A model generated the notes under the pieces. It worked only from the letters and a program-made list of their open reading frames with translations, was not told the DNA's origin and made no database searches. 64,000 nucleotides of DNA from an uncultured Thermoleophilia bacterium (GTDB lineage: Bacteria; Actinomycetota; Thermoleophilia; UBA2241), in contig CAVXJO010000001.1 in NCBI GenBank assembly GCA_963762125.1, positions 72,610-136,609 of the forward strand. The letters run 5' to 3'. Below, in pieces: positions 1 through 64,000 of the stretch; position 1 is the stretch's first letter, and each line of letters starts with the position of its first letter. Made by a program: the position numbers and the translations under genes.

Positions 1-87
1 GCGCAGCCCGAGGGGGCGTCGAGCCACTTCGCCAAGGACTTCGACTGCAGGTGGGACTACGCCGCCGTCCGCCGCCTCGCCGTCCGA

Positions 88-2158
88 TCAGGTCGGGTTC
101 TCGATCTCGACCGGCTCGATCTCATCGGCCGGCGTGAACCCCCACACGCGGCCGTAGAAGTACAGCTCCGCCTCCTCGGCGCGGATGATGCTCTCCGCCT
201 TGCGGAAGCCGTGCTGCTCGCCCTCGAAGCCGAGGTAGGCGAACGGCAGACCCTTGCGCCGAAGCGCCTCCACGATGACGTCCGCCTGCGCCGGCGGCAC
301 GATCACATCCTCAAGTCCCTGAAGCAAGATGACCGGGCAATCGATGTCGTCGACGTGGTGTATGGGAGAGCGCTCGCGATAGACGTCCTGCCGCTCCGGG
401 TAGGGGCCAAGCAGGCTGTCCAGGTACTGCGACTCGAATTTGTGCGTGCCGCCGGTGGCGAACGCCTCCAGGTCGGCGAGGCCGAACAGGCTGGCGCCGG
501 CGCTGAAGACGTCGAAGCGCGTGAGCGCGTTGAGCGTGGTGTAGCCGCCTGCGCTGCCGCCGCGGACGCCGATGCGCGCCGGGTCGGCGTCGCCGCGAGC
601 GATGAGGTAGCGCGCGGCGTTGATGGAGTCGACGGTATCGACGACTCCCCACTCGCCGCGCAGCCGCTCCCGGTACTCGCGGCCGTAGCCGGTCGACCCG
701 CCATAGTTGACGTCGACTACGGCGATGCCGCGCGAGGTCCAGTACTGGATGTCGAGGTCGAGCCTCGCCTCATGCGACGAGGTGGGGCCGCCGTGCACGT
801 TGACGAGCAACGGCGGCAGTTCGCCCTCCGGCGCGGCGAAGTCCGGGTTCGCCGGTGGGTAGTAGTTGGCGTGCGCGCTGAGGCCGCCCTCCGTCGGGAA
901 CGTGATCGCCTCCGGGCGACTGATGTAGGCCGGGTCGATGGGGACCGTGCGGCCCCGGCGAACGACCTCACGGTCGCCGGTCCGCGGCTCGACGATGGCG
1001 ACCTGCAAGCCCTCCGTGTGCGTTGCGGCGATCAGGCCGAGTCGGTCGCCGAGCGGCGCGAGCGAGAACACGACCGTGTACGGCGAGTCGAGCTCGCGAA
1101 GCGCCGAAGCCTCGTGCTGCGTGGCTTGTCCCCTCGCCGGTGCGTCGAGGACGGCGAGGTGATCGCGGCCGTCCTCCGTGTAGCCGACGGCCAGTGTCCC
1201 GTCGGCGAGGAAGACGAAGTGCTGCAGGCCGAAGACCCACGGGACTTTGGCGAACTCGGCCTCGCGAGTGACCAGCGGGCACGGCTCCGGCGCGCCGTCC
1301 GCGGCGTCGAGCGCGACCGCGTACAGGTTCCACCATCCGGTGCGGTCGCTGGCGAACCACAGCTCGCCGCCGGGGCTCCAGAGCGGCTGCAGGATCGACT
1401 CCTGCGGACCGCCGGCGGCCAGCCGCTCGCCGCTGATGGCGCCGTCTTCGGTGAGCTCCGCCGTCCACAGCTGAGTGCCGTCCCACGGCATCCGCGGGTG
1501 GTCCCAGCTGAGCCAGGCAAGACGCCGGCCGTCCGGGCTGAGCCTCGGGGCGGCGAAGAAGTCGTGCCCTGAGGCGATCACTCGGGGCGCGGCCGAGCCG
1601 TCTGTGAGCACGCTGACGAGCTCGTTGACCACCTCTCCACCGGCCTCGTGCCGCTCACGCACGGTCACGAGCAGACGCGCCGTCCGGGGTCACGCGCCCG
1701 TCGGCGTAGCGGTGGGCGCGCTCTGCCGGCGGCGGCGCGGTGATCGGCCGCGGCGCCGTCCAGGAGGCCGGCCGGGCTTCGCCGGCCGGCCGCAGGTCCT
1801 GCCGGTACAGCCGCTGGTCGGCCTGGTCGCTGAAGATGACGCTCTCGCCGACCGCGCCGAGGAAGGCGACGTACATGCCGCCCCCGTATTCGTGCACGAG
1901 CGTGCGGGCGCTCACGCCGGGCGGCGTGACGTCGGCGATCTCGCCGTCCGGCGCTCCGCGCACTACCACGTAGCGGCCGTCTTCGAGCGGCCGCAGCTCG
2001 GTCCAGTACAGAGACTCACCGGCGCTCTGCGGCCACATCGTGCTCACGCCGCCCTCGGCGATGAGCTTCGCCGTCACCGGGGATCGCCAGGAGCCGTAGG
2101 GAGCCACCTCTCTAGGGCCGGGGGTAATCGCGCCTAGGCCGTCAGTCCGTTCAAGCAT
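88..2158 (-). pseudogene. S9 family serine peptidase (prolyl oligopeptidase / acylaminoacyl-peptidase-like), N-terminal beta-propeller and C-terminal alpha/beta hydrolase halves in different frames
   Basis: ORF 1655..2158 carries the propeller N-terminus (PYGSWRSPVTA, LYWTELRP). ORF 88..1668 carries the rest of the propeller plus the catalytic domain (GGSAGGYTTL Ser motif, DxxV, HGF). The frames meet at ~1670-1690, where removing one base restores RVTPDG-RLLVTVRER. Confidence 0.7.
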
Positions 2159-2350
2159 CGTCGCCCACTCTCCCTCTCTCCACGACGGCAGGGCTCGTCC
2201 CGCCGTGTGTCAGGCGCTTGCTACCCGGGCTGCGGCTGCGGCAATCGTCGCGCGGCGCAGATATGGCGGCAGGATCGGAGCGCTGGAAGTGGCGCGGACG
2301 CAGCTGGGCGCCGAGCGCATGCTCCGCCTGCGCGCTGCAGGCGGGGCCGG

Positions 2351-4741
2351 TCAGCGGGCGGGCTGCTCGACGCGGAAGACGTGGTGGCGGTTGGCGCCGC
2401 GTTCACAGTCGAAGGCGAGGGTCGCGCGCGAAAGGTCCTTGACATCGAGGCCGCGGAGCTCGGCGTGGTCGAGACGGAAGTTCCGCAGGTTGGTCGCGAA
2501 GAGGAGCGTCCCGCCCGGGGCCAGCAGGCGCCGGACGGTGAGGCGGATGAGGTCGGCGTGGTCACGCTGGACGTCGAAGGTGGCGCGGCCCATGCGCTTG
2601 GAGTTGCTGAAGGTCGGTGGGTCGAGCCAGATGAGGTCGAACTGGCCGCCCGCCTCAGCGACCCAGCGCAGGCAGTCGGCCTGGACGAGGGTGTGCGGCG
2701 CGGAGGCCCCCGTGCCCGGTCCGCCCGGCGCCGAGGCTTCCGCCTTGCCGGGCCCCGGCGACCAGGTCTCGCTCGCGGCTGAGAACCCGTTGGCGCCGAG
2801 GTTGCTCGCGGCCCAGGTCAGGTAGGTGGCAGAGAGATCGACCGTGGTGGATGCCGGTGACCCTCCGGCGAGGGCGTTCACCGTCATCGTGCCGGTGTAG
2901 GCGAAGAGGTTGAGGAAGCGCCGGCCGCCGGCCAGCCGGCGGACCAGGCGGCGGGTGAGCCGCTGGTCGATGAAGAAGCCGGTGTCCAGGTAGGTGTTCA
3001 GGTCGACGAGATAGGAGAGGTCGTCCTCGCTCACCTCGAGGCGTCCGCCCGCGTCGCCGCGGCGCTCGTACTGCGCCGCGCCGCGCTGACGGCGGCGCTC
3101 CTTGAGCACCACGCGGTCGGGCGGGGTCCCGAGGACGGCGCCGATGACTTCGACCGCCTCGGCGAGACGGCGCTGGGCCTTGCCGGGATCGATCTCGGGT
3201 GGCGCCGCGTATTCCTGGACGTGCACCCACTCGCCGTACACATCGACGACCAGGTTGTACTCGGGCAGGTCGGCGTCGTAGAGGCGGTAGCAGGTGATGT
3301 CTTGGCGCTGCAGTCGCCGGGCCAGCCGGCGCTGGTTCTTGCGCAGCCGGTTGGCCAGGTACTCGGCGCCGCCGCCGAGCATGCTCCGCGGACCGACGAC
3401 CTGAGGTTCAGCCTGCGGTGTGCCGGGCGGCTGCTTATCGGCGACTGCGGTCGGCGGCTCGGTCGGCGTCGTCTTGCGGGAGGAAGAGCGCGCCTCGGCA
3501 CGCGCCGTGCGTGGCGCGGCTGCTCCAGTGGGGGTCGCGCCCGCCTCGAAGTAGGCGAGCACGCACTCCAAGGGGCCGTTGCGCAGGTCCGTCTCTCGTT
3601 TGGGCGCAAGGCCGACGGCTTTGAGCTGCCGGTGGTCGCCGGCGAGGACGACTGCGCTCCACCCCGGGAACGCGTCCCGGAGACGCTCGCCGAGCTGGCG
3701 GTAGACGGCCTCTGTGTCGGCGACCTCCAGGCGCTCGCCGTAGGGCGCGTTGGTGGCGAGCAGGCCGCGCTCCGCAGGCGCGGCGACCGACTCAAGCTGG
3801 GCGTGCTCGATCGTCACCAACCCGTGCAGGCCTGCCCGCTTGACGAAGTCGCGCGCGACCTTCACGGCGCGCTGGTCCCTGTCCGAGCCGCGGATGGCGA
3901 CGCCGGGTCGCGCGGCCGCGAGTCGTTTGATGCCGACGCCGCGCCGCTCCCGCGCCTCGAGCAGCAGCGCGTTCCAGAGGTCGGCGTCGTGCCGGCGCCA
4001 GTGGAGGAACCCGAACGCCGGCGCCGCCCCAGGCTTGAGTTCCGCCTCGGCGCGCAGCAGGCCGGGCGCGACGTCGGCCGCCATGAGCGCCGCCTCGATC
4101 GGCAGCGTGCCCGACCCACAGAGCGGGTCCAGCAGGCTCGCGCCGGCGGCGGCCTCGTGCGGCCAGGCCGCGTACAACAGGAGTCCGGCGGCGAGGTTCT
4201 CCTTGAGCGGCGCCTCGACCTGCACCTTGTCGGCGCGGTAGCCGCGCCGGTGCAGACTCTGCCCGCTGAGATCGATCGAGATGGCCACGCGCGTGCCGGC
4301 CAGGTGCGCGTTGACGCGCACGTCGGGCGCGCGCGCATCGACAGAGGGGCGCTTGCCGCCGGAGGTGGCGCGGAACTGGTCGACGATGGCGTCCTTGATG
4401 CGCACGGCGCCGAAGCGGGTGTCCCTGATCCTGTCGTTGACGCCGGTGAAGTCGACCGCCAGCGTGTCGTCCACAGCGAGGTGCCGGGACCAGTCAACCG
4501 CCTGCGCGGTCTTGTAGAGGTCGTCGCCGTCGCCGGCCGTCCCGTTCGCCACGGGAAGCAGGATCCGGCCCGCGAGCCGCGACCACAGGCAGGCGCGGTA
4601 GGCCGTCTCGAGCGAGCCCGAGAAGGAGACGCCGGCGCGCACCTGTTTGACGTGCGCCGCGCCCAGGCCGCGCAGTTCGCCGGCGAGCAAGGACTCGAGT
4701 CCGCGCGGGACGGTCGCGAAGAGGGAGAGGTCGGTCACCAC
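2351..4741 (-). CDS. rlmKL: bifunctional 23S rRNA (guanine2069-N7)/(guanine2445-N2) methyltransferase RlmKL
   Basis: 796 aa. N-terminal THUMP-like region followed by LLDPLCGSGTL (SAM site). C-terminal second Rossmann MTase with the DPPTFSNSK motif. A low-complexity Ala/Pro/Thr linker (~80 aa) separates the two halves. Confidence 0.75.
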   Translation of the reverse strand: MVTDLSLFATVPRGLESLLAGELRGLGAAHVKQVRAGVSFSGSLETAYRACLWSRLAGRILLPVANGTAGDGDDLYKTAQAVDWSRHLAVDDTLAVDFTGVNDRIRDTRFGAVRIKDAIVDQFRATSGGKRPSVDARAPDVRVNAHLAGTRVAISIDLSGQSLHRRGYRADKVQVEAPLKENLAAGLLLYAAWPHEAAAGASLLDPLCGSGTLPIEAALMAADVAPGLLRAEAELKPGAAPAFGFLHWRRHDADLWNALLLEARERRGVGIKRLAAARPGVAIRGSDRDQRAVKVARDFVKRAGLHGLVTIEHAQLESVAAPAERGLLATNAPYGERLEVADTEAVYRQLGERLRDAFPGWSAVVLAGDHRQLKAVGLAPKRETDLRNGPLECVLAYFEAGATPTGAAAPRTARAEARSSSRKTTPTEPPTAVADKQPPGTPQAEPQVVGPRSMLGGGAEYLANRLRKNQRRLARRLQRQDITCYRLYDADLPEYNLVVDVYGEWVHVQEYAAPPEIDPGKAQRRLAEAVEVIGAVLGTPPDRVVLKERRRQRGAAQYERRGDAGGRLEVSEDDLSYLVDLNTYLDTGFFIDQRLTRRLVRRLAGGRRFLNLFAYTGTMTVNALAGGSPASTTVDLSATYLTWAASNLGANGFSAASETWSPGPGKAEASAPGGPGTGASAPHTLVQADCLRWVAEAGGQFDLIWLDPPTFSNSKRMGRATFDVQRDHADLIRLTVRRLLAPGGTLLFATNLRNFRLDHAELRGLDVKDLSRATLAFDCERGANRHHVFRVEQPAR

Positions 4742-4885
4742 GCAAGGCTACCACGCGGCTGCCGCCGGCCTGCAGGCCGATCGCCCGCGCAGGCATTCAA
4801 GAACAGGCTTAGAATCGTCGAGGTAGTACGCAGACTGTCTCTGCGCTTCGTAAACCTGCTCGCGTCGCGCGTCGTGGGAGGGGCC

Positions 4886-6262
4886 ATGTTCCGTCATCTG
4901 CTGATCATCATCGCCGCATTCGGGCTGGCGCTGCCGGGCATCGTGAGCGTGACGGCCGCCGTGACCGACGCGCCCGCCTCGCCCCTCGGGCCTTCGTCGC
5001 CGCCCGCCGTCCCGGTCGCGCCGCCGAGCGTCGTCCCCAGTGCCTCGCCCTCACCGGGCGACGTCACGCCGCCGGTGACCACCGCGAGCGGCATGGGGTC
5101 GCGCTGGCGCAATGACGCGGCGACGGTCAAGTTCACCGCGACCGACAGCGAGTCGGGCGTCGCGGAGACCTTCTACCAGGTGGACGGCGGGACGTGGAAG
5201 GCCGGCGATCAGGTCGTGGTGCGAGCTCCCAAGGACCACTCCAACGACGGCGAGCACAGCATCGCGTTCTACTCCGTGGACAACGCTCTCATCCAGGAGG
5301 CGATCAAAACGGTGACCGTGAAGATCGATACGCGGCCGCCGCACTTGGCGTGGAAGAGCGTGACTCCCGGGATCATCCGCCGCGTCGAGCCGGTGACGCT
5401 GCGCTTCAGTCTGGTCGAGCGCAACGGCCCGGTGAAGGTGTCCTACAAGGTCACGGACCAGTACGGCTACCTGGCCGTGAGCAAGGCGGGGCTCGAACGC
5501 AAGGCCGGCGCGCGCAGTATCCAACTGATTCCTCGCTACCCGAACCACAAGGGTCTCGTGCCCGGCGTGTACCGCGTGCAGCTCACCGTCCGGGACGAGG
5601 CCGGCAACGTGACCGTGTCCAACCGCCGCACGTTCCGCGATCTCCGCGCCGTGAGCGGCGGTGTGTGGCGCCGTATCAAGGGTGCCGGCAGGATGGTCGC
5701 GTTGACCTTCGACGACGGCAACAACAGCGCCTGGGCGAGCATCCTCGGGACGCTCAAACGGTACAAGGCGCACGCGACGTTCTTCCCACTGGGCTCTTAC
5801 GTGGCCTCCAGCCCGTCGCTGGCCCGCCGCACGGTGCGGGACGGGAACGCGATCGGTACGCACGGCTGGACGCACTCGATGATGACGCGTCAGAGCGTGA
5901 GGCAGATCCAGAGTGAGTGGATGCGCGCGGCGGCGCCGTGGTGGAGCGCCACCGGCTACTCGCCGGTGCCCTACTGCCGGCCGCCCTACGGCGACATGGC
6001 CTCCGCCACGACCGCGGCCTCCGCCGCCATCGGCTTCTACCGCGTCATCCTCTGGGACGTGGACCCGCGCGACTGGAGCCAGCCCGGCGCGGGGGCGATC
6101 ACGTCGCGGGTGCTCTCCCACGTGCATCCCGGCGCGATCGTGTGCATGCACCTCACGCCGCAGACGGCGCAGGCCTTGCCCTCGATCCTTAGCGGGCTGA
6201 AGGCGCGCGGCTACAGGGCCGCGAGTCTGCCCGAGATGTTCCACGCCGCCGGGCTGCGTTAG
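4886..6262 (+). CDS. secreted polysaccharide deacetylase (NodB homology domain) with signal peptide, Pro-rich linker and two Ig-like/beta-sandwich domains
   Basis: MFRHLLIIIAAFGLALPG signal peptide, then a PSxP linker and a beta-sandwich domain (WRNDAATVKFTATDSESG...). C-terminal NodB motifs are present (ALTFDDG, HGWTH, RPPYG, WDVDPRDW). The 5' part of ORF 3221..6262 is antisense to rlmKL and was discarded. Confidence 0.75.
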   Translation: MFRHLLIIIAAFGLALPGIVSVTAAVTDAPASPLGPSSPPAVPVAPPSVVPSASPSPGDVTPPVTTASGMGSRWRNDAATVKFTATDSESGVAETFYQVDGGTWKAGDQVVVRAPKDHSNDGEHSIAFYSVDNALIQEAIKTVTVKIDTRPPHLAWKSVTPGIIRRVEPVTLRFSLVERNGPVKVSYKVTDQYGYLAVSKAGLERKAGARSIQLIPRYPNHKGLVPGVYRVQLTVRDEAGNVTVSNRRTFRDLRAVSGGVWRRIKGAGRMVALTFDDGNNSAWASILGTLKRYKAHATFFPLGSYVASSPSLARRTVRDGNAIGTHGWTHSMMTRQSVRQIQSEWMRAAAPWWSATGYSPVPYCRPPYGDMASATTAASAAIGFYRVILWDVDPRDWSQPGAGAITSRVLSHVHPGAIVCMHLTPQTAQALPSILSGLKARGYRAASLPEMFHAAGLR

Positions 6263-6313
6263 CGCCGGCGTCGCGCCGGGCCGCTGAGGGACCGCCGGCG
6301 CGGCGGCCGCCGG

Positions 6314-8278
6314 CTAGACGAGCGTGCCGGGGGCCGAGCCGCCGGAGGCCCGCTCGGTGATCAGCGCCAGGAACGCGTCACCGTACCGCTCGAGCTTGGC
6401 TTGGCCGACGCCGTTCACCTCGAGCAGTTCCGCATGCGTGGCCGGCCGCCGCGCCGCCATCTCGGCCAGCGTCGCGTCGCTGAACACCACGTACGCCGGC
6501 ACGTTCTGCTCGTCGGCCAGACGCTTGCGCAGCCCGCGCAGCGCCTCGAAGAGCGCCTCGTCGACCGGCATCCCGGCAAGCTCGGCCGCGCGGCCGGCAC
6601 GGTCCGTGCGCAGCCGCTGCTTCTTGGTCGGCACGCGGACCCGCGGCTTGGCCATGATGAGCGTCTCGTCGCCGCGCAGGAGCGGGCGGGCCGCGTCCGT
6701 GAGCCGCAGAGCCGAGAACCGCGCGATGTCCTGGGTGAGGTAGCCGCGATGGATGAGCTGGCGGATGAGGCTCTGCCAGTGGTCGCGGCTGAGCTCGGCA
6801 CCGATGCCGTAGGTGCTCAAGCCGTCGTGACCGCGACTGAGGATCTTGTCGTTCTCCGACCCGCGCAGGACGTCGATGACGTAACCGACGCCGTAGCCGA
6901 ACCCGTCGCGCTCCCAAAGCCGGTACACGCAGCTGAGAGCCATGCGCGCCTGCTCGGTGGCGTCGAAGGTCTCCGGCGGTTCGAGGCAGATGTCGCAGTT
7001 GCCGCACGGCGCCTGGTAGGGCTCGCCGAAGTAGCCGAGGAGCGCCTCGCGCCGACAGCTCAGGCCGTCGGCATAGCCCACCATGACGTTGAGCTTGTGG
7101 ATCTCGATGCGCACCCGTTCCGGGTCGCGCTGTACCTCCTCCTCACTCCTTCCGCCGCGGCCGCCCTCGATGAGACTGCGCACGACGGCGGCGTCGCCGA
7201 GGCCGAAGAGCAGCAGGGCCTCGGCAGGCAGCCCGTCGCGGCCGGAGCGGCCCGTCTCCTGGTAGTAGCTCTCCACGGTCTTGGGAAGGTCGTGGTGCAC
7301 GACGAAGCGCACGTCGCTCTTGTCGATGCCCATGCCGAAGGCGACGGTGGCGACGACGATGTGGACTTCGTCGCGTGCGAACGCGTCCTGGACGCGCCGC
7401 CGCTCGTCCGCCGACAGGCCGGCGTGGTAGGCGGCGGCGTTGACGCCGTGGGCGCGCAGCTTGCCGGCGACCTCCTCTGTGCGCTTGCGCGAGAGGCAGT
7501 AGACGATGCCGGACTCGCCCTCATGGCCGGCGAGGAACTGTGTGAGCTGGTGCAGTGGCTCGCGCTTCTCGACCACGGTGTAGCGGATGTTGGGCCTGTC
7601 GAAGCCGGTGACGTAGACGGCGGCGTCGGCGAGCCCCAGGCGCAGGCGTACGTCGTCGCGCGTCTCGGGGTCGGCGGTGGCCGTGCAGGCCATGATGGGG
7701 ACGCCGGGGAACAGGCCGCGCAGCTGCCCGAGCCGGACGTACTCGGGACGGAAGTCGTGGCCCCACTGGCTGACGCAGTGAGCCTCGTCGATGGCGAACA
7801 GGGCGACACCGGGCAGGCCGCGGCCCGTCCCCTCGCTGTCGCCTGCCGCGCCGAGACTGCGCAGCCGCTCCAGGAAGCCCTCCGTCATGAGCGTCTCGGG
7901 GGCGACGTAGAGAAGGTCGAGCTCGCCGGCGTGCAGGGCGCGCAGCGCGCCGCGCGCCTCATCCGCCTCGAGCGACGAGTTGTAGGCGGCGGCGCTGACG
8001 CCGGCCGCCCGCAGCGCGTCGACCTGGTCCTTCATGAGCGAGATGAGCGGTGAGACGACGATGCCCGTGCCCGGCCTGACCATAGCGGGCAGCTGGTAGC
8101 ACAGCGACTTGCCGCCGCCGGTGGGCATGAGCACGAAGGCGTCGCCTCCGGCCACGAGGTGGTCGACGACGTCCTGCTGGTGCGGCCGGTACTCGGCGAA
8201 GCCGAAGACCTCGCGCAGCAGGTCGCGAGCGGAGCGCGGCGCAGCCGCGGAGCCGGTGGAGGGGGAGGCTGGAGTCAC
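6314..8278 (-). CDS. recQ: ATP-dependent DNA helicase RecQ
   Basis: Helicase motifs are present (MPTGGGKSLCYQLP, DEAHCVSQWGHDFRPEY, a TATA motif, QETGRSGRDG). The RecQ zinc-binding Cys cluster, winged-helix and C-terminal HRDC-like region follow. A GTG start was chosen ~25 aa upstream of FGFAEYRPHQ. Confidence 0.85.
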   Translation of the reverse strand: MTPASPSTGSAAAPRSARDLLREVFGFAEYRPHQQDVVDHLVAGGDAFVLMPTGGGKSLCYQLPAMVRPGTGIVVSPLISLMKDQVDALRAAGVSAAAYNSSLEADEARGALRALHAGELDLLYVAPETLMTEGFLERLRSLGAAGDSEGTGRGLPGVALFAIDEAHCVSQWGHDFRPEYVRLGQLRGLFPGVPIMACTATADPETRDDVRLRLGLADAAVYVTGFDRPNIRYTVVEKREPLHQLTQFLAGHEGESGIVYCLSRKRTEEVAGKLRAHGVNAAAYHAGLSADERRRVQDAFARDEVHIVVATVAFGMGIDKSDVRFVVHHDLPKTVESYYQETGRSGRDGLPAEALLLFGLGDAAVVRSLIEGGRGGRSEEEVQRDPERVRIEIHKLNVMVGYADGLSCRREALLGYFGEPYQAPCGNCDICLEPPETFDATEQARMALSCVYRLWERDGFGYGVGYVIDVLRGSENDKILSRGHDGLSTYGIGAELSRDHWQSLIRQLIHRGYLTQDIARFSALRLTDAARPLLRGDETLIMAKPRVRVPTKKQRLRTDRAGRAAELAGMPVDEALFEALRGLRKRLADEQNVPAYVVFSDATLAEMAARRPATHAELLEVNGVGQAKLERYGDAFLALITERASGGSAPGTLV

Positions 8279-8417
8279 GCGTCCGAGTCTAGCAAGGTTG
8301 ACGGACGGGAGCGGCTGCGGCGACGAGCGGTGGCGAGAACGAGGTGGCGTCAGTCCGCCGCCGCCGTGACGGCTGGGCCGGCGGGCCGGGCACAAGCCCC
8401 GCCGGCCCAGCTCTTGT

Positions 8418-10835
8418 CTACTTGACGGTCCTGGTCGCCCAGGCGCTCACGGCGTTCGTGGAGCCGCCGCCGAAGCGCGCGCGGACGCCGGTGACGCCCG
8501 CGGCGGAGACGGTCGTCCTGGCCTTCCCCCCGGCGAGTGTGGCCGCGCCCGCGGCCACCCAGCGGCCGTGCACGCGGCGCTGGAACCTGATCTTCCCGTC
8601 GGCGTCCTTGGGCGAGACGCGAGCCGTGAGCACGAGCCGTCGGCCGCGGTGCGTGACCGCCAGCCGGGTCGCGGCGCGGACCTTGACGGTCAGCTGGTCG
8701 GCGCCCGGCAGCGTGTCGTCGGTCAGTGCGCCGACCTCGGCCGTGATGAGGACGTTGTGTCTGAAGCCCGGCAGCACGGCGGCGAACAGCGCCAGCCCGT
8801 CGCCGCCGTTGGCGGTCACGGTGAGCGTGGGCTTCGCCGGCTCCGGCTTGCCGGCCTCCCGGCAGTAGATCGCGACCGGCACCTCGTGAGTCGCGCGTCG
8901 CACGGAGCCGGTCAGGCGGATGGGCTCGCCCAAGTCGGCCTTGGTCCTGGCTCGCGCGGTCACCGTCGCCGTCTGCTTCTCCACGCCGCCGCTGAACACC
9001 CAGTCCCCGGAGATGATGGCCTCGGCCGCCGGCTCCGGTCCGTAGGAGTCTTCTTCATCCGACGGATCCGGGATGAAGGCGACGACGACGTCCCCGTTCG
9101 CGGGCAGGCCGTCGACGAGCGCCTTCGTGTCCGCCAGCGTCAGCGGGCCGCTCGCGGACCCGTCATCCTCGGAATCGCTGGAGTATGCGCTCCAGCTCGC
9201 GGCCGGCATCACGTCCAGGTAGCCGCTGAGGACGGTCCCCGCGGGGACGTCCAGCGTGGCGTGCAGTGTCTGCGGCTCACTCGAGCCGCTGTGATAGTAG
9301 GTCACGTCGACCTCGTTCGTCCCTGTGCGGATGGCGCGCGGGATCGTCGCGTCGCTGATCCCTGCGTAGCGGCGCGTGGACGCGAAATCGGCGGTCACGT
9401 CCACCGACTTCACGCGCACGTCGCGGACGCCGTAGGGGTCGTCCAGGACCTTACCCATGATGGTGGTCACGTCGCCGGCGGCTGCGTCTGCCAGACCCTG
9501 CCCGCTGTCGTCAGCGTTGTTGTCCCAGACGTTGTCGCGGGTGATCGTGTAGTCGCTCTTCCCGTCGCTCACGACGACCGTCGTGGTCGTGGTCGCGCTG
9601 CCCGCGAGCGGGTCGCTGTCGAGGGCGTGGTAGAGCCCGGCCGCGGCGGTGTACGTGGTGACGCCCGCATAGTCACCCCAAGGGTCGGCGATCTCCGGGT
9701 AGTACACGGTCGCGAACCACTGGCCGAGGTCGGTCACGTCGGCCACCGGCGCGCCGCCGTCCACGGACCCGTGCGTGGTCACCGGGAACGTGAGCATGGC
9801 GCCGCCGAGCCGCGCGACGACTCCCGCGGAGCGGTCCTGGACGGCGACGCCCTTGGCGTCGGCCGGCGTCATCATCTTGTAGGGCGTGTACGTGGACGGC
9901 CACACGGCGTCGACGGTGGCTCCGGTGAGCCTGCCCTCCACGGGCCCGAGCCCGAGGTCGAGACCCGAGTACCCGCCGAGGATCGGGTGGCCGAAGAGCA
10001 GCGCGGAGTCGCCGTCGACGTAGGTCACCGTGCCCAGGACGCTGAGCGCGTAGTGACCGGTGGAGAAGACGACCCCACAGGGCGACCCCGCCTCCAGTGC
10101 CGGAGTCGCGCCGGCACCGGCCGTCGCCTCGCCGGGGAGCACCGTCAGGCCGCCGCCCTCAAGCCTGGTCGCCAGCTTGCGGTAGGCCGTGCTTCCGCTC
10201 GAGAGTCCAGTGATGCGCGCTACGGCGAGCGGATGCATGACCACCGTGTCGGTGCCGGCCGTGGTCCCCGCCGTCCCGAGGATGAGTCTCTTGACGGGGC
10301 CGGCGGCCGTCGCCACCGGCCGGTCGAGCTTGACGGCGGCGGCCTGCGTGCCCTGCGCCGCCGCCGCCGCATACTGATCCTGCAACGACGTCATGTACTC
10401 TATGGGCGTGGCGAGACCGGTGCCGCGCAACGTGAACCAGTCGCCGTACGACACGGCGCCGACGATACGGTCAGTGCCGTCCACGTTCGCGTACACGGGG
10501 CTTCCGCTCATGCCGGCGGCGATGCCGCCGATGTCGGTGATCGCCGGGTCGGTCGATTCGAACATGATGAGCTTGCCCCAGTAGAAACCGTCCACGATCG
10601 CGAGGATCCGGACCGGGATGTTGGAGACCGTGGTGCCCGACATGCTCGTCTTCATGAAGCCGTCGACGCTGCCGTGGGCGGTGAGCTCGGCCTGCAGACC
10701 GTCGAGGCCGAGCGTCAATGGCGGCGTCGCAGAGGCCGGCGCGGCGACTGCGAGCAGAGCTCCGACGACCGCGATGAGCACAAGGCTCCACCACCTTCCG
10801 TGCCGCGCGCGCGAACCTGCAGAGTGTGTGCCCAT
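8418..10835 (-). CDS. secreted peptidase, S55 (SpoIVB-type) serine protease-like domain with long C-terminal beta-sandwich region
   Basis: Signal peptide WWSLVLIAVVGALLAVAAPASA. The GMSGSPVY motif resembles the SpoIVB/S55 catalytic serine motif. ~800 aa with Thr/Ser/Gly-rich beta-rich repeats. The family call is from memory and needs an HMM check. Confidence 0.5.
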   Translation of the reverse strand: MGTHSAGSRARHGRWWSLVLIAVVGALLAVAAPASATPPLTLGLDGLQAELTAHGSVDGFMKTSMSGTTVSNIPVRILAIVDGFYWGKLIMFESTDPAITDIGGIAAGMSGSPVYANVDGTDRIVGAVSYGDWFTLRGTGLATPIEYMTSLQDQYAAAAAQGTQAAAVKLDRPVATAAGPVKRLILGTAGTTAGTDTVVMHPLAVARITGLSSGSTAYRKLATRLEGGGLTVLPGEATAGAGATPALEAGSPCGVVFSTGHYALSVLGTVTYVDGDSALLFGHPILGGYSGLDLGLGPVEGRLTGATVDAVWPSTYTPYKMMTPADAKGVAVQDRSAGVVARLGGAMLTFPVTTHGSVDGGAPVADVTDLGQWFATVYYPEIADPWGDYAGVTTYTAAAGLYHALDSDPLAGSATTTTTVVVSDGKSDYTITRDNVWDNNADDSGQGLADAAAGDVTTIMGKVLDDPYGVRDVRVKSVDVTADFASTRRYAGISDATIPRAIRTGTNEVDVTYYHSGSSEPQTLHATLDVPAGTVLSGYLDVMPAASWSAYSSDSEDDGSASGPLTLADTKALVDGLPANGDVVVAFIPDPSDEEDSYGPEPAAEAIISGDWVFSGGVEKQTATVTARARTKADLGEPIRLTGSVRRATHEVPVAIYCREAGKPEPAKPTLTVTANGGDGLALFAAVLPGFRHNVLITAEVGALTDDTLPGADQLTVKVRAATRLAVTHRGRRLVLTARVSPKDADGKIRFQRRVHGRWVAAGAATLAGGKARTTVSAAGVTGVRARFGGGSTNAVSAWATRTVK

Positions 10836-10934
10836 GTGCCCCCCATTCGTTGACCACCGGCCGAAACGGCCCCGTGCCGGTGAACCTGACTCTATCGTCG
10901 CGCGGCGTCCGCGTCGGGCGCAGGAGGCCCTCAA

Positions 10935-11378
10935 ATGAAGTACAGCTCAGCCCAACTCGGCCGCGCCCTCGTCATTCGCCTCGAGGACGGGGATGTCGTC
11001 CACGAGTGTATCGAGGAGGCCGCCCTGGCGGAAGGCATCGCGCGCGCCGCGGTCGTCCTGCTCGGCAGCGCCGGCGGCGGCAGCCGCATCATCGTCGGTC
11101 CAGAGGACGGGGACGCGCGGCCGGTCGTGCCCATGGAGCGTGTCCTGCATGACGTGCACGAGATGGCCGGGGCCGGGACGATCTTCCCCGACGAGGGCGG
11201 CCGGCCGGTGCTGCATCTGCACGCGGCCTTCGGCCGCGATGACAAGGTGACCGCCGGCTGCATCCGTACGGGCGTCAAGACGTGGGTCGTCGTCGAGGCC
11301 GTGGTGATCGAGCTCACCGGCAGCGAGGCGACGCGGCGCATCGACCCGGCCACCGGCTTCGAGCTGCTCGACGCCTGA
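10935..11378 (+). CDS. PPC domain (DUF296) protein, predicted DNA-binding
   Basis: 147 aa. Reading matches the DUF296/PCC fold (RLEDGDVVHECIEEAA...GSAGG...LHLHAAFG). Confidence 0.65.
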   Translation: MKYSSAQLGRALVIRLEDGDVVHECIEEAALAEGIARAAVVLLGSAGGGSRIIVGPEDGDARPVVPMERVLHDVHEMAGAGTIFPDEGGRPVLHLHAAFGRDDKVTAGCIRTGVKTWVVVEAVVIELTGSEATRRIDPATGFELLDA

Positions 11379-11661
11379 GACGCGGGACGCTGTCGGACGA
11401 GAAGAAGCCGGGGTGGGACCCTGAGGTCCCGCCCCGGCTTTCTCGCTCGGAGTCGGTGTCCGGCGCCGGCGCGATCCCGAGGGATCCGCCAGGTCCGTCG
11501 CCGCGTCCGAGAAACCGGTGATCGGCGGCCGGCCGCCGATTCGGGGCATTCTACACGCTTTGTCGACAGAGGCAATCCCTTTTGTCGATTGTGACGAGTC
11601 GCACATGATCGGTCCTGTCCCAAGGCCGCACAGGAGGCGCCGACGCGTGTATCCTTCGGCC

Positions 11662-13260
11662 ATGGGCGGACCGCGGAGAACTCGCTCGCTACGGCGTGGT
11701 GTCGCGCTGCTCGCCGGCTTCGGCGTGCTCGCCGTCGCCGCAGCGGCGCTGCCGCCGTCGGTCGCCGCCGCTCCCTGGAGCAGCCGCACCTACCCCAAGA
11801 AGTACGACCTGCGCACACGGGACCGCGTCACTCGCGTCGGCCTGCAGGACCACCACAGCACCTGCTGGATCTTCGCCGCCACCGGCTCGCTCGAGTCCCG
11901 TCTTCTGCCCGGAGCCAGGCTTGACCTGTCGGAGAACCATATGGCTGACTTCCAAGGGTCGCGCCTGCGCTTCGAGGGACGCGCCCCGAGCACCATCTCG
12001 ACGGCCTACGTCGCCCGCTGGGAGGGCCCCGTGCTGGAGCGCGACGACCCGTATCCGCACCCCGGTGCGTCTCGAGAAGGGCTGCGCGCCGTGCGCCACG
12101 TGCAGGAGGTGCTGTTCCTGCCGCCCCACAGCGACCCGCGCGCCAACGCGGCGATCAAGTGGGCGGTGATGAAGTACGGCGCGGTCGACGCCACGATGGC
12201 CTACGAGCACAAGGACTTCAACGCCGCCACGGGCGCTTACTACTCGCGCGGCAGCGACCTGGACCACCACGTCTGCATCGTCGGCTGGAACGATGCCTAC
12301 CCGGCCGGGCGCTTTCTGCGCCGGCCTCCCGGCCCCGGCGCGTTCCTCATCAAGAACAGCTGGGGGACCAGCTACGGTCAGGGCGGCTACTTCTGGATCT
12401 CCTACTACGACCGGTCGCTGGGCACGACGCTCACGGTGTTCGACGGCGTCGAGGGCGTAGCCAACCACGACGCCATCTACCAGCACGACGCGCTCGGCTG
12501 GTCGAAGAGCATCGGCTACCAGAGCACGACGGCGTGGTTCGCCGCCCGGTACACGAGCGGCGGCGACGGCAGTGTGACCGCCGTGAGCCTCTACACGGCG
12601 AAGCCTGGCGCGACCTACGAGGTCCGCGTCGCGCCGGCGCTGGCCGCCGTCCCGGGGGCGCCGGTGGCCGCCAGTGGCACACTCGCCGTCGGCGGGTATC
12701 ACACCATCGACCTGACCACCTCGGTGGCGGTGACGGACGGCGCCGACTTCGTGGTCGCCGTCCGCCTGACCACGCCGGGCTCCCGTGCGCCTATCCCCGT
12801 CGAGCACCCGACCAAGCTGCTGGCGCCCCGGGCCGCAGCCGCGCGCTCCTTCATCAGCCGCGACGGCGAGACGTGGCAGGACCTCCGGACCAAGCCGGGC
12901 TTCGCCACCTCCGACGTCTGCCTCAAGGCGTTCGTCGACTCGGCCGGCGCCCGCGACTCGGCGGCCCCGCGTGTGCGGCTCGAGCCGGCGACGGCTCATC
13001 CCGGCGCCGGCACGCGCATCCGCTTCACGCTCACCGACCCGGCGTTCTCGAGCGGCAGCGCCGTGGTGAAGCTCTGGTTGCGGGACTCGAGCGGACGCGT
13101 GCTGCGCCGGCTGCGCATCCCCGCGGTGACGGTGAACGAGCGCGACACGTGGCGGTTCGCCGCGCCGGCCAGGCGCGGCGTCTACAGGATCGTCGCCCGC
13201 GCCTGGGACGTGGCCGGCCACCGCTCAGTGCTCACGCGCACCGATCTGCGGGTGCGCTAG
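11662..13260 (+). CDS. secreted papain-like cysteine peptidase (C1 family) with C-terminal Ig-like domain
   Basis: Signal peptide, then the C1 active-site context QDHHSTCWIFAATGSLESR (Gln-x5-Cys-Trp), downstream His (HHVCIVGWND) and NSWG. C-terminal ~150 aa is beta-sandwich-like. Confidence 0.75.
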   Translation: MGGPRRTRSLRRGVALLAGFGVLAVAAAALPPSVAAAPWSSRTYPKKYDLRTRDRVTRVGLQDHHSTCWIFAATGSLESRLLPGARLDLSENHMADFQGSRLRFEGRAPSTISTAYVARWEGPVLERDDPYPHPGASREGLRAVRHVQEVLFLPPHSDPRANAAIKWAVMKYGAVDATMAYEHKDFNAATGAYYSRGSDLDHHVCIVGWNDAYPAGRFLRRPPGPGAFLIKNSWGTSYGQGGYFWISYYDRSLGTTLTVFDGVEGVANHDAIYQHDALGWSKSIGYQSTTAWFAARYTSGGDGSVTAVSLYTAKPGATYEVRVAPALAAVPGAPVAASGTLAVGGYHTIDLTTSVAVTDGADFVVAVRLTTPGSRAPIPVEHPTKLLAPRAAAARSFISRDGETWQDLRTKPGFATSDVCLKAFVDSAGARDSAAPRVRLEPATAHPGAGTRIRFTLTDPAFSSGSAVVKLWLRDSSGRVLRRLRIPAVTVNERDTWRFAAPARRGVYRIVARAWDVAGHRSVLTRTDLRVR

Positions 13261-13425
13261 CGAAGCCGCCCGTCATGCCTCCGCCGGCGCACGCGGCTGG
13301 CCGACGCGAACGCCATCTGGCTCTACGATCACGCGCCGCTCGGGACCCCGGTCGGGAACGTGCGCCGAACCCGGGCCCTCGTGGCTTGAGTGATGCGCCG
13401 CGCCGGACGCGGGGCGGCACGTGAA

Positions 13426-13457
13426 GAGGGCGGGGAGTGCACGCACTCCCCGCCCTC
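13426..13457. terminator. GC-rich perfect hairpin (14-bp stem, 4-nt loop) between convergent C1 peptidase and cooS
   Basis: gagggcggggagtg-cacg-cactccccgccctc. No U-tract on either strand, so intrinsic-terminator function is uncertain. Confidence 0.25.
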
Positions 13458-13507
13458 AGGCGCTCCGGGCCTGGGCTCGCTGGCCGGCGTGCCCTGCCCG
13501 GGGCGCC

Positions 13508-13536
13508 GGGTCAGACGTCGGTCTGACCCGTTTCTG
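13508..13536 (+). terminator. candidate intrinsic terminator hairpin (9-bp stem) followed by gtttctg
   Basis: gggtcagac-gtcg-gtctgaccc then GTTTCT. Lies in the convergent intergenic region, 20 nt from the cooS stop. Confidence 0.3.
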
Positions 13537-13550
13537 CGCTCGCGCGCGAC

Positions 13551-15416
13551 TCAGATGCCGAGCGCCTCGCGCTTGCCCTCTATCCACGCCAGCATCGCGG
13601 CGACGGCTTCCTTTGCGTCGGTCTCTACCGCTAGTTTGCCGCCGGTGACGCCTGGCAGGTCCTGCGTCACGAGCTTGACAAGGTTCGGCGCGCCGGTGAC
13701 GAAGGGCACCGGGTTCACGTGCGTGTACAGGCCGAAGGCCAGCGCGGCCATGGCGTCGATGGTGGCCTTCTGCTCCATGTACTCGGGGGCGGTGGCGACC
13801 ACCGGCAGATCGCAGGTGTCGACGCCGAGGGCGTCGGCGATGGCGCCGACCAGCAGCAGGATGCGGCCGGTGTCTGTGCAGGTGCCGAAGCTGAGCACCG
13901 GCGGGATGCCGAGCAGCTCGCAGACCGCGGTGAGGCCGGGGCCGGCGTACTTCTTGGCCTCCGCCGTCTCGAGTCCGGCGACCTGGAGGCCGGCGTTGCC
14001 GCAGCCCATGGCCAGCACCAGCACGTCGTTCTTGATGAGCTCTTTGGCGATGGCGACGGTGTGGCTGTCCTGGTCGGAGTCGCGCAATGTGGTGCAACTC
14101 ACGAGGCCACAGACGCCCTTGAGCGTGCCGTTCTTGATCACGTCGAGCAGCGGGTCGAGGCTGCCGCCGAGAGCGCCGAGGATGCTCTCGGTGCTGAAGC
14201 CGGCCACGGCGTCGCCGGTGCGCAGGTCGGGCGTGACCTGACCCAGCGCCTGACGCAGGGGGAAGTTGGCGATGGCGAGGTCGATGAGCTGCTTCGCCTG
14301 GTCACCGGCGGTCGCGGCGTCGAAGACGATCGGCGTCTCGGCGCCGTCGACGCCGACGAGGTCGCTCACCGGGACGAGGAGGGTGCCGTGCGCGGCGCAG
14401 GTGGCGCCCAGAGTCGGCACGACGCAGTTCATGTCGGCGGCGAAGACGTCGAGGCCGCCCGTGGCCACCGCGAGCTCCTCGGTCAGCCAGTTGCCGGTGA
14501 GCCCGACGAAGACGTCGTCGACCTCGAAGCGCTGCACCAGCTCCTGGCCGGTCTCGATGGAGCCGACGATGCGCAGTCCTTTGGCGCCGGCGGCCTTCGC
14601 CTTCTGCTGAGCGGCGGGCTCGTGAGCGGCGTCGATCAGCGCCGCGCCGATCATCGGCTCGTGGCCGTTCACGGCGATGTTGACGTACTCGGGGTCGATG
14701 ATGCCGAGGTCCACCTTGATCGCGTGCGGCGCCGGCGTGCCCCAGAGCGCGTCCTGGGCGAGCTCGAGCGGGATCTGCGCGCCGTAGGCGGTGGCGATGC
14801 CGAGGCGCAGGCCCTTGAGGGCGAGGCTCACGTAGCTGCCGTCGACGTTGGTCAGGCAACTGGAAGTGGCGAACATGTTCTCGTGGAGGACGCCACCCGG
14901 CATGATGCCGAGCTCCTTCCACTTCGCGACGCGCTTGGCAGGGGCCATCTTCTCGACGAACGGCGAGGGGCTCTGGTGGTCGCGGTTGAACTCCGCGAGG
15001 ATCGCGTCGGCGACGCGCTTGGGCAGCGTGTCGCGCGGCTCTGCGGCCTCGCCGACGACGCCGGCGAGCAGTTCGAGTTTGCTCCAATCCTTGATCTCGT
15101 AGGTGCCGCCGGGCTTCGCCTGCGCGAGGGTCTTCATCACCTCGACGGCGTGGTAGGTGTAGGTGGCGGTGCCCATCGTGTTCTGCAGCAGGAAGTTGCG
15201 CATCGCCATGCCGTCGGCGTCGATGCCGCAGACGCCGCGCGGTGACTTCTCGGTGAGGCGGCAGGGACCCTGCGAGCACAACGAGCAGCGGATGCCCTGC
15301 TCGCAGAACCTGCAGCGCGTGCCCATGTCGTCCATGCGGTCGAACGAGGTGCTCTCGCCGGCCTCCCTGGACTCCTCGAGCATGGTGTGTACGGACGCGT
15401 GATAGCTGTCTGCCAT
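13551..15416 (-). CDS. cooS: anaerobic carbon-monoxide dehydrogenase catalytic subunit (Ni-CODH, CooS)
   Basis: N-terminal Cys pattern CRFCEQGIRCSLCSQGPCRL...RGVCGIDAD matches the CooS B/D-cluster region. Length (621 aa) fits CooS rather than Hcp. AGGAGGG RBS 5 nt before the chosen ATG. The upstream in-frame extension overlaps the ferredoxin gene and was rejected. Confidence 0.8.
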   Translation of the reverse strand: MADSYHASVHTMLEESREAGESTSFDRMDDMGTRCRFCEQGIRCSLCSQGPCRLTEKSPRGVCGIDADGMAMRNFLLQNTMGTATYTYHAVEVMKTLAQAKPGGTYEIKDWSKLELLAGVVGEAAEPRDTLPKRVADAILAEFNRDHQSPSPFVEKMAPAKRVAKWKELGIMPGGVLHENMFATSSCLTNVDGSYVSLALKGLRLGIATAYGAQIPLELAQDALWGTPAPHAIKVDLGIIDPEYVNIAVNGHEPMIGAALIDAAHEPAAQQKAKAAGAKGLRIVGSIETGQELVQRFEVDDVFVGLTGNWLTEELAVATGGLDVFAADMNCVVPTLGATCAAHGTLLVPVSDLVGVDGAETPIVFDAATAGDQAKQLIDLAIANFPLRQALGQVTPDLRTGDAVAGFSTESILGALGGSLDPLLDVIKNGTLKGVCGLVSCTTLRDSDQDSHTVAIAKELIKNDVLVLAMGCGNAGLQVAGLETAEAKKYAGPGLTAVCELLGIPPVLSFGTCTDTGRILLLVGAIADALGVDTCDLPVVATAPEYMEQKATIDAMAALAFGLYTHVNPVPFVTGAPNLVKLVTQDLPGVTGGKLAVETDAKEAVAAMLAWIEGKREALGI

Positions 15417-15526
15417 GGATCCCTCCTGGGGATGGATGTCAGGCGCCGGAGGCGCCGTGATGACTGTGGCTGTGAGGAAGGCGCGCCCGCCAGCGGCCGC
15501 GCGCCCGGTGTGCTCGCGAGCCGGCG

Positions 15527-15910
15527 TCAGCCGTGGATGAGCGCCGGCAGGCACTTGACGCAGACCCAGGTGCTCTCGCCCTTGGTGCGGGCGGGGAACA
15601 GGATGGCGTCGTTCTCGCTGCGGCCGCAGTTCATGCACTTCTGCTCGATGGTGACGTGAGCGGCAAGCTTCTCCGCCACCTTCTCGGCGGCGGCATCTTC
15701 GTCGAACGCTGGGGCGTCACGCTTCTCCACGGTGAGGGCTCCTTCGGGGCAGACGGCGAGGCAGAAGCCGGCGCCGTCGCACAGCTCCTCTTTGACGACC
15801 TTGGCCTTGCCGTCGATGATCTCGATCGCGCCTTCGGCGCACGGGGTGACGCAGACGCCACACCCGGTACAGAGGTCTTCGTCGATCTTCACGATGCTGC
15901 GGACTGCCAT
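15527..15910 (-). CDS. 4Fe-4S dicluster ferredoxin (CooF-like electron carrier)
   Basis: Two CxxCxxCxxxCP motifs (CTGCGVCVTPC, CDGAGFCLAVCP) plus a C-terminal CxxC...CxxC tail. Immediately upstream of cooS on the same strand. Confidence 0.8.
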   Translation of the reverse strand: MAVRSIVKIDEDLCTGCGVCVTPCAEGAIEIIDGKAKVVKEELCDGAGFCLAVCPEGALTVEKRDAPAFDEDAAAEKVAEKLAAHVTIEQKCMNCGRSENDAILFPARTKGESTWVCVKCLPALIHG

Positions 15911-16023
15911 GCACTGCTCGCTTTCGCGTGGTTTTCACGATAGTGACAGTGTCAAAGGTAGCGCGGACAAGCCTTCGGTACCATTGACCTGCGTCAAGGG
16001 CACGGTGGCGAGCTCGACTGGTG

Positions 16024-16251
16024 CTAGCCGGGAGGGGCCTTGACCCGCCGCGCCGTCTCCTCCACGCGATGCGCCCTGGTCTCTGGCCGTTTGGCCTCGA
16101 GGATCCAGTCGATGTACTCGCGACGATGCGACGGCGGCAGCGCCGCGAAGGCCGCCGCCGCCTCGGGGTCGTCGTGCAGTTCGATCTGCAGGTCGTGGGG
16201 GACGGGGATCTCAGCACGCGGCGTTGCGTGGTCCTGATCTTCTTCGCTCAC
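16024..16251 (-). CDS. YdeI/OmpD-associated family protein (DUF1801-like)
   Basis: 75 aa. The C-terminal motif PPSHRREYIDWILEAKRPETRAHRVEE is typical of this family. Confidence 0.55.
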   Translation of the reverse strand: MSEEDQDHATPRAEIPVPHDLQIELHDDPEAAAAFAALPPSHRREYIDWILEAKRPETRAHRVEETARRVKAPPG

Positions 16252-16266
16252 ACGACCTCCTGATGG

Positions 16267-16752
16267 TCATGCGGCTTTCGCGTCGCTGGTCTCCCCTCCG
16301 ATCCGCTCACGGATGTCGTGCACGGTCGCGTTGGCGCGCTGCGCCGTCTGGTCGGCGACCCGCATCATGCTCCGCCGGCTGCGCGGCCAGGCGAGCGCGA
16401 TGCCGATGCCGATCGAGCTGATGAGCAGCCCTGTGCCGATCACGGCCATGCGCAGGAAGCTGCGCGGCCGGACGTCGGCGCGCACGCGGCCGGCGCCGCT
16501 CTGGGCCGACGTGAGCATGCGCTGGACGTCACGCCGGAGGCGCTGGTCGGAGCGGATGTGGCTCATGAGGTTGTTGGCCGAGCGGATGAAGTCGCCGGCG
16601 TCGTCGCGCAACTCGTCATCCGTCGCCAGCCGCCGGACGTAAGGGGCCGTGGTCGCCGCCACGCCGGTCACTCGCCCGATGGTCCGCAATCTGCTGATGC
16701 TTGCCATGGTGACCCACCGTCCTCCCATGAGGTCGGATTTCCGCTGATACAT
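16267..16752 (-). CDS. hypothetical membrane-anchored protein
   Basis: ORF with one predicted TM helix (AVIGTGLLISSIGIGIALAW). No recognisable domain. Start uncertain (M1, M9 or M17). Confidence 0.35.
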   Translation of the reverse strand: MYQRKSDLMGGRWVTMASISRLRTIGRVTGVAATTAPYVRRLATDDELRDDAGDFIRSANNLMSHIRSDQRLRRDVQRMLTSAQSGAGRVRADVRPRSFLRMAVIGTGLLISSIGIGIALAWPRSRRSMMRVADQTAQRANATVHDIRERIGGETSDAKAA

Positions 16753-16792
16753 GGGATGTTCCCGATCCGCCGGGACGGGTCACGGTGGGGCG

Positions 16793-18094
16793 TCAACGTC
16801 TGCCGGCGGCGTGGAACAGCTCCGGCAGGCTGACGGACGTGTATCCGCGGGCGCGCAGGCCGTGCAGGATCGCCGGCAGCGCCGCCATGGTCGTCGTGCG
16901 CACGTGCAGGCCGATGATCGCGCCCGAGTGCACGTGAGAGAGTGTGTTGGCGGCGATGGTGCTCGCGCCGTAACCGCGCCAGTCGCCCGGGTCCACATCC
17001 CACATGATCACGTGCTTGAAGCCGGCGGAGCCCGCCGCGGCCACGGTGGTCTGGTTGCGGTCGCCGTAGGGCGGCCTCATCCAGCCGACCGGCGTGGCCT
17101 TGGCGGCGCGCCACCACGGCGCCTCGCTTGAGATGAGCTCCCGGCGCACGCCGTCGTAGCCCTGGGTCGTCATCGGCGCGTGCGTCCAGCCGTGCGAGCC
17201 GATGCCGTGTCCCTCTCGCACCGCGCGTCGCGCCACGCGGGGCGCGGCGGAGACGTAGGGGCCCAGGATGAAGAACGTGGCGTGCATGCGGTACTTCTTC
17301 AATGTGTCGAGCATGCGCGCCCACACCCAAGCGGGGCCGCCGTCGTCGAACGTGAGCGCGACGCGTTTCCCGGCGCCCTTGACGTTGTGGGTGACCGAGG
17401 CGCGCACGGGGTGGTAGTCGCGAACGACGAGAGGCCGGGTGACTGTGCGGTTGCCGGCCTGGTCGGTGAACGTGAGCGTGATGCGGAAGAGCCCGGGGAC
17501 GAAGGCCTTGCCGTTGCCGTAGCGATCAGGGACGGTGATGGTCCGGGAGCCCTCGCCGACGCTGAGGCCGCGCCCGCGACGGGCCGGGTACCCGTACTGG
17601 TCGACTACCGTGTAGGAGAGCCGGGCGCCGCCCGAGATGTCGGTGAGGGTGAAGCGGATGCCGACCGGTTGTACGCGGCGCAGCACCTCCGCGCGCAGCC
17701 TCAGCTTGGCGATCACCGGCGGCCGCGTGTCGATCTTGACCGCCACCGTCTGCGCCGTCTCCATGCGGCCCTCGGCGTCCACCGACCAGAAGGTGAGGAC
17801 GTGCTCGCCGTCGTTGGCGTGGGTGCTCGGCGCCTCGATGACCACCTCGGTGGTCGCCGCCGGGGCGCCGCCGTCGATCTGCACGAAGGTGTCGGCCACC
17901 GCCGCGACGGAGCTCTCGGCGGTGAACCTGACGGAGACGGCGTCGTTGTGCCAGCGTGCGTCCACACCGTGCGCGACGGTCACGGGCGGCGGCCCCTCCA
18001 GCGCAACCGGGGAGGGTGACGGCGGACGGACGTCGGAGTCTCCGGGCCCGGCCGCCGCCGCCGCGGCTGCGGTCGCCAACACCACCAGCAGCAC
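16793..18094 (-). CDS. secreted polysaccharide deacetylase (NodB domain) with N-terminal Ig-like domains; paralog of 4886..6262
   Basis: Same architecture and motifs as the paralog (WHNDAVSVRFTAES..., ALTFDDG, HGWTH, RPPYG, WDVDPGDW). Alignable along the full length with the first copy. Confidence 0.75.
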   Translation of the reverse strand: MLLVVLATAAAAAAAGPGDSDVRPPSPSPVALEGPPPVTVAHGVDARWHNDAVSVRFTAESSVAAVADTFVQIDGGAPAATTEVVIEAPSTHANDGEHVLTFWSVDAEGRMETAQTVAVKIDTRPPVIAKLRLRAEVLRRVQPVGIRFTLTDISGGARLSYTVVDQYGYPARRGRGLSVGEGSRTITVPDRYGNGKAFVPGLFRITLTFTDQAGNRTVTRPLVVRDYHPVRASVTHNVKGAGKRVALTFDDGGPAWVWARMLDTLKKYRMHATFFILGPYVSAAPRVARRAVREGHGIGSHGWTHAPMTTQGYDGVRRELISSEAPWWRAAKATPVGWMRPPYGDRNQTTVAAAGSAGFKHVIMWDVDPGDWRGYGASTIAANTLSHVHSGAIIGLHVRTTTMAALPAILHGLRARGYTSVSLPELFHAAGRR

Positions 18095-18214
18095 ACAGAC
18101 GAGAACCAGCGCGCGCGCTACGATCTCTCCCTCCCGTTCTCGGATCAGGCCGGCGCGATCACGCAGCAGCGCTCCACCGGCACGCCTCCTGTAGGGTACT
18201 CCAGTGGGCCCAGC

Positions 18215-18928
18215 CTACTCCTGTGCCAGTCGGTGCAGCTGCTCGAAGCTCAGGATCTCGATGAGCCGGTGGTCGCCACTCATGCGGATGACCCCGGCCC
18301 GCTTGAGACGGTCGAAGGTGCGGCTGAGTGTCTCCGGCACGGTGCCGAGGCGCGCGGCGAGCTCTCGCTTGCTCACCGGGAGGTGGATGACCCGCGGCAC
18401 GTCCGGGACCTCGCCGGCGCCCTCAGCCGGCTCGAGCTGCTCGTCGGCGCGCGCCAGCAGGTACCTGGCGAGGCGCGCCGTCACCGGCAGCAGCAGCTCC
18501 TCCACGCGACGGTTAAGCAGTCCGAGCAGGTGTGCCATCGCCGCCAGCAAGTTGATGGCGAGCTGTGGCTCGGCCAGCAAGAGCGCAAGCGTCTGCTCCT
18601 TGTCGAAGCGATAGAGCAGACACTCGGTCATCGTCTCGGTGCTTGACGGATAGACCTCCTGGAACAGGGCGGCCTCCGCGAAGGTCTGTCCCGGATCCAC
18701 GTGCCGGACGGTGGCCGTGCGCCCGTCGCGCAGCAACTTGAAGACCTTGAGCCGCCCCTCGGAGAGGAGGTAGAAGGCGTCGGCGGCGTCTCCCTGCAGG
18801 AACAGGGTCTCGTCCGCGCCGAGGCGCCGCGGCTGGGCGAGGCCCGCGAGCCGCTCGAGCTGGTCCTCATCCAAGGCCCTGAACAGGGCGCCGGCGCGCA
18901 GGTCGGTCAGGATGCGGTCGCCACTCAT
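18215..18928 (-). CDS. Crp/Fnr family transcriptional regulator
   Basis: cNMP-binding beta-barrel (GETLFLQGDAADAFYLLSEGRLKV...GQTFAEAALF) and C-terminal HTH (VSKRELAARLGTVPETLSRTFDRL). Confidence 0.85.
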   Translation of the reverse strand: MSGDRILTDLRAGALFRALDEDQLERLAGLAQPRRLGADETLFLQGDAADAFYLLSEGRLKVFKLLRDGRTATVRHVDPGQTFAEAALFQEVYPSSTETMTECLLYRFDKEQTLALLLAEPQLAINLLAAMAHLLGLLNRRVEELLLPVTARLARYLLARADEQLEPAEGAGEVPDVPRVIHLPVSKRELAARLGTVPETLSRTFDRLKRAGVIRMSGDHRLIEILSFEQLHRLAQE

Positions 18929-18948
18929 GTCGCGAGTATAGCCGCCGT

Positions 18949-19836
18949 TCAGCTCTGTGAGGCAGTGCCCGCGGCGAGCGTCGTGGAGGCCGGCACGACG
19001 ACGATCGCGGCACGTCCTTCTAGCGGGCATTTGTACTCACAGATGCCGCAGCCGATGCAGCGGTCCGCGGCCACCCGCGGGCGCACGACCACGGCCGTGC
19101 TGCCGTCCGCGCGCGTGACCTCACGCTCGGGCCCGAGGACGACGGCCTTCTCAGGTACCGGGCACATCTCCTCGCAGACGATGCAGGGGGTGTCGGCTGC
19201 CCAGGGCAGACAGCGGTCCCTGTCGATGACCGCGACGCCGAGCACCTGAAGCGTCTCGTCCGCCCACTGCACGATGCCGACTGTCGGAGCCCAAGTCATC
19301 CCCGTCCGCTCCATTGTGTCCGCGAGGTAGACGAATCCGGGGACGACCGACGTCGTCATCGTCCGGGTGAGGAGCGACAGCGGGTCGAGGACGAGGAACG
19401 TCAGGTTGGACAGCGCGGCCAGCACGATGATCGCACCCAGGAGGACGTACTTGACGCTGCGGAGGCCCGTGGGCATGCGCCCGGCGAGCCGTCGCGCCGG
19501 GCGGAGACGCAGCCAGCCCAGCAGCGTTCCCAAAGGACAGATCCAGCCACACCAGATGCGACCGAGCACAAGGGTCAGTCCCAAGGTGATGAGGGCGAGC
19601 GCGAAGGGCGCCAGCCAGGCGCGGGCGGCGAGCATCGTCGCCAGTCCGGCGAGAGGGTCCAAGCGGAAGAAGACGTTGGCGGATGGGACCGGTTCGAGCC
19701 GCTGCAGTCCGGCGAAGAGCAGCGAGACGAAGACGACGAAGGCCGCCACCTGGACGGCGCGCCGCGCCCAACGGGCGGCTCTCCAGCGGCCCGTCCCGCG
19801 GCGGACCGGACCGGCCTTGCCCCTCTGTAGCGGCAT
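18949..19836 (-). CDS. NapH/MauN-like integral-membrane polyferredoxin (4Fe-4S binding protein)
   Basis: TM helices with the hallmark GRIWCGWICPLGTLLGW motif. Two C-terminal ferredoxin motifs (CIVCEEMCP, CIGCGICEYKCP). Start uncertain (19836 or 19869). Confidence 0.7.
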   Translation of the reverse strand: MPLQRGKAGPVRRGTGRWRAARWARRAVQVAAFVVFVSLLFAGLQRLEPVPSANVFFRLDPLAGLATMLAARAWLAPFALALITLGLTLVLGRIWCGWICPLGTLLGWLRLRPARRLAGRMPTGLRSVKYVLLGAIIVLAALSNLTFLVLDPLSLLTRTMTTSVVPGFVYLADTMERTGMTWAPTVGIVQWADETLQVLGVAVIDRDRCLPWAADTPCIVCEEMCPVPEKAVVLGPEREVTRADGSTAVVVRPRVAADRCIGCGICEYKCPLEGRAAIVVVPASTTLAAGTASQS

Positions 19837-19999
19837 CACACACCTCGTCACCGGAGGCGGTGACGCCATGGTACTCGATGGGCGCCTGACGCGAGGCGGA
19901 CGGCGCCCCCTTCTTCATCACGCGCCGTGCTCGCATCCCGAGCGACGCCGGTATGGCGTGCGGCGGCTTGACCGAGCCACGGCGCGTCGTCTAGCATCC

Positions 20000-20165
20000 G
20001 CGGCACTTGGAGGTGCCCGCGAGGGCCACCAGAGGGAAGCCGGTGCAAGTCCGGCGCGGACCCGCCGCTGTGACCGGGGACGAAGGCTGCGAGAAGCCAC
20101 TGCCAGCTCGCTGGCGGGAAGGTGCGGCCCGAGGACGATCCGGGAGCCAGAAGACCTGCCTCCAG
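20000..20165 (+). ncRNA. cobalamin (AdoCbl) riboswitch
   Basis: AGAGGGAAGCCGGTGCAAGTCCGGCGCGGACCCGCCGCTGTGACCGGGGACGAAGGC then GCCACTG (B12 box) and GGGAAGG...AGCCAGAAGACCTGCC. These match the Rfam RF00174 conserved core and B12 box. Confidence 0.8.
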
Positions 20166-20236
20166 AGAGTGTGCCGACGCGTCCCGCGTGGTGAACGGGA
20201 TGGCGGCGGCGCATGCTGTGGCCTCGAACACGGGGG

Positions 20237-20275
20237 GCCCGGGCCAGACGAAGTGTCGGCCCGGGCTTTGTCGTC
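20237..20275 (+). terminator. intrinsic terminator / riboswitch expression platform
   Basis: Stem gcccgggcc / ggcccgggc with a 12-nt loop, followed by TTTGTCGTCTTCGT. Lies between the aptamer and the permease start. Confidence 0.5.
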
Positions 20276-20295
20276 TTCGTGACCGGGAGGCAGGC

Positions 20296-21135
20296 GTGCG
20301 AGCAGGAGCGACAGCGGGCGGCCGAGGGCGCCGCTTCTCCGCAGGCCGGCTGCGCGCGCCGAACGGCACCTCGTCTCGCTCGTCGGCAGTTCCGACGGTG
20401 CTCGGCCTGCTGCTGGCGCTCACGGTCGGCGCCGAGCTGGTCGTGCGCGCCCTGCACGTCGCCCCCTACGTCTTCCCGCCGCCGTCAGCCGTGCTGGTGG
20501 AGCTGGCGGCGGAGCCCACGCTCTTCGTCCGCGCTGCACTGGTCACGATCTCCGAGGCCGTCGCCGGCTTCTTGGTGGGGGCGGCGGCCGCGTTCGCGTT
20601 CGCTGCCGCGGCGACGTACTCGCGCCGCCTCGACGAACTGCTCACCCCGCTGGTGGTCGCATCGCAGACGGTGCCGGTCATCGCCTTGGCTCCTCTGCTC
20701 GTGCTCTGGATGGGCTACGGCTCGCCGCCCAAGATCGTCGTCTGCGCACTGATCGCCTTCTTCCCCATGGCGGTCACGGCTCGCGAGGGACTCCGCGCTA
20801 CAGACCCGCAACTGCTGCTGCTCATGCGGTCCGTGGGCGCGAGCCGCCGGGTCATCTTCTGGCGTGTGCGCGTGCCCTTCGCGCTGCCGTATCTCGCCGC
20901 CGGCGCGAGGACCGGCATCACGCTCAGCCTCGTCGGCGCCGTCGTCGCCGAGTGGACCGGGGCCGACAGCGGTCTCGGCTACCTGGTGCTCTCCGCGAAC
21001 GCTCGCCTGGCGACCGCGCAGGCGTTCGCCGCCATCGTCGTCATCACCGCCATCGGTCTGCTCGCCTACGCCGCCGCCGTGCTGCTCGAGCGTCGGCTCT
21101 GCTGGTGGACCCCCGCTCAGAAAGGATCCTCGTGA
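20296..21135 (+). CDS. ABC transporter permease, NitT/TauT (nitrate/sulfonate/HMP) family
   Basis: Six TM segments and the EAA-like loop of the BPD_transp_1 family. GTG start preceded by a GGGAGG RBS. Upstream in-frame ORF sequence overlaps the riboswitch. Confidence 0.8.
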   Translation: MRAGATAGGRGRRFSAGRLRAPNGTSSRSSAVPTVLGLLLALTVGAELVVRALHVAPYVFPPPSAVLVELAAEPTLFVRAALVTISEAVAGFLVGAAAAFAFAAAATYSRRLDELLTPLVVASQTVPVIALAPLLVLWMGYGSPPKIVVCALIAFFPMAVTAREGLRATDPQLLLLMRSVGASRRVIFWRVRVPFALPYLAAGARTGITLSLVGAVVAEWTGADSGLGYLVLSANARLATAQAFAAIVVITAIGLLAYAAAVLLERRLCWWTPAQKGSS

Positions 21136-21140
21136 ACCCC

Positions 21141-22211
21141 ATGGCCCGACCCGGAGCGCGCGCGCTCCCATCCTCGCCTGCCGCCCGAAAGGCGCGACCG
21201 GCTCTCCTCGCGGCGCTGCTGGTGCTCGTCGCCGCCGCGGCGCTCTCCGGCTGCGGCGGCCGCGCCGATGCGGCGACGAGCGACCCCTCCGGCGCCGCGG
21301 CGCCCGACGTCTCCGAGGTGACGCTGATCATGGACTGGGTGCCCTGGGTCCTCGACATACCTCTCGACGTAGCCCAAGACAAGGGGTTCTACGCGGACCA
21401 CGGCCTGACGGTGAAGCAGACGCTGCCGGCCGGCGCGACGGACGTGGCCAAGTTCGTCTCCACCGGCAAGGCGCAGTTCGGCCTGTACTACGCGCCCGAC
21501 ACGCTGATGGGCGTGGCCGCGGGCGCTCCGCTGCTCTCGGTGGCCAGCCTCATGAGCCACGCGCCCGTCGGGATGGCGATGGCGCCGGGGGTGCACGCCC
21601 GGACCCCGGCGGACCTGGCGGGTACGACGGCCGGAGTGGTGATGATCCCCTCGACGCGCGCCTCGTTCGCGACCATGCTTGACGCCGGCGGCGTCGACCC
21701 TGCTGCCGTCAAGGTCGCCGATCCGGGCTTCGACCTGGTCGCGCCACTGCTCGCCGGCAGGTACGACTCGGTCGCGGTGACCGAGTTCGGCGAACTCGTC
21801 CAGGCCGATGCGACCGGCCAGCAGCTCGACTATCTCGACTTTCGCGACTGGGGCACGCCGGACTACGCGTTCCTCAACGTGCTGACCCAGAAGGGATTCG
21901 CCGCCGAACATCCGGCGACGGTCAAGGCTTTCGTGGCCGCCACGATGCAGGGTCTCGATTGGGCCGTGGCGCATCCCGACGAGGCGGTCGCCATCTACGT
22001 GGCCCGCCATCCCGAGCTCGAGCCCGGGCTGCTGCTGGCGCAGTGGCAGGCCGCGATCCCGTCGATGGCGACGGGGACGGGACACATATCTGGCTCCCAG
22101 GACGTCGCTGCGTGGGAGCGGCTGAACGAGTGGATGGTGACGACGGGTCAGCTCGAGAAGAGCGCCGACGTGACCGGCACGGTGAGCGACGACTACCTGC
22201 CGGCAGAATGA
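21141..22211 (+). CDS. ABC transporter substrate-binding lipoprotein, NMT1/THI5-like (ThiY/SsuA-type)
   Basis: Lipobox LSGC. Reading (LIMDWVPWVLDIPLDVAQDKGFYADHGL...) fits NMT1/THI5-type binding proteins. Stop overlaps the ATPase start (ATGA). Confidence 0.8.
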   Translation: MARPGARALPSSPAARKARPALLAALLVLVAAAALSGCGGRADAATSDPSGAAAPDVSEVTLIMDWVPWVLDIPLDVAQDKGFYADHGLTVKQTLPAGATDVAKFVSTGKAQFGLYYAPDTLMGVAAGAPLLSVASLMSHAPVGMAMAPGVHARTPADLAGTTAGVVMIPSTRASFATMLDAGGVDPAAVKVADPGFDLVAPLLAGRYDSVAVTEFGELVQADATGQQLDYLDFRDWGTPDYAFLNVLTQKGFAAEHPATVKAFVAATMQGLDWAVAHPDEAVAIYVARHPELEPGLLLAQWQAAIPSMATGTGHISGSQDVAAWERLNEWMVTTGQLEKSADVTGTVSDDYLPAE

Positions 22212-23080
22212 CCGCCGCGGCGCTCACGGTGACGGCGGTCTCGGCCGGCTACGGCAGCGGCGAAGACGCCTCAGGCGGAGTGCTGGCCGGCGTCGACTTC
22301 GAGGTGCTCGCCGGTGAGTGTCTCGCCGTCGTCGGCCGCAGCGGCTGCGGCAAGAGCACGCTCCTCAATGTCCTTGCCGGCGTGCATGCACCGGCGGCCG
22401 GGGGCGTCCGCGTGGGCGGCGAGGTCGTCGCGGGGGGCGACTTGCGGGGCACGGGCTCGCCCGGCTGCACGTCGGGTCACGCCGCGTATCTGTTCCAGCA
22501 GGACCTTCTGCTGCCGTGGAAGGGAGCTCTCGCGAACGCCGTGTTCGCGGCGCGCGTGGCGGCTGGACGCGCCGCCCGCCGCGATCGACGCGGGCTCGAG
22601 CGGCGCGCCGAAGCGTTGCTCCGCGAGTTCGGTCTTGGTGACAGCCTGGAGCTACTGCCGCGCGAATTGTCCGGAGGCATGCGTCAGCGCGTGGCCCTGG
22701 CCCGGACCGTGCTCATGGACCGTGGGGTGATCCTTCTCGACGAGCCGTTCGGAAGTCTCGACGCGGTCACCCGCGCTGAGATGCGTCTCTGGCTGCTGGA
22801 CGTGATGGCGGCGCACCCCGCGACCTGGGTGCTGGTCACCCATGACGTGGACGAGGCGGTGCTGCTCGGCGACCAGGTCGCCGTCTTGCGCGGCCGGCCG
22901 GCGCGGCTCGAGGGCCGGTCACCGGCCACGCTGAGCCGCGCCCGGCGCCGGCGGATCGCGGCCGTCGCCGCGGGGGAGCCGGCGGATGCCGCGGGGCACT
23001 CGCGCTCCGACCTGGAGGCTGCCGCTGCGGCCGCCGCCGGTCTGCGCCGCGCCTTGCTTGACGAGCGGCGGGCCTCGTGA
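22208..23080 (+). CDS. ABC transporter ATP-binding protein (NitT/TauT family)
   Basis: Walker A GRSGCGKST, signature LSGGMRQR, Walker B ILLDEPFGSLD, H-loop VTHD. Confidence 0.85.
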   Translation: MTAAALTVTAVSAGYGSGEDASGGVLAGVDFEVLAGECLAVVGRSGCGKSTLLNVLAGVHAPAAGGVRVGGEVVAGGDLRGTGSPGCTSGHAAYLFQQDLLLPWKGALANAVFAARVAAGRAARRDRRGLERRAEALLREFGLGDSLELLPRELSGGMRQRVALARTVLMDRGVILLDEPFGSLDAVTRAEMRLWLLDVMAAHPATWVLVTHDVDEAVLLGDQVAVLRGRPARLEGRSPATLSRARRRRIAAVAAGEPADAAGHSRSDLEAAAAAAAGLRRALLDERRAS

Positions 23081-23114
23081 GTGCGCCTGGGGAGAGAGGC
23101 CGCGCTCGATTGAC

Positions 23115-23295
23115 CCTCGGCTGCGGCGGCTGTAGCCTTGCCGGGCATCTCTCAGCTGCTGGGAAGCCGGTGCAAGGCCGGCGCTGCCCCGCAACTGTAG
23201 GCGCCGACGAACGTCGCACGGAAGCCACTGCCCCGCGGGGTGGGAAGGCGCGGCAAGTAGGACGACGCGCAAGCCAGGAGACCGTGGCCGGGAGA
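23115..23295 (+). ncRNA. cobalamin riboswitch (second copy) preceding cobU
   Basis: CTGGGAAGCCGGTGCAAGGCCGGCGCTGCCCCGCAACTGTAGG then GAAGCCACTG and GGGAAGGCG...AAGCCAGGAGACC. The downstream GAGGGAGGG RBS is likely sequestered by the expression platform. Confidence 0.75.
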
Positions 23296-23328
23296 TCACT
23301 GCGACAACGCCTCGAGGGAGGGCCTGCG

Positions 23329-24075
23329 GTGGACACAGCAGACGACCAGTCCGGCCAGGGCCGGCTCATTCTCGTCACGGGCGGCGCCCGCAGCGGCAAG
23401 AGCACGTACGCGGAGCGGCTCGCGGCGCGGCTTGCCGAGCCGCGTGGCGGCCGGGTCACCTATATCGCCACGTCCGAGGCGCACGACGAGGAGATGGAGC
23501 AGCGCGTGAGCGCGCACCAGACTTCGCGGCCGGAGACGTGGACGACCGTCGAGTGCCCCATCGAGGCGCCGGCGGCTCTGCGCGCGGCCGCCGGCGCCGG
23601 ACCCGCGCGGTCGCCCGGCGCCCCTCCCGTCGTCCTGCTCGACTGCGTCACCCTCTGGGTGACCAATCTGCTCTTCAGCGGCGGCGCGTTCGGCGGCAGC
23701 GAGCCGCCGGAAGACGGCTACAACTACGACAAGGACCTGCTGCCGCCGGCCGAGGAGCGCGCCGCCGCGGAGCGAGTCACGGCCGCGGTCACCGACCTGC
23801 TCGCGGCCGTCGCCGAGACCGGCGTCACGCTCGTGGCCGTCACCAACGAGGTCGGTCTCGGCGTCGTCCCGGAGTACCCGCTCGCCCGCCTCTACCGCGA
23901 CCAGCTGGGCTGGGCCAACCAGCGCCTGGCCCGTGACGCCGACGGCCTCTACCTCCTCGTCTCCGGTTACGCGCTCGACGTCAAAGCGCTGGCTGCCGGC
24001 TCGCCTGCCGCTGTCGGCCCATCCCCCGCCCCGTCCATCGACGACCCTTCGTCACCGTCCAAGGAGCCCCAGTGA
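23329..24075 (+). CDS. cobU: bifunctional adenosylcobinamide kinase / adenosylcobinamide-phosphate guanylyltransferase
   Basis: P-loop LILVTGGARSGKSTYAE. ~248 aa. CobU/CobP family organisation. GTG start 6 nt after the GAGGGAGGG RBS. Confidence 0.8.
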   Translation: MDTADDQSGQGRLILVTGGARSGKSTYAERLAARLAEPRGGRVTYIATSEAHDEEMEQRVSAHQTSRPETWTTVECPIEAPAALRAAAGAGPARSPGAPPVVLLDCVTLWVTNLLFSGGAFGGSEPPEDGYNYDKDLLPPAEERAAAERVTAAVTDLLAAVAETGVTLVAVTNEVGLGVVPEYPLARLYRDQLGWANQRLARDADGLYLLVSGYALDVKALAAGSPAAVGPSPAPSIDDPSSPSKEPQ

Positions 24076-25157
24076 CCGACCTCCTCGACCGCACCCTCGC
24101 CGCCATCGGCCCGCTCGATGCCGACGCCATGCGCGCCGCCGAGGCGCGCCAGCTTCAGCTCACCAAACCACCCAAGGCGCTCGGGCGCCTCGAGACACTG
24201 TCCATCCAGCTCGCCGGCATCCAAGGCCGGGAACAGCCGGTCATCGCGGACAAGGCGATCGCGGTGATGGCGGCCGACCATGGCGTCACCGCGGAGGGCG
24301 TGAGCGCGTTCCCCGCCGAGGTGACGCCGGCGATGGTCTTCAACATGGCCGCCGGCGGCGCCGGCATCAACGTGATCGGCCGCCACGTCGGCGCGCGCGT
24401 CGTCGTCACCGACGTCGGCGTCGACGCCGACCTCAGCGCCGCCGAAGGCGTGCGCCAGAAGAAGATCCGCATGGGCACCGCCAACATGGCCCAGGGTCCG
24501 GCGATGACCCGTGAAGAGGCCGTGCGCGCCGTCGAGATCGGCATCGAACTGGTCGAGGAGGAGCTGGCCAACGGCCTCGACATCATCGCCACGGGCGAGG
24601 TCGGCATCGGCAACACGACGGCCGCGTCGGCCGTCATCGCCGCCCTCACCGGCGAGCCGGCGGCGAGGGTCACCGGCCGGGGCACGGGGATCACCAAGGA
24701 CGCGCTCGCCGGCAAAGTGGCGGTGATCGAGAAGGCGCTGGCGGTCAACTCGCCCGACGCCGCCGACCCGATCGACGTGCTCGCCAAAGTCGGCGGTCTC
24801 GACATCGCCGCCATGACCGGCGTGTTCCTCGGCGGCGCGGCGCACCGCATCCCGGTCGTCATGGACGGGTTCATCAGCGCCGCCGCGGCGCTCGCCGCCG
24901 TGCGCCTCTGCCACGAGTGCGTGGACTACATCCTGCCCAGCCACGTGAGCATCGAGGTCGGCCACCAGGTCGTGCTCGAGGAGCTCGACCTGGTGCCGCT
25001 CTTCGACCTCCAGATGCGCCTCGGCGAGGGCACCGGCGCGGCTCTCTCGATGAGCATCATCGAAGCCTCCGCGCGCGTCCTCAGCGAGATGGCGACCTTC
25101 GAGAGCGCCGGCGTCGCCGGGGACCCCAGTGAGGCCGATTCCGAGCTGACGCGATAA
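24072..25157 (+). CDS. cobT: nicotinate-nucleotide--dimethylbenzimidazole phosphoribosyltransferase
   Basis: Characteristic CobT sequence (LTKPPKALGRLE..., ADHGV, GEVGIGNTT, MDGFISAAAAL). Start codon overlaps the cobU stop. Confidence 0.85.
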   Translation: MTDLLDRTLAAIGPLDADAMRAAEARQLQLTKPPKALGRLETLSIQLAGIQGREQPVIADKAIAVMAADHGVTAEGVSAFPAEVTPAMVFNMAAGGAGINVIGRHVGARVVVTDVGVDADLSAAEGVRQKKIRMGTANMAQGPAMTREEAVRAVEIGIELVEEELANGLDIIATGEVGIGNTTAASAVIAALTGEPAARVTGRGTGITKDALAGKVAVIEKALAVNSPDAADPIDVLAKVGGLDIAAMTGVFLGGAAHRIPVVMDGFISAAAALAAVRLCHECVDYILPSHVSIEVGHQVVLEELDLVPLFDLQMRLGEGTGAALSMSIIEASARVLSEMATFESAGVAGDPSEADSELTR

Positions 25158-25206
25158 GGTCGGCGGCGACTCGAGAACGCAAGCTGGCTCAGGACTTCAC
25201 GAGACG

Positions 25207-26067
25207 ATGACGGACACCGACCAGACACAGGTGCAGGGACCAGACGCGACCCCGCCGCGGGACGGCTCGACCGGCGCCGGCTCCATCGGCCGCCGCCTGA
25301 CGCTCGCCGTGACGTTCCTGACCGGCGTCCCGCTCGAGGTGGAGGGCGATGTGAGCCCCAGCGACCTGTGGGGGAGCATGGGCTGGTACCCGCTCGTCGG
25401 GCTGGCCATGGGCGTCGTCGCGTGGGCGGTCTACGCGGGGCTGATCTGGTTCCTCCCGGGCTTGGTCGCGGCGACGCTGGTCGTCATCCTGCTCGAGTTG
25501 CTCACGCGGGGCTTGCATCTCGATGGCCTGATGGACACGGCCGACGGGATCCTGAGCGGCGCGCCGCGCGAGCGGGCGCTCGAGATCATGAAGGACCACA
25601 ACGTCGGCGCGATGGGCGTCGCGGCGGCGGTCCTTGTCCTGGTGCTCAAGATCGCGGCCCTGGGTGCGCTCGCGCGTGCAGACGCGGCCGCTCCGCTGCT
25701 CGCCGGCTGGTGCGCGGCGCGCACGCTTCCGGCGCTCAACGTCTACTGGTGGCCGTACGCCCGCCCGGTCGGGACCGGAGAGGCGTTCACCCGCGAGCAC
25801 ACTCCGGGGCCTCTGCAGCTGGCCGGCGGCCTGCTGCTGGCCGGCGTCGTCATCGCCGGCCTCGCCGGCCTCTGGATCGGCGCCGCCGGCTCGTGGTACG
25901 CCGGCCTCCTGACCGCCGTGGTCGCGATGGCTGTGGCGCTGGGCGTGCAGGCTGTCGTGGCGAAGCGCCTCGGCGGCCTCACCGGGGACGTCTACGGTAT
26001 GGGCATCGAGCTTGCCGAAGCGGCAGCGCTGGTCGTCGGCTGCGCGATCGTGGGGCTGGCGACGTGA
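25207..26067 (+). CDS. cobS: adenosylcobinamide-GDP ribazoletransferase (cobalamin 5'-phosphate synthase)
   Basis: Multi-TM protein with the DGLMDTADG motif. Confidence 0.85.
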   Translation: MTDTDQTQVQGPDATPPRDGSTGAGSIGRRLTLAVTFLTGVPLEVEGDVSPSDLWGSMGWYPLVGLAMGVVAWAVYAGLIWFLPGLVAATLVVILLELLTRGLHLDGLMDTADGILSGAPRERALEIMKDHNVGAMGVAAAVLVLVLKIAALGALARADAAAPLLAGWCAARTLPALNVYWWPYARPVGTGEAFTREHTPGPLQLAGGLLLAGVVIAGLAGLWIGAAGSWYAGLLTAVVAMAVALGVQAVVAKRLGGLTGDVYGMGIELAEAAALVVGCAIVGLAT

Positions 26068-26948
26068 AGCTATACCTCGTCCGTCACGGCCAGTCTACGG
26101 GTAACATCGGCGGCACGCTGATGGGGCAGAGCGACCATCCGCTGACGCCGCTCGGTGAGAGACAGGCGCGGGCCGCGGCCGGACGCCTGGCGCCGTTCGG
26201 GCCCATGCCCGTGTACTCCAGCGACTTGCCGCGGGCCCGGGCGACGGCAGAGTACGTCGTCGGCGCCTGGACGGCGGCGGGCGGCGTGGTGGCGGCCGCC
26301 GGCAGGCCTGCCCGTCTGACGCTGGATCCGCGCCTTCGCGAGATCGCCCTGGGTGACTACGAAGGCCGCCCCTGGCAGGAGTTCGAGGCAGACACCGCGC
26401 TGACGGCTGCGTTCGCCGAAGATCCGTACCGTACCGCGCTACCGAACGGCGAGTCGCTGGAGCATCTGGAGGCCCGGGTCCATGCTGCCGTCCTCGATAT
26501 CCTCGTGCCGTTCGGCGTCGACGACACGGGCGCGTACTGCGGCAACGCGGTGAGCCAGGGCGACGCCAGCGCCGGCGATCGCAATGGCTCGGACGTCGCT
26601 GCCATGAAGGCCGGGGCGGCGGCGGCCGCCGTTGACGGCGCGGCGACCGCTGGGGCAGGCGAGACAGGCCTGCCGGAGACCATGGACGCGAGCGTCGTCG
26701 CCACAGGTCTCGTGCCGGTGGAGGACGGCGGGTGCGCTTGTCTGGTCGCTCACGACGGCCCCATCCGGGCGATCCTCAACCACTATCTGGGCGTGCCGCC
26801 GGAGAAGTGGTGGACCCTGTCCACCACCCACGGCGGCGTTTCCCTGCTCGAGTTCGCCGGCGGCTGCGTCACGGTCCGCTTCGTGAATGGGACGGGTCAT
26901 CTCGCCGGGCTCGAGCCGGACAAGTACGTGCCGTCCGACGACGACTGA
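26064..26948 (+). CDS. cobC: histidine phosphatase family protein, probable alpha-ribazole phosphatase (CobC) with ~90-aa low-complexity insertion
   Basis: LYLVRHGQS (RHG catalytic motif) ... LAHDGPIRAIL (second His). GTGA overlap with cobS. An Ala/Gly/Asp-rich insert sits between the two conserved halves. Confidence 0.65.
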   Translation: MKLYLVRHGQSTGNIGGTLMGQSDHPLTPLGERQARAAAGRLAPFGPMPVYSSDLPRARATAEYVVGAWTAAGGVVAAAGRPARLTLDPRLREIALGDYEGRPWQEFEADTALTAAFAEDPYRTALPNGESLEHLEARVHAAVLDILVPFGVDDTGAYCGNAVSQGDASAGDRNGSDVAAMKAGAAAAAVDGAATAGAGETGLPETMDASVVATGLVPVEDGGCACLVAHDGPIRAILNHYLGVPPEKWWTLSTTHGGVSLLEFAGGCVTVRFVNGTGHLAGLEPDKYVPSDDD

Positions 26949-26971
26949 CCGGCGTTCCGCCCGCCCCCCTC

Positions 26972-27922
26972 GTGATCTTCGTCCCTCATGACTGGCGTCT
27001 CGCACTGGCCACGGTGCTGCTCGCGGGATTGATCGACGTGACGCTGGGCGAGCCACCGAACGCGCTGCATCCCGTCGTGTGGATGGGCCGGCTGATCGGC
27101 GCGCTGGAGCGGCGCCGGCCGCGGGGCCGACCCGGCGCCGAGTTCGCCTACGGTGTCCTCATCGTGGTCGTGACGGCTGGAGCGGCGTTCGCCGCTGGCC
27201 TGCTGCTCACCCTCGTGCTGGACCGCCTGCCCTTGTGGGGCGCGCTGCTCATCGGCGCCTGCGCGCTCAAGACGACCTTCTCGCTGCGGGGGCTGGTGCG
27301 CGCCGGCCGCGACGTCCAGCGCGCGCTGGCCTCCGACACCGCCGCGGCGCGCGCCTCTCTCGCTGCCCTGGTCAGTCGCTCGCCGGACCTCGATCCGCCG
27401 CTCATCGTCTCGGCGACCATCGAATCGCTGGCCGAGAACCTCACGGACAGCGTCGTCTCGCCGCTGCTCGCCTACGCCCTCTTCGGGCTGCCCGGCGCCT
27501 TGGCCTACAGGGCCGTCAACACGATGGACGCGATGCTGGGCTACCGCGACGAGCGCGAGTACGTGGGCAAGGCTGCGGCGCGCAGCGACGACGCGGCGAA
27601 CTGGCTGCCGACGCGCATCACCGGCCTGCTGCTCGTAGCCGTCTCGGCGCTCAAGGGGACCGCCGGCCGCGCCTGGTGGGCGTTCCGCACGCAGCACCAG
27701 CCCGAGTACGGGCCCAACAAGACCCTGGCCATCGCTACCATGGCCGGCAGCCTGGGTGTGCAGCTGCAGAAGCCCGGGGCGTACGCGCTGGGAACGGCGG
27801 ACCGTGCGCTGACGAGCCAGGTCATCGACGACGCCGTGTGGCGCGTGTGGGCGGCCGGCGGCGCGACGGTCGCGCTGGCCGCCGGCCTCGCCGCTCTGCT
27901 GACCTGGGCGGTGTGGGGATGA
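26972..27922 (+). CDS. cbiB: adenosylcobinamide-phosphate synthase (CbiB/CobD membrane protein)
   Basis: TM protein with HPVVWMGRLIGALE near the N-terminus and the conserved ESLAENLTDSVVSPL region. Confidence 0.8.
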   Translation: MIFVPHDWRLALATVLLAGLIDVTLGEPPNALHPVVWMGRLIGALERRRPRGRPGAEFAYGVLIVVVTAGAAFAAGLLLTLVLDRLPLWGALLIGACALKTTFSLRGLVRAGRDVQRALASDTAAARASLAALVSRSPDLDPPLIVSATIESLAENLTDSVVSPLLAYALFGLPGALAYRAVNTMDAMLGYRDEREYVGKAAARSDDAANWLPTRITGLLLVAVSALKGTAGRAWWAFRTQHQPEYGPNKTLAIATMAGSLGVQLQKPGAYALGTADRALTSQVIDDAVWRVWAAGGATVALAAGLAALLTWAVWG

Positions 27923-29078
27923 CCGCGGGATCGCCGCACGGCGCCGCGCCGGCGGCGGAGTCACCTGCGCCGGCACGCCTGCGCCGGGTCGCGGCGTCCG
28001 TGCACGGCGCGGTCGACCCTTCGGCGCTGCGCGCCGAAGGCATCGATCCGGCCGACCATCGTCGACTTCAGCTCCAACCAGTCGCCGCTCGGAGCGGCGC
28101 CGGCGGTCGCCGCCGCCGTCGCCGGCGCGGTCGTCGACGCGTACCCGGACCCGCGTCGCGGCGGAGCTCACCGCGGCGCTTGCTCTTCGCCATGGCGTGA
28201 CGCCGGCGCACGTGGTGTGCGGCAACGGCAGCACCGAGCTCATCCGGCTGCTGGCTCAGCTGGCGCTACGGCCGGGCGACGTCGCCCTGGCGCTCGCGCC
28301 CGTCTTCGGCGAGTGTGAAGTAGCGACCGCTCTCGCTCGAGCGCGCCTCGAGCGCGTCCCGCTCGCGTACGAAGAGGATGAGGCGGGCTTCTTCTGCGAC
28401 GAGCCCGCCCTCCGCGAGGCGCTCCGCCAGCAGAGCCCCCGGCTCTGCTGGCTCTGCTCGCCGAACAACCCGACCGGGGCGGCGCTGCCCGCGGCGCTGG
28501 CCGCCGCCCTCGCCGCCGACCACCCGGCCACGCTCTTCGTCCTCGACGAGGCCTACTGCGACCTGCTGCCGGACCCACAGTGGAATCGGGCGCAGCTGCC
28601 GCCCGACCTCATCGTCCTACGCTCGATGACCAAGTACTGGGGTCTCGCCGGTCTGCGTCTCGGCTATGCCATCGCCGACCCCGCCGCGGCCGCGGCGCTA
28701 CGCGCCGCGACCCCTCCGTGGAACGTCAATGCCTGTGCTCAGGCGGCCGGCCTGGCGGCGCTCGCCGATGGCCAGCACCATGACCGGGCGGTCGCGCTGC
28801 TCGTCGCCGAGCGCGACCGCCTCGTCGTCGGCCTGTGCTCGCTCGGCTGGATCAGCGAGCCGACCAGCGCCGGCTTCTTCCTCATCCGCGCCGGCGACGC
28901 CGGGGCCGTCCGCGGCGCACTGCTCGCCCGCGGCTGCCTCGTGCGCGACTGCACCTCTTTCGGCCTGCCCTCCCACGTCCGCGTCAGCCCGCGTCACCCC
29001 GGCCAGAACGACTTGCTCCTCGAGGCGTTCTCGTCGCTCGCGCCGCCCCCCGCGGCGGCTGCCGAGGCCCCGCGATGA
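27919..29078 (+). pseudogene. cobD: L-threonine-O-3-phosphate decarboxylase (CobD, class I/II aminotransferase fold) interrupted by two closely spaced +1 frameshifts
   Basis: Three frame segments: MTAGSPHG...LRAEGIDPAD (frame A, from the ATGA overlap with cbiB); IVDFSSNQSPLGAAPAVAAAVAGAVVDAYPDPR (frame B); AELTAALALRHGVTPAHVVCGNGSTELI...SMTKYWGLAGLRLGY (frame C, ORF 28197..29078, contains the PLP-Lys region). Each junction is repaired by deleting a single C, at ~28055 and ~28135. Confidence 0.65.
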
Positions 29079-30619
29079 CCGTCGCTCGCGGCCGCGTCAT
29101 CATGCTGCAGGGCACGGCCTCGCATGCCGGCAAGACCGTGCTGGCCGCGGCGCTGTGCCGCATCTACGCGCGCCGCGGCCTGCGCGTGGCGCCGTTCAAG
29201 GCGCAGAACCTGGCGCTCAACTCGTACGTGACGGAGGACGGCGGCGAGATGGGGCGCGCCCAGGTGTATCAGGCGCGCGCGGCCGGCCTCGAGCCGCAGG
29301 TGGACATGAACCCGGTGCTGCTCAAGCCCAGCTCCGACGCGACCAGCCAGGTCGTCGTCATGGGCAGGCCGGTCGGGCACATGACGGTGCCCGAGTATCA
29401 GGCCTATCAGGCGGAAGTCTGGCCCACCGTCACGGCAGCCTTCGAACGCCTGCGGACGTCACGCGACCTCATCGTCCTCGAGGGCGCCGGCAGCTCGGCG
29501 GAGGTGAACCTCCGGGGGCGGGACATCGTCAACATGCGCATGGCGCTGCACGCCCGATCACCGGTCCTTCTGGTCGGGGACATCGACCGCGGAGGTGTCT
29601 TCGCCAGCCTCCTCGGCCATGTGGAGCTGTTCACGCCCGAGGAGCGCGGGCTGGTGGCGGGGTTCGTCATCAACAAGATGCGCGGCGATGCGAGCCAGCT
29701 GGACTCCGGCATCGAGATCCTCGCCGAGCGCACCGGGGTCCCGACGCTCGGCGTCGTGCCCATGCTCGAGGGATGGAGCGGCGACGAAGAGGACTCGGTC
29801 GCGCTCGACGGCTGGCAGCGCCGGGAGAAGCAGGACGCGCCGCTGCGGATCGCCGTCGTCCGCCTGCCGTACCTCAGCAACTCGACCGACACGGACGCGC
29901 TGGCCGCGGAGCCGGATGTGGACGTGCGCTTCGTGAGCTCGCCCGACGAGCTCGCGGGGGCTGCGGCGATCGTGGTGCCCGGCACCAAGAGCACGATCGC
30001 CGACCTCGCCTGGCTGCGGCAACGCGGCCTTGACGACGCGGTGAAGGCGGCGGCCGCGGCCGGGACGCCGGTCGTCGGCATCTGCGGCGGCTACCAGATG
30101 CTCGGCCGCCGCATCGTCGATCCCGGGCACATCGAGTCCGCCGCCCTCGCCGTCGACGGCCTCGGCCTGCTCGACGTGGAGACGACCTTCGCCGCAGGCA
30201 AGCGGACGGTCCGCACCGAGGGTGAGCTGATCGGCCGGGACGCCGGACCGCTCGCCCCCGGCGCGCGCGTCTCCAGCGGCGGCCTTCTCGGCTCGCCCGG
30301 GACGCAGGTGCGCGGCTACGAGATCCACATGGGACGCACCGAGCTCGGGCCCGGCGCCGCGCCGCTGCTGCGACTGCACGGCGCCGGTGAGAGCGAGCAC
30401 CTCGACGGCGCCGTCGCCGGCGCCGTCTGTGGCACCTACGTGCACGGGCTCTTCGACCATGCGGATCTGCGCACCGCGTTCCTGAACGGCTTGCGCGCGG
30501 CGCGCGGCCTGGCTCCCCGCCCGGCCTCGGTCCCGCAGGGCGACGACATCGACCGCCTCGCAGACCACGTCGAGGCGCACCTCGACACAGCCGCGCTCGA
30601 CGCCGTCATCTGGGCCTGA
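29075..30619 (+). CDS. cobQ: cobyric acid synthase
   Basis: N-terminal CobQ/DTB-synthetase-like ATPase (IMLQGTASHAGKT) and C-terminal GATase1 domain (GICGGYQMLG, HGLF). ATGA overlap with cobD. Confidence 0.9.
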   Translation: MTVARGRVIMLQGTASHAGKTVLAAALCRIYARRGLRVAPFKAQNLALNSYVTEDGGEMGRAQVYQARAAGLEPQVDMNPVLLKPSSDATSQVVVMGRPVGHMTVPEYQAYQAEVWPTVTAAFERLRTSRDLIVLEGAGSSAEVNLRGRDIVNMRMALHARSPVLLVGDIDRGGVFASLLGHVELFTPEERGLVAGFVINKMRGDASQLDSGIEILAERTGVPTLGVVPMLEGWSGDEEDSVALDGWQRREKQDAPLRIAVVRLPYLSNSTDTDALAAEPDVDVRFVSSPDELAGAAAIVVPGTKSTIADLAWLRQRGLDDAVKAAAAAGTPVVGICGGYQMLGRRIVDPGHIESAALAVDGLGLLDVETTFAAGKRTVRTEGELIGRDAGPLAPGARVSSGGLLGSPGTQVRGYEIHMGRTELGPGAAPLLRLHGAGESEHLDGAVAGAVCGTYVHGLFDHADLRTAFLNGLRAARGLAPRPASVPQGDDIDRLADHVEAHLDTAALDAVIWA

Positions 30620-30757
30620 GCGTCCGGCCACCCGAAAGGGCTCGCCGACGGCCGGGGGGATGTACCGTGGCGCCGGGATTCGGCCGCCGCGTGGCCGGGC
30701 ACCGTCAAGAGCGTCGGCGGACGGTCCGCCGCAACGGCCCCAGGCGAGGTGATCATC

Positions 30758-31027
30758 GTGTGCAGGAACATCAAGACCCTGTACAACTTCGAGCCGCCCG
30801 CGACCGACACGGAGATCCGGGCGGCCGCCATGCAGTACGTGAGGAAGATCAGCGGCTTCACGAGTCCCTCGGCCGCGAACCGCGAGGCGTTCGACCGGGC
30901 GGTTGACCAGGTGGCACGGACATCAGCCGTGCTCCTCGAGGAACTGGTCACCACGGCGGCGCCGAAGGACCGCGAGATCGAGGCGGAGAGGGCGCACGCG
31001 CGCGCGGTCCGCAGGTTCGGGGCATGA
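30758..31027 (+). CDS. DUF2277 family protein
   Basis: The CRNIKTLYNFEPPATDTEIRAAAMQYVRKISGF N-terminus is typical of DUF2277. GTG start after a GAGGTGA RBS. Confidence 0.6.
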   Translation: MCRNIKTLYNFEPPATDTEIRAAAMQYVRKISGFTSPSAANREAFDRAVDQVARTSAVLLEELVTTAAPKDREIEAERAHARAVRRFGA

Positions 31028-31034
31028 TCCTGCG

Positions 31035-31913
31035 ATGAGGGTCCATCTCGTCGACGGGACCTACGAGCTCTTTCGCAGCCACTTCGGCGCGCCGCCGAGA
31101 CGGGACGCCGAGGGTCGCGAGGTCGGCGCTGCGGTCGGCCTGCTGCACAGTCTGTGGCTGCTGCTCTCGACTCCGGGGGTGACGCACGTCGCCTGCGCCT
31201 TCGACCACGTCATCGAGTCCTTTCGCAACGAGCTGTACGCCGGCTACAAGACGAGCGCCGGCGTGGATCCCGACCTGCTGGCCCAGTTCGAGCTCGCCGA
31301 GCGGGCGGCGCGGGCTCTCGGCGTGGTGGTCTGGCCGATGGTGGAGTTCGAGGCCGACGACGCCATGGCTGCCGCGGCGGCCCGCTTCCGCGACGCGCAA
31401 GGCGTCGACCAGGTAGTGCTCTGTTCGCCGGACAAGGACCTCGCCCAGGCCGTCGTCGGCGAGCGCGTCGTCTGCTGGGATCGCCGCCGGGACCTGGTTC
31501 TGGACGCGCCCGGCGTGATCGGCAAGTTCGGCGTTGCGCCGGCCTCGATCCCCGACTGGCTGGCGTTGGTCGGCGACTCTGCGGACGGCTTCCCGGGGAT
31601 CCCGGGCTGGGGAGCGAAGTCGGCTGCCGCGGTGCTGGCCCGGTTCGGGCACATCGACGCCATCCCGGACGATCCGGCGGAGCTCGGTCTTCCGGCGGCT
31701 CGCGCGGCCCGCCTCGTGGAGAGCCTGCGGGCGGGCCGCGCGGACGCTCGTCTGTTCCTTCGCCTCGCGACCTTACGTCTGGATGTGCCCCTGGACGAGG
31801 ACGTCGCCGACCTCGAGTGGCGCGGCGTGAGGCCCGGCTTCGCCGAGCTTTGTGCCGAGCTCGGCGACGACGGTCTGGCACGACGAGTCGAGGAGGCGGG
31901 CCGGCTTCGCTGA
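31035..31913 (+). CDS. 5'-3' exonuclease (FEN/Pol I 5'-nuclease-like PIN domain + H3TH)
   Basis: MRVHLVDGTYELFR start, acidic metal-site residues (EADD, DKDL), and a helix-hairpin-helix region (GIPGWGAKSAAAVL). Confidence 0.8.
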   Translation: MRVHLVDGTYELFRSHFGAPPRRDAEGREVGAAVGLLHSLWLLLSTPGVTHVACAFDHVIESFRNELYAGYKTSAGVDPDLLAQFELAERAARALGVVVWPMVEFEADDAMAAAAARFRDAQGVDQVVLCSPDKDLAQAVVGERVVCWDRRRDLVLDAPGVIGKFGVAPASIPDWLALVGDSADGFPGIPGWGAKSAAAVLARFGHIDAIPDDPAELGLPAARAARLVESLRAGRADARLFLRLATLRLDVPLDEDVADLEWRGVRPGFAELCAELGDDGLARRVEEAGRLR

Positions 31914-32113
31914 CGGGCTGCCGGCCGGCGCCTGCCGCGGTTCGCGGAACGCTACCTCGGGGACCATGCCGGTGACAGCTCATGTTGCGACGATCTGGAG
32001 GTCCCCATGCCCCCCTTGGATGACGAACTGGGCGCCCGGGCGACCACGGCCCGCGCGGAGCCGGGGCGCCTGACTGAGTACGGCCACTTCAGCTCGCCTT
32101 GGGCGGTGACGGC

Positions 32114-32734
32114 ATGAAGCTGACCGTCACCACATTCGTGAGCCTGGACGGCGTGATGCAGGGTCCGGGCGGCCCGGACGAGGACCGCAGCGGCGGCTTC
32201 GACCGCGGCGGCTGGCTCGTGCCCTTCGCCGACGCCGACATGGGGGACGCGGTCACGCGCTGGTTCTCCGCCGCCGACGCGTTCTTGCTGGGGCGGCGCA
32301 CCTACGAGATCTTCGCCGCCTACTGGCCGCTGGTCACCGACCCGCAGGATCCGGTGGCCTCGCGTCTCAACGGCCTTCCCAAGTACGTGGCGACGAAGAC
32401 GCTGCGGAAGGCTGACTGGGACGGCACGACCTTGCTCAGCGGCGACGTCGTGGAGGAGGTGCGGCGTCTCAAGGAGCAGCCCGGCCGGGAACTTCAGGTC
32501 CACGGCAGCGGCGACCTGCTGCAGACGCTGATGGCGCACGACCTGATCGACGAGCACCGTCTGTTCGTGTACCCGGTGCTCGTCGGCGCCGGCAGACGCC
32601 TCTTCCGCGACGGTTCCGCCGCCAAGACGTTCGAGCTGACGGAATCCCGGATGACGCCGGCCGGCGTCGCGATCCTCGCCTACGCGCCGGCCGGGCCGCT
32701 CGTGGCCGGCAGCTTCGAGCTGCCGGCGCCCTGA
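32114..32734 (+). CDS. dihydrofolate reductase family protein (RibD C-terminal domain)
   Basis: MKLTVTTFVSLDGVMQGPGGP...LLGRRTYE...LQVHGSGDLLQTL pattern of the RibD_C/DHFR-like family. Confidence 0.75.
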   Translation: MKLTVTTFVSLDGVMQGPGGPDEDRSGGFDRGGWLVPFADADMGDAVTRWFSAADAFLLGRRTYEIFAAYWPLVTDPQDPVASRLNGLPKYVATKTLRKADWDGTTLLSGDVVEEVRRLKEQPGRELQVHGSGDLLQTLMAHDLIDEHRLFVYPVLVGAGRRLFRDGSAAKTFELTESRMTPAGVAILAYAPAGPLVAGSFELPAP

Positions 32735-33298
32735 GCGGCCACCGGTCCACCTCCGCTTGCGCGGTTCGTGCGTCACGGCGAGGATTCGGGCGTGAGCCGA
32801 GGACGTGAAGAACATCGCGCGGCGAGCGAGGCCCGCAAGGCCGAGAGACGTGCCGCGAAGGCGGACAGGAAGCGCGACACTGCGGCGGCGAACCTGTCCC
32901 TGCTGGCCGCGGGCGAGCCGTCTTCGCCGAAGGCCCGCGGCTTCGTCACCTGCCCCTGCCCCAAGGACTGTGCTCCACGGCGAGTGCCTGCCGTGCGCCG
33001 CCTTCCACGCCGGCCGCCGCGAGGAGCCACACTGTCGGCGATGAAGGCGAGGGCCCACGTCCTGTCGGCGCTGCGAGTCGCCGCGGCGAGCCGGCACTCG
33101 GCGCCCTCCACGCGAAGCCGTCTGGGCCGTCGGGTCGCCGCGGCTCTCCTCCTCAGCACGCGAAGCGCGTGCCATCCTTGCGGCGGCGCGTGCGCACCGC
33201 GTTGCGGCCCGACTGCGCGGCCGTTGAGCCGCCCCAGCTCTCCACCCACGCGCCGTCAAGTGCTGCTAGTCTTCTGCGGCCACGACAGGAGGGCAGAC

Positions 33299-33910
33299 GT
33301 GAAGTACCTCGCCGATCTCTTCGCGCGCAATCAGGCCTGGGCCGCCGAGCGTGTCGCCGCCGACCCCGGCTACTTCTCACGGCTGGCTCACATCCAGCGT
33401 CCGGACCTGCTCTGGATCGGCTGCTCCGACAGCCGGGTCCCGGCCAACCAGATCGTCGGTCTGGAGCCCGGCGAGCTCTTCGTCCACCGCAACGTCGCCA
33501 ACGTCGTGCCGGTGACCGACCTCAACGCCATGGGCGTGATCGAGTACGCCGTGTCCTCACTCGGCGTGCGCCACATCATCGTCTGCGGCCACTACCACTG
33601 CGGCGGGGTCCGCGCCGCGCTTGAGGGCCACCAGGCCGGCGCGGTGGCCCTGTGGCTGCAGCCCCTTCGGAACCTTGCGGACGCGCACCGAGAGGATCTT
33701 GACGCGCAGCCGTCCGACGAGGCGCGCTGGGACCGTCTCTGCGAGCTCAACGTCGCCGCGCAGGTGCAGGCGGTCGCGACCTCGGAGATCGTCCAGACCG
33801 CCTGGGAGCGCGGCGCGGAGCTCGCCGTCCACGGCTGGATCTACGATCTCGATGACGGTCTGCTGCGCGACCTCGAGGTCACCGTGGGCGGCGCTCCGCC
33901 GGGCCGCTGA
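33299..33910 (+). CDS. beta-class carbonic anhydrase
   Basis: Zinc ligands CSDSRV and HYHCGGV. ~203 aa. GTG start 6 nt after an AGGAGG RBS. The in-frame upstream extension (32768-) is Arg-rich low-complexity and was rejected. Confidence 0.85.
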   Translation: MKYLADLFARNQAWAAERVAADPGYFSRLAHIQRPDLLWIGCSDSRVPANQIVGLEPGELFVHRNVANVVPVTDLNAMGVIEYAVSSLGVRHIIVCGHYHCGGVRAALEGHQAGAVALWLQPLRNLADAHREDLDAQPSDEARWDRLCELNVAAQVQAVATSEIVQTAWERGAELAVHGWIYDLDDGLLRDLEVTVGGAPPGR

Positions 33911-34002
33911 TGGCTGCCGAGCGCCTCGGCCGGCGGGACGTGGCACGGCGGCCGTGGGCCGCCGGGGCTTGTCCGCGCCGCGTGAGTGGGTAGGCTGCCG
34001 CT

Positions 34003-34875
34003 ATGAAGAAGTCCGACCGCAACGCTGTCATCGCCGTCTTCGTCGTCGTGCTCATCGCCGCCCTGGTGGCTCTGGCCGGCAGCCAGGGCGGCTCAACGGT
34101 CGGCGGCTTCCCGGTCTTCGCGTTCTGCGTCATCGTCGTGTTCGCGATCCAGTGGCTCGCGTTCGTACCGGCGTACCTTCTGCAGACCGAGCGCTTCTTC
34201 GACCTGGTCGGCAGCCTCACGTACGTCGCAGTCGCGATCCTCGCCGTGGTGCTGTCGGGTGAGGTAGACACACGCTCGCTCCTGCTGCTGGCGATGGTCG
34301 TCGTCTGGGCGGTGCGTCTGGGATCGTACCTCGTCCTGCGCATCCGCAAGGCGGGCGCCGACTCGCGCTTCGACGCGATCAAGCCGTCGTTCCCGCGCTT
34401 CCTGAGCACATGGACCCTGCAGGGGCTTTGGGTGACGCTGACGCTCGCTGCCGCGCTCGCCGCGATCGCGACGACGGAGCGCGTGAGCATCGGCACGGTC
34501 ACCGCCATTGGCATCGTCGTCTGGGTCGTGGGCATCGGCCTCGAGGCCACGGCCGATGCCCAGAAGAGCCGCTTCCGGGCCGATCCCGCCAACAAGGGGC
34601 GCTTCATCCAGGGCGGGCTGTGGTCGTGGTCGCGCCATCCGAACTACTTCGGCGAGATCGTGCTCTGGGTCGGCGTCGCGATCGTGGCGCTGCCGGCGCT
34701 GCGCGGTTGGCAGTGGGTGACGCTCATCTCACCCGTGTTCGTGTTCCTGCTGCTGACGCGCGTCAGCGGCGTGCCCCTGCTCGAGCGGAGCGCCGACGAG
34801 CGTTGGGGAGGCGAGCCGGAGTACGAGACGTACAAGGCGAGGACGTCGGTCCTTACCCCGCGCCCGCCCCGCTAG
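34003..34875 (+). CDS. DUF1295 domain membrane protein (steroid 5-alpha reductase / ICMT-like fold)
   Basis: Multi-TM protein with C-terminal GLWSWSRHPNYFGEIVLWVG, typical of DUF1295. Confidence 0.7.
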   Translation: MKKSDRNAVIAVFVVVLIAALVALAGSQGGSTVGGFPVFAFCVIVVFAIQWLAFVPAYLLQTERFFDLVGSLTYVAVAILAVVLSGEVDTRSLLLLAMVVVWAVRLGSYLVLRIRKAGADSRFDAIKPSFPRFLSTWTLQGLWVTLTLAAALAAIATTERVSIGTVTAIGIVVWVVGIGLEATADAQKSRFRADPANKGRFIQGGLWSWSRHPNYFGEIVLWVGVAIVALPALRGWQWVTLISPVFVFLLLTRVSGVPLLERSADERWGGEPEYETYKARTSVLTPRPPR

Positions 34876-34903
34876 CCTTGCCGGAGGGTGGTCCTCGCAG
34901 ACT

Positions 34904-35752
34904 ATGATGACGGGCGGGACCGGGTCCGCCGTGCGGAGCAGTGGGAGGGACCTGCTGAGCGACTTCTCATCGATAGCGCGCATCTATCGCCAGACGGCGA
35001 CGGCCCAGAAGTCCGCCGCGGAGCGGTTGTTCTGGATGCTGGGCATCGGGCGGACGGACGACGTCCTGGATCTCGGCTGCGGCACAGGGCATCTCTCCCA
35101 GGAGATCCGCCTGCTCACCGACGGCCGCGTCGTGGGCGTGGATCTGTCGCCGGAGATGATCGCCCTGGCGCGCGAGGCCACGCCGGACACCATCGAGTTC
35201 GTCACCGGCGATGCGGAGGCGCTCGGCATGACCGAGGAGTTTGACGCGATCCTCTGCAATTCGGCGTTCCAGTGGTTCGCCGACGAGCCGGGGGCGCTTG
35301 CTGGCTGCCACCGGGCGCTGCGGCCCGGCGGGCGCATGGCGATGCAAGCGCCGGCCCGGCAGGACTACTGCCCGACGTTTCTGCACGCGGTCGGCAAGCT
35401 CGCCGGCGACCCGCGGACCAGCGCCACGTGGGCGCGGTTCCGTACGCCCTGGACCTTCTACGAGACGGCCGACGAGTACGGACGGCTCTTCACAGGCGCC
35501 GGCTTCGCCCTCGTCGCGGCGGAGATCGAGGAGCTGAGAGAGCACGCGACGCCGGAGCGGGTCCTCGACATGTTCGAGTCGGGGGCGGCCGCGGGGTACC
35601 TGAACCCGGCCTGCTACGAGGGCGGCTTCGACGAAGCCTACGCCAAGGCAGCTCGCGAGCTCATCCTGCGCGACTTCGAGGCTCAGGCCGGGACGGACGG
35701 GCACATCGACCTACTGTTCCATCGTGTCTACGTGCTCGCGCGCCGGCCCTGA
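34904..35752 (+). CDS. class I SAM-dependent methyltransferase
   Basis: Motif I VLDLGCGTGHLS, post-I VGVDLS, motif II ILCNSAFQW. Confidence 0.75.
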   Translation: MMTGGTGSAVRSSGRDLLSDFSSIARIYRQTATAQKSAAERLFWMLGIGRTDDVLDLGCGTGHLSQEIRLLTDGRVVGVDLSPEMIALAREATPDTIEFVTGDAEALGMTEEFDAILCNSAFQWFADEPGALAGCHRALRPGGRMAMQAPARQDYCPTFLHAVGKLAGDPRTSATWARFRTPWTFYETADEYGRLFTGAGFALVAAEIEELREHATPERVLDMFESGAAAGYLNPACYEGGFDEAYAKAARELILRDFEAQAGTDGHIDLLFHRVYVLARRP

Positions 35753-36452
35753 TGGACGTTACCGGCTGCGTCGTCATCGACAGTGCGTCGTCCGGGATCG
35801 GCGCGTCGTTCGCGCGCCTGGCGGCGCGCGAGGGCGCCCGCCTCGTCCTCGCCGTGCGCCGCGCCGGGCGGCTCGTGGCGCTCGCCGCCGGACTGCCGTG
35901 CGCCTTGGCTGTGACGACGGACCTGCGGGCGCCGACCAGGTCCGCGGTATGGTCGACGCGGCTCTGGACCGCTTCGGCCGCGTCGACGTCCTCGCGAACA
36001 ACGCCGGCCGGGGCCTCCACGTTCCGTTGGAGGAGGTCGTCCTGGACGACCTCCAAGCCGTCGTGGAGCTCAATCTGTACGCGCCGCTGCTCGCCATGCA
36101 GGCAGTGGTGCCGGTGATGCGCGCACAGGGCGGCGGCGCGATCGTCAACGTGAGCTCCGGCACGACGCGCATGATCCTGCCGGGCGTCGGGCCGTACTCC
36201 TCGACGAAGAGTGCGCTCAACCAGCTCTCGGCTACGGCGCGGGCCGAGTGGGCGGCGGACGGTATCGTCGTCTCCGTGGTCTACCCAGGCGTCACGGCGA
36301 CGGAGTTCCACCAGTCACTGCGCGCGGGCTCCTTCGGCGGCGGCAGGATCGAACCTCGCCCGCCCGAGGTCGTCGCGGAGGCCATCCTCGCTGCCATCAG
36401 GACCGGTGAGGCCGAGGTCGTGCCGGGTCGGCCCACGCCCGCGGACCACTGA
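35752..36452 (+). pseudogene. short-chain dehydrogenase/reductase (SDR) with -1 frameshift near 35925
   Basis: N-terminus in one frame (MDVTGCVVIDSASSGIGASFA...LAVRRAGRL...ALAVTTDLR). The remainder sits in ORF 35724..36452 (DQVRGMVDAALDRFGRVDVLANNAG ... SSG ... YSSTK catalytic Y-x3-K ... PG). A single missing base at ~35925 joins them. Confidence 0.6.
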
Positions 36453-36457
36453 CGCCC

Positions 36458-36790
36458 GTGTTCCTCAAGGGCAGTGACGATGGCTATCTGGACGCCACGC
36501 CGGGCATCCGGCGCAAGACCCTCAGCTACGGCGGCGCGACCCTGATGAGCGAGTTCCGTCTGCAGGCGGGTCACCCGCTACCCATCCACGAGCATCCTCA
36601 GGAGCAGACGGGCTACCTGATCAGCGGCCGCCTGCGGCTCACGATCGGAGCGGAGTCGCACGACGTCGCGGCCGGCGACAGCTGGTCGATCCCCGGAGGC
36701 GTCCGCCACGGTGCGGAGGTGCTCGAAGACGCCGTGGCGATCGAGGTCTTCTCGCCGCCACGCGAGGACTACCTGCCCGATCCCACATGA
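36458..36790 (+). CDS. cupin domain protein
   Basis: Cupin motifs HEHPQEQTGYLISG and WSIPGGVRHG. 110 aa. Confidence 0.7.
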   Translation: MFLKGSDDGYLDATPGIRRKTLSYGGATLMSEFRLQAGHPLPIHEHPQEQTGYLISGRLRLTIGAESHDVAAGDSWSIPGGVRHGAEVLEDAVAIEVFSPPREDYLPDPT

Positions 36791-36827
36791 GTGAGCGACG
36801 CTTCACGGTCAGCGAGGAGGCCGCCCT

Positions 36828-37319
36828 TTGAGCCACGAGCCGGAACGGGGCAGAAGCACGCTGCGCGAGGCCGGCCAGGCCGACGTGCCGGAGCTGGTCG
36901 GCCTCATGTCCAGGTTCTACGCGGAATCCGGCTTCGTCCTGGACGAGGAGCGAGCGGCGGCCGGGTTCGAGGCGCTGCTGGCCGACACCCGCCTTGGACG
37001 AGTGTGGCTCATCGATCCCGACCCGCCGGCCGCCGGCTACATCGTGGTGACCTTCGTCTTCGCCATGGAGTACGGCGGCATGGCGGCGACGGTCGACGAC
37101 TTCTTCATACGCCCGGAGACGCGAGGCAAGGGGTTCGGCAAGGCCGCCCTCGCCGAGGTCCGCCGGGTGTGCGCTGGGCTCAGGATGCGCGCGCTGCGGG
37201 TGGAGGTCGGGGTAGACAATCTCGTGGCCCGGGCCGTGTACCGGAGCGCGGGCTTCGAGACCCTGGCCGGCCACGGCGTCATGGCGGCGCCGCTGGCGCC
37301 GCCGACCCATCGGGAGTAA
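36828..37319 (+). CDS. GNAT family N-acetyltransferase
   Basis: Acetyl-CoA site RGKGFGKAAL and C-terminal YRSAGFE. Confidence 0.8.
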   Translation: MSHEPERGRSTLREAGQADVPELVGLMSRFYAESGFVLDEERAAAGFEALLADTRLGRVWLIDPDPPAAGYIVVTFVFAMEYGGMAATVDDFFIRPETRGKGFGKAALAEVRRVCAGLRMRALRVEVGVDNLVARAVYRSAGFETLAGHGVMAAPLAPPTHRE

Positions 37320-37363
37320 CGCGAGAGAGACGGCGGCGGGCCGTCGACCCCCTCGCGCGCCAC

Positions 37364-38146
37364 TCAGCCGGCCCTGCGTCCGTTCGCGGCGATCGCGTCG
37401 CGCACGTACTCGGCCATCCCGGGGCGGATCATCTCGTAGGTCGCGGTGAAGCGAGGGTCTTCCACGTACATCCGCCCGAGCTGCTCGTGCATCTCGTGCG
37501 AGCACGGGTAGAACCACGCGTCGATGAGCAGGCGGTGCCGTTCCACGGCGTCCATCGCCCGCGGGTCGTCCGCCGCCACGCCCTCCCCCATCAGCGTCGC
37601 GATCGCCTCGTTCACCGCATCGCTCTCGACCTTGAACCGCGCCCAGTCTTCCTTTGCGTACCGCCGCGTCCGCCGCGCCGACTCCTTGTATGCCTCCGTG
37701 TCACCCCAGCGCTTCTCCGTCTCCGCCGCGTGTTCCGTCGCGTCGAAGTCGCCGAAGACCTCGAACATGTCACTGCGTTCCATGGGTATTCCTTCCTCTA
37801 TCGCGGCCAGCGTCTTGTCGACGAGGGCGAGCATGGCGTCGATGCGGGCGGACCGGCGCGCGAGCTGCTCGCTTTGCGCGCGCAGAGCCTCGCGCCGGTC
37901 GAAACCGGGTTCGGCGAGCAGGTCGCGGATCTCGCCGAGCCCAAACCCAAGCTCCTTGTGCAACAGCACGGTCTGCAGGCGCTCGAGGTCCTGGGCCGTG
38001 TACAGGCGGTAGCCGGCCTCGCTGCGCCCGGAGGGGTGCAGCAGCCCTATAGCGTCGTAGTGGTGCAGCGTGCGCACGCTCACGTGCGCCAGCTTCGCCA
38101 CGCCGCCGATCCGCAGCGTCTCCTGTTTGGGCTCGTCGGTCATCAC
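37364..38146 (-). CDS. MerR family transcriptional regulator with TipAS-like antibiotic-recognition domain
   Basis: N-terminal MerR HTH (IGGVAKLAHVSVRTLHHYDAIGLL) and coiled-coil. C-terminal TipAS-type domain (EDWARF...IDAWFYPCSHEMH). Confidence 0.85.
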   Translation of the reverse strand: MMTDEPKQETLRIGGVAKLAHVSVRTLHHYDAIGLLHPSGRSEAGYRLYTAQDLERLQTVLLHKELGFGLGEIRDLLAEPGFDRREALRAQSEQLARRSARIDAMLALVDKTLAAIEEGIPMERSDMFEVFGDFDATEHAAETEKRWGDTEAYKESARRTRRYAKEDWARFKVESDAVNEAIATLMGEGVAADDPRAMDAVERHRLLIDAWFYPCSHEMHEQLGRMYVEDPRFTATYEMIRPGMAEYVRDAIAANGRRAG

Positions 38147-38595
38147 TCGTCCTCGCTTCCGAGGATAGACCCTGACGTAAGGTTAGGGTCAAGGCCTGAC
38201 CAGCCGGTGCGACGACGGCGTGCCAGTGCCTCCGGCAATCGTTTCGTCACCGGGCAGGCGGAGACAACCCGAGCAGAGCGGCCAGACGACGATCGCCAGG
38301 CCGCTGACATCCGTGCCGGGAAGATGTCGACCCCGGCGACCGAGAACTTCAATTGTCCCGACAGCGTGCTCGGGCTTCCTGAAGCGGATCCCGCGGCTGC
38401 GTCAGCTGATCCGGGCCAAGGGTGTCCCCGGGCCGTGGTCGAATAGAGTCGAGGCGGCCACGCGCCGCGCGCCGCCTCGATTGGCGGAGGCCGGCGCTGC
38501 ATGCCCGGACGATGCACCCGGATGCTTCTGCACCGATCGAACGACCGCAAGGCAGAAGAGGGTTGGCGACGACGGCTCGAGGAGTACATGACGGC

Positions 38596-39228
38596 ATGAA
38601 GCAGATCCTGTGCTACGGCGATTCGAACACGTGGGGTGCGGACCCGGCGGACGACTCGCGGCGCTTTGAGTGGCCGGTCCGCTGGCCGGGAGTGCTGCAG
38701 AGGGAGCTGGGCAAGGACTTCCACATCGTCGAGGAGGGTCTTGGCGGGCGGACGACGGTCTACGACGATCCACTCCTTCCGGGCCGGAGCGGCAGGGATC
38801 TGATCGCCCCGGCGCTCGAGTGCCACGCCCCGCTCGACCTGGTCATCCTGATGCTGGCGACCAACGACATCAGCTATGCGCACATCTCGGCGGCGGCGGC
38901 CGCGGACGGGGCCGCCGAACTCGCTCATCTCGTGCAGCGCTGCGAGCTGGGACCGGGCGACGCCGCGCCGAAGCTCCTGCTCGTCTGTCCGCCGTCCGTG
39001 GGACCCTTTGTGAACAACTGGCGCCCGGAGCTGTGGACCGGGGCGGACGAGAAGTCGCGCGCGCTGCCGCGGGAGTTCGCGCGCGTCGCTGCTGTCCTTG
39101 GCGTCCCTTGGCTGGACGCGGGCCGGGTCGTCGCGACCAGCTCGCTCGACGGCTGGCACCTCGAGGCCTCGGAGCACGAGCGTCTCGGCGTCGCGTTGGC
39201 CGCCCGCGTCCGGGAACTGCTGGACTAG
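38596..39228 (+). CDS. SGNH/GDSL hydrolase family protein
   Basis: Block I ILCYGDSNTWG (catalytic Ser), block II GLGGRTT, block III ATNDI, block V DGWHL. Confidence 0.8.
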   Translation: MKQILCYGDSNTWGADPADDSRRFEWPVRWPGVLQRELGKDFHIVEEGLGGRTTVYDDPLLPGRSGRDLIAPALECHAPLDLVILMLATNDISYAHISAAAAADGAAELAHLVQRCELGPGDAAPKLLLVCPPSVGPFVNNWRPELWTGADEKSRALPREFARVAAVLGVPWLDAGRVVATSSLDGWHLEASEHERLGVALAARVRELLD

Positions 39229-39264
39229 CCCGGATCCGCCGGGACACCGGGGATCGCTGGCGAG

Positions 39265-40371
39265 ATGGACCTCAGAGTCTTCAGCATCGGTGCCGCCGAC
39301 TCGCTGGTCCCCGTCGTCGCTGTCCTCGCCACCGTCGCGGCCGCCTGGCTGCTCTACCGGTACCGCCGGCGCATGGTGGAGATGCGCCCGCCCGGGGCGC
39401 CGCGGACCGTGAGCGTGGATCCGCAGCCGTTCGAGTACGTCCAGCTCAGGGAAGTAGTCATGGTCGCGGCGCTGGCGCTGGCGGTGTACGTGCTGATCCC
39501 GCAGCTCGCCGACGTGACCGGAGTGTGGTCGAGCATCAAGCACGCCGACTGGGCGTGGGCGCTGTGGGCGGTGGGCGCGTCGGCGCTCACCTTCGTGGCC
39601 GCCGCGATCGGCCTGATGGGGGCCGTCCCTCAACGCCTTCCTCTCCCTCTGACGACGGCCGCCCAGCTGGCCGGTGCCTTCGTCAACCGCATCGTCCCCG
39701 CCCGCATGGGCGGCATGGCGACCAACCTGCGCTACCTGCAGAAGCGGGGCGTGGGCCTCGCCGTCGCGACTGCGAGCATCGGCGTGCAGCAGGTGTCGGG
39801 GCTCCTCGTGCACGTCGCCCTCTCGGCTGTCCTTCTGGTCTGGGCCGGACGCAACGCCGGGGACGCACTGCAGGCGCTTCCCTCCGAACAGACCGTGCTG
39901 ATCGGGCTCACCGTCCTCGGCGTCTTCTCAGGCCTGCTCTTCCTGCTGCCGTGGGGCCGGCGTCTCCTGCGCACGCGCGTCCTGCCGCCGCTGCAGCGAT
40001 CTGGCAGCGGCGTCGCCGCCATCGCGCGCAGCCCGCTCAAGCTGCTGGAGTTGTTCGGGGGCGCGGTGTTCCTCACGCTCATGAACATCGCTGCGCTCGT
40101 CTTCTCGGTGTACGCGTTCGGAACGACCGACGTGAGCGTGGCCGTGATCGGCGTCGCCTTTCTCGTGGGCTCCGGCGTTGCGTCGGTCGCCCCGACGCCG
40201 GGCAATCTCGGCGCCGTCGAGGCGGCGCTCATCGCCGGCCTGACCACCGTGGGCGTGGACCCCGACGTCGCCGTTCCTGCGGTCTTCCTCTTCCGCATCG
40301 TCACCTTCTGGCTGCCGATCCTGCCGGGCTGGCTGACGCTCGTCCTTCTGCAGCGCCGGGGTGACCTCTGA
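39265..40371 (+). CDS. lysylphosphatidylglycerol-synthase-like transmembrane domain protein (UPF0104 / flippase-like family)
   Basis: 8 or more TM helices. ARMGGMATNLRYL and a C-terminal PGNLGAVEAAL motif, typical of the MprF-TM-like / TIGR00374 family. Confidence 0.6.
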   Translation: MDLRVFSIGAADSLVPVVAVLATVAAAWLLYRYRRRMVEMRPPGAPRTVSVDPQPFEYVQLREVVMVAALALAVYVLIPQLADVTGVWSSIKHADWAWALWAVGASALTFVAAAIGLMGAVPQRLPLPLTTAAQLAGAFVNRIVPARMGGMATNLRYLQKRGVGLAVATASIGVQQVSGLLVHVALSAVLLVWAGRNAGDALQALPSEQTVLIGLTVLGVFSGLLFLLPWGRRLLRTRVLPPLQRSGSGVAAIARSPLKLLELFGGAVFLTLMNIAALVFSVYAFGTTDVSVAVIGVAFLVGSGVASVAPTPGNLGAVEAALIAGLTTVGVDPDVAVPAVFLFRIVTFWLPILPGWLTLVLLQRRGDL

Positions 40372-40399
40372 CTCGGGCGCTCGCCGGCAAAGCCTGAAC

Positions 40400-40956
40400 A
40401 CAGGCCGGCCGTGACCTACCCCGCCCGACCTGTCGCGCAGGTAGCGACTCTTCGTGAGCTCCGGCGACAGCGCCTCCGTGCCCACGTGGCGGAACGCCAG
40501 CGGGCGCTTCATCCTGCCGAACAAGGGCACGCCGTCCCCCAACAGGATCGGGACTCTGGTGATGATGAGCTCGTCGATCAGGTCCGAGTCCAGGAAGCTC
40601 TGGATGGTGCGGCCACCGTCCACGTAGAGGTTCAGGTAGCCGCGCCTCCGGAGTGCGGAGACGATGCTCTGCGGGTCGCCGCTCACGATCTCCGCCTTGT
40701 CCGCCACCGCCGCGGGCACCGCCTCCAGGCTCGTGCTCAGCACGAACACCGGTTTGCCGTATGGCCACTCGCCGAACGCCAGCACCGTCTCGAAGGTCCT
40801 CCGGCCCATCACGATCGCATCGACGCCGGAGAGGAACTCGGCGAAGCCGTAGTCGCTGCCTTCGGGGTTGGGCTGCTCGGTCAGCCACTCGAGGTCTCCG
40901 GCACGGTCCGCGATGAGACCATCCAGGCTCGTCGCCACATAGACGTAGTTGGGCAT
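40400..40956 (-). CDS. dihydrofolate reductase family protein (RibD C-terminal domain), C-terminal boundary uncertain
   Basis: MPNYVYVATSLDGLIADRAGDLEWL...VMGRRTFE...LYVDGGRTIQSFL. The ORF stays open to 39928, running antisense into the convergent gene, so the real stop or a frameshift is near 40400-40430. Confidence 0.6.
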
Positions 40957-41122
40957 GGCGCCTCCCTTCGGTCGCGCTGACTGGAGACAGTATCGCCTTC
41001 CGATGCGCGACGCGATGCGGCGGTGCTCGCGCTATGCGCGCGCTGCCGGGGCCGAGAGCAGGGGGGCCGTGGCCACGGGAGCAGTCACACGAGTTGACGA
41101 ACCGTCATCAGATTGATAGCTT

Positions 41123-41153
41123 TTCTCAACACTGTTGAGAACAGTTCTCAACT
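41123..41153. promoter_or_regulatory. perfect 9-1-9 inverted repeat TTCTCAACA-C-TGTTGAGAA plus a third half-site (GTTCTCAAC), candidate Fur-family operator
   Basis: Lies 20-50 nt upstream of the Fur-family gene start. The palindrome is perfect, and a direct repeat of the half-site follows 4 nt later. Confidence 0.5.
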
Positions 41154-41171
41154 GGAGCTTGGGGAGCACGC

Positions 41172-41624
41172 GTGACCGACCCGCAGCCGGCGCACGACAT
41201 CGAGGCCGTCTTCCATCAGAAGGGCATCCCGTTCACCCGGCAGCGCCGGCTGATCTGGGACTTCTTCGCCGGCGCCGACCGCGCCACCACCATCACGGAG
41301 GCGGCGGACGCTCTGCGCAGCGAGGGCGTCGGTCAGGCCACCGTGTACCGCACCGTGCAGCTTCTGAGCGACCTTGGTCTGCTCGCGCGGGTGCAGGATG
41401 GACGCGGCGAGATCTGCTTCATCGCGCCGCCGATCGGACACAGTCACCCGCTCATCTGCGGCGTCTGCCGCAAGGTGGTCCGCTTCGACGGCGATGGTGA
41501 CGTCGCGGATCTCGAGGCGCGGCTCGCCGAGGCCACGGGCTTCACGATCTACGGCCACCACCTCGAGGTGTACGGCATCTGCCCCTCCTGTCGCGCCGCG
41601 AAGGAGGGCGACCATGGCGAGTGA
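41172..41624 (+). CDS. Fur family transcriptional regulator (Fur/Zur/PerR-like)
   Basis: N-terminal winged helix (RLIWDFF..., ATVYRTVQLLSDLGLL). Metal-binding HSHPLICGVC and C-terminal CPSC (CxxC...CxxC structural Zn site). Confidence 0.85.
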   Translation: MTDPQPAHDIEAVFHQKGIPFTRQRRLIWDFFAGADRATTITEAADALRSEGVGQATVYRTVQLLSDLGLLARVQDGRGEICFIAPPIGHSHPLICGVCRKVVRFDGDGDVADLEARLAEATGFTIYGHHLEVYGICPSCRAAKEGDHGE

Positions 41625-42396
41625 CGCGCCGCGGACCAGCGTTCCGTCCGCCAACGGCAGGTACGCCGGCGCGTCGCTCGCCGCTCGATCCGACCAGGAG
41701 ACCGATGTGGATCAGGAACTGATCGCCGGCGCGAGCGGCGACGAACTCGCCGGCCGCCGCTTCTTCTGCTCGTGGAGCGGCGGCAAGGACGCCTATCTTG
41801 CGCTCCAGCGCGCCACACTGCGCCGCGGCGAGCCGGCCGCCCTCGTGTGCATGCTGCACGAGGACGGCCGCGTGAGTCGCGGCCACGGCCTGCCGCTCGC
41901 GCTGCTCGAGGAGCAGGCCGCCGCACTCGGCATACCGCTCATCGCGCGGGCCACCACGTGGGACGACTACGAGGCGACCTACGTCTCGCTCCTGCACGGA
42001 CTGCGCGCAGAGGGTGTGGAGGCCGGCGTGTTCGGCGACATCGATCTCCAGGCGCATCGCGACTGGGTCGAGGGCGTCTGCGAGGTCGCCGGGCTCGGCT
42101 GCCACCTGCCGCTGTGGCAGGAGCCGCGGCGCCGGCTGCTGGACGAGTTCCTCGCCGGCGGCTCACGTGCCACCATCGTCGCCGTCGACTCGTCCAGGCT
42201 CGGCGCCGAGTTCCTCGGCCTCGAACTGGACGACGCCGTCATCGCCCGCCTCGAGGCCGCCGGCGTGGACGCCTGTGGTGAGGAGGGTGAGTACCACACC
42301 ATGGTCACCCAGGCCCCGCTGTTCTCGCGTCCGGTCCCACTCGCATGGGATGGGACCGAGGAGCGCGAGGGTCACTACGTTCTCAGCTATGTCTAG
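41614..42396 (+). CDS. Dph6-related PP-loop ATP pyrophosphatase (MJ0570-like ATP-binding domain protein)
   Basis: PP-loop FFCSWSGGKDAYLAL, then the conserved GDIDLQAHRDWVE and EYHT motifs of the diphthine-ammonia-ligase-like family. ATG overlaps the end of the Fur-family gene. Confidence 0.7.
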   Translation: MASDAPRTSVPSANGRYAGASLAARSDQETDVDQELIAGASGDELAGRRFFCSWSGGKDAYLALQRATLRRGEPAALVCMLHEDGRVSRGHGLPLALLEEQAAALGIPLIARATTWDDYEATYVSLLHGLRAEGVEAGVFGDIDLQAHRDWVEGVCEVAGLGCHLPLWQEPRRRLLDEFLAGGSRATIVAVDSSRLGAEFLGLELDDAVIARLEAAGVDACGEEGEYHTMVTQAPLFSRPVPLAWDGTEEREGHYVLSYV

Positions 42397-42424
42397 CAAA
42401 GTCACGAAGGGAGTCACCACCGCC

Positions 42425-43384
42425 ATGACTACTACTCGTACCGGCCGCCTCACCGCGGCGCTCCTCCTCGTCGCCGTGCTCGCCATCGGCGTCGTCGCCT
42501 TGAGCGCCTGCGGCTCGGGCTCCGACACCGCCGCCTCGAGTTCGCCGTCCGCCGCCGCGGCCGGCCCGATCACGGTCACCGACGACTCCGGCGCCGAGGT
42601 CACGCTCGACAAGGCCGCCGAGCGCATCGTCAGCCTCGCGCCCGCCGATACCGAGATCGCTTACGCCATCGGCGCCGGCGACAAGATGGTCGCCGGCACC
42701 AGCTACGACGACTATCCGGAAGAGGCGAAGGCGCTCCCCAAGATCGGCGACTTCAACAACCCGAACATCGAGAAGACCGCTTCGTTCTCGCCAGACCTCG
42801 TCCTGGCGGCCGGCGGCCTTCAGGCCAAGCTGCAGAGCAAGCTCGAGGCCCTCGGCATGACGGTCTATGTGGTCGACCCCAAGACCTACGACGACGTCAT
42901 CAACACCATCGAGAACATCGGCAAGCTCACGGGCTCCGAGGAGGGCGCGGCGACGGTCGTAGCCACGATGACCGCCGCCCGGCAGGAGGTCCAGGCCGCT
43001 GTGGGCGACCTGCCCAAGACCACGACCTTCCTCGAGATCTACAGCAAGCCGCTGATGACCGCCGGCTCGGATACGTTCATCGACGACATGATCACCACCG
43101 CCGGCGGCGAGAACATCGGCGCCCAAGCCGGCAGCGGCTTCCCGACCTTCAGCACTGAGGTGCTGGTCAAGGACGACCCGCAGGTCTACATCGCCGACTC
43201 CGGCTCCATGAGCAAGCCCGGCGACATCAACGCCCGCGCTGGCTTCTCCGACCTCACCGCGGTCAAGGACGGCCACGTCTACGTGATCGAGGACAGCACG
43301 ATCGCACGACCTGGCCCGCGGCTCGCCGAGGGCCTCAAGGCGCTGGCCGGCATGATCCATCCGGAGGCGTCGAGCGCGCAGTGA
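42425..43384 (+). CDS. ABC transporter substrate-binding lipoprotein, TroA/BtuF-like (siderophore/heme/B12 class, cluster A-2)
   Basis: Lipobox LSACGSG. RIVSLAPADTEIAYAIGAGDKMVAGTS is typical of the Peripla_BP_2 family. AAGGGA RBS. Confidence 0.8.
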   Translation: MTTTRTGRLTAALLLVAVLAIGVVALSACGSGSDTAASSSPSAAAAGPITVTDDSGAEVTLDKAAERIVSLAPADTEIAYAIGAGDKMVAGTSYDDYPEEAKALPKIGDFNNPNIEKTASFSPDLVLAAGGLQAKLQSKLEALGMTVYVVDPKTYDDVINTIENIGKLTGSEEGAATVVATMTAARQEVQAAVGDLPKTTTFLEIYSKPLMTAGSDTFIDDMITTAGGENIGAQAGSGFPTFSTEVLVKDDPQVYIADSGSMSKPGDINARAGFSDLTAVKDGHVYVIEDSTIARPGPRLAEGLKALAGMIHPEASSAQ

Positions 43385-44379
43385 GCAAGCTCGCCCGCAC
43401 AGGCGTGTGGCCGGGGATCCTCCTGGCCGCCGGCATCCTCGCCGTCTGCCTCGTGCTGGCGCTCGCCCTGGGACCGGCCTCGCTGTCGGTGGGACGGATA
43501 TGGCACCTGCTCTTCGCGGGGCCGGTCCGGGGCGACCTCGACAACGCCATCTTCTGGCAGATCCGCATGCCGCGCGTCCTCACCGCCGCCCTCGTCGGTG
43601 CGGCGCTGGCCGTGGCCGGCGTGATCCTCCAGGACCTTTTCCTCAACCCGCTGACCGATCCGTACGTGACGGGCGTCTCGTCCGGCGCCGCGCTCGGCGC
43701 CACCATCGGCATCGTGCTGCACTTCGGCAACCTGCCCTGGATGACCGTGCTCGCCATCGTCGGTGGCCTCGGCACGCTGGTCATAGTGTGGATGGCGGCG
43801 CGCCGCCGCGGCCGCATCGACGTCTTCGTGCTCCTGCTCGCCGGCGTCACCATCTCCTACCTGGCCAGCGCCCTCGTCACCGTCCTCATGATCAAGGCGA
43901 ACCAGGACATGACGGCGATCATCTACTGGCTCATGGGCAGCTTCTCCGGGCGGGGTTGGCCGGACGTGCGCATCGCGCTGGTCACGATCCCGTTCATGAT
44001 CCTGCCGCTGTTCTTCGGCCGCGAGATGGACATCCTTCTGCAGGGTGAGAAGCGGGCGCTCGAGCTCGGCGTGGAAGTCGAGCGCACCAAGCGGATGCTG
44101 TTGGTGACGGCCGGGGTGCTCACCGCGCTGGCCGTCTCGGTGAGCGGCATCATCGGCTTCGTCGGCCTGGTGGTGCCCCACATCGTGCGGCTGCTGGTCG
44201 GGCCGGGACACCGTGGGCTGCTCCCGGTCTCGCTGCTGGTCGGCTCCTCGATGATGGTGATCGCCGACCTCCTGAGCCGCACGGTGATCTCGCCCAACGA
44301 GATCCCCGTCGGCGTGGTCACCACGTTCGTCGGCGCTCCCCTGTTCGTGTACCTGCTGCGGCACGGGAGACGGGCGTGA
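43381..44379 (+). CDS. FecCD family ABC transporter permease (iron-siderophore/heme/B12 type)
   Basis: FecCD signature (ALALGPASLSVGRIWHLL, RMPRVLTAALVGAALAVAGVILQ, GVSSGAALGA). ~10 TM segments. Confidence 0.9.
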   Translation: MSKLARTGVWPGILLAAGILAVCLVLALALGPASLSVGRIWHLLFAGPVRGDLDNAIFWQIRMPRVLTAALVGAALAVAGVILQDLFLNPLTDPYVTGVSSGAALGATIGIVLHFGNLPWMTVLAIVGGLGTLVIVWMAARRRGRIDVFVLLLAGVTISYLASALVTVLMIKANQDMTAIIYWLMGSFSGRGWPDVRIALVTIPFMILPLFFGREMDILLQGEKRALELGVEVERTKRMLLVTAGVLTALAVSVSGIIGFVGLVVPHIVRLLVGPGHRGLLPVSLLVGSSMMVIADLLSRTVISPNEIPVGVVTTFVGAPLFVYLLRHGRRA

Positions 44380-45719
44380 CGGCCGCGCCACGCTCCCACC
44401 CTGGAGCTCCGGAGGCTGCCGCTCCACTCGTGGCCCTCAAGGACGTCGACTTCGCCTACGACGAGCGACCGGTGCTGCGGCGCATCGGCTTCACGCTCGA
44501 GTCCGGAGACTTCGTCGGCATCGTCGGTCCCAACGGGAGCGGCAAGTCGACGCTGGTCGATCTCATCGACGGCATTCACCAACCGGCCGCCGGCGAGGTG
44601 CTCATCAAGGGGCTGCCGACCGGGTCGTACAAGCGCAAGGCCATGGCCCGCGAGGTCGCGCTCGTGCCGCAGCATTTCGACCTCGACTTCGACCTCGCCG
44701 TCCGCGAGGTCGTGGAGATGGGCGGCTACTGCCGCGCCAAAGACCCGGCGGCGAGCGGCGACCCCGAGCTGACGCTGGCCCGCCTCGGGGTCGCCCACCT
44801 CGTGAACCGCCGCTTCTCGGAGCTATCCGGCGGCGAGAAGCAGCTCGTGGTGCTCGCTCAGGCGCTGATGCAGCGGGCGCCCCTGCTGCTGCTCGACGAG
44901 CCGGCCTCCGCGCTCGACGTGTCGCATCAGCTGCGGCTCTTCGACTTGCTCAGGGAGCTCAACGCCGACGGACTGACGGTGCTCTGCATCCTGCACGATC
45001 TCAACCTGGCGCTGCACTACTTCGACAAGCTGCTGGTGCTCAGCGACGGCGAGGTCGCGGCGTTCGGGCCGCCCGACGACGTGCTGCGGCCCGAGGTGGT
45101 CGAGGCCGTGTACGGCGTGCGCGCCTACCTGCATCGGCACGCCGGACGCACCTACCTGACATTCTCGCCGCGGTTGCGCGGCGAGCGCCGCGGGCGCGTG
45201 CATCTCATCTGCGGCGGGGGCACCGGCGCGGGGATGATGCGCGAGCTGGCGGACGCCGGGTACGAAGTCACCGCCGGCGTCCTCAACGCGCTTGACACCG
45301 ACGAGGAGACCGGGCGCGAGCTCGGCCTCGAGATGGCCGTGGAGGCGCCCTTCTCGCCGGTCGGCGACGAGGCGCACGCGGAGAACCTGGAACTGCTGCG
45401 CGCCGCCGACCTCGTCGTCGTGAGCGCCATCCCGGTTAGCCACGGCAACGCGCGCAACATCGCCGCCGCCCGTGAGGCGCTGGCCGCCGGCATTCCCGTG
45501 TGGGCCGACGATGGCGTGCGCGCCAATGACTTCGCCGGCGCGGTCGACGAGCTGGCGGCGGCGGGCGCGCAATTCTTCGCCGGCGAGGAGGCGCTGCTCA
45601 CGGCTGTGCGGGGCCGCAGCCTCTCCGGCTCCGGATCGGCGTCCGCGGTGGAGACCGCCTCCACGCGAGTCGCGGCTCCGCCGGAAGACGACTCGCCGGC
45701 CTCGGGGCCGGCGACGTAA
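44376..45719 (+). CDS. ABC transporter ATP-binding protein (FepC/BtuD-like) fused to a C-terminal ~190-aa CoA-binding-like Rossmann domain
   Basis: Walker A GPNGSGKST, signature LSGGEKQ, Walker B LLLDEPASALD, H-loop ILHDL. After ~aa 260 comes VHLICGGGTGAGMM...GYEVTAGVLN...DLVVVSAIP...GIPVWADDG, resembling the PF13380/PF02629-type CoA-binding fold. Confidence 0.8.
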   Translation: MTAAPRSHPGAPEAAAPLVALKDVDFAYDERPVLRRIGFTLESGDFVGIVGPNGSGKSTLVDLIDGIHQPAAGEVLIKGLPTGSYKRKAMAREVALVPQHFDLDFDLAVREVVEMGGYCRAKDPAASGDPELTLARLGVAHLVNRRFSELSGGEKQLVVLAQALMQRAPLLLLDEPASALDVSHQLRLFDLLRELNADGLTVLCILHDLNLALHYFDKLLVLSDGEVAAFGPPDDVLRPEVVEAVYGVRAYLHRHAGRTYLTFSPRLRGERRGRVHLICGGGTGAGMMRELADAGYEVTAGVLNALDTDEETGRELGLEMAVEAPFSPVGDEAHAENLELLRAADLVVVSAIPVSHGNARNIAAAREALAAGIPVWADDGVRANDFAGAVDELAAAGAQFFAGEEALLTAVRGRSLSGSGSASAVETASTRVAAPPEDDSPASGPAT

Positions 45720-45848
45720 GGGAGACGGAGCGGGCGGCGCGCCGCGTGGCGCCCGCTCCGTCTCCCTGCTCCACCCGGGCGCCAGACCCAGTACGCGCCC
45801 CGGCCCGCCGTCCTGTCGCGTCTCCGCCGCACGGCGCCGCGAGTCAGG

Positions 45849-46298
45849 CTAGCCGAGCCGCTCCCTGAGCTCGGCTGCGTACGCGCGGTCCTGCTGCGCG
45901 CTCTTGGCGAACAGGCGCGCCTGCAGTTCGAGCGCGTCCGCGCACTGCATCGCGAACTCCTCGTGGTAGCGCGCGGCGTCTTCCTCGGCCTGGATGAGCT
46001 GCTCGACGGCGGCGGGCCAGCTCGTCTCCGGTTCGGCGTCGAGCACCCCCAGGTAGGGGCCGCCCTTGAGCGAGCCGGCCGGGGCCGACGCTCTGGTGTC
46101 TGCCCCTGTCTGTTGCATCATCAGCTTCTGTACGCGGTCGTCGTGTGTGCAGACGACCTCTTCGAGCTTGTCCTGCCACTCCTGGTCCGGCGCCACGATA
46201 CCGGCTGCGGCCGCGAAGTCGGCGCACGCCTGTTCTGCTTCGAGCGCGAAGCGGAGGGCGGATCCGTAGGCTGTGATCTCGGGGAACTCGTGGGCCAC
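45849..46298 (-). CDS. hypothetical protein
   Basis: 149-aa acidic ORF with no recognisable motif. Convergent with the ABC operon. Confidence 0.35.
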   Translation of the reverse strand: MAHEFPEITAYGSALRFALEAEQACADFAAAAGIVAPDQEWQDKLEEVVCTHDDRVQKLMMQQTGADTRASAPAGSLKGGPYLGVLDAEPETSWPAAVEQLIQAEEDAARYHEEFAMQCADALELQARLFAKSAQQDRAYAAELRERLG

Positions 46299-46510
46299 GT
46301 CGGTCTCCTTCCGGTCGTCGTGTTGCCGACGTTCCTACCCGGTCACGGCCGTTTCTACGTCGGCCGGGATCGTCCAAGGCGAAGGGGGCGGAAGGCAGGC
46401 GAGCCTGCCTTCCGCCTCCCAAAGGGCGGGGTGACGTCGGTCACCCCGCCCCAGCGACGGTCATGATCAGCGGGACCGGAGTCGCCGTGAGGCGGCCGCC
46501 GGAGGCGCTG

Positions 46511-48050
46511 TCACCACTGCTTGTTGACGGTACCCTCCCAGGTGCCGACCTTCTTCTCCTTCTTCTCCACTTCGGTGAACCAGCGCGAGGTGACGCACTT
46601 GCTCTCGGTGAAGAAGCGGATCCCGTCGAGGCCGAAGACGTGGCTCTCGCCGAAGAACGAGTCCTTGTGGCCGGCGAAGGGGAAGAAGCTGACCGGTACC
46701 GGGATGCCGACGTTGATGCCGACCATGCCGGCGTGCGTGCGCCTGGCGAACTCACGCGAGAAGTAGCCGCTCTCGGTGAAGATGCAGGAGCCGTTGGCGA
46801 AGCGGCTGTCGTTCATGATGGTGAGGCCCTCTTCGAAGTCCTCGACGCGCTTGATGGCGAGAACCGGCCCGAAGATCTCCTCGCGGCCGATCTCCATGTC
46901 CTCGGTCACGTTGTCGAAGATCGTGGGACCGACGAAGAAACCGTTCTCGTAGCCCGGCACGACCAGGTCGCGGCCGTCGAGGATGAGGTCGGCGCCTTCC
47001 TCGACGCCCTTGTCGATCCACTTCTTGACGGAGGCCTGGTGCTCGGCGGATGACGACCGGGCCGAGCTCGGTCTTGGGGTCGTAGGAGCAGCCGACGACG
47101 CGCTGCTTGGCGGACTCCATCATGTAGCCGATGAACTCGTCGGCGATCGCGTTCTCGACGACGATCACGGGCAGCGCCATGCAGCGCATGCCGGCGCAGC
47201 CGAAGGTCGAGTTGATGATGCCGGCGGCGGCGCGCTCGAGCGAGGCGTCGGCGAGCACGAGGCCGTGGTTCTTGGCCTCGGTCTGGGCCTGGACGCGCTT
47301 GCCGTGGGCGGCCGCGAGCGAGTAGACGTGCTTGCCGACGCTGGTCGAGCCGACGAAGCTGACGCCGCGCACCAGGGGGTGGGTCATCATGATCTCGGCC
47401 TCGACGCGCGAGCAGGTCACGACGTTGACGACGCCCTTGGGCAGGCCGGCCTCGTAGAGCAGTTCGAGCAGTCGCATGCCGGTGGTCGGGACCATGCTGG
47501 CCAGCTTCAGGACCAGGGTGTTGCCGGTGACGATGCAGAGCGGCAGCATCCAGCCGAAGGGGATCATGCCGGGGAAGTTGAAGGGCGCGATGCCGGCGAA
47601 CACGCCGATCGGCTCGCGGTAGCTCACGGTGTCGTGCCCGGTGGACACGTTCATGAGCGACTCGCCCTTCATGGTCATCGGCGCGGAGACGCCGACCTCG
47701 CAACCCTCGATGATCTTGATGACCTCGCCGCGCGCCTCGTCGAGGTTCTTGCCGAGTTCGCGTGAGCAGAGGTAGGTGATCTCCTCGGCGTGCTCCTCGA
47801 GCAGGGCCTTCCAGCGATAGAGCACCTGGGTGCGCCTCTGGACCGGCGTGGTCGACCAGGTCTGAAACGCCTTGTGGGCGCTCTCGATGGCGCCCTCGAC
47901 CTCGGCGGCCGTGCAGCACGGCGCCTTGGCGAACACCTCGCCGGTGCTCGAGTCGGTCACGTCCATGTACGTGTCGGTGGTCGACTCGCGCCACTCGCCG
48001 TCGACGCAGTACTTCAGCATCTGGACATCGGTCTTCTCGGCTGTCGCCAT
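46511..48050 (-). pseudogene. mmsA: methylmalonate-semialdehyde dehydrogenase (CoA-acylating) MmsA, aldehyde dehydrogenase family, with -1 frameshift near 47048
   Basis: N-part ORF 46752..48065: GAPFNFPGMIPFGWM and catalytic-Cys region FGCAGMRCMA. C-part ORF 46511..46960: EEIFGPVL, MVGINVGIPVP. Inserting one base at ~47048 restores GPVVI-SAEHQASVKKWID. GAGAGGA RBS before MATAE. Confidence 0.75.
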
Positions 48051-48158
48051 TCTGGGTCCTCTCATCGCGATCGCGGGGCTGCCAAGGGTTGATTGGTGCG
48101 GCTGGAAGGAGTCTAATCAATCAAGTGATTAACTTCAACTACCACGAGGGAAGCCGCT

Positions 48159-48890
48159 GTGGGTGACCCCGAGCCTGAAGCGAGCGTGGAATCGTCCTCC
48201 CGCGGCGCGGTCGGCGCGGCGACGGGCCGCCACGCGGTGCGCCGCGGCGGCGACGCCGCGCAGATCGGCGGCGACCCCAGGCGGGATATGTCGCCGCCTG
48301 CCCTCAACATTCTCGCCGCAGCCCAGCGCGTGCTCGTGGACAAGGGCTTCTCCGGGCTCACGCTGCGCGCCATCGCCCAGGAGTCGGGCGAGAACTCGGC
48401 GATGGTCCAGTACTACTTCGGGAACAAAGAAGGCCTCGTCAAGGCAATGATCGACTCTGTGTTCCGCGACGACCAGCAGGACGCGGCAGCCGCCATGAGC
48501 AGCGGCTCGAGCCGGGAGCGCTTGCCGAGGTTCGTCGATGGCCTGCGCACGATCAGCCTTTCGCGTTCCTTCCGCGTCTTCTTCGACATCCTTCCTTACT
48601 CGCTGCGCAACGAGGGGCTCAGGAGCCGCATGGCTCGCGCCTACGCCTCCTACCGACGCATCAAGCGCGACTGGCTGCGCGGCGAGGACCAGCCTTCGGC
48701 GTCCGAGCAGGAGGCTCTGCTCGGCGTCGCCGAGCTCGTGACGGCCGTGGTCGACGGCCTTGCCATCCAGGAGGCCATCGACGACCAGTTCGACATGCGC
48801 CGCGCGTACGCCGTGCTCGAGTTCATGTTGCAGCGGTCGCTGCCGGAACTGCTCGAGTCTGGTCTGCCCGGCGAGGTCGTCGCGGACTGA
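48159..48890 (+). CDS. TetR/AcrR family transcriptional regulator
   Basis: N-terminal HTH LTLRAIAQESGENSAMVQYYFGNKEGL. Divergent from mmsA. Confidence 0.8.
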   Translation: MGDPEPEASVESSSRGAVGAATGRHAVRRGGDAAQIGGDPRRDMSPPALNILAAAQRVLVDKGFSGLTLRAIAQESGENSAMVQYYFGNKEGLVKAMIDSVFRDDQQDAAAAMSSGSSRERLPRFVDGLRTISLSRSFRVFFDILPYSLRNEGLRSRMARAYASYRRIKRDWLRGEDQPSASEQEALLGVAELVTAVVDGLAIQEAIDDQFDMRRAYAVLEFMLQRSLPELLESGLPGEVVAD

Positions 48891-48897
48891 CGGACCG

Positions 48898-50605
48898 CTA
48901 GATCACTTGGCTCCCGCCGTGACCCGCGTCGTCGCGGGCCAGGAGCAGGAGTGTCACGTCGTCCTCAAGCACGCCGTCTCGCCCCGCTTGGACGCCGTCG
49001 ACGAGCGTCTGGAGGTCCGCGGCGCCGGTGGCGCGCCGCCGCCAGAGGTCGGCGACCGCGGGCAGAAATCCCGTCAGTCCCAGCCGCGCACCCGAACCGG
49101 GCGCCATGCGGGCCTCCACGATGCCGTCGCTGTACAGAAGGAGCCCCCACTCGTGCGGCAGGGTCACCTCGTGGGGCGCCCAGTCGCCGTACTGCTCCAC
49201 CCCGAGCATCATGCCGGGGGTGTGCTCCAGCGGGACGACCTCCGGCCCCATGAGCAGGGGCATCGGGTGGCCGGCGTTGACGAAGCGGGCGCGCCGGCCG
49301 GCGGCGTCGATCTCGACCGCACAGACGGTGGCGAGCAGGCCGAGGCCGAGCTCCCCCTGCTCGGCCCTGTCGCTCTCGTCGAGCGTCAGGCTGTTGAGAG
49401 TCTTCATGTTCGCCTGCAGGGACGCGCCGCGGAGGGCCAGGGCGCGCCAGGCGGCGCGGAGGCTGGCGCCGAGCGCCGCGGCATCCGGGCCGTGGCCGGT
49501 GACGTCGCCGATCACCGCGGCGAGCGACCCGTTGGGCCGCGTCACCGCGTCGATGAAGTCCCCGCCGAGCAGCATGCGCCCCTCGCCGGGTCGATAGAAG
49601 GTCGCGACCTGGATGAACGGCGTCTCCACCGTGACCGCCGGCGAGAGGCTCGCCTGGAACCGGCGATAGAGTGCGGCCACGTCCTGCTGCGCCTGGGCGC
49701 GCTGCGCCTGGGCGAGCGCCACCGCGGCGTGCTCGGCGAAGCGCTGCACCACGCCGAGGTCGCCGCGCTCCGGCTCGGGCATCCGCCGCGTCCAGCTCAG
49801 AGCCAGCAGCGCGACCGGCTGCTCGTCGAGCAGCACCGGGGCGCGGATGGCCGAGACCTGTTCGGGGATCGGAGGTGATCGCGCGTGGCACGCGCGGCCC
49901 GAACGGTTCGCGTACGTCGTGGATGAACTGCGGCAGCAGGTTCTCTGCAAGCTCCTGCTGCAGTTCGAACGAGGGCTCCATGATCAGGCGCTCGCCGGTC
50001 TTGGCCAGGAAGGGCGAGCGGGCCAGCAGCCGCAGCCGCTCGGCTTCGATCGCGAACAGCGCGACGAGGTCGCAGTCGAAGGTCTCGAGGGCGACGTCGC
50101 AGATCGCCCGGGCCACGGCCGCTGGGCCGCCCCTGGCGTGGAACAGCGGCGTCGCCCCGACCACCCGGTCGAGCGCGTCGCGCGAGCGGTGCGCCTGGTC
50201 CAGCGCGCGCGCCACCTGCCCACGGTAGCGGTCGCCCAGCAGTCCCACACTCAACCCGGCGACGAGCCAGAGGGCGATGACCGCCGCGGACGTCGGGCTC
50301 AGCACGAGCCATCGGTCGCTGACGGCGAGGAGGTCATAGGCGACGCCGCCCACGATGGCCAGAGCCATGCCGACGCGGGGCCCGCCGGAGACCGCCCCCG
50401 CGACCACGGTGAGGGAGACGAGAGCCGCCGGGAGACCGATGAAGCGGTCCTGCCAGTTCATGTGCTGGAACGGTAGGAGGAACACGACGATGAGGATCGC
50501 GCCCGCGACGAACAGACGCAGGGGCCGCGCGCGCAGGTACTCGGCCACGGCGAGGAGCCGTGACCGAACGGGGCCGAACGTATCTGTCTGTCGGGAGCCG
50601 GCCAT
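48898..50605 (-). pseudogene. membrane-anchored GAF-domain PP2C-family (SpoIIE-like) serine/threonine phosphatase, +1 frameshift near 49885
   Basis: N-part ORF 48965..50605: 4 TM helices plus a GAF-like region. C-part ORF 48898..49950: PPM motifs GGDFID, GDVTGHGPDAA, DGIVEA. The frames meet in a CCCC run, where deleting one C restores ITSDPEQVSAIRAP. Confidence 0.65.
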
Positions 50606-50638
50606 ACGGTAGTCCCGGCGCCGGAGCGGCGGGTCAGA

Positions 50639-51568
50639 TCAGCTGTACTTCACGCGCGGGTCGAGCCATGTGTAGGCAAGGTCTACTACGAAATTGCTCA
50701 CTGTGACAAGCAGGGCGGCGAAAAGAACGGTCCCCATGATGAGCGGCAGGTCCTGCGTCTGGATCGCCTGGTAGGCCTGCCCGCCGATGCCGGGGATGCC
50801 GAACACGATCTCGATGATGAGGACGCCGCCGAGGAACCAGCCGACGTCCATGCCCAGCAGCGTGACGATCGGGCTCCAGGCATTGCGCATGATGTGCCGC
50901 CAGACGACGGTGCGCTCCGGGAGACCCTTGGCCCGGGCCGCCTTCACGTAGTCGGCGCCGAGGATGTCGAGCATGCTGCTGCGCAGCATCCTCGAGTACC
51001 AGGCGGCGCCGCCCAAGCCGATCGTGAGCCCGGGTAGCACACCATAGATGGGCGCCGTCCAGCCCTCGTAGCCGCCCAGCGGGAAGATCTGCCACTGGAA
51101 GGCGAAGAGGTACATGAGGATCATGCCGAGGAAGAACGCCGGCATGCTCAGGAAGAGCAGGCTGAGCACGGTGAAGGTGCGGTCGCGGATGCCGTACTGG
51201 CGCAGGGCGCTGGTCATGCCGATCGGGATGCCGATGAGCAGCTCGAAGAAGACGCCGAACAGCGCCACCAGTACGGTCGCGGGGAAGCGCTGGAGGATGG
51301 CGGTCGCCACCGGCAGCTGGGTCTCGTAGCTGTAGCCCATGTCGCCGTGCACGAGGTGCCACAGATAGAGGCTGTACTGTCTCCAGATGGGCTCGTCGAG
51401 CCCCAGGGTGTGGCGGATCCTCGCGAGGATCTCCGGCGTCGCGTGCGTGCCGGCGATACTCTTGGCGGGGTCGCCGGGCACGGCGAAGGCAAGCAGGAAG
51501 GTGATGAGGCTCACGAAGAAGAGCACCACCACCATCCAGAGCAGACGCCGGACGATGTACTTACTCAT
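50639..51568 (-). CDS. dppB: ABC transporter permease (DppB/OppB type)
   Basis: MSKYIVRRLLWMVVVLFFVSLITFLL N-terminus and the conserved oligopeptide-permease core. Confidence 0.85.
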   Translation of the reverse strand: MSKYIVRRLLWMVVVLFFVSLITFLLAFAVPGDPAKSIAGTHATPEILARIRHTLGLDEPIWRQYSLYLWHLVHGDMGYSYETQLPVATAILQRFPATVLVALFGVFFELLIGIPIGMTSALRQYGIRDRTFTVLSLLFLSMPAFFLGMILMYLFAFQWQIFPLGGYEGWTAPIYGVLPGLTIGLGGAAWYSRMLRSSMLDILGADYVKAARAKGLPERTVVWRHIMRNAWSPIVTLLGMDVGWFLGGVLIIEIVFGIPGIGGQAYQAIQTQDLPLIMGTVLFAALLVTVSNFVVDLAYTWLDPRVKYS

Positions 51569-51609
51569 CGCGCCTCCTGCCCGCCCTGCGCCACGCCACG
51601 GTCATCGCC

Positions 51610-53292
51610 TCACTTGCCGTCGGTCTTCCAGTAGTCCTGGAAGGTGAAGATCCACACCGGACTGATGTAGTAGCCGCCGGTCGTCTTGCCGTACATGCCG
51701 TTCCACGTGGGCTGGTACAGCGGGGCCGTGGGCGCGTCGGCCATGATGATGTCCTGCATCTGCTGGAACATCCCGATGCGCGTGGCCGGGTCGAGCTCGC
51801 TTGCGGACTCCGCGTACAGCTTGTCGACCTCGGGGTTCTGATAGAAGCTCGAGTTCGCCCCGCCGTCGATCGGCTGCGTGAAGAGTGGCCCGATCCAGTC
51901 GCTCGGGTCGGGGAAGTCCTGGTACCAGTCGCTGAGACCGATGGCGGCGTGGGACTTCTTGAGGCTGATGTAGTCCCAGTAGGTGGCGCGGTCTATCTGT
52001 TTGATGTCCGCGTTGATGCCCACCGCTTTGAGGTCGGCCTGGATCGCCTGCGCCAGCTTGGGGAACGGGTCGACGTTATGGGTCACGAAGGTCGTCTTGA
52101 AGCCGCCTGGGAAGCCGGCCTCGGCGAGCAGCTGCTTCGCCTTCTCCGGGTCGTAGGAGAAGAACTGCGCGTCCGACTGATAGCCGGGCATGCCGTTGGG
52201 ATAGACCTGGTTGAGCGCCTGCCCCTGGCCGGCGAGCAGCTTCTGGATCTTCGCCGTATCGATCGCGTAGTTGACCGCTTGCCGGACCTTCTGGTCGTCA
52301 AACGGCTTCTCGAGCACATTCATGAAGGTGTAGTACCAGGCTATCTGCGGAGCGCTCACGATGAACTTGCTCCATGTCGGGTCGTTCTTCGTGCGGACGA
52401 AGTCCGCACTGGGGATGGAGTCGCCGAGCACGTCGACTTCTCCCCGCTCGAGCCTGAGCAGCGCCGTGCTCGGGTTGGCGGTGAAGTCGAACTCCATGTC
52501 GTCGACCCACTGACCGGTGTCGCCGGTCCAGTTGGCGTTCTTCTCGGCGCTGATGGACTGGCCGGCGGTCCAGTCCGTGATCACGTAGGGGCCGGTGCCC
52601 AGCGGCTTGCGCTTGATGTCCTTGCCGACCTTCTTGACCCACTCCCTGGACAGCACCGAGGTGAAGGGCATGCTCACGGCCATCAGGAACGCGCCGTCGG
52701 GCTTCTCCAGGGTGATCTCGACGGTGTACGGGTCGACGACCTTGTAGCCGCTGATCTCCTTGGCCTTGCCGTCCATGAAGTCCTGGGCGCCGACGATGCC
52801 GGTGTAGAAGAACGTCGCCGGCGCCAGGGGCTCCTTCATCATGCGCTCGAAGCTCCACTTGAAGTCCGCCGCCGTGACCTCGGTGTCGATCGGCTGGCCG
52901 AACTTGACGCCCTGCTTGAGATGGAAGGTGTACGTGAGGCCGTCGGCGGAGATGCCGCCGTTGTCGGCCGAGGGCACCTCGGTGGCGAGATCGGGGACGA
53001 GCTCTGTGCCCGCCTCACCTGACTTGCTCGCGTACGTGAGGAACGTCTGATACGTCAGCCGCTCGATGCTCCACGACTCGACTTCCCACGCGATCGCCGG
53101 GTCGAGCTCCGTCGGCTCGCCCTGGAAGGTGACGGCGAGCGTGCCTCCCTTGACCGGCGTGTCGAGCGAGGCCGCTGTGCTGCCGCCGGCGTCGCCCGAG
53201 CCGCTCGAGCCGCCGCAGGCGGCGAACCCAAGAGCGAGGGCCAGCAGCGCGACGACCGCCACCGCCACCCATGTTGTCCCGCGTCTCCGCAT
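51610..53292 (-). CDS. ABC transporter substrate-binding protein, family 5 (peptide/nickel, DppA-like), copy 1
   Basis: Lipoprotein-like signal (AACGGSSG) and SBP_bac_5 length and motifs. 45-50% identical by eye to the adjacent copy. Confidence 0.85.
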   Translation of the reverse strand: MRRRGTTWVAVAVVALLALALGFAACGGSSGSGDAGGSTAASLDTPVKGGTLAVTFQGEPTELDPAIAWEVESWSIERLTYQTFLTYASKSGEAGTELVPDLATEVPSADNGGISADGLTYTFHLKQGVKFGQPIDTEVTAADFKWSFERMMKEPLAPATFFYTGIVGAQDFMDGKAKEISGYKVVDPYTVEITLEKPDGAFLMAVSMPFTSVLSREWVKKVGKDIKRKPLGTGPYVITDWTAGQSISAEKNANWTGDTGQWVDDMEFDFTANPSTALLRLERGEVDVLGDSIPSADFVRTKNDPTWSKFIVSAPQIAWYYTFMNVLEKPFDDQKVRQAVNYAIDTAKIQKLLAGQGQALNQVYPNGMPGYQSDAQFFSYDPEKAKQLLAEAGFPGGFKTTFVTHNVDPFPKLAQAIQADLKAVGINADIKQIDRATYWDYISLKKSHAAIGLSDWYQDFPDPSDWIGPLFTQPIDGGANSSFYQNPEVDKLYAESASELDPATRIGMFQQMQDIIMADAPTAPLYQPTWNGMYGKTTGGYYISPVWIFTFQDYWKTDGK

Positions 53293-53370
53293 GGTCGAGG
53301 TCCTTTCCTGCCCCACCCTCAGGTCGGAACGTGAGCGGCGGACGGTCTCCCGGCCGCCCGCCGCTGGTGA

Positions 53371-55056
53371 TCAGTCCTTCCAGTACTGCGTCGGGTCGAT
53401 CTCGTACACCGGGTGCAGGTAGAAGCCCCCCGTCGTCTCCGTGCACATGGTCGTCTGGATCGGCTGGTAGCAGGGAACGTACGGGGCCTGCGTGGCGATG
53501 TACTCCTGCATGGCGGTGAACTTGTCGATGCGCGCCTGGGGGTCGGTCATGGCCTGGGCATCGGTGAACATCTTCTCCAGCTCAGAGCTCCACCAGAAGC
53601 TCGAGTTCATGCCGCCGGGCACCGCCGCCGACTTGCTGAACAGGGGCGCGATCCAGTCGCTCGGGTCCGGGAAGTCCATCCACCAGCCGAAGCTCCCCGC
53701 GGTGAGCGTCTTGGGCGTGGACTGCTGCGAATAGTAGCTGTTGTTGCTCATCGTCTTGAGCTCGGCCTGCACGCCCACGGCCTGCAGGTCCGCCTGCACC
53801 GACGTCCAGAGCTTGGGGTTAGGGTCGACGTTGTCCGTGTACAGCATCGTCTTGAACCCGTTGGGATAGCCGGCGGCGGCGAGGAGCTGTTTGGCCTTGG
53901 CCGGGTCGTAGCCGTAGTAGACCTTGTCTTCCTGATAGCCCGGCATGCCCTTGGGGTAGAACTGCCAGAGGCTCATCGCCTGGCCTCCCTGGAGCTTGAC
54001 GAGCTTGTCGCGGTCGATCGCCCAGCTGAGCGCCTGGCGCACCTTGACATCGTCGAAGGGCTTCATCCGCGCGTTCATGAACAGGTAGCTGATCGCGACC
54101 AGCGGCTGGGTGAAGATCTGCTGCTTCCACTTGGGGTCGGCCTTGACGCGCGCCAGGTCGGCTACCGGAATGCCGTCGCCGAGAACGTCCACCTCGCCGC
54201 GCTGGAGCTTGAGCAAGGCCGTGGACGGGCTGAACGAGAGCTGATAGTCGATCGTGTCGAGGTACGGCCTGCCCTGTTCCCAGTACTGCGGGTTGCGAGT
54301 GAGCACGATCTCGCGGCCGGGGGTCCATTTCTGGAATACGAACGGGCCGGTGCCCAGCGGGTGACGGTTGAACTGCTTGCCCCACTTCTCGACCCACTCC
54401 TTGGGCACGACGTCGCAGAAGTCCATGGTGACGGCGTTGAGGAAGGAGAGGTCGGGATTCTTGAGCGTGATCTCGATGGTGTAGTCGTCGACGGCCTTGA
54501 AGCCGGTGATCTCGGTGGCCTTGCCTTTCATGAACGCGTCGGCGCCGACGACTCCCATGTAGAAGGAAGTGGCCGGCGCACGCGGCTCGAGCATCATGCG
54601 CTCGAAGCTGTACTTGAAATCGGCCGCCGTCACCTCACGACTGACCGGCGGCTGGAACATGACGCCCTTGCGCAGGCGGAAGGTGTACGTCTTGCCGTCG
54701 GCCGAGATGCCGCCGTTGGCGCTGCTCGGCACTTCGCTGGCCAGGCACGGGACCAGTTCGGTGCCGGCCTGGCCGGGCTTTGACGCGTAGCGCAGGAAGC
54801 CCTGGTAGATATCGTGCTCGATCTGCCAGTCGATGACGTTCCAGGCCACCGCCGGATCGAGGCTCGAGGGCTCGGTCAGGTACGCCAGGGTGAGTGTGCC
54901 GCCCTGTTTGGGCTCATCCGACGACGAGGAAGGGGTGCTGCCCCCTCCGTTACCCGTCGTGGTGCCGCAGGCTGCCAGCCCGAGCGCCAGCACCAGGACG
55001 AGTCCCAGCACCGCGACGGTCGCGACGGCGCCTCCGCTGATCGAATGACGGTTCAT
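53371..55056 (-). CDS. ABC transporter substrate-binding protein, family 5 (DppA-like), copy 2
   Basis: Signal peptide plus lipobox LAACG. Same domain architecture as copy 1. AAGGAGG RBS. Confidence 0.85.
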   Translation of the reverse strand: MNRHSISGGAVATVAVLGLVLVLALGLAACGTTTGNGGGSTPSSSSDEPKQGGTLTLAYLTEPSSLDPAVAWNVIDWQIEHDIYQGFLRYASKPGQAGTELVPCLASEVPSSANGGISADGKTYTFRLRKGVMFQPPVSREVTAADFKYSFERMMLEPRAPATSFYMGVVGADAFMKGKATEITGFKAVDDYTIEITLKNPDLSFLNAVTMDFCDVVPKEWVEKWGKQFNRHPLGTGPFVFQKWTPGREIVLTRNPQYWEQGRPYLDTIDYQLSFSPSTALLKLQRGEVDVLGDGIPVADLARVKADPKWKQQIFTQPLVAISYLFMNARMKPFDDVKVRQALSWAIDRDKLVKLQGGQAMSLWQFYPKGMPGYQEDKVYYGYDPAKAKQLLAAAGYPNGFKTMLYTDNVDPNPKLWTSVQADLQAVGVQAELKTMSNNSYYSQQSTPKTLTAGSFGWWMDFPDPSDWIAPLFSKSAAVPGGMNSSFWWSSELEKMFTDAQAMTDPQARIDKFTAMQEYIATQAPYVPCYQPIQTTMCTETTGGFYLHPVYEIDPTQYWKD

Positions 55057-55096
55057 ACCTTCCTCCTTGGACGTTCCCATCCAGTATGTGTCGTGG

Positions 55097-56115
55097 TCAT
55101 CGTCTGCGCTGCTGTGGGTCGAAGGCGTCGCGCAAGCCGTCGCCAACAAGATTGAACGCGAGCACCGTGATCATGATCGCGAGACCGGGATAGATCACGA
55201 GGTGAGGCGCTGACAGATAGTACGACTGCCCCTCGCTGATCATCTGGCCCCACGACGGCGTCGGCGGCTGCACGCCGAGGCCGATGTAGCTCAGCGTCGC
55301 CTCGAAGAGAATCGTCGTGGCGAGGCCGAGGCTGGTGTAGACGAGGATGACCGCGACGAGGTGCGGCAGGATGTGGCGGGAGAGGATGCGTGCGCTGCTG
55401 CAGCCGGTGAGCCGCGCCGCGTCCACGAACTCCTTCTCGCGGATGCTGAGCACCTCGCCGTGGATCACGCGCGTCATGGGCGTCCAGTACACGATGCCGA
55501 TGACGAGGATCAGGATCCAGATACTCGGCTTGAGGACGCTCACCAGCGCCACGGCCAAGAGGATGATCGGAAACGCCATCATGACGTCTGTCGTGCGCAT
55601 GAGTAAGGTCTCGACGCCGCCGCGGAAGTAGCCTGCGGTGAGGCCGAAGATCACGCCGAGCACGAGTGCGAAGCCGTTGGCGAGCACGCCGACGACGAGG
55701 CTGACGCGGGCACCGTACATGAGGCGGCTGAGCAGGTCGCGACCGAGCGTGTCGGTGCCGAGCGGGAACTGGCTGGACGACCCTACCGGCATACCCTCCA
55801 TGGTCAGGCCCTCGTCGTACTGCTTGGTCGGGTCGTGCGGCGCGATCCAGGGCGCGAACACGGCGATGAGGACCAGACCGATGATGACGACGACGCCGAC
55901 CATCGCGAACTTGTCGCGGCGGAAGCGCCGCCAGATCTCGCCCCAGAGCGAGCGATGCTCGATGAGCAGGGCATCGGGGCTCCACATGCCGGCGGCGCCG
56001 ACGGCCCCGCCGATCTCGGCGGCGCCGGAGGCGCTCGAGCCGAGCCCGAGGTCGATCTCCGTCTCGGGCTCGAGGCCGCGGATCTCGTTGCCGCGTGGTG
56101 GGCGCAGGTCGTAGG

Positions 56116-56119
<4 letters not shown>
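55097..56119 (-). CDS. dppC: ABC transporter permease (DppC/OppC type)
   Basis: N-terminal OppC_N region followed by the BPD_transp_1 core. ATGA overlap with the upstream ATPase gene. Confidence 0.85.
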
Positions 56120-57209
<1,090 letters not shown>

Positions 57210-57213
<4 letters not shown>

Positions 57214-58226
57214 GCCGGCACCCCCGGCGCCTCGTCTGCGCGCAGCTGCTCGCGGTGGAAGCAGGCTGAGAGGCGGCCGACGTCGGTCGGCTCGAGCTCC
57301 GGCACGGCCGCCCAACACTCGTCGGTGGCCAGGTAGCACCGCGGCGCGAACGAGCAGCCCGGCGGCAGGTGCGCCAGGTCGGGCGGCAGGCCGGCGATGG
57401 TCTGCAGGGTCTCGCGCCGCGGCTCGTTCAGGCGGGGCACGCTCTTGAGCAGCCCCACGGTGTACGGGTGGTGCGGGCGCGCGAAGAGGTGTTTGGCAGA
57501 GCCGCTCTCGACGATGCGCCCGGCATACATGACGAGGATGCGCCGGCACATGCCGGCGACGACGCCGAGGTCGTGCGTGATGACGATCACCGCTGCCTCG
57601 TGCTCGCGCGAGAGCTTCTTCAGCAGGCGCAGGATCTGTGCCTGGATGGTCACGTCAAGCGCCGTCGTGGGCTCGTCGGCGAGCAGCAGCTTGGGGTTGC
57701 AGCTCAGTGCGATGGCGATCATCACGCGCTGGCGCATACCGCCGCTGAACTGGTGCGGGTAGTCCTTGATGCGGTTGGCCGCCTTGGGGATGCCGACCTC
57801 GCCGAGCAGCCCGATGGAACGCTTGATGGCGTCCGCATGGCTGAGACCGAGGTGGAGCTCGAGGCCTTCGGTCATGAGCCGCTCGATGCTGAGCACCGGG
57901 TTCAGGCTGGTGACCGGGTCCTGGAAGATCATTGAGATGTCGCGGCCGCGGACGGCGCGGATGTCGGACTCGGGGAGAGTGAGCAGGTCGCGGCCCATGA
58001 ACTCGACGGCCCCGCTCACCGTGGCGTTGGGTACCATGCCGGTGAGCCCGATGATGGCGCTGGCGGTGACGCTCTTGCCGCAGCCGCTCTCGCCGACGAG
58101 CCCGACGAGTTCGCCCGGCGCCACCTCAAAGCTGACGCCGTGCACCGCCTGCACCGTGCCTTCCTGAGACGCGAAGTCCACGGTGAGGTCGGTAAGCCGG
58201 AGAAGCGTGTTGCCCACAGCACCCAT
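57210..58226 (-). CDS. dppD: oligopeptide/dipeptide ABC transporter ATP-binding protein (DppD/OppD type)
   Basis: Walker [26 protein letters not shown], and the C-terminal oligo_HPY tail (HPYTVGLL...[10 protein letters not shown]). Confidence 0.85.
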
Positions 58227-58469
58227 GCCTCGCCAGTGTATAGCACGCATGTCGGCGAAATCGGGTGACGGCGGGCGGCCTCTTTGACGCGCGCGCGGCC
58301 GGCTGGTAGGCATGTGTCATGCATCCTGATCCGCGTTCACCGGTACGCGTCCCGTGCGCCCGGGGCTAATCGCTCTGCGGGCGAGCCCGCATGGCGCCGA
58401 CGTCACCGCCGCCGACCGGCGGACGGCGTCCACTTCATCGGAGGGCGGCTTCCGCGTCGTCCGGGAAGG

Positions 58470-59495
58470 ATGAGCACGATGGCCTTCGTCTCGACACGCC
58501 CCCTCGACCTTCGCACCGCCGCTCCGTTCGGCATCTCGCGCTGGACGAACAACGAGTTCACCCGCTTCGTGGTGGAGCTGCGCGATGGCGCCTTGGTGGG
58601 GATGGGGGAGGCCGCCCCGAACGCCCGCTACGGTGAGGCGCGCGCGCGCGACGTGGGCCTGCTGGTCGATCTCGCGCCGGACATCGCCGACCTCGAGGGC
58701 CCCGCCGCTGTCGAGGCATTCTGCGAGGGGTTGACGGCGGAGGGCGTGCCGGCTCTGCGGGCCGGCCTCAGCGCCGCCGCGTGGGACCTGGCCGGTAAGC
58801 AGGCCGGCGAGCCCGTCTGGCGGATGCTCGGCCTCGCTCGCCCGTCCGTGCGGACGTCGTACACGATCGCCATCGGCAAGCCTGAGGCGATGCTGGCGCA
58901 GGCGCGGGTCGCACGTGCGTTCGGCACCCTCAAGGTCAAACTGGGGTTCGACGGCGACATCGACCTGGCGCGCCGTCTCAAGCGGGAACTTCCGGAGACG
59001 AGGTTCCGCTACGACGTCAACGAAGGATGGGACCGCGAGCGGGCGGCTTCGGCGCTCGCGGTACTCGAGGATCTCGACGCCGAACTCGTCGAGCAGCCGC
59101 TCCCCGCCGCGGACATCGAGGGCGCGGCCTGGCTCAAGGAGCGCACGCATGTCCCCCTGCTCGCCGACGAGGCGGTGCTGACACTGGACGACCTCGACGC
59201 CGTGCACGACGCCTATGACGGCGTCGTGGTCAAGCTCGCCAAGGCCGGGGGCGTCGCCGCCGCTTTCGCCCTCCTCTCGGCCTGCACGGAGCTCGGTCTG
59301 CGGACGCTCATCGGCTGCATGGTGGAGTCCAGCCTCGGCATCGCCGCGGCGCTGCAGATCGCCGGACTGGCCGATCACGTCGACCTCGACGGGGCGCTCC
59401 TGCTCGCCGAGGACCCGTTCTCCGGCATCGCGGTGGACGGCGACAAGTTCACCGCGTCCGAGGAGCCCGGACTCGGAGTCCACCCGGTCGGCTGA
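58470..59495 (+). CDS. enolase-superfamily mandelate racemase/muconate lactonizing enzyme, probable L-Ala-D/L-Glu (dipeptide) epimerase
   Basis: KVKLG...DVNEGW...EQP...DE metal-ligand pattern of the MR/MLE family. Divergent from the dipeptide transporter. Confidence 0.65.
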   Translation: MSTMAFVSTRPLDLRTAAPFGISRWTNNEFTRFVVELRDGALVGMGEAAPNARYGEARARDVGLLVDLAPDIADLEGPAAVEAFCEGLTAEGVPALRAGLSAAAWDLAGKQAGEPVWRMLGLARPSVRTSYTIAIGKPEAMLAQARVARAFGTLKVKLGFDGDIDLARRLKRELPETRFRYDVNEGWDRERAASALAVLEDLDAELVEQPLPAADIEGAAWLKERTHVPLLADEAVLTLDDLDAVHDAYDGVVVKLAKAGGVAAAFALLSACTELGLRTLIGCMVESSLGIAAALQIAGLADHVDLDGALLLAEDPFSGIAVDGDKFTASEEPGLGVHPVG

Positions 59496-59634
59496 CGGGC
59501 GGAGTCACGCCGGCCGGCTCGCGTTGCGCGTCGGCGCCGCGGGCCCGGCCACGCCGAGCGCCTGCCCGGGGACCCTCGCAAGCGCCGCGCGCAGCGCAGG
59601 CCCGGTGCGCGCGGCCGGGCCGCGCTGCCTCCGC

Positions 59635-60453
59635 TCAGATCGTCGCGTGCGCCCCGGCGTCCACGTGCACGACCTCGCCCGTGATGGCGCGGCTGAGGTC
59701 GCTGAGCAGGAACACCGTCGCGTCCGCCACCTCGTCACTGGTCACGTTGCGGCGCAGCGGCGTGTGGCTCTCAAGGAGCTCGAGCATGCCGCTGAAGTCC
59801 TTGATCGTGCGCGCCGCCACGGTGGCGATGGGGCCTGCTGAGACCGCGTTGACGCGGATCCCGTCCGGCCCCAGGTCGGCCGCCAGATAGCGCACAGCGC
59901 TCTCGAGCGACGCCTTGGCTGGACCCATGACGTTGTAGTTGGGCACCACCCGCCAAGAGCCGGCGTACGTCATCGTGACGATCGCGCCGCCCCTCGTCAT
60001 GAGGCGGCGCGCCTCGCGCGCGATCGCGATCAGCGAGTACGAGCTGATGTCGTTGGCCTGTGCGAACCCGTCGCGCGTTGTCTCGACGAAGTTGCCCTGC
60101 AAGTCGTGCGCCGGCGCCCAGGCGATGCTGTGCACGAGCCCATCGAGCGCCGGCATCTGCTCCTGGAGTTCATCGACGGCATGCTGCACCGCCTGGTCGC
60201 TGCCCACGTCGAGCTCGATCATCGGCGCGCCGCCCAGTTCGTCGGCGAGCTGCCCGACGCGCCGCTTCAAACGCTCCGCTTGGTACGTGAGCGCCACGGC
60301 GCCGCCGTGACGCCTCACCGCCTTGGCCACTGCCCAGGCGATCGACCGCGAGTTGGCCGCGCCCGTCACGAGGAAGTTCTTGCCGTCCAGCAGGAGAGGG
60401 TGCGCCGGGGCAACTCCCTCAGTCGACCCAGCTTCGCCGATCGATTCGGTCAC
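59635..60453 (-). CDS. fabI: enoyl-[acyl-carrier-protein] reductase [NADH]
   Basis: VTGAANSRSIAW glycine-loop variant of FabI. Catalytic Y...K region (MTYAGSWRVVPNYNVMGPAKASLE) and C-terminal LLSD-L-ITGEVVHVDAG. Confidence 0.85.
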   Translation of the reverse strand: MTESIGEAGSTEGVAPAHPLLLDGKNFLVTGAANSRSIAWAVAKAVRRHGGAVALTYQAERLKRRVGQLADELGGAPMIELDVGSDQAVQHAVDELQEQMPALDGLVHSIAWAPAHDLQGNFVETTRDGFAQANDISSYSLIAIAREARRLMTRGGAIVTMTYAGSWRVVPNYNVMGPAKASLESAVRYLAADLGPDGIRVNAVSAGPIATVAARTIKDFSGMLELLESHTPLRRNVTSDEVADATVFLLSDLSRAITGEVVHVDAGAHATI

Positions 60454-60472
60454 GTTGCCTCCTGCGGTCGGA

Positions 60473-61153
60473 TCAGTCCGGCTTGACGGCGAGCAGCAGG
60501 AACTGCCTCGCCCAGTAGTCGCGGAAGATGTACAGCGACAGGATGAGCGATGCCGTCCTGACAGCCCGGTAGCGGGTGAAGTACGGCTCGACGCGCAGCA
60601 CGCGCAGGCCGGCGCTTCGGAGCAGACGGACCATGTCGCGTTTGGCGAAGAAGCGTACGTGGGTGCGGTCGAAGATCCCCGAGCTGCGCCGCGGCCAGGT
60701 CTTGAGCAGAAGCTGCGAGAAGACGTAGACGTTGGCGATGTTCGGGAGCGAGATGACGACGGCGCCGCCCGGGCGCAGCCGGGTCACTGCCCCGGCGAGC
60801 ACGCCTTCGGCGTCATACAGGTGTTCGAGCACGTCGCTGGCGAGGATGGCGTCGAACGGCTCGTCGCCGAGAGCATCGGGGTCGAGTTCGGCAAGGTCGC
60901 ACTCGACGACGCGGTCGAGGCGCCCGCGCGCCTCCCGTGCCGCCCCGGGGTCGCGCTCCACCCCCACGACCTCGCGCGCGCCGGCCTTCTTGAGGAGGGC
61001 GCCGTTGTGTCCGCCTCCGCAGCCGAGGTCGAGCACGCGCAGACCGCGCGGATCGATCAGCTGCAAGAACGCCGGCTTGGCGTCGCGGAAGTAACGCCGG
61101 GGGACGGCAGATCCCGAAGAAGCGGTGCCCTGGTCCATCGCCGCATCATACAC
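60473..61153 (-). CDS. class I SAM-dependent methyltransferase
   Basis: Motif I VLDLGCGGGHN. The rest matches the Methyltransf_11/23 family. Confidence 0.75.
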   Translation of the reverse strand: MYDAAMDQGTASSGSAVPRRYFRDAKPAFLQLIDPRGLRVLDLGCGGGHNGALLKKAGAREVVGVERDPGAAREARGRLDRVVECDLAELDPDALGDEPFDAILASDVLEHLYDAEGVLAGAVTRLRPGGAVVISLPNIANVYVFSQLLLKTWPRRSSGIFDRTHVRFFAKRDMVRLLRSAGLRVLRVEPYFTRYRAVRTASLILSLYIFRDYWARQFLLLAVKPD

Positions 61154-61184
61154 GCGCCCGGTGGCCGGTCAGAGGCCTCCGCGG

Positions 61185-62042
61185 TCAGGGGATCGGCAGG
61201 GAGACGCTGTCCGGGTCGGTGCCGGCGTCGAGCTCGCGCACCATGGTCGGCTCCCCCCCGTAGGTGTACGCGACCGCCAGCGGCTTGCCGGGAAGGCCCT
61301 GCTCGCTCTTCGTCGCGCCGAGAGAGGGGATCGCCTCGGGCGAGCCGCTTGCGTCTTCGCTCGTCGCGACCGGGTCGAGCATGAGCAGGTGCAGCCTGCC
61401 CGTGTCGGCCGGCCGGTCGTCGACCTCGAGCTCCACCACGGCGGGAGCGTCGCCCTTGAAGATGCGCAGCACGGCGAAGGGTTGCAGGGCGCCGGTCGCC
61501 TGGCGCGCCCTGGCGAGCACGATGACGGCGAAGCGGTCGAGTTGCTCGGCCAGCCGTTGCGCAGGAGTATCCGGCGCCGCCTCAGTCCCGGCGTCCACCC
61601 CGTAGCTCTGACCGCCGACCGGCGACGTGACCTGCGCCGACGAGCCGCTCGAGGAGGACCCGCCGCCTCCGTTGACGGCGACGATGCCCACGACCAGTGC
61701 GAGGACGGCGAGCGCGGTCACGGGGGCGACGACCCGCCACCAGCGGCGGCGCGGCCTCGCCGGCGCAACCGGCGGCTCGAAGAACTCCTTGAGGCCGCTC
61801 CAGCGGTCGCCGGAGAGGTCGGCGTAGCCGGGGTCCGGCGTCGGGACCGCGGCATGGACCTGCGCGCCGATCAGGGCGACGTCGGCGCGCATCGCTGCCA
61901 GCCGCCTGGCCAGCTCGGCGTCTCCCTCCGCCGCGGCCAGCAGCGCGGGGTCGTCGCCGAGTCCGAGCGCGAGCGCCAGCAGGCGGTCGTCGTCGAATCC
62001 GCCCGCCGGCAGTACCCCGTTCTCGGCGCTTCTATCGGTCAT
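61185..62042 (-). CDS. putative anti-sigma factor (single TM, downstream of ECF sigma)
   Basis: Position and translational coupling with the sigma factor. Central TM helix (VVAPVTALAVLALVVGIVAV) followed by a Gly/Ser-rich linker. Confidence 0.5.
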   Translation of the reverse strand: MTDRSAENGVLPAGGFDDDRLLALALGLGDDPALLAAAEGDAELARRLAAMRADVALIGAQVHAAVPTPDPGYADLSGDRWSGLKEFFEPPVAPARPRRRWWRVVAPVTALAVLALVVGIVAVNGGGGSSSSGSSAQVTSPVGGQSYGVDAGTEAAPDTPAQRLAEQLDRFAVIVLARARQATGALQPFAVLRIFKGDAPAVVELEVDDRPADTGRLHLLMLDPVATSEDASGSPEAIPSLGATKSEQGLPGKPLAVAYTYGGEPTMVRELDAGTDPDSVSLPIP

Positions 62043-62063
62043 CGTCGGTCACCAGTCTCATCG

Positions 62064-62567
62064 TCAGCTCTCGCGCACGTAGCCGCCCTCCTCGAGGGCG
62101 AGCTTCAGCTTCTTCGCCGCAGCGTGCAGGCGCGACTTCACCGTGCCCACGGGGATGTCCTGGGCCTTGGCGATCTCGTCCAGAGGGAGGTCGGCGAAGA
62201 ACCGCAGCGCCACACACTCGCGCAGCTCGTCCGGCAGCGTCGCCAGCGCGTCGCGCAGCGCCGGGTCGGCCGGCTCCGACGGCGGGTCCGCCGAAGCTTC
62301 GGGTGCGATCTGCTGCAGCTTGTCCATCAGGCCGTAGCGCGTCTTGCGCCGCCGCCCGTGGTCGCGGCCGGTGTTGAGAATGACCCGGTAGAACCACGCG
62401 AGAAACGCTTCCTCGCGAGGGATCTCGGCCCGGTAGACCTTGATGAACACTTCCTGCACGGCGTCGTCGACCTCCTCACAGAACCCCTGGAGGTAGAGGA
62501 TGCGCCGCACCTGGGGCGCGTACCGACGGAAGAGCTCGGCGCGCGCCTCGGGCTGCCCCCTTCGCAA
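62064..62567 (-). CDS. RNA polymerase sigma-70 factor, ECF subfamily
   Basis: Region 2 (FLAWFYRVILNTGRDHGRR) and region 4 HTH (LRECVALRFFADLPLDEIAKAQDIPVGTVKSRL). Annotated from a TTG start. Homology appears to continue ~13 codons upstream, to an ATA codon preceded by AGGAGGA. Confidence 0.75.
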   Translation of the reverse strand: MRRGQPEARAELFRRYAPQVRRILYLQGFCEEVDDAVQEVFIKVYRAEIPREEAFLAWFYRVILNTGRDHGRRRKTRYGLMDKLQQIAPEASADPPSEPADPALRDALATLPDELRECVALRFFADLPLDEIAKAQDIPVGTVKSRLHAAAKKLKLALEEGGYVRES

Positions 62568-62713
62568 GCGGTCGACGAGACCGTGCGGCAGTTCCTCTAT
62601 TGCCTTCCTCCTGGGTGAGAGACGCTCGTGCCGCCGGGCGCGTTCGCACGCGCCGGACCCCAGAAGTATAGCGCGGCGGGCGGTCCTTTCGGCCGGTCGC
62701 GAGGGGACCGCCG

Positions 62714-63649
62714 TCAGGCGAAGCCGAGGCGGCGCACCTCTTCGGTGAGCTCGTAGCCGCTGGTCTCGCGCACGCGGCGGACCACCTCGGCTGCGAGCGC
62801 CGTGAGGTCCTCCGCCGTGGCGCCGGGCTCGGCGACGAGGAAGTTCGCGTGTTTCTCGCTCACGTGCGCGTGGCCGACCCGCAAGCCCTTGAGGCCGGCG
62901 TCCTCGATGAGGCGGGCCGCCGGCAGTTCGCGTGACGGGTTCTTGAAGTAGCTGCCGCAGCTGGCGTACTCGAGAGGATGCTTGCTTCTGCGCAGGGCGG
63001 CATCTTCGGCGATGCGCTGCTGGAGATCGTGACGGTGGCCGTGGTGGAGCTGGAACGAGGCGGAGAGGACGACGATGTCGCGTCGCGACTTGAGCACCGA
63101 GTTCCGATAGCCGAAGCCGAGACGGTCAGGCTCGACGACGTGCTCCTTGCCCTCCTCGAGCAGGTGGACGTCGAGGAGGCAGTCGCTCACCGACTCCCCG
63201 TAGGCGCCGGCGTTGCCGACGATCGCACCGCCGACCGACCCGGGGATGTTGGCGGCGAACGTGAGGCCGGCGAGTCCTTGTCCGGCCAGCGCGCCCACCA
63301 GGCCGGGGAGTTCCACCCCGGCCTCCGCGCGCAGGACGTTGCCGTGCAGCGTGGTGCCCTCGTTGCGGGCGAGCACAGTGAGCCCGGCGACGCCGGCGTC
63401 GCCGACGAGCACATTGGTGCAGCGGCCGAGCACCGTCACCGGCAGGCCGAGCTCGCGCGCCGTGAGCACGCTGTGCACGAGCACGCCGGTCGTCCCGGCG
63501 CGCAGCAGGTACTCGGACGGGCCGCCGACGCCGTAGGCGGTGAACGACGCGAGAGGGACGGCCTCTTCGAGGCCGGGCAGCTCGCGTCGCAGCACCTCTC
63601 CTACCCGACCGTCGGCGGACTGATAGGCGGGCGTCATCATGCCGGCCAT
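62714..63649 (-). CDS. murB: UDP-N-acetylmuramate dehydrogenase (UDP-N-acetylenolpyruvoylglucosamine reductase)
   Basis: FAD-binding region (TFTAYGVGGPSEYL) and C-terminal SCGSYFKNP substrate motif. Confidence 0.85.
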   Translation of the reverse strand: MAGMMTPAYQSADGRVGEVLRRELPGLEEAVPLASFTAYGVGGPSEYLLRAGTTGVLVHSVLTARELGLPVTVLGRCTNVLVGDAGVAGLTVLARNEGTTLHGNVLRAEAGVELPGLVGALAGQGLAGLTFAANIPGSVGGAIVGNAGAYGESVSDCLLDVHLLEEGKEHVVEPDRLGFGYRNSVLKSRRDIVVLSASFQLHHGHRHDLQQRIAEDAALRRSKHPLEYASCGSYFKNPSRELPAARLIEDAGLKGLRVGHAHVSEKHANFLVAEPGATAEDLTALAAEVVRRVRETSGYELTEEVRRLGFA

Positions 63650-63787
63650 CGTAACAGGCGCGCCGGTATGCCGCGTCCGGCACGAGGGAACAACCGGTCG
63701 AGTGACGTTTGACAAACGCCGTCCGCATTCATAAGGTCCTAAATCCTAGTTAGAAGTAGGAATTAACGTGTCGTCTTCAGGGGTCGT

Positions 63788-63990
63788 GTGATCCACCTGT
63801 CCACCAAGAGCGAGTATGCGATCAAAGCCCTCGTCCGGCTGGCGCTGGCCGACGGCTCGGCGCCGGTGACCGCGCGCGACATCGTCGCGTTCACCGGAGT
63901 ACCGTCGAAGTTTCTCGAACAGGTCATGCATGACCTGCGCCAGTCCGGCCTCGTCGAGAGCCAGCGCGGCAAAGGCGGCGGGTATTTCAT
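63788..63990 (+). CDS. Rrf2 family transcriptional regulator (partial, continues beyond window end)
   Basis: VIHLSTKSEYAIKALVRLA...VTARDIVAFTGVPSKFLEQVMHDLRQSGLVESQRGKGGGYF is the canonical Rrf2 N-terminal HTH. Confidence 0.8.
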
Positions 63991-64000
63991 CGCCTGCGAT

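Follow-up and report, generated by a model that had tools for sequence, protein, structure and literature searches.

The stretch of DNA analysed here (the window, 64,000 nucleotides from an uncultured Thermoleophilia bacterium) carries the operon fur-DUF71 (B12 type)-btuF-btuC-btuD, in which the gene for the ATPase subunit of an ABC importer continues into a second, Rossmann-like domain. The features of the operon are:

41123..41141, + strand: perfect 9-1-9 palindrome TTCTCAACA-C-TGTTGAGAA, ~30 bp upstream of the fur-family gene
41172..41624, + strand: Fur-family transcriptional regulator, first gene of the operon (Pfam FUR, E 8.7e-14)
41614..42396, + strand: DUF71/COG2102 PP-loop ATPase of the B12-salvage subgroup (PF01902 Diphthami_syn_2, E 3.5e-36)
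42389..43384, + strand: BtuF-like substrate-binding lipoprotein (Peripla_BP_2, E 4.5e-34), starting at ATG 42389 or 42425
43381..44379, + strand: BtuC-like FecCD permease, the membrane subunit of a Type II importer (Pfam FecCD, E 5.5e-92)
44376..45719, + strand: fused gene for a btuD-type ATPase and an MJ0874-family domain, 447 aa, last gene of the operon

The genes are tightly packed. The fur stop codon overlaps the DUF71 start by 11 nt, and the binding-protein and permease genes lie directly upstream of the fused gene with overlapping stop and start codons, the GTG start of the fused gene overlapping the stop of the FecCD permease gene as GTGA. The order binding protein-permease-ATPase is kept in nearly all of the 80 related loci long enough to show upstream genes. 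The palindrome at 41123..41141 occurs once in the window, where chance predicts 0, and 14 orthologous loci from Thermoleophilia keep its core ~50 bp ahead of the fur start; it is a candidate operator of the operon. A Fur-family neighbour was found in 32 of the 80 loci, all of the Thermoleophilia/Actinomycetota type.

The first-pass annotation had read positions 44376-45719 as one continuous ORF, and this proved correct. GC3 ranges from 0.87 to 1.00 across the domain junction, both alternative frames contain stops, and the two domains share an uninterrupted ORF in 77 of 79 related loci (in locus L076 the continuous ORF encodes 434 aa). A public protein (P0221), 93% identical over 444 residues, is likewise 447 aa long and is annotated with ABC_tran and PF27219:MJ0874. 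A hidden frameshift, or a separate gene for the C-terminal part, is thus ruled out by the continuous codon-position GC, the alternative-frame stops and the 77 of 79 continuous loci. The full-length AlphaFold model (pLDDT 91.5, pTM 0.78) gives a layout in which a Type II importer ATPase domain is followed by a β-hairpin linker, an α/β domain of 130-140 aa and a disordered tail:

44424..45116, + strand: nucleotide-binding domain (NBD), residues 17-247, Pfam ABC_tran, with every catalytic motif
45117..45194, + strand: β-hairpin and variable linker, residues 248-273, as modelled
45195..45614, + strand: MJ0874-family (PF27219) Rossmann-like domain (the C-domain), residues 274-413, six β-α units and a final helix
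45210..45233, + strand: Gly-rich loop C279-G286, CGGGTGAG, between strand 1 and helix A
45615..45716, + strand: low-complexity, non-conserved C-terminal tail, residues 414-447

The linker, with strands at residues 248-255 and 258-267, has a pLDDT of ~74 in the full-length model and is poorly conserved (mean top-residue frequency 0.34). In the tail this frequency falls to 0.11, and pLDDT is below 50 for residues 420-447.

That a complete FepC/BtuD-type NBD occupies the N-terminus, as had been claimed, is borne out by Pfam, by NCBIfam models and by the catalytic motifs. The complete NBD spans residues ~17-258; residues 34-177 match ABC_tran (E 1.6e-30) and residues ~19-258 match the NCBIfam heme, FecE, FhuC and BtuD ATPase models. 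The protein has Walker A (G51-T59), Q99, the LSGGE signature (150-154), the Walker B/D-loop segment 170-181 (LLLDEP 171-176, D181) and the H-switch H207, and across 73 homologues these positions are fixed or almost fixed. The nearest structures to the NBD by Foldseek are HmuV (4g1u), MolC (2nq2), BhuV (5b58) and BtuD (2qi9/4dbl/4fi3), with TMt of 0.84-0.90. In its motifs, its FecCD and Peripla_BP_2 partners and its NBD fold, the protein has all that is expected of a Type II importer ATPase, and the fused gene encodes the ATPase subunit (BtuD type) of such an importer.

The transporter is most probably a corrinoid importer, for vitamin B12 and its precursors, and it stands in a corrinoid gene context. 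Of the NCBIfam models, NF007081 ('vitamin B12 ABC transporter permease BtuC') matches the permease best (E 1.1e-84). The full-length ATPase, C-domain included, is matched best by NF007082 ('corrinoid ABC transporter ATPase', 402 positions), residues 17-393 aligning to positions 2-394 (E 6.1e-81), and the C-terminal part alone matches positions 267-395 of that model (E 3.2e-13). Since the score of 272.6 bits does not reach the curated cut-off of 537 bits, the fused protein is a homologue of NF007082 and not an equivalog. The BtuF-like protein, which has a signal peptide with an LSAC lipobox, matches the generic PGF-CTERM binding-protein model TIGR04281 (E 5.6e-51), BtuF NF002894 (E 2.7e-34) and the heme protein IsdE (E 5.4e-27).

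Gene neighbourhoods point the same way. Cobamide-pathway genes lie next to the fusion in 66 of 80 related loci; in seven (L037-L042 and L075) a cobalamin riboswitch stands directly upstream of btuF, and in L038 cobT, cobU, cobQ, cbiB and cobS stand in between the transporter genes. The window itself holds, upstream, a riboswitch-controlled cobU-cobT-cobS-cbiB-cobQ cluster. Counting against the corrinoid reading, the Thermoleophilia version of the transporter operon lacks a riboswitch and is under a Fur-family gene. DUF71 adjoins the fusion gene in 56 of 80 loci, in bacteria and archaea, and is missing from the riboswitch-type operons that keep the C-domain. At the position where the DUF71-B12 subgroup has the motif ENGE[F/Y]H and Dph6 has EGG[E/D]xE (PMC3541065), the DUF71 protein of the window reads EEGEYH.

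Public sources name the fused protein an 'iron complex transport system ATP-binding protein', and Fur-controlled uptake of heme or of chelated iron, with the corrinoid context a coincidence, would also fit an operon headed by a Fur-family regulator with a conserved palindromic candidate operator. With the heme ABC ATPase model the NBD reaches 233 bits, below the cut-off of 261, and the structure nearest to the NBD is HmuV. NBD similarity does not determine the substrate of an importer. The B12 model is the best match of the permease and the corrinoid model that of the full-length ATPase; BtuF outranks IsdE, both standing behind the generic TIGR04281; riboswitches precede seven homologous operons, transporter and cob genes are interleaved, and the linkage with DUF71-B12 is documented (PMC3541065), all of which makes iron or heme import highly improbable. 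Of the earlier assignment to a siderophore/B12-class importer, the B12 half is therefore supported and the siderophore half is not, on the NCBIfam matches, DUF71-B12, the riboswitches and the cob neighbours. The public label, iron complex transport, is accordingly replaced by that of a probable importer for corrinoid salvage, one tied to the still uncharacterised DUF71-B12 enzyme.

The fusion had also been called unusual, and a survey of its distribution gave the contrary result. Clustered at 50% identity, the proteins with the C-domain fall into 543 clusters; among the best 150 representatives, 81 are full-length fusions of at least 380 aa. No fewer than 560 species genomes encode the C-domain, those of Thermoleophilia, of other Actinomycetota and of many Bathyarchaeia among them; the query for the species genomes and loci was an alignment of an 8-sequence subset. 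A search of a plasmid collection with the C-domain gave no match. No standalone C-domain was confirmed: each of the 160-240-aa matches checked either starts at most ~45 bases from the edge of a contig or results from an internal start called within the fused gene. Going by the name of the Pfam family, MJ0874 of M. jannaschii may be a standalone protein. The architecture is already known, being covered by NF007082 and by PF27219, a recent Pfam family. The window domain, which had 0 matches in a Pfam set that did not include PF27219, is assigned to the latter by proxy, through the precomputed annotation of relatives (the 93%-identical P0221 and fragments of 55-93% identity, annotated PF27219:MJ0874). 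No paper on PF27219 or MJ0874 was found, nor any on a C-terminal domain of BtuD.

The domain-only AlphaFold model of the C-domain is confident (pLDDT 94.1, pTM 0.86), and with the full-length model it upholds the earlier description of a single-gene fusion between a FepC/BtuD-class ATPase and a Rossmann-like α/β domain with a glycine loop. The two motifs singled out in that description are where they had been placed, ICGGGTGAGMM at residues 278-288 and GIPVWADDG at residues 372-380. The C-domain is as conserved as the NBD (0.53 vs 0.54), the divergence of the two domains co-varies (Mantel r 0.30, p <= 0.001), and 19 C-domain columns are at least 90% conserved. These lie on loops and strand ends along one edge of the sheet, with the exception of H276 in the middle of strand 1. 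G280 is invariant among 73 sequences, and G281, G282 and G284 are at least 90% conserved; the conserved polar and glycine set comprises H276, the G280-G284 loop, N304, D307, D309, N358, N361 and D385. From their secondary-structure positions in the model, the conserved residues are deduced to form one pocket at the C-terminal edge of the parallel sheet.

Comparisons with known folds are generic. The closest Foldseek structures to the C-domain are Rossmann folds at TMq of 0.58 or less (top 50 matches), the best being DprA, PGK, KARI, a formyltransferase and assorted NAD(P) domains. The segment strand 1-loop-helix A-strand 2 resembles the NADPH-binding domain of KARI (E 0.01, profile search of PDB sequences), and among 43 family members there are weak matches to NAD(P)-type Pfam families. 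The proposed resemblance to YccU/PF13380 did not survive these searches. The C-domain shares with the YccU/CoA_binding_2 proteins the broad class of fold, a Rossmann-like α/β arrangement with a Gly-rich loop, and nothing further. The window domain matches neither CoA_binding nor CoA_binding_2 at E<=1, none of the 43 diverse family members matches PF13380 or PF02629 at E<=10, no CoA-binding protein appears in the profile search of PDB sequences at E<=10, and the top 50 Foldseek matches include nothing of the YccU type. The gene context, moreover, is cobamide salvage with no CoA-related genes. A CoA-binding role, with transport responding to CoA or an acyl-CoA, is thus largely refuted at the level of the family and scarcely credible for the window protein, acyl-CoA being without support.

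Other known domains were also considered and set aside. Against the cobalamin-binding domain PF02310 there is no match at E<=10 in any of the 43 members, and the loop after strand 1 reads CGGG[ST]G, not DxHxxG, with the invariant His placed within strand 1. The six β-α units of the C-domain are not the MalK/ModC- or MetN C2-type regulatory fold, MalK, CysA and similar proteins aligning through the NBD alone in Foldseek. Kinship with SLOG/DprA has insufficient grounds in a single weak Pfam match among 43 members and a top Foldseek match of TMq 0.54.

The explanation that we favour, with a probability of roughly 0.45 taken as a whole, is that the C-domain is a cytoplasmic ligand-sensing regulatory module of a corrinoid-importer BtuD. 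In this scheme the N-terminal 250 residues hydrolyse ATP to drive BtuC, and the β-hairpin leads from the ATPase domain into the MJ0874-family domain, which would hang beneath the ATPase dimer in the cytoplasm as other C-terminal add-ons of ABC ATPases do. There it would bind a small cytoplasmic molecule, its occupancy being coupled to ATPase activity, so that the ligand-bound domain would throttle uptake in a replete cell, a control of the trans-inhibition type. Rossmann-type folds hold nucleotide-containing ligands at the C-terminal edge of the sheet, and candidate ligands would be a cobamide, recognised by its nucleotide loop or its adenosyl group, and widespread nucleotides, for example NAD(P)(H) or ADP/ATP. 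Binding of a ligand is what we infer from the C-domain; its regulatory output and the identity of the ligand are speculative. Of the earlier suggestion that transport responds to an acyl-CoA or nucleotide ligand, a putative response to a nucleotide-type ligand through the C-domain remains plausible.

The invariant H, D, D, N and N could belong to a catalytic site just as well as to a sensor. The C-domain could be a processing or hand-off module, which takes the corrinoid as it leaves BtuC and carries or modifies it for the salvage enzymes (DUF71-B12, CobU, CbiB). Catalytic-looking invariant residues (H276, D307, D309, N358, N361) beside an NAD(P)-type Gly-rich loop are consistent with such a role, as are a conservation that equals that of the ATPase core, the tight embedding of the fusion among salvage enzymes and the fact that genes for a corrinoid adenosyltransferase or reductase were not seen in the salvage operons inspected, although other parts of the genome may simply encode these enzymes. 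Examples of the chemistry would be NAD(P)H-dependent reduction or dealkylation. Against it, no match of the C-domain to an enzyme family rose above noise in Pfam, in profile searches of the PDB or among the 43 family members, and the structural neighbours are generic. One specific version, replacement of CobC (alpha-ribazole-phosphate phosphatase), is improbable because L084 has a His_Phos_1 (CobC-type) gene beside the C-domain. Taken together, a processing role is unlikely.

Less probable still is a purely structural role, in which the C-domain would brace the BtuD dimer or dock a partner such as DUF71-B12 and bind no small molecule. C-terminal add-ons of ABC ATPases commonly dimerise under the NBDs (PMC4245157), the pTM of 0.78 makes the placement of the two domains reasonably confident, and DUF71 co-occurs in 56 of 80 loci. 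A brace, however, has no need of an invariant Gly-rich loop and of H, D, D, N and N at a ligand edge, and the riboswitch-type operons keep the C-domain without DUF71.

Regulation of a corrinoid importer through a ligand-sensing C-domain would have no verified precedent among Type II importers. A 2014 review (PMC4245157) records no verified post-translational regulation of any of them, flags post-translational control of the importers for B12, heme and siderophores as an open question and notes that extensions in database sequences may be regulatory domains. Trans-inhibition has so far been verified in Type I importers only. The Type I domains of MetN (C2), ModC and MalK occupy the same cytoplasmic position C-terminal to the NBD and presumably share the logic of a ligand-binding add-on that controls ATPase closure (PMC4245157). 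The window domain is by contrast Rossmann-like α/β and belongs to a Type II importer; because the folds differ, the likeness is functional only. In potassium transport, RCK/KTN (TrkA-type) Rossmann domains gate the transporters through NAD(H) or ATP/ADP. These too are Rossmann-type nucleotide-binding folds placed on a transporter, but the C-domain has no sequence-family match to them, and its similarity to TrkA (6v4k_E, TMq 0.41) is no better than that to many Rossmann folds.

Nearer relatives are found among importers. The E. coli BtuCD-F structures (2qi9, 4dbl, 4fi3), HmuUV and BhuUV share with the window system the NBD fold and motifs, the FecCD permease and the Peripla_BP_2 protein. The solved BtuD, HmuV and BhuV ATPases end at ~250 residues, whereas the window protein continues; as every Foldseek alignment of the full protein ends at ~255 columns, the solved Type II ATPases are without the appended domain, and no solved structure that contains it was found. 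The same two-domain architecture is seen in haloarchaeal BtuD (NF007082/PRK09536), and the window BtuC and BtuF likewise match haloarchaeal or B12 models best. Genetic work by Woodson et al. (2005), as cited in PMC1447603, has the Halobacterium BtuFCD taking up cobalamins. The window system differs in that its host is a bacterium (Thermoleophilia), its BtuD bears a disordered tail of up to ~45 residues, and its operon is headed by fur and includes DUF71.

A bolder proposal, which we regard as doubtful, makes the MJ0874-family domain an accessory module operated by a ligand, the first in a Type II importer. In its boldest form this is a transport-coupled domain that would capture the incoming corrinoid, or NAD(P)H, where BtuCD opens to the cytoplasm and then either gate the pump by trans-inhibition or prepare the corrinoid, by reduction or dealkylation, for DUF71-B12/CobU salvage. 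If true, a single polypeptide would unite uptake with cofactor processing in Actinomycetota, in Bacillota and in several archaeal phyla. The family is large and spans bacteria and archaea, and throughout it a B12-type importer ATPase bears a strongly conserved, confidently modelled C-domain with an apparent ligand crevice; it therefore offers a ready experimental handle on ligand-gating of Type II importers or on the coupling of uptake to processing. At the family level the window domain does not differ from PF27219 'MJ0874', a family without an assigned function. Within it, the window C-domain deviates at three near-invariant positions, S355 (G in the family), A387 (T) and A389 (G), so that its pocket may not be typical of the family.

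The gene at 44376–45719 (+) is a genuine single ORF of 447 aa, as first annotated. Within the tetranucleotide GTGA, its start codon (GTG) overlaps the stop codon (TGA) of the permease gene that precedes it, and its product joins an N-terminal ATPase domain (NBD) to a second domain at residues ∼274–413 (C-domain). An undetected frameshift, which the first-pass annotation had named as a way in which two separate genes might mimic a fusion, is ruled out by third-position GC (0.87–1.00 throughout the NBD/C-domain junction), by stops in both other frames and by the homologues. A continuous ORF of the same kind is present in 77 of 79 related loci, and the other two have frameshifts within the NBD; a public protein 93% identical to the window protein is likewise 447 aa long. 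The ATPase domain is of the FepC/BtuD type and complete (residues ∼17–258). Pfam ABC_tran matches residues 34–177 (E 1.6e-30), many NCBIfam Type II importer ATPase models (heme, FecE, FhuC, BtuD) match residues ∼19–258, and the Walker A, Q-loop, signature, Walker B/D-loop and H-switch motifs are all present and invariant or nearly so among 73 homologues. In a confident full-length AlphaFold model (pLDDT 91.5, pTM 0.78), the NBD superposes on HmuV, MolC, BhuV and BtuD (Foldseek, TMt 0.84–0.90), a beta-hairpin (residues 248–267) precedes the C-domain and the tail (residues 420–447) is disordered. All Foldseek alignments of this model stop at ∼255 columns, so no solved ABC ATPase carries the C-domain.

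Homologues of the C-domain bear the precomputed Pfam annotation PF27219 ('MJ0874'). P0221, the protein representing the window protein's 90% cluster, is annotated ABC_tran plus PF27219:MJ0874, and by this 93%-identical proxy the window C-domain is predicted to belong to PF27219. The 402-position NCBIfam model NF007082 ('corrinoid ABC transporter ATPase', haloarchaeal BtuD) aligns with residues 17–393, and the C-terminal part by itself aligns with profile positions 267–395 (E 3e-13); the score of 272.6 bits lies below the curated cut-off of 537, and the window protein is therefore termed a homologue, not an equivalog. AlphaFold, given 43 diverse sequences, models residues 257–405 with very high confidence (pLDDT 94.1, pTM 0.86), and the model contains six beta-alpha units. 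Comparison of the C-domain with PDB sequences gave noise only, and Foldseek searches of the PDB returned generic Rossmann-like matches (DprA, PGK, KARI, formyltransferase N-domains, assorted NAD(P) domains and TrkA; E ∼1e-3, TMq ≤ 0.58), so the C-domain is without a close solved relative.

The Rossmann-like domain with a glycine-rich loop described in the first-pass annotation is borne out, the quoted motifs ICGGGTGAGMM and GIPVWADDG lying at residues 278–288 and 372–380, but the proposed likeness to YccU/PF13380 CoA-binding domains fails in all of the HMM, profile-versus-PDB and fold searches run. CoA_binding and CoA_binding_2 gave no match in the window C-domain at E ≤ 1 and none among 43 family members at E ≤ 10; sub-threshold Pfam matches in these members were to NAD(P)-type Rossmann families (F420_oxidored in four, ThiF in two, and others), with one SLOG family also among the scattered hits. 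The best match in a profile search of PDB sequences was the NADPH domain of KARI (E 0.01), no CoA-binding protein appeared in that search, and no YccU-type structure was among the top 50 fold matches of the model. The CoA link should be dropped, and a C-domain acting as a CoA sensor is essentially excluded.

The architecture, first described as unusual, proved to be common. When the C-domain alone was run exhaustively through HMMER against 1.84 billion cluster representatives, 543 clusters matched at E ≤ 1e-3 (292 at E ≤ 1e-10), and at least 560 loci encode the domain in a scan of one genome per species. Representatives of 81 of the best 150 clusters are at least 380 aa long; nearly all of these have Walker A near residue 35–55 and the C-domain at ∼260–390, and most keep a GGG[ST]G-type loop. 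Among the matches listed, the best (99% identical) is from a Thermoleophilia MAG, and other hosts include bacteria (Actinomycetota, Geothermincolia, Acidimicrobium, Aerophobetes) and archaea (many Bathyarchaeia, Methanosarcinales, Hydrothermarchaeaceae); fragments bear names from ANME-1, Thermoplasmatota and Firmicutes too. Given this spread across clusters and genomes, the fusion is an old and widespread architecture and no oddity. The NBD and the C-domain tend to diverge together (Mantel r 0.30, p ≤ 0.001; 0.42 for the two NBD halves as a control), a modest correlation that is consistent with co-inheritance. All of the short 'standalone' C-domain proteins checked were contig-end truncations or internal-start gene calls.

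The fused gene is the last of five overlapping or abutting genes that form one operon:

41172–41624, Fur-family regulator, heading the operon
41614–42396, DUF71/PF01902 PP-loop ATPase
42389–43384, BtuF-like lipoprotein
43381–44379, BtuC-like FecCD permease
44376–45719 (+), fused BtuD-type ATPase

The system is assigned a predicted role in corrinoid uptake for salvage because several kinds of evidence point to it: Btu-model matches, the DUF71 motif, cobamide-pathway neighbors, riboswitches and a Halobacterium relative. The best NCBIfam matches of the permease and ATPase are B12 or haloarchaeal Btu-system models, and for the binding protein only a generic PGF-CTERM-anchored binding-protein model outranks the BtuF model. 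The DUF71 protein reads EEGEYH at the diagnostic position, which is ENGE[F/Y]H in the B12-salvage subgroup and EGG[E/D]xE in Dph6 (de Crecy-Lagard et al., PMC3541065); 75 of 102 DUF71 genes of that subgroup adjoin BtuCDF-type transporter genes (PMC3541065). In a comparison of 80 loci, btuF and btuC homologues directly precede the fusion gene wherever the contig reaches far enough upstream, and DUF71 adjoins it in 56 (upstream in Thermoleophilia, up- or downstream in Bathyarchaeia). CobS is a neighbor in 22 loci, CobU/CobT in seven, and at least one cobamide-pathway gene in 66. A cobalamin riboswitch (72–114 bits) lies directly upstream of btuF in seven bacterial loci, one of which, L038, is a single riboswitch-led operon, btuF-cobT-btuC-btuD(+C-domain)-cobU-cobQ-cbiB-aminotransferase-cobS. 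Genetic work has demonstrated cobalamin uptake by the transporter to which the Halobacterium relative belongs (PMC1447603). Public sources call the ATPase an 'iron complex transport system ATP-binding protein', a name applied generically to its family.

Transporter and nucleotide-loop assembly genes are unusually intimately interleaved in the riboswitch-type operons of loci L037–L042, where cobT sits between btuF and btuC (e.g., L038 3225–4289) and cobU directly follows the ATPase gene with overlapping or abutting coordinates.

Upstream of the operon, the window holds two cobalamin riboswitches and a cobamide gene cluster; a palindrome lies nearer the operon:

19995–22211 (+), second, stronger cobalamin riboswitch (102.6 bits), then ABC permease (BPD_transp_1) and NMT1/THI5-like binding protein
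23127–30619 (+), cobalamin riboswitch (82 bits), then CobU, CobT (DBI_PRT), CobS, CbiB/CobD, class I/II aminotransferase and CobQ
41123–41141 (+), perfect 19-bp palindrome TTCTCAACA-C-TGTTGAGAA, ∼30 bp upstream of the Fur-family gene

The 23127–30619 cluster serves cobamide late assembly and salvage. Its CobU ORF (23077–24075) overlaps the riboswitch, so the true start must lie downstream of the listed one; Pfam matches the ORF from residue 98 onward. The genes at 19995–22211 encode a B12-regulated transporter belonging to a type seldom associated with cobalamin. The Thermoleophilia version of the btu operon is without a riboswitch and is headed by the Fur-family gene instead, an arrangement that leaves a small probability for a metal chelate as substrate. 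The palindrome occurs once in the window, where chance predicts 0 copies, and 14 orthologous Thermoleophilia loci keep its core ∼50 bp before the start of fur; it is likely to be an operator. In this clade the Fur-family regulator seems to replace the cobalamin riboswitch of homologous operons in other bacteria.

Conservation of the C-domain matches that of the catalytic NBD (mean top-residue frequency 0.53 versus 0.54; columns at least 90% conserved, 15% versus 16%), and the linker and tail vary freely. Invariant or near-invariant residues (H276, G280–G284, G301/V302/N304, D307, D309, P325/F326, G355/G357/N358, N361 and D385) sit on strand 1, the strand 1-helix A loop, the end of strand 2 and the next loop, and the loops after strands 3, 4 and 5. 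In the model these positions map to the C-terminal edge of the parallel sheet, which is where Rossmann-type folds bind nucleotide-containing ligands, and from their secondary-structure positions they would form one pocket. The window protein and its Thermoleophilia relatives depart from the family at three near-invariant positions, S355 for G (window codon 45438–45440), A387 for T (45534–45536) and A389 for G (45540–45542). They read NDFAGA for the consensus RDFTGG and keep all invariant H/D/D/N/N positions. Because three near-invariant residues are replaced, the predicted ligand site may be modified in this clade.

We infer that the C-domain binds a specific small molecule. The strand 1-Gly loop-helix-strand 2-acidic pattern and weak profile similarity to NAD(P)H-binding domains suggest a ligand with a nucleotide moiety, which might be NAD(P)(H), an adenine nucleotide, or a cobamide recognised through its adenosyl group or nucleotide loop. 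Ligand occupancy might be passed to the NBD dimer and so throttle uptake, a speculative best estimate that takes as its model the regulatory domains found C-terminally in Type I importers. Rivals to such a sensor are a processing or hand-off module and a purely structural brace or docking site. Replacement of CobC by the C-domain is unlikely, since locus L084 encodes a His_Phos_1 phosphatase beside it. A 2014 review knew of no verified case of post-translational control in a Type II importer and suggested that extensions seen in databases might be regulatory domains of this kind (PMC4245157); a literature search found no later paper on the C-domain. The pairing found here, in which a BtuD-type ATPase of a corrinoid-salvage operon carries an MJ0874-family Rossmann-like domain, is catalogued and functionally uncharacterised, and the family offers a good, unexploited way into the question of Type II importer regulation.

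Further features of the window are:

32099–32734 (+) and 39928–40956 (−), two separate RibD_C-domain (dihydrofolate-reductase-like) genes
45849–46298 (−), 149-aa ORF convergent with btuD, GC3 0.88 (typical coding)
46511–48065 (−), aldehyde dehydrogenase gene split over two frames

One RibD_C gene is divergently transcribed from the fur-led operon, and the 342-aa ORF of the second is probably over-extended, its Pfam match covering residues 7–167. Many Thermoleophilia loci keep the 149-aa ORF, which has no Pfam or NCBIfam match, on the downstream side of the ATPase gene (56–97% identity). ORFs 46752–48065 and 46511–46960 cover Aldedh profile positions 1–314 and 343–461, which indicates a frameshift near 47040 and either a pseudogene or an assembly indel; if the latter, the source assembly may carry indel errors. 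In locus L082 (560–1357) a gene for a xylose-isomerase-like TIM-barrel protein (AP_endonuc_2) immediately follows the C-domain-bearing ATPase gene, and in the homologous protein P0142 (690 aa) such a barrel is fused C-terminal to the NBD and MJ0874 domain; the AP_endonuc_2 protein is another possible functional partner of the family.
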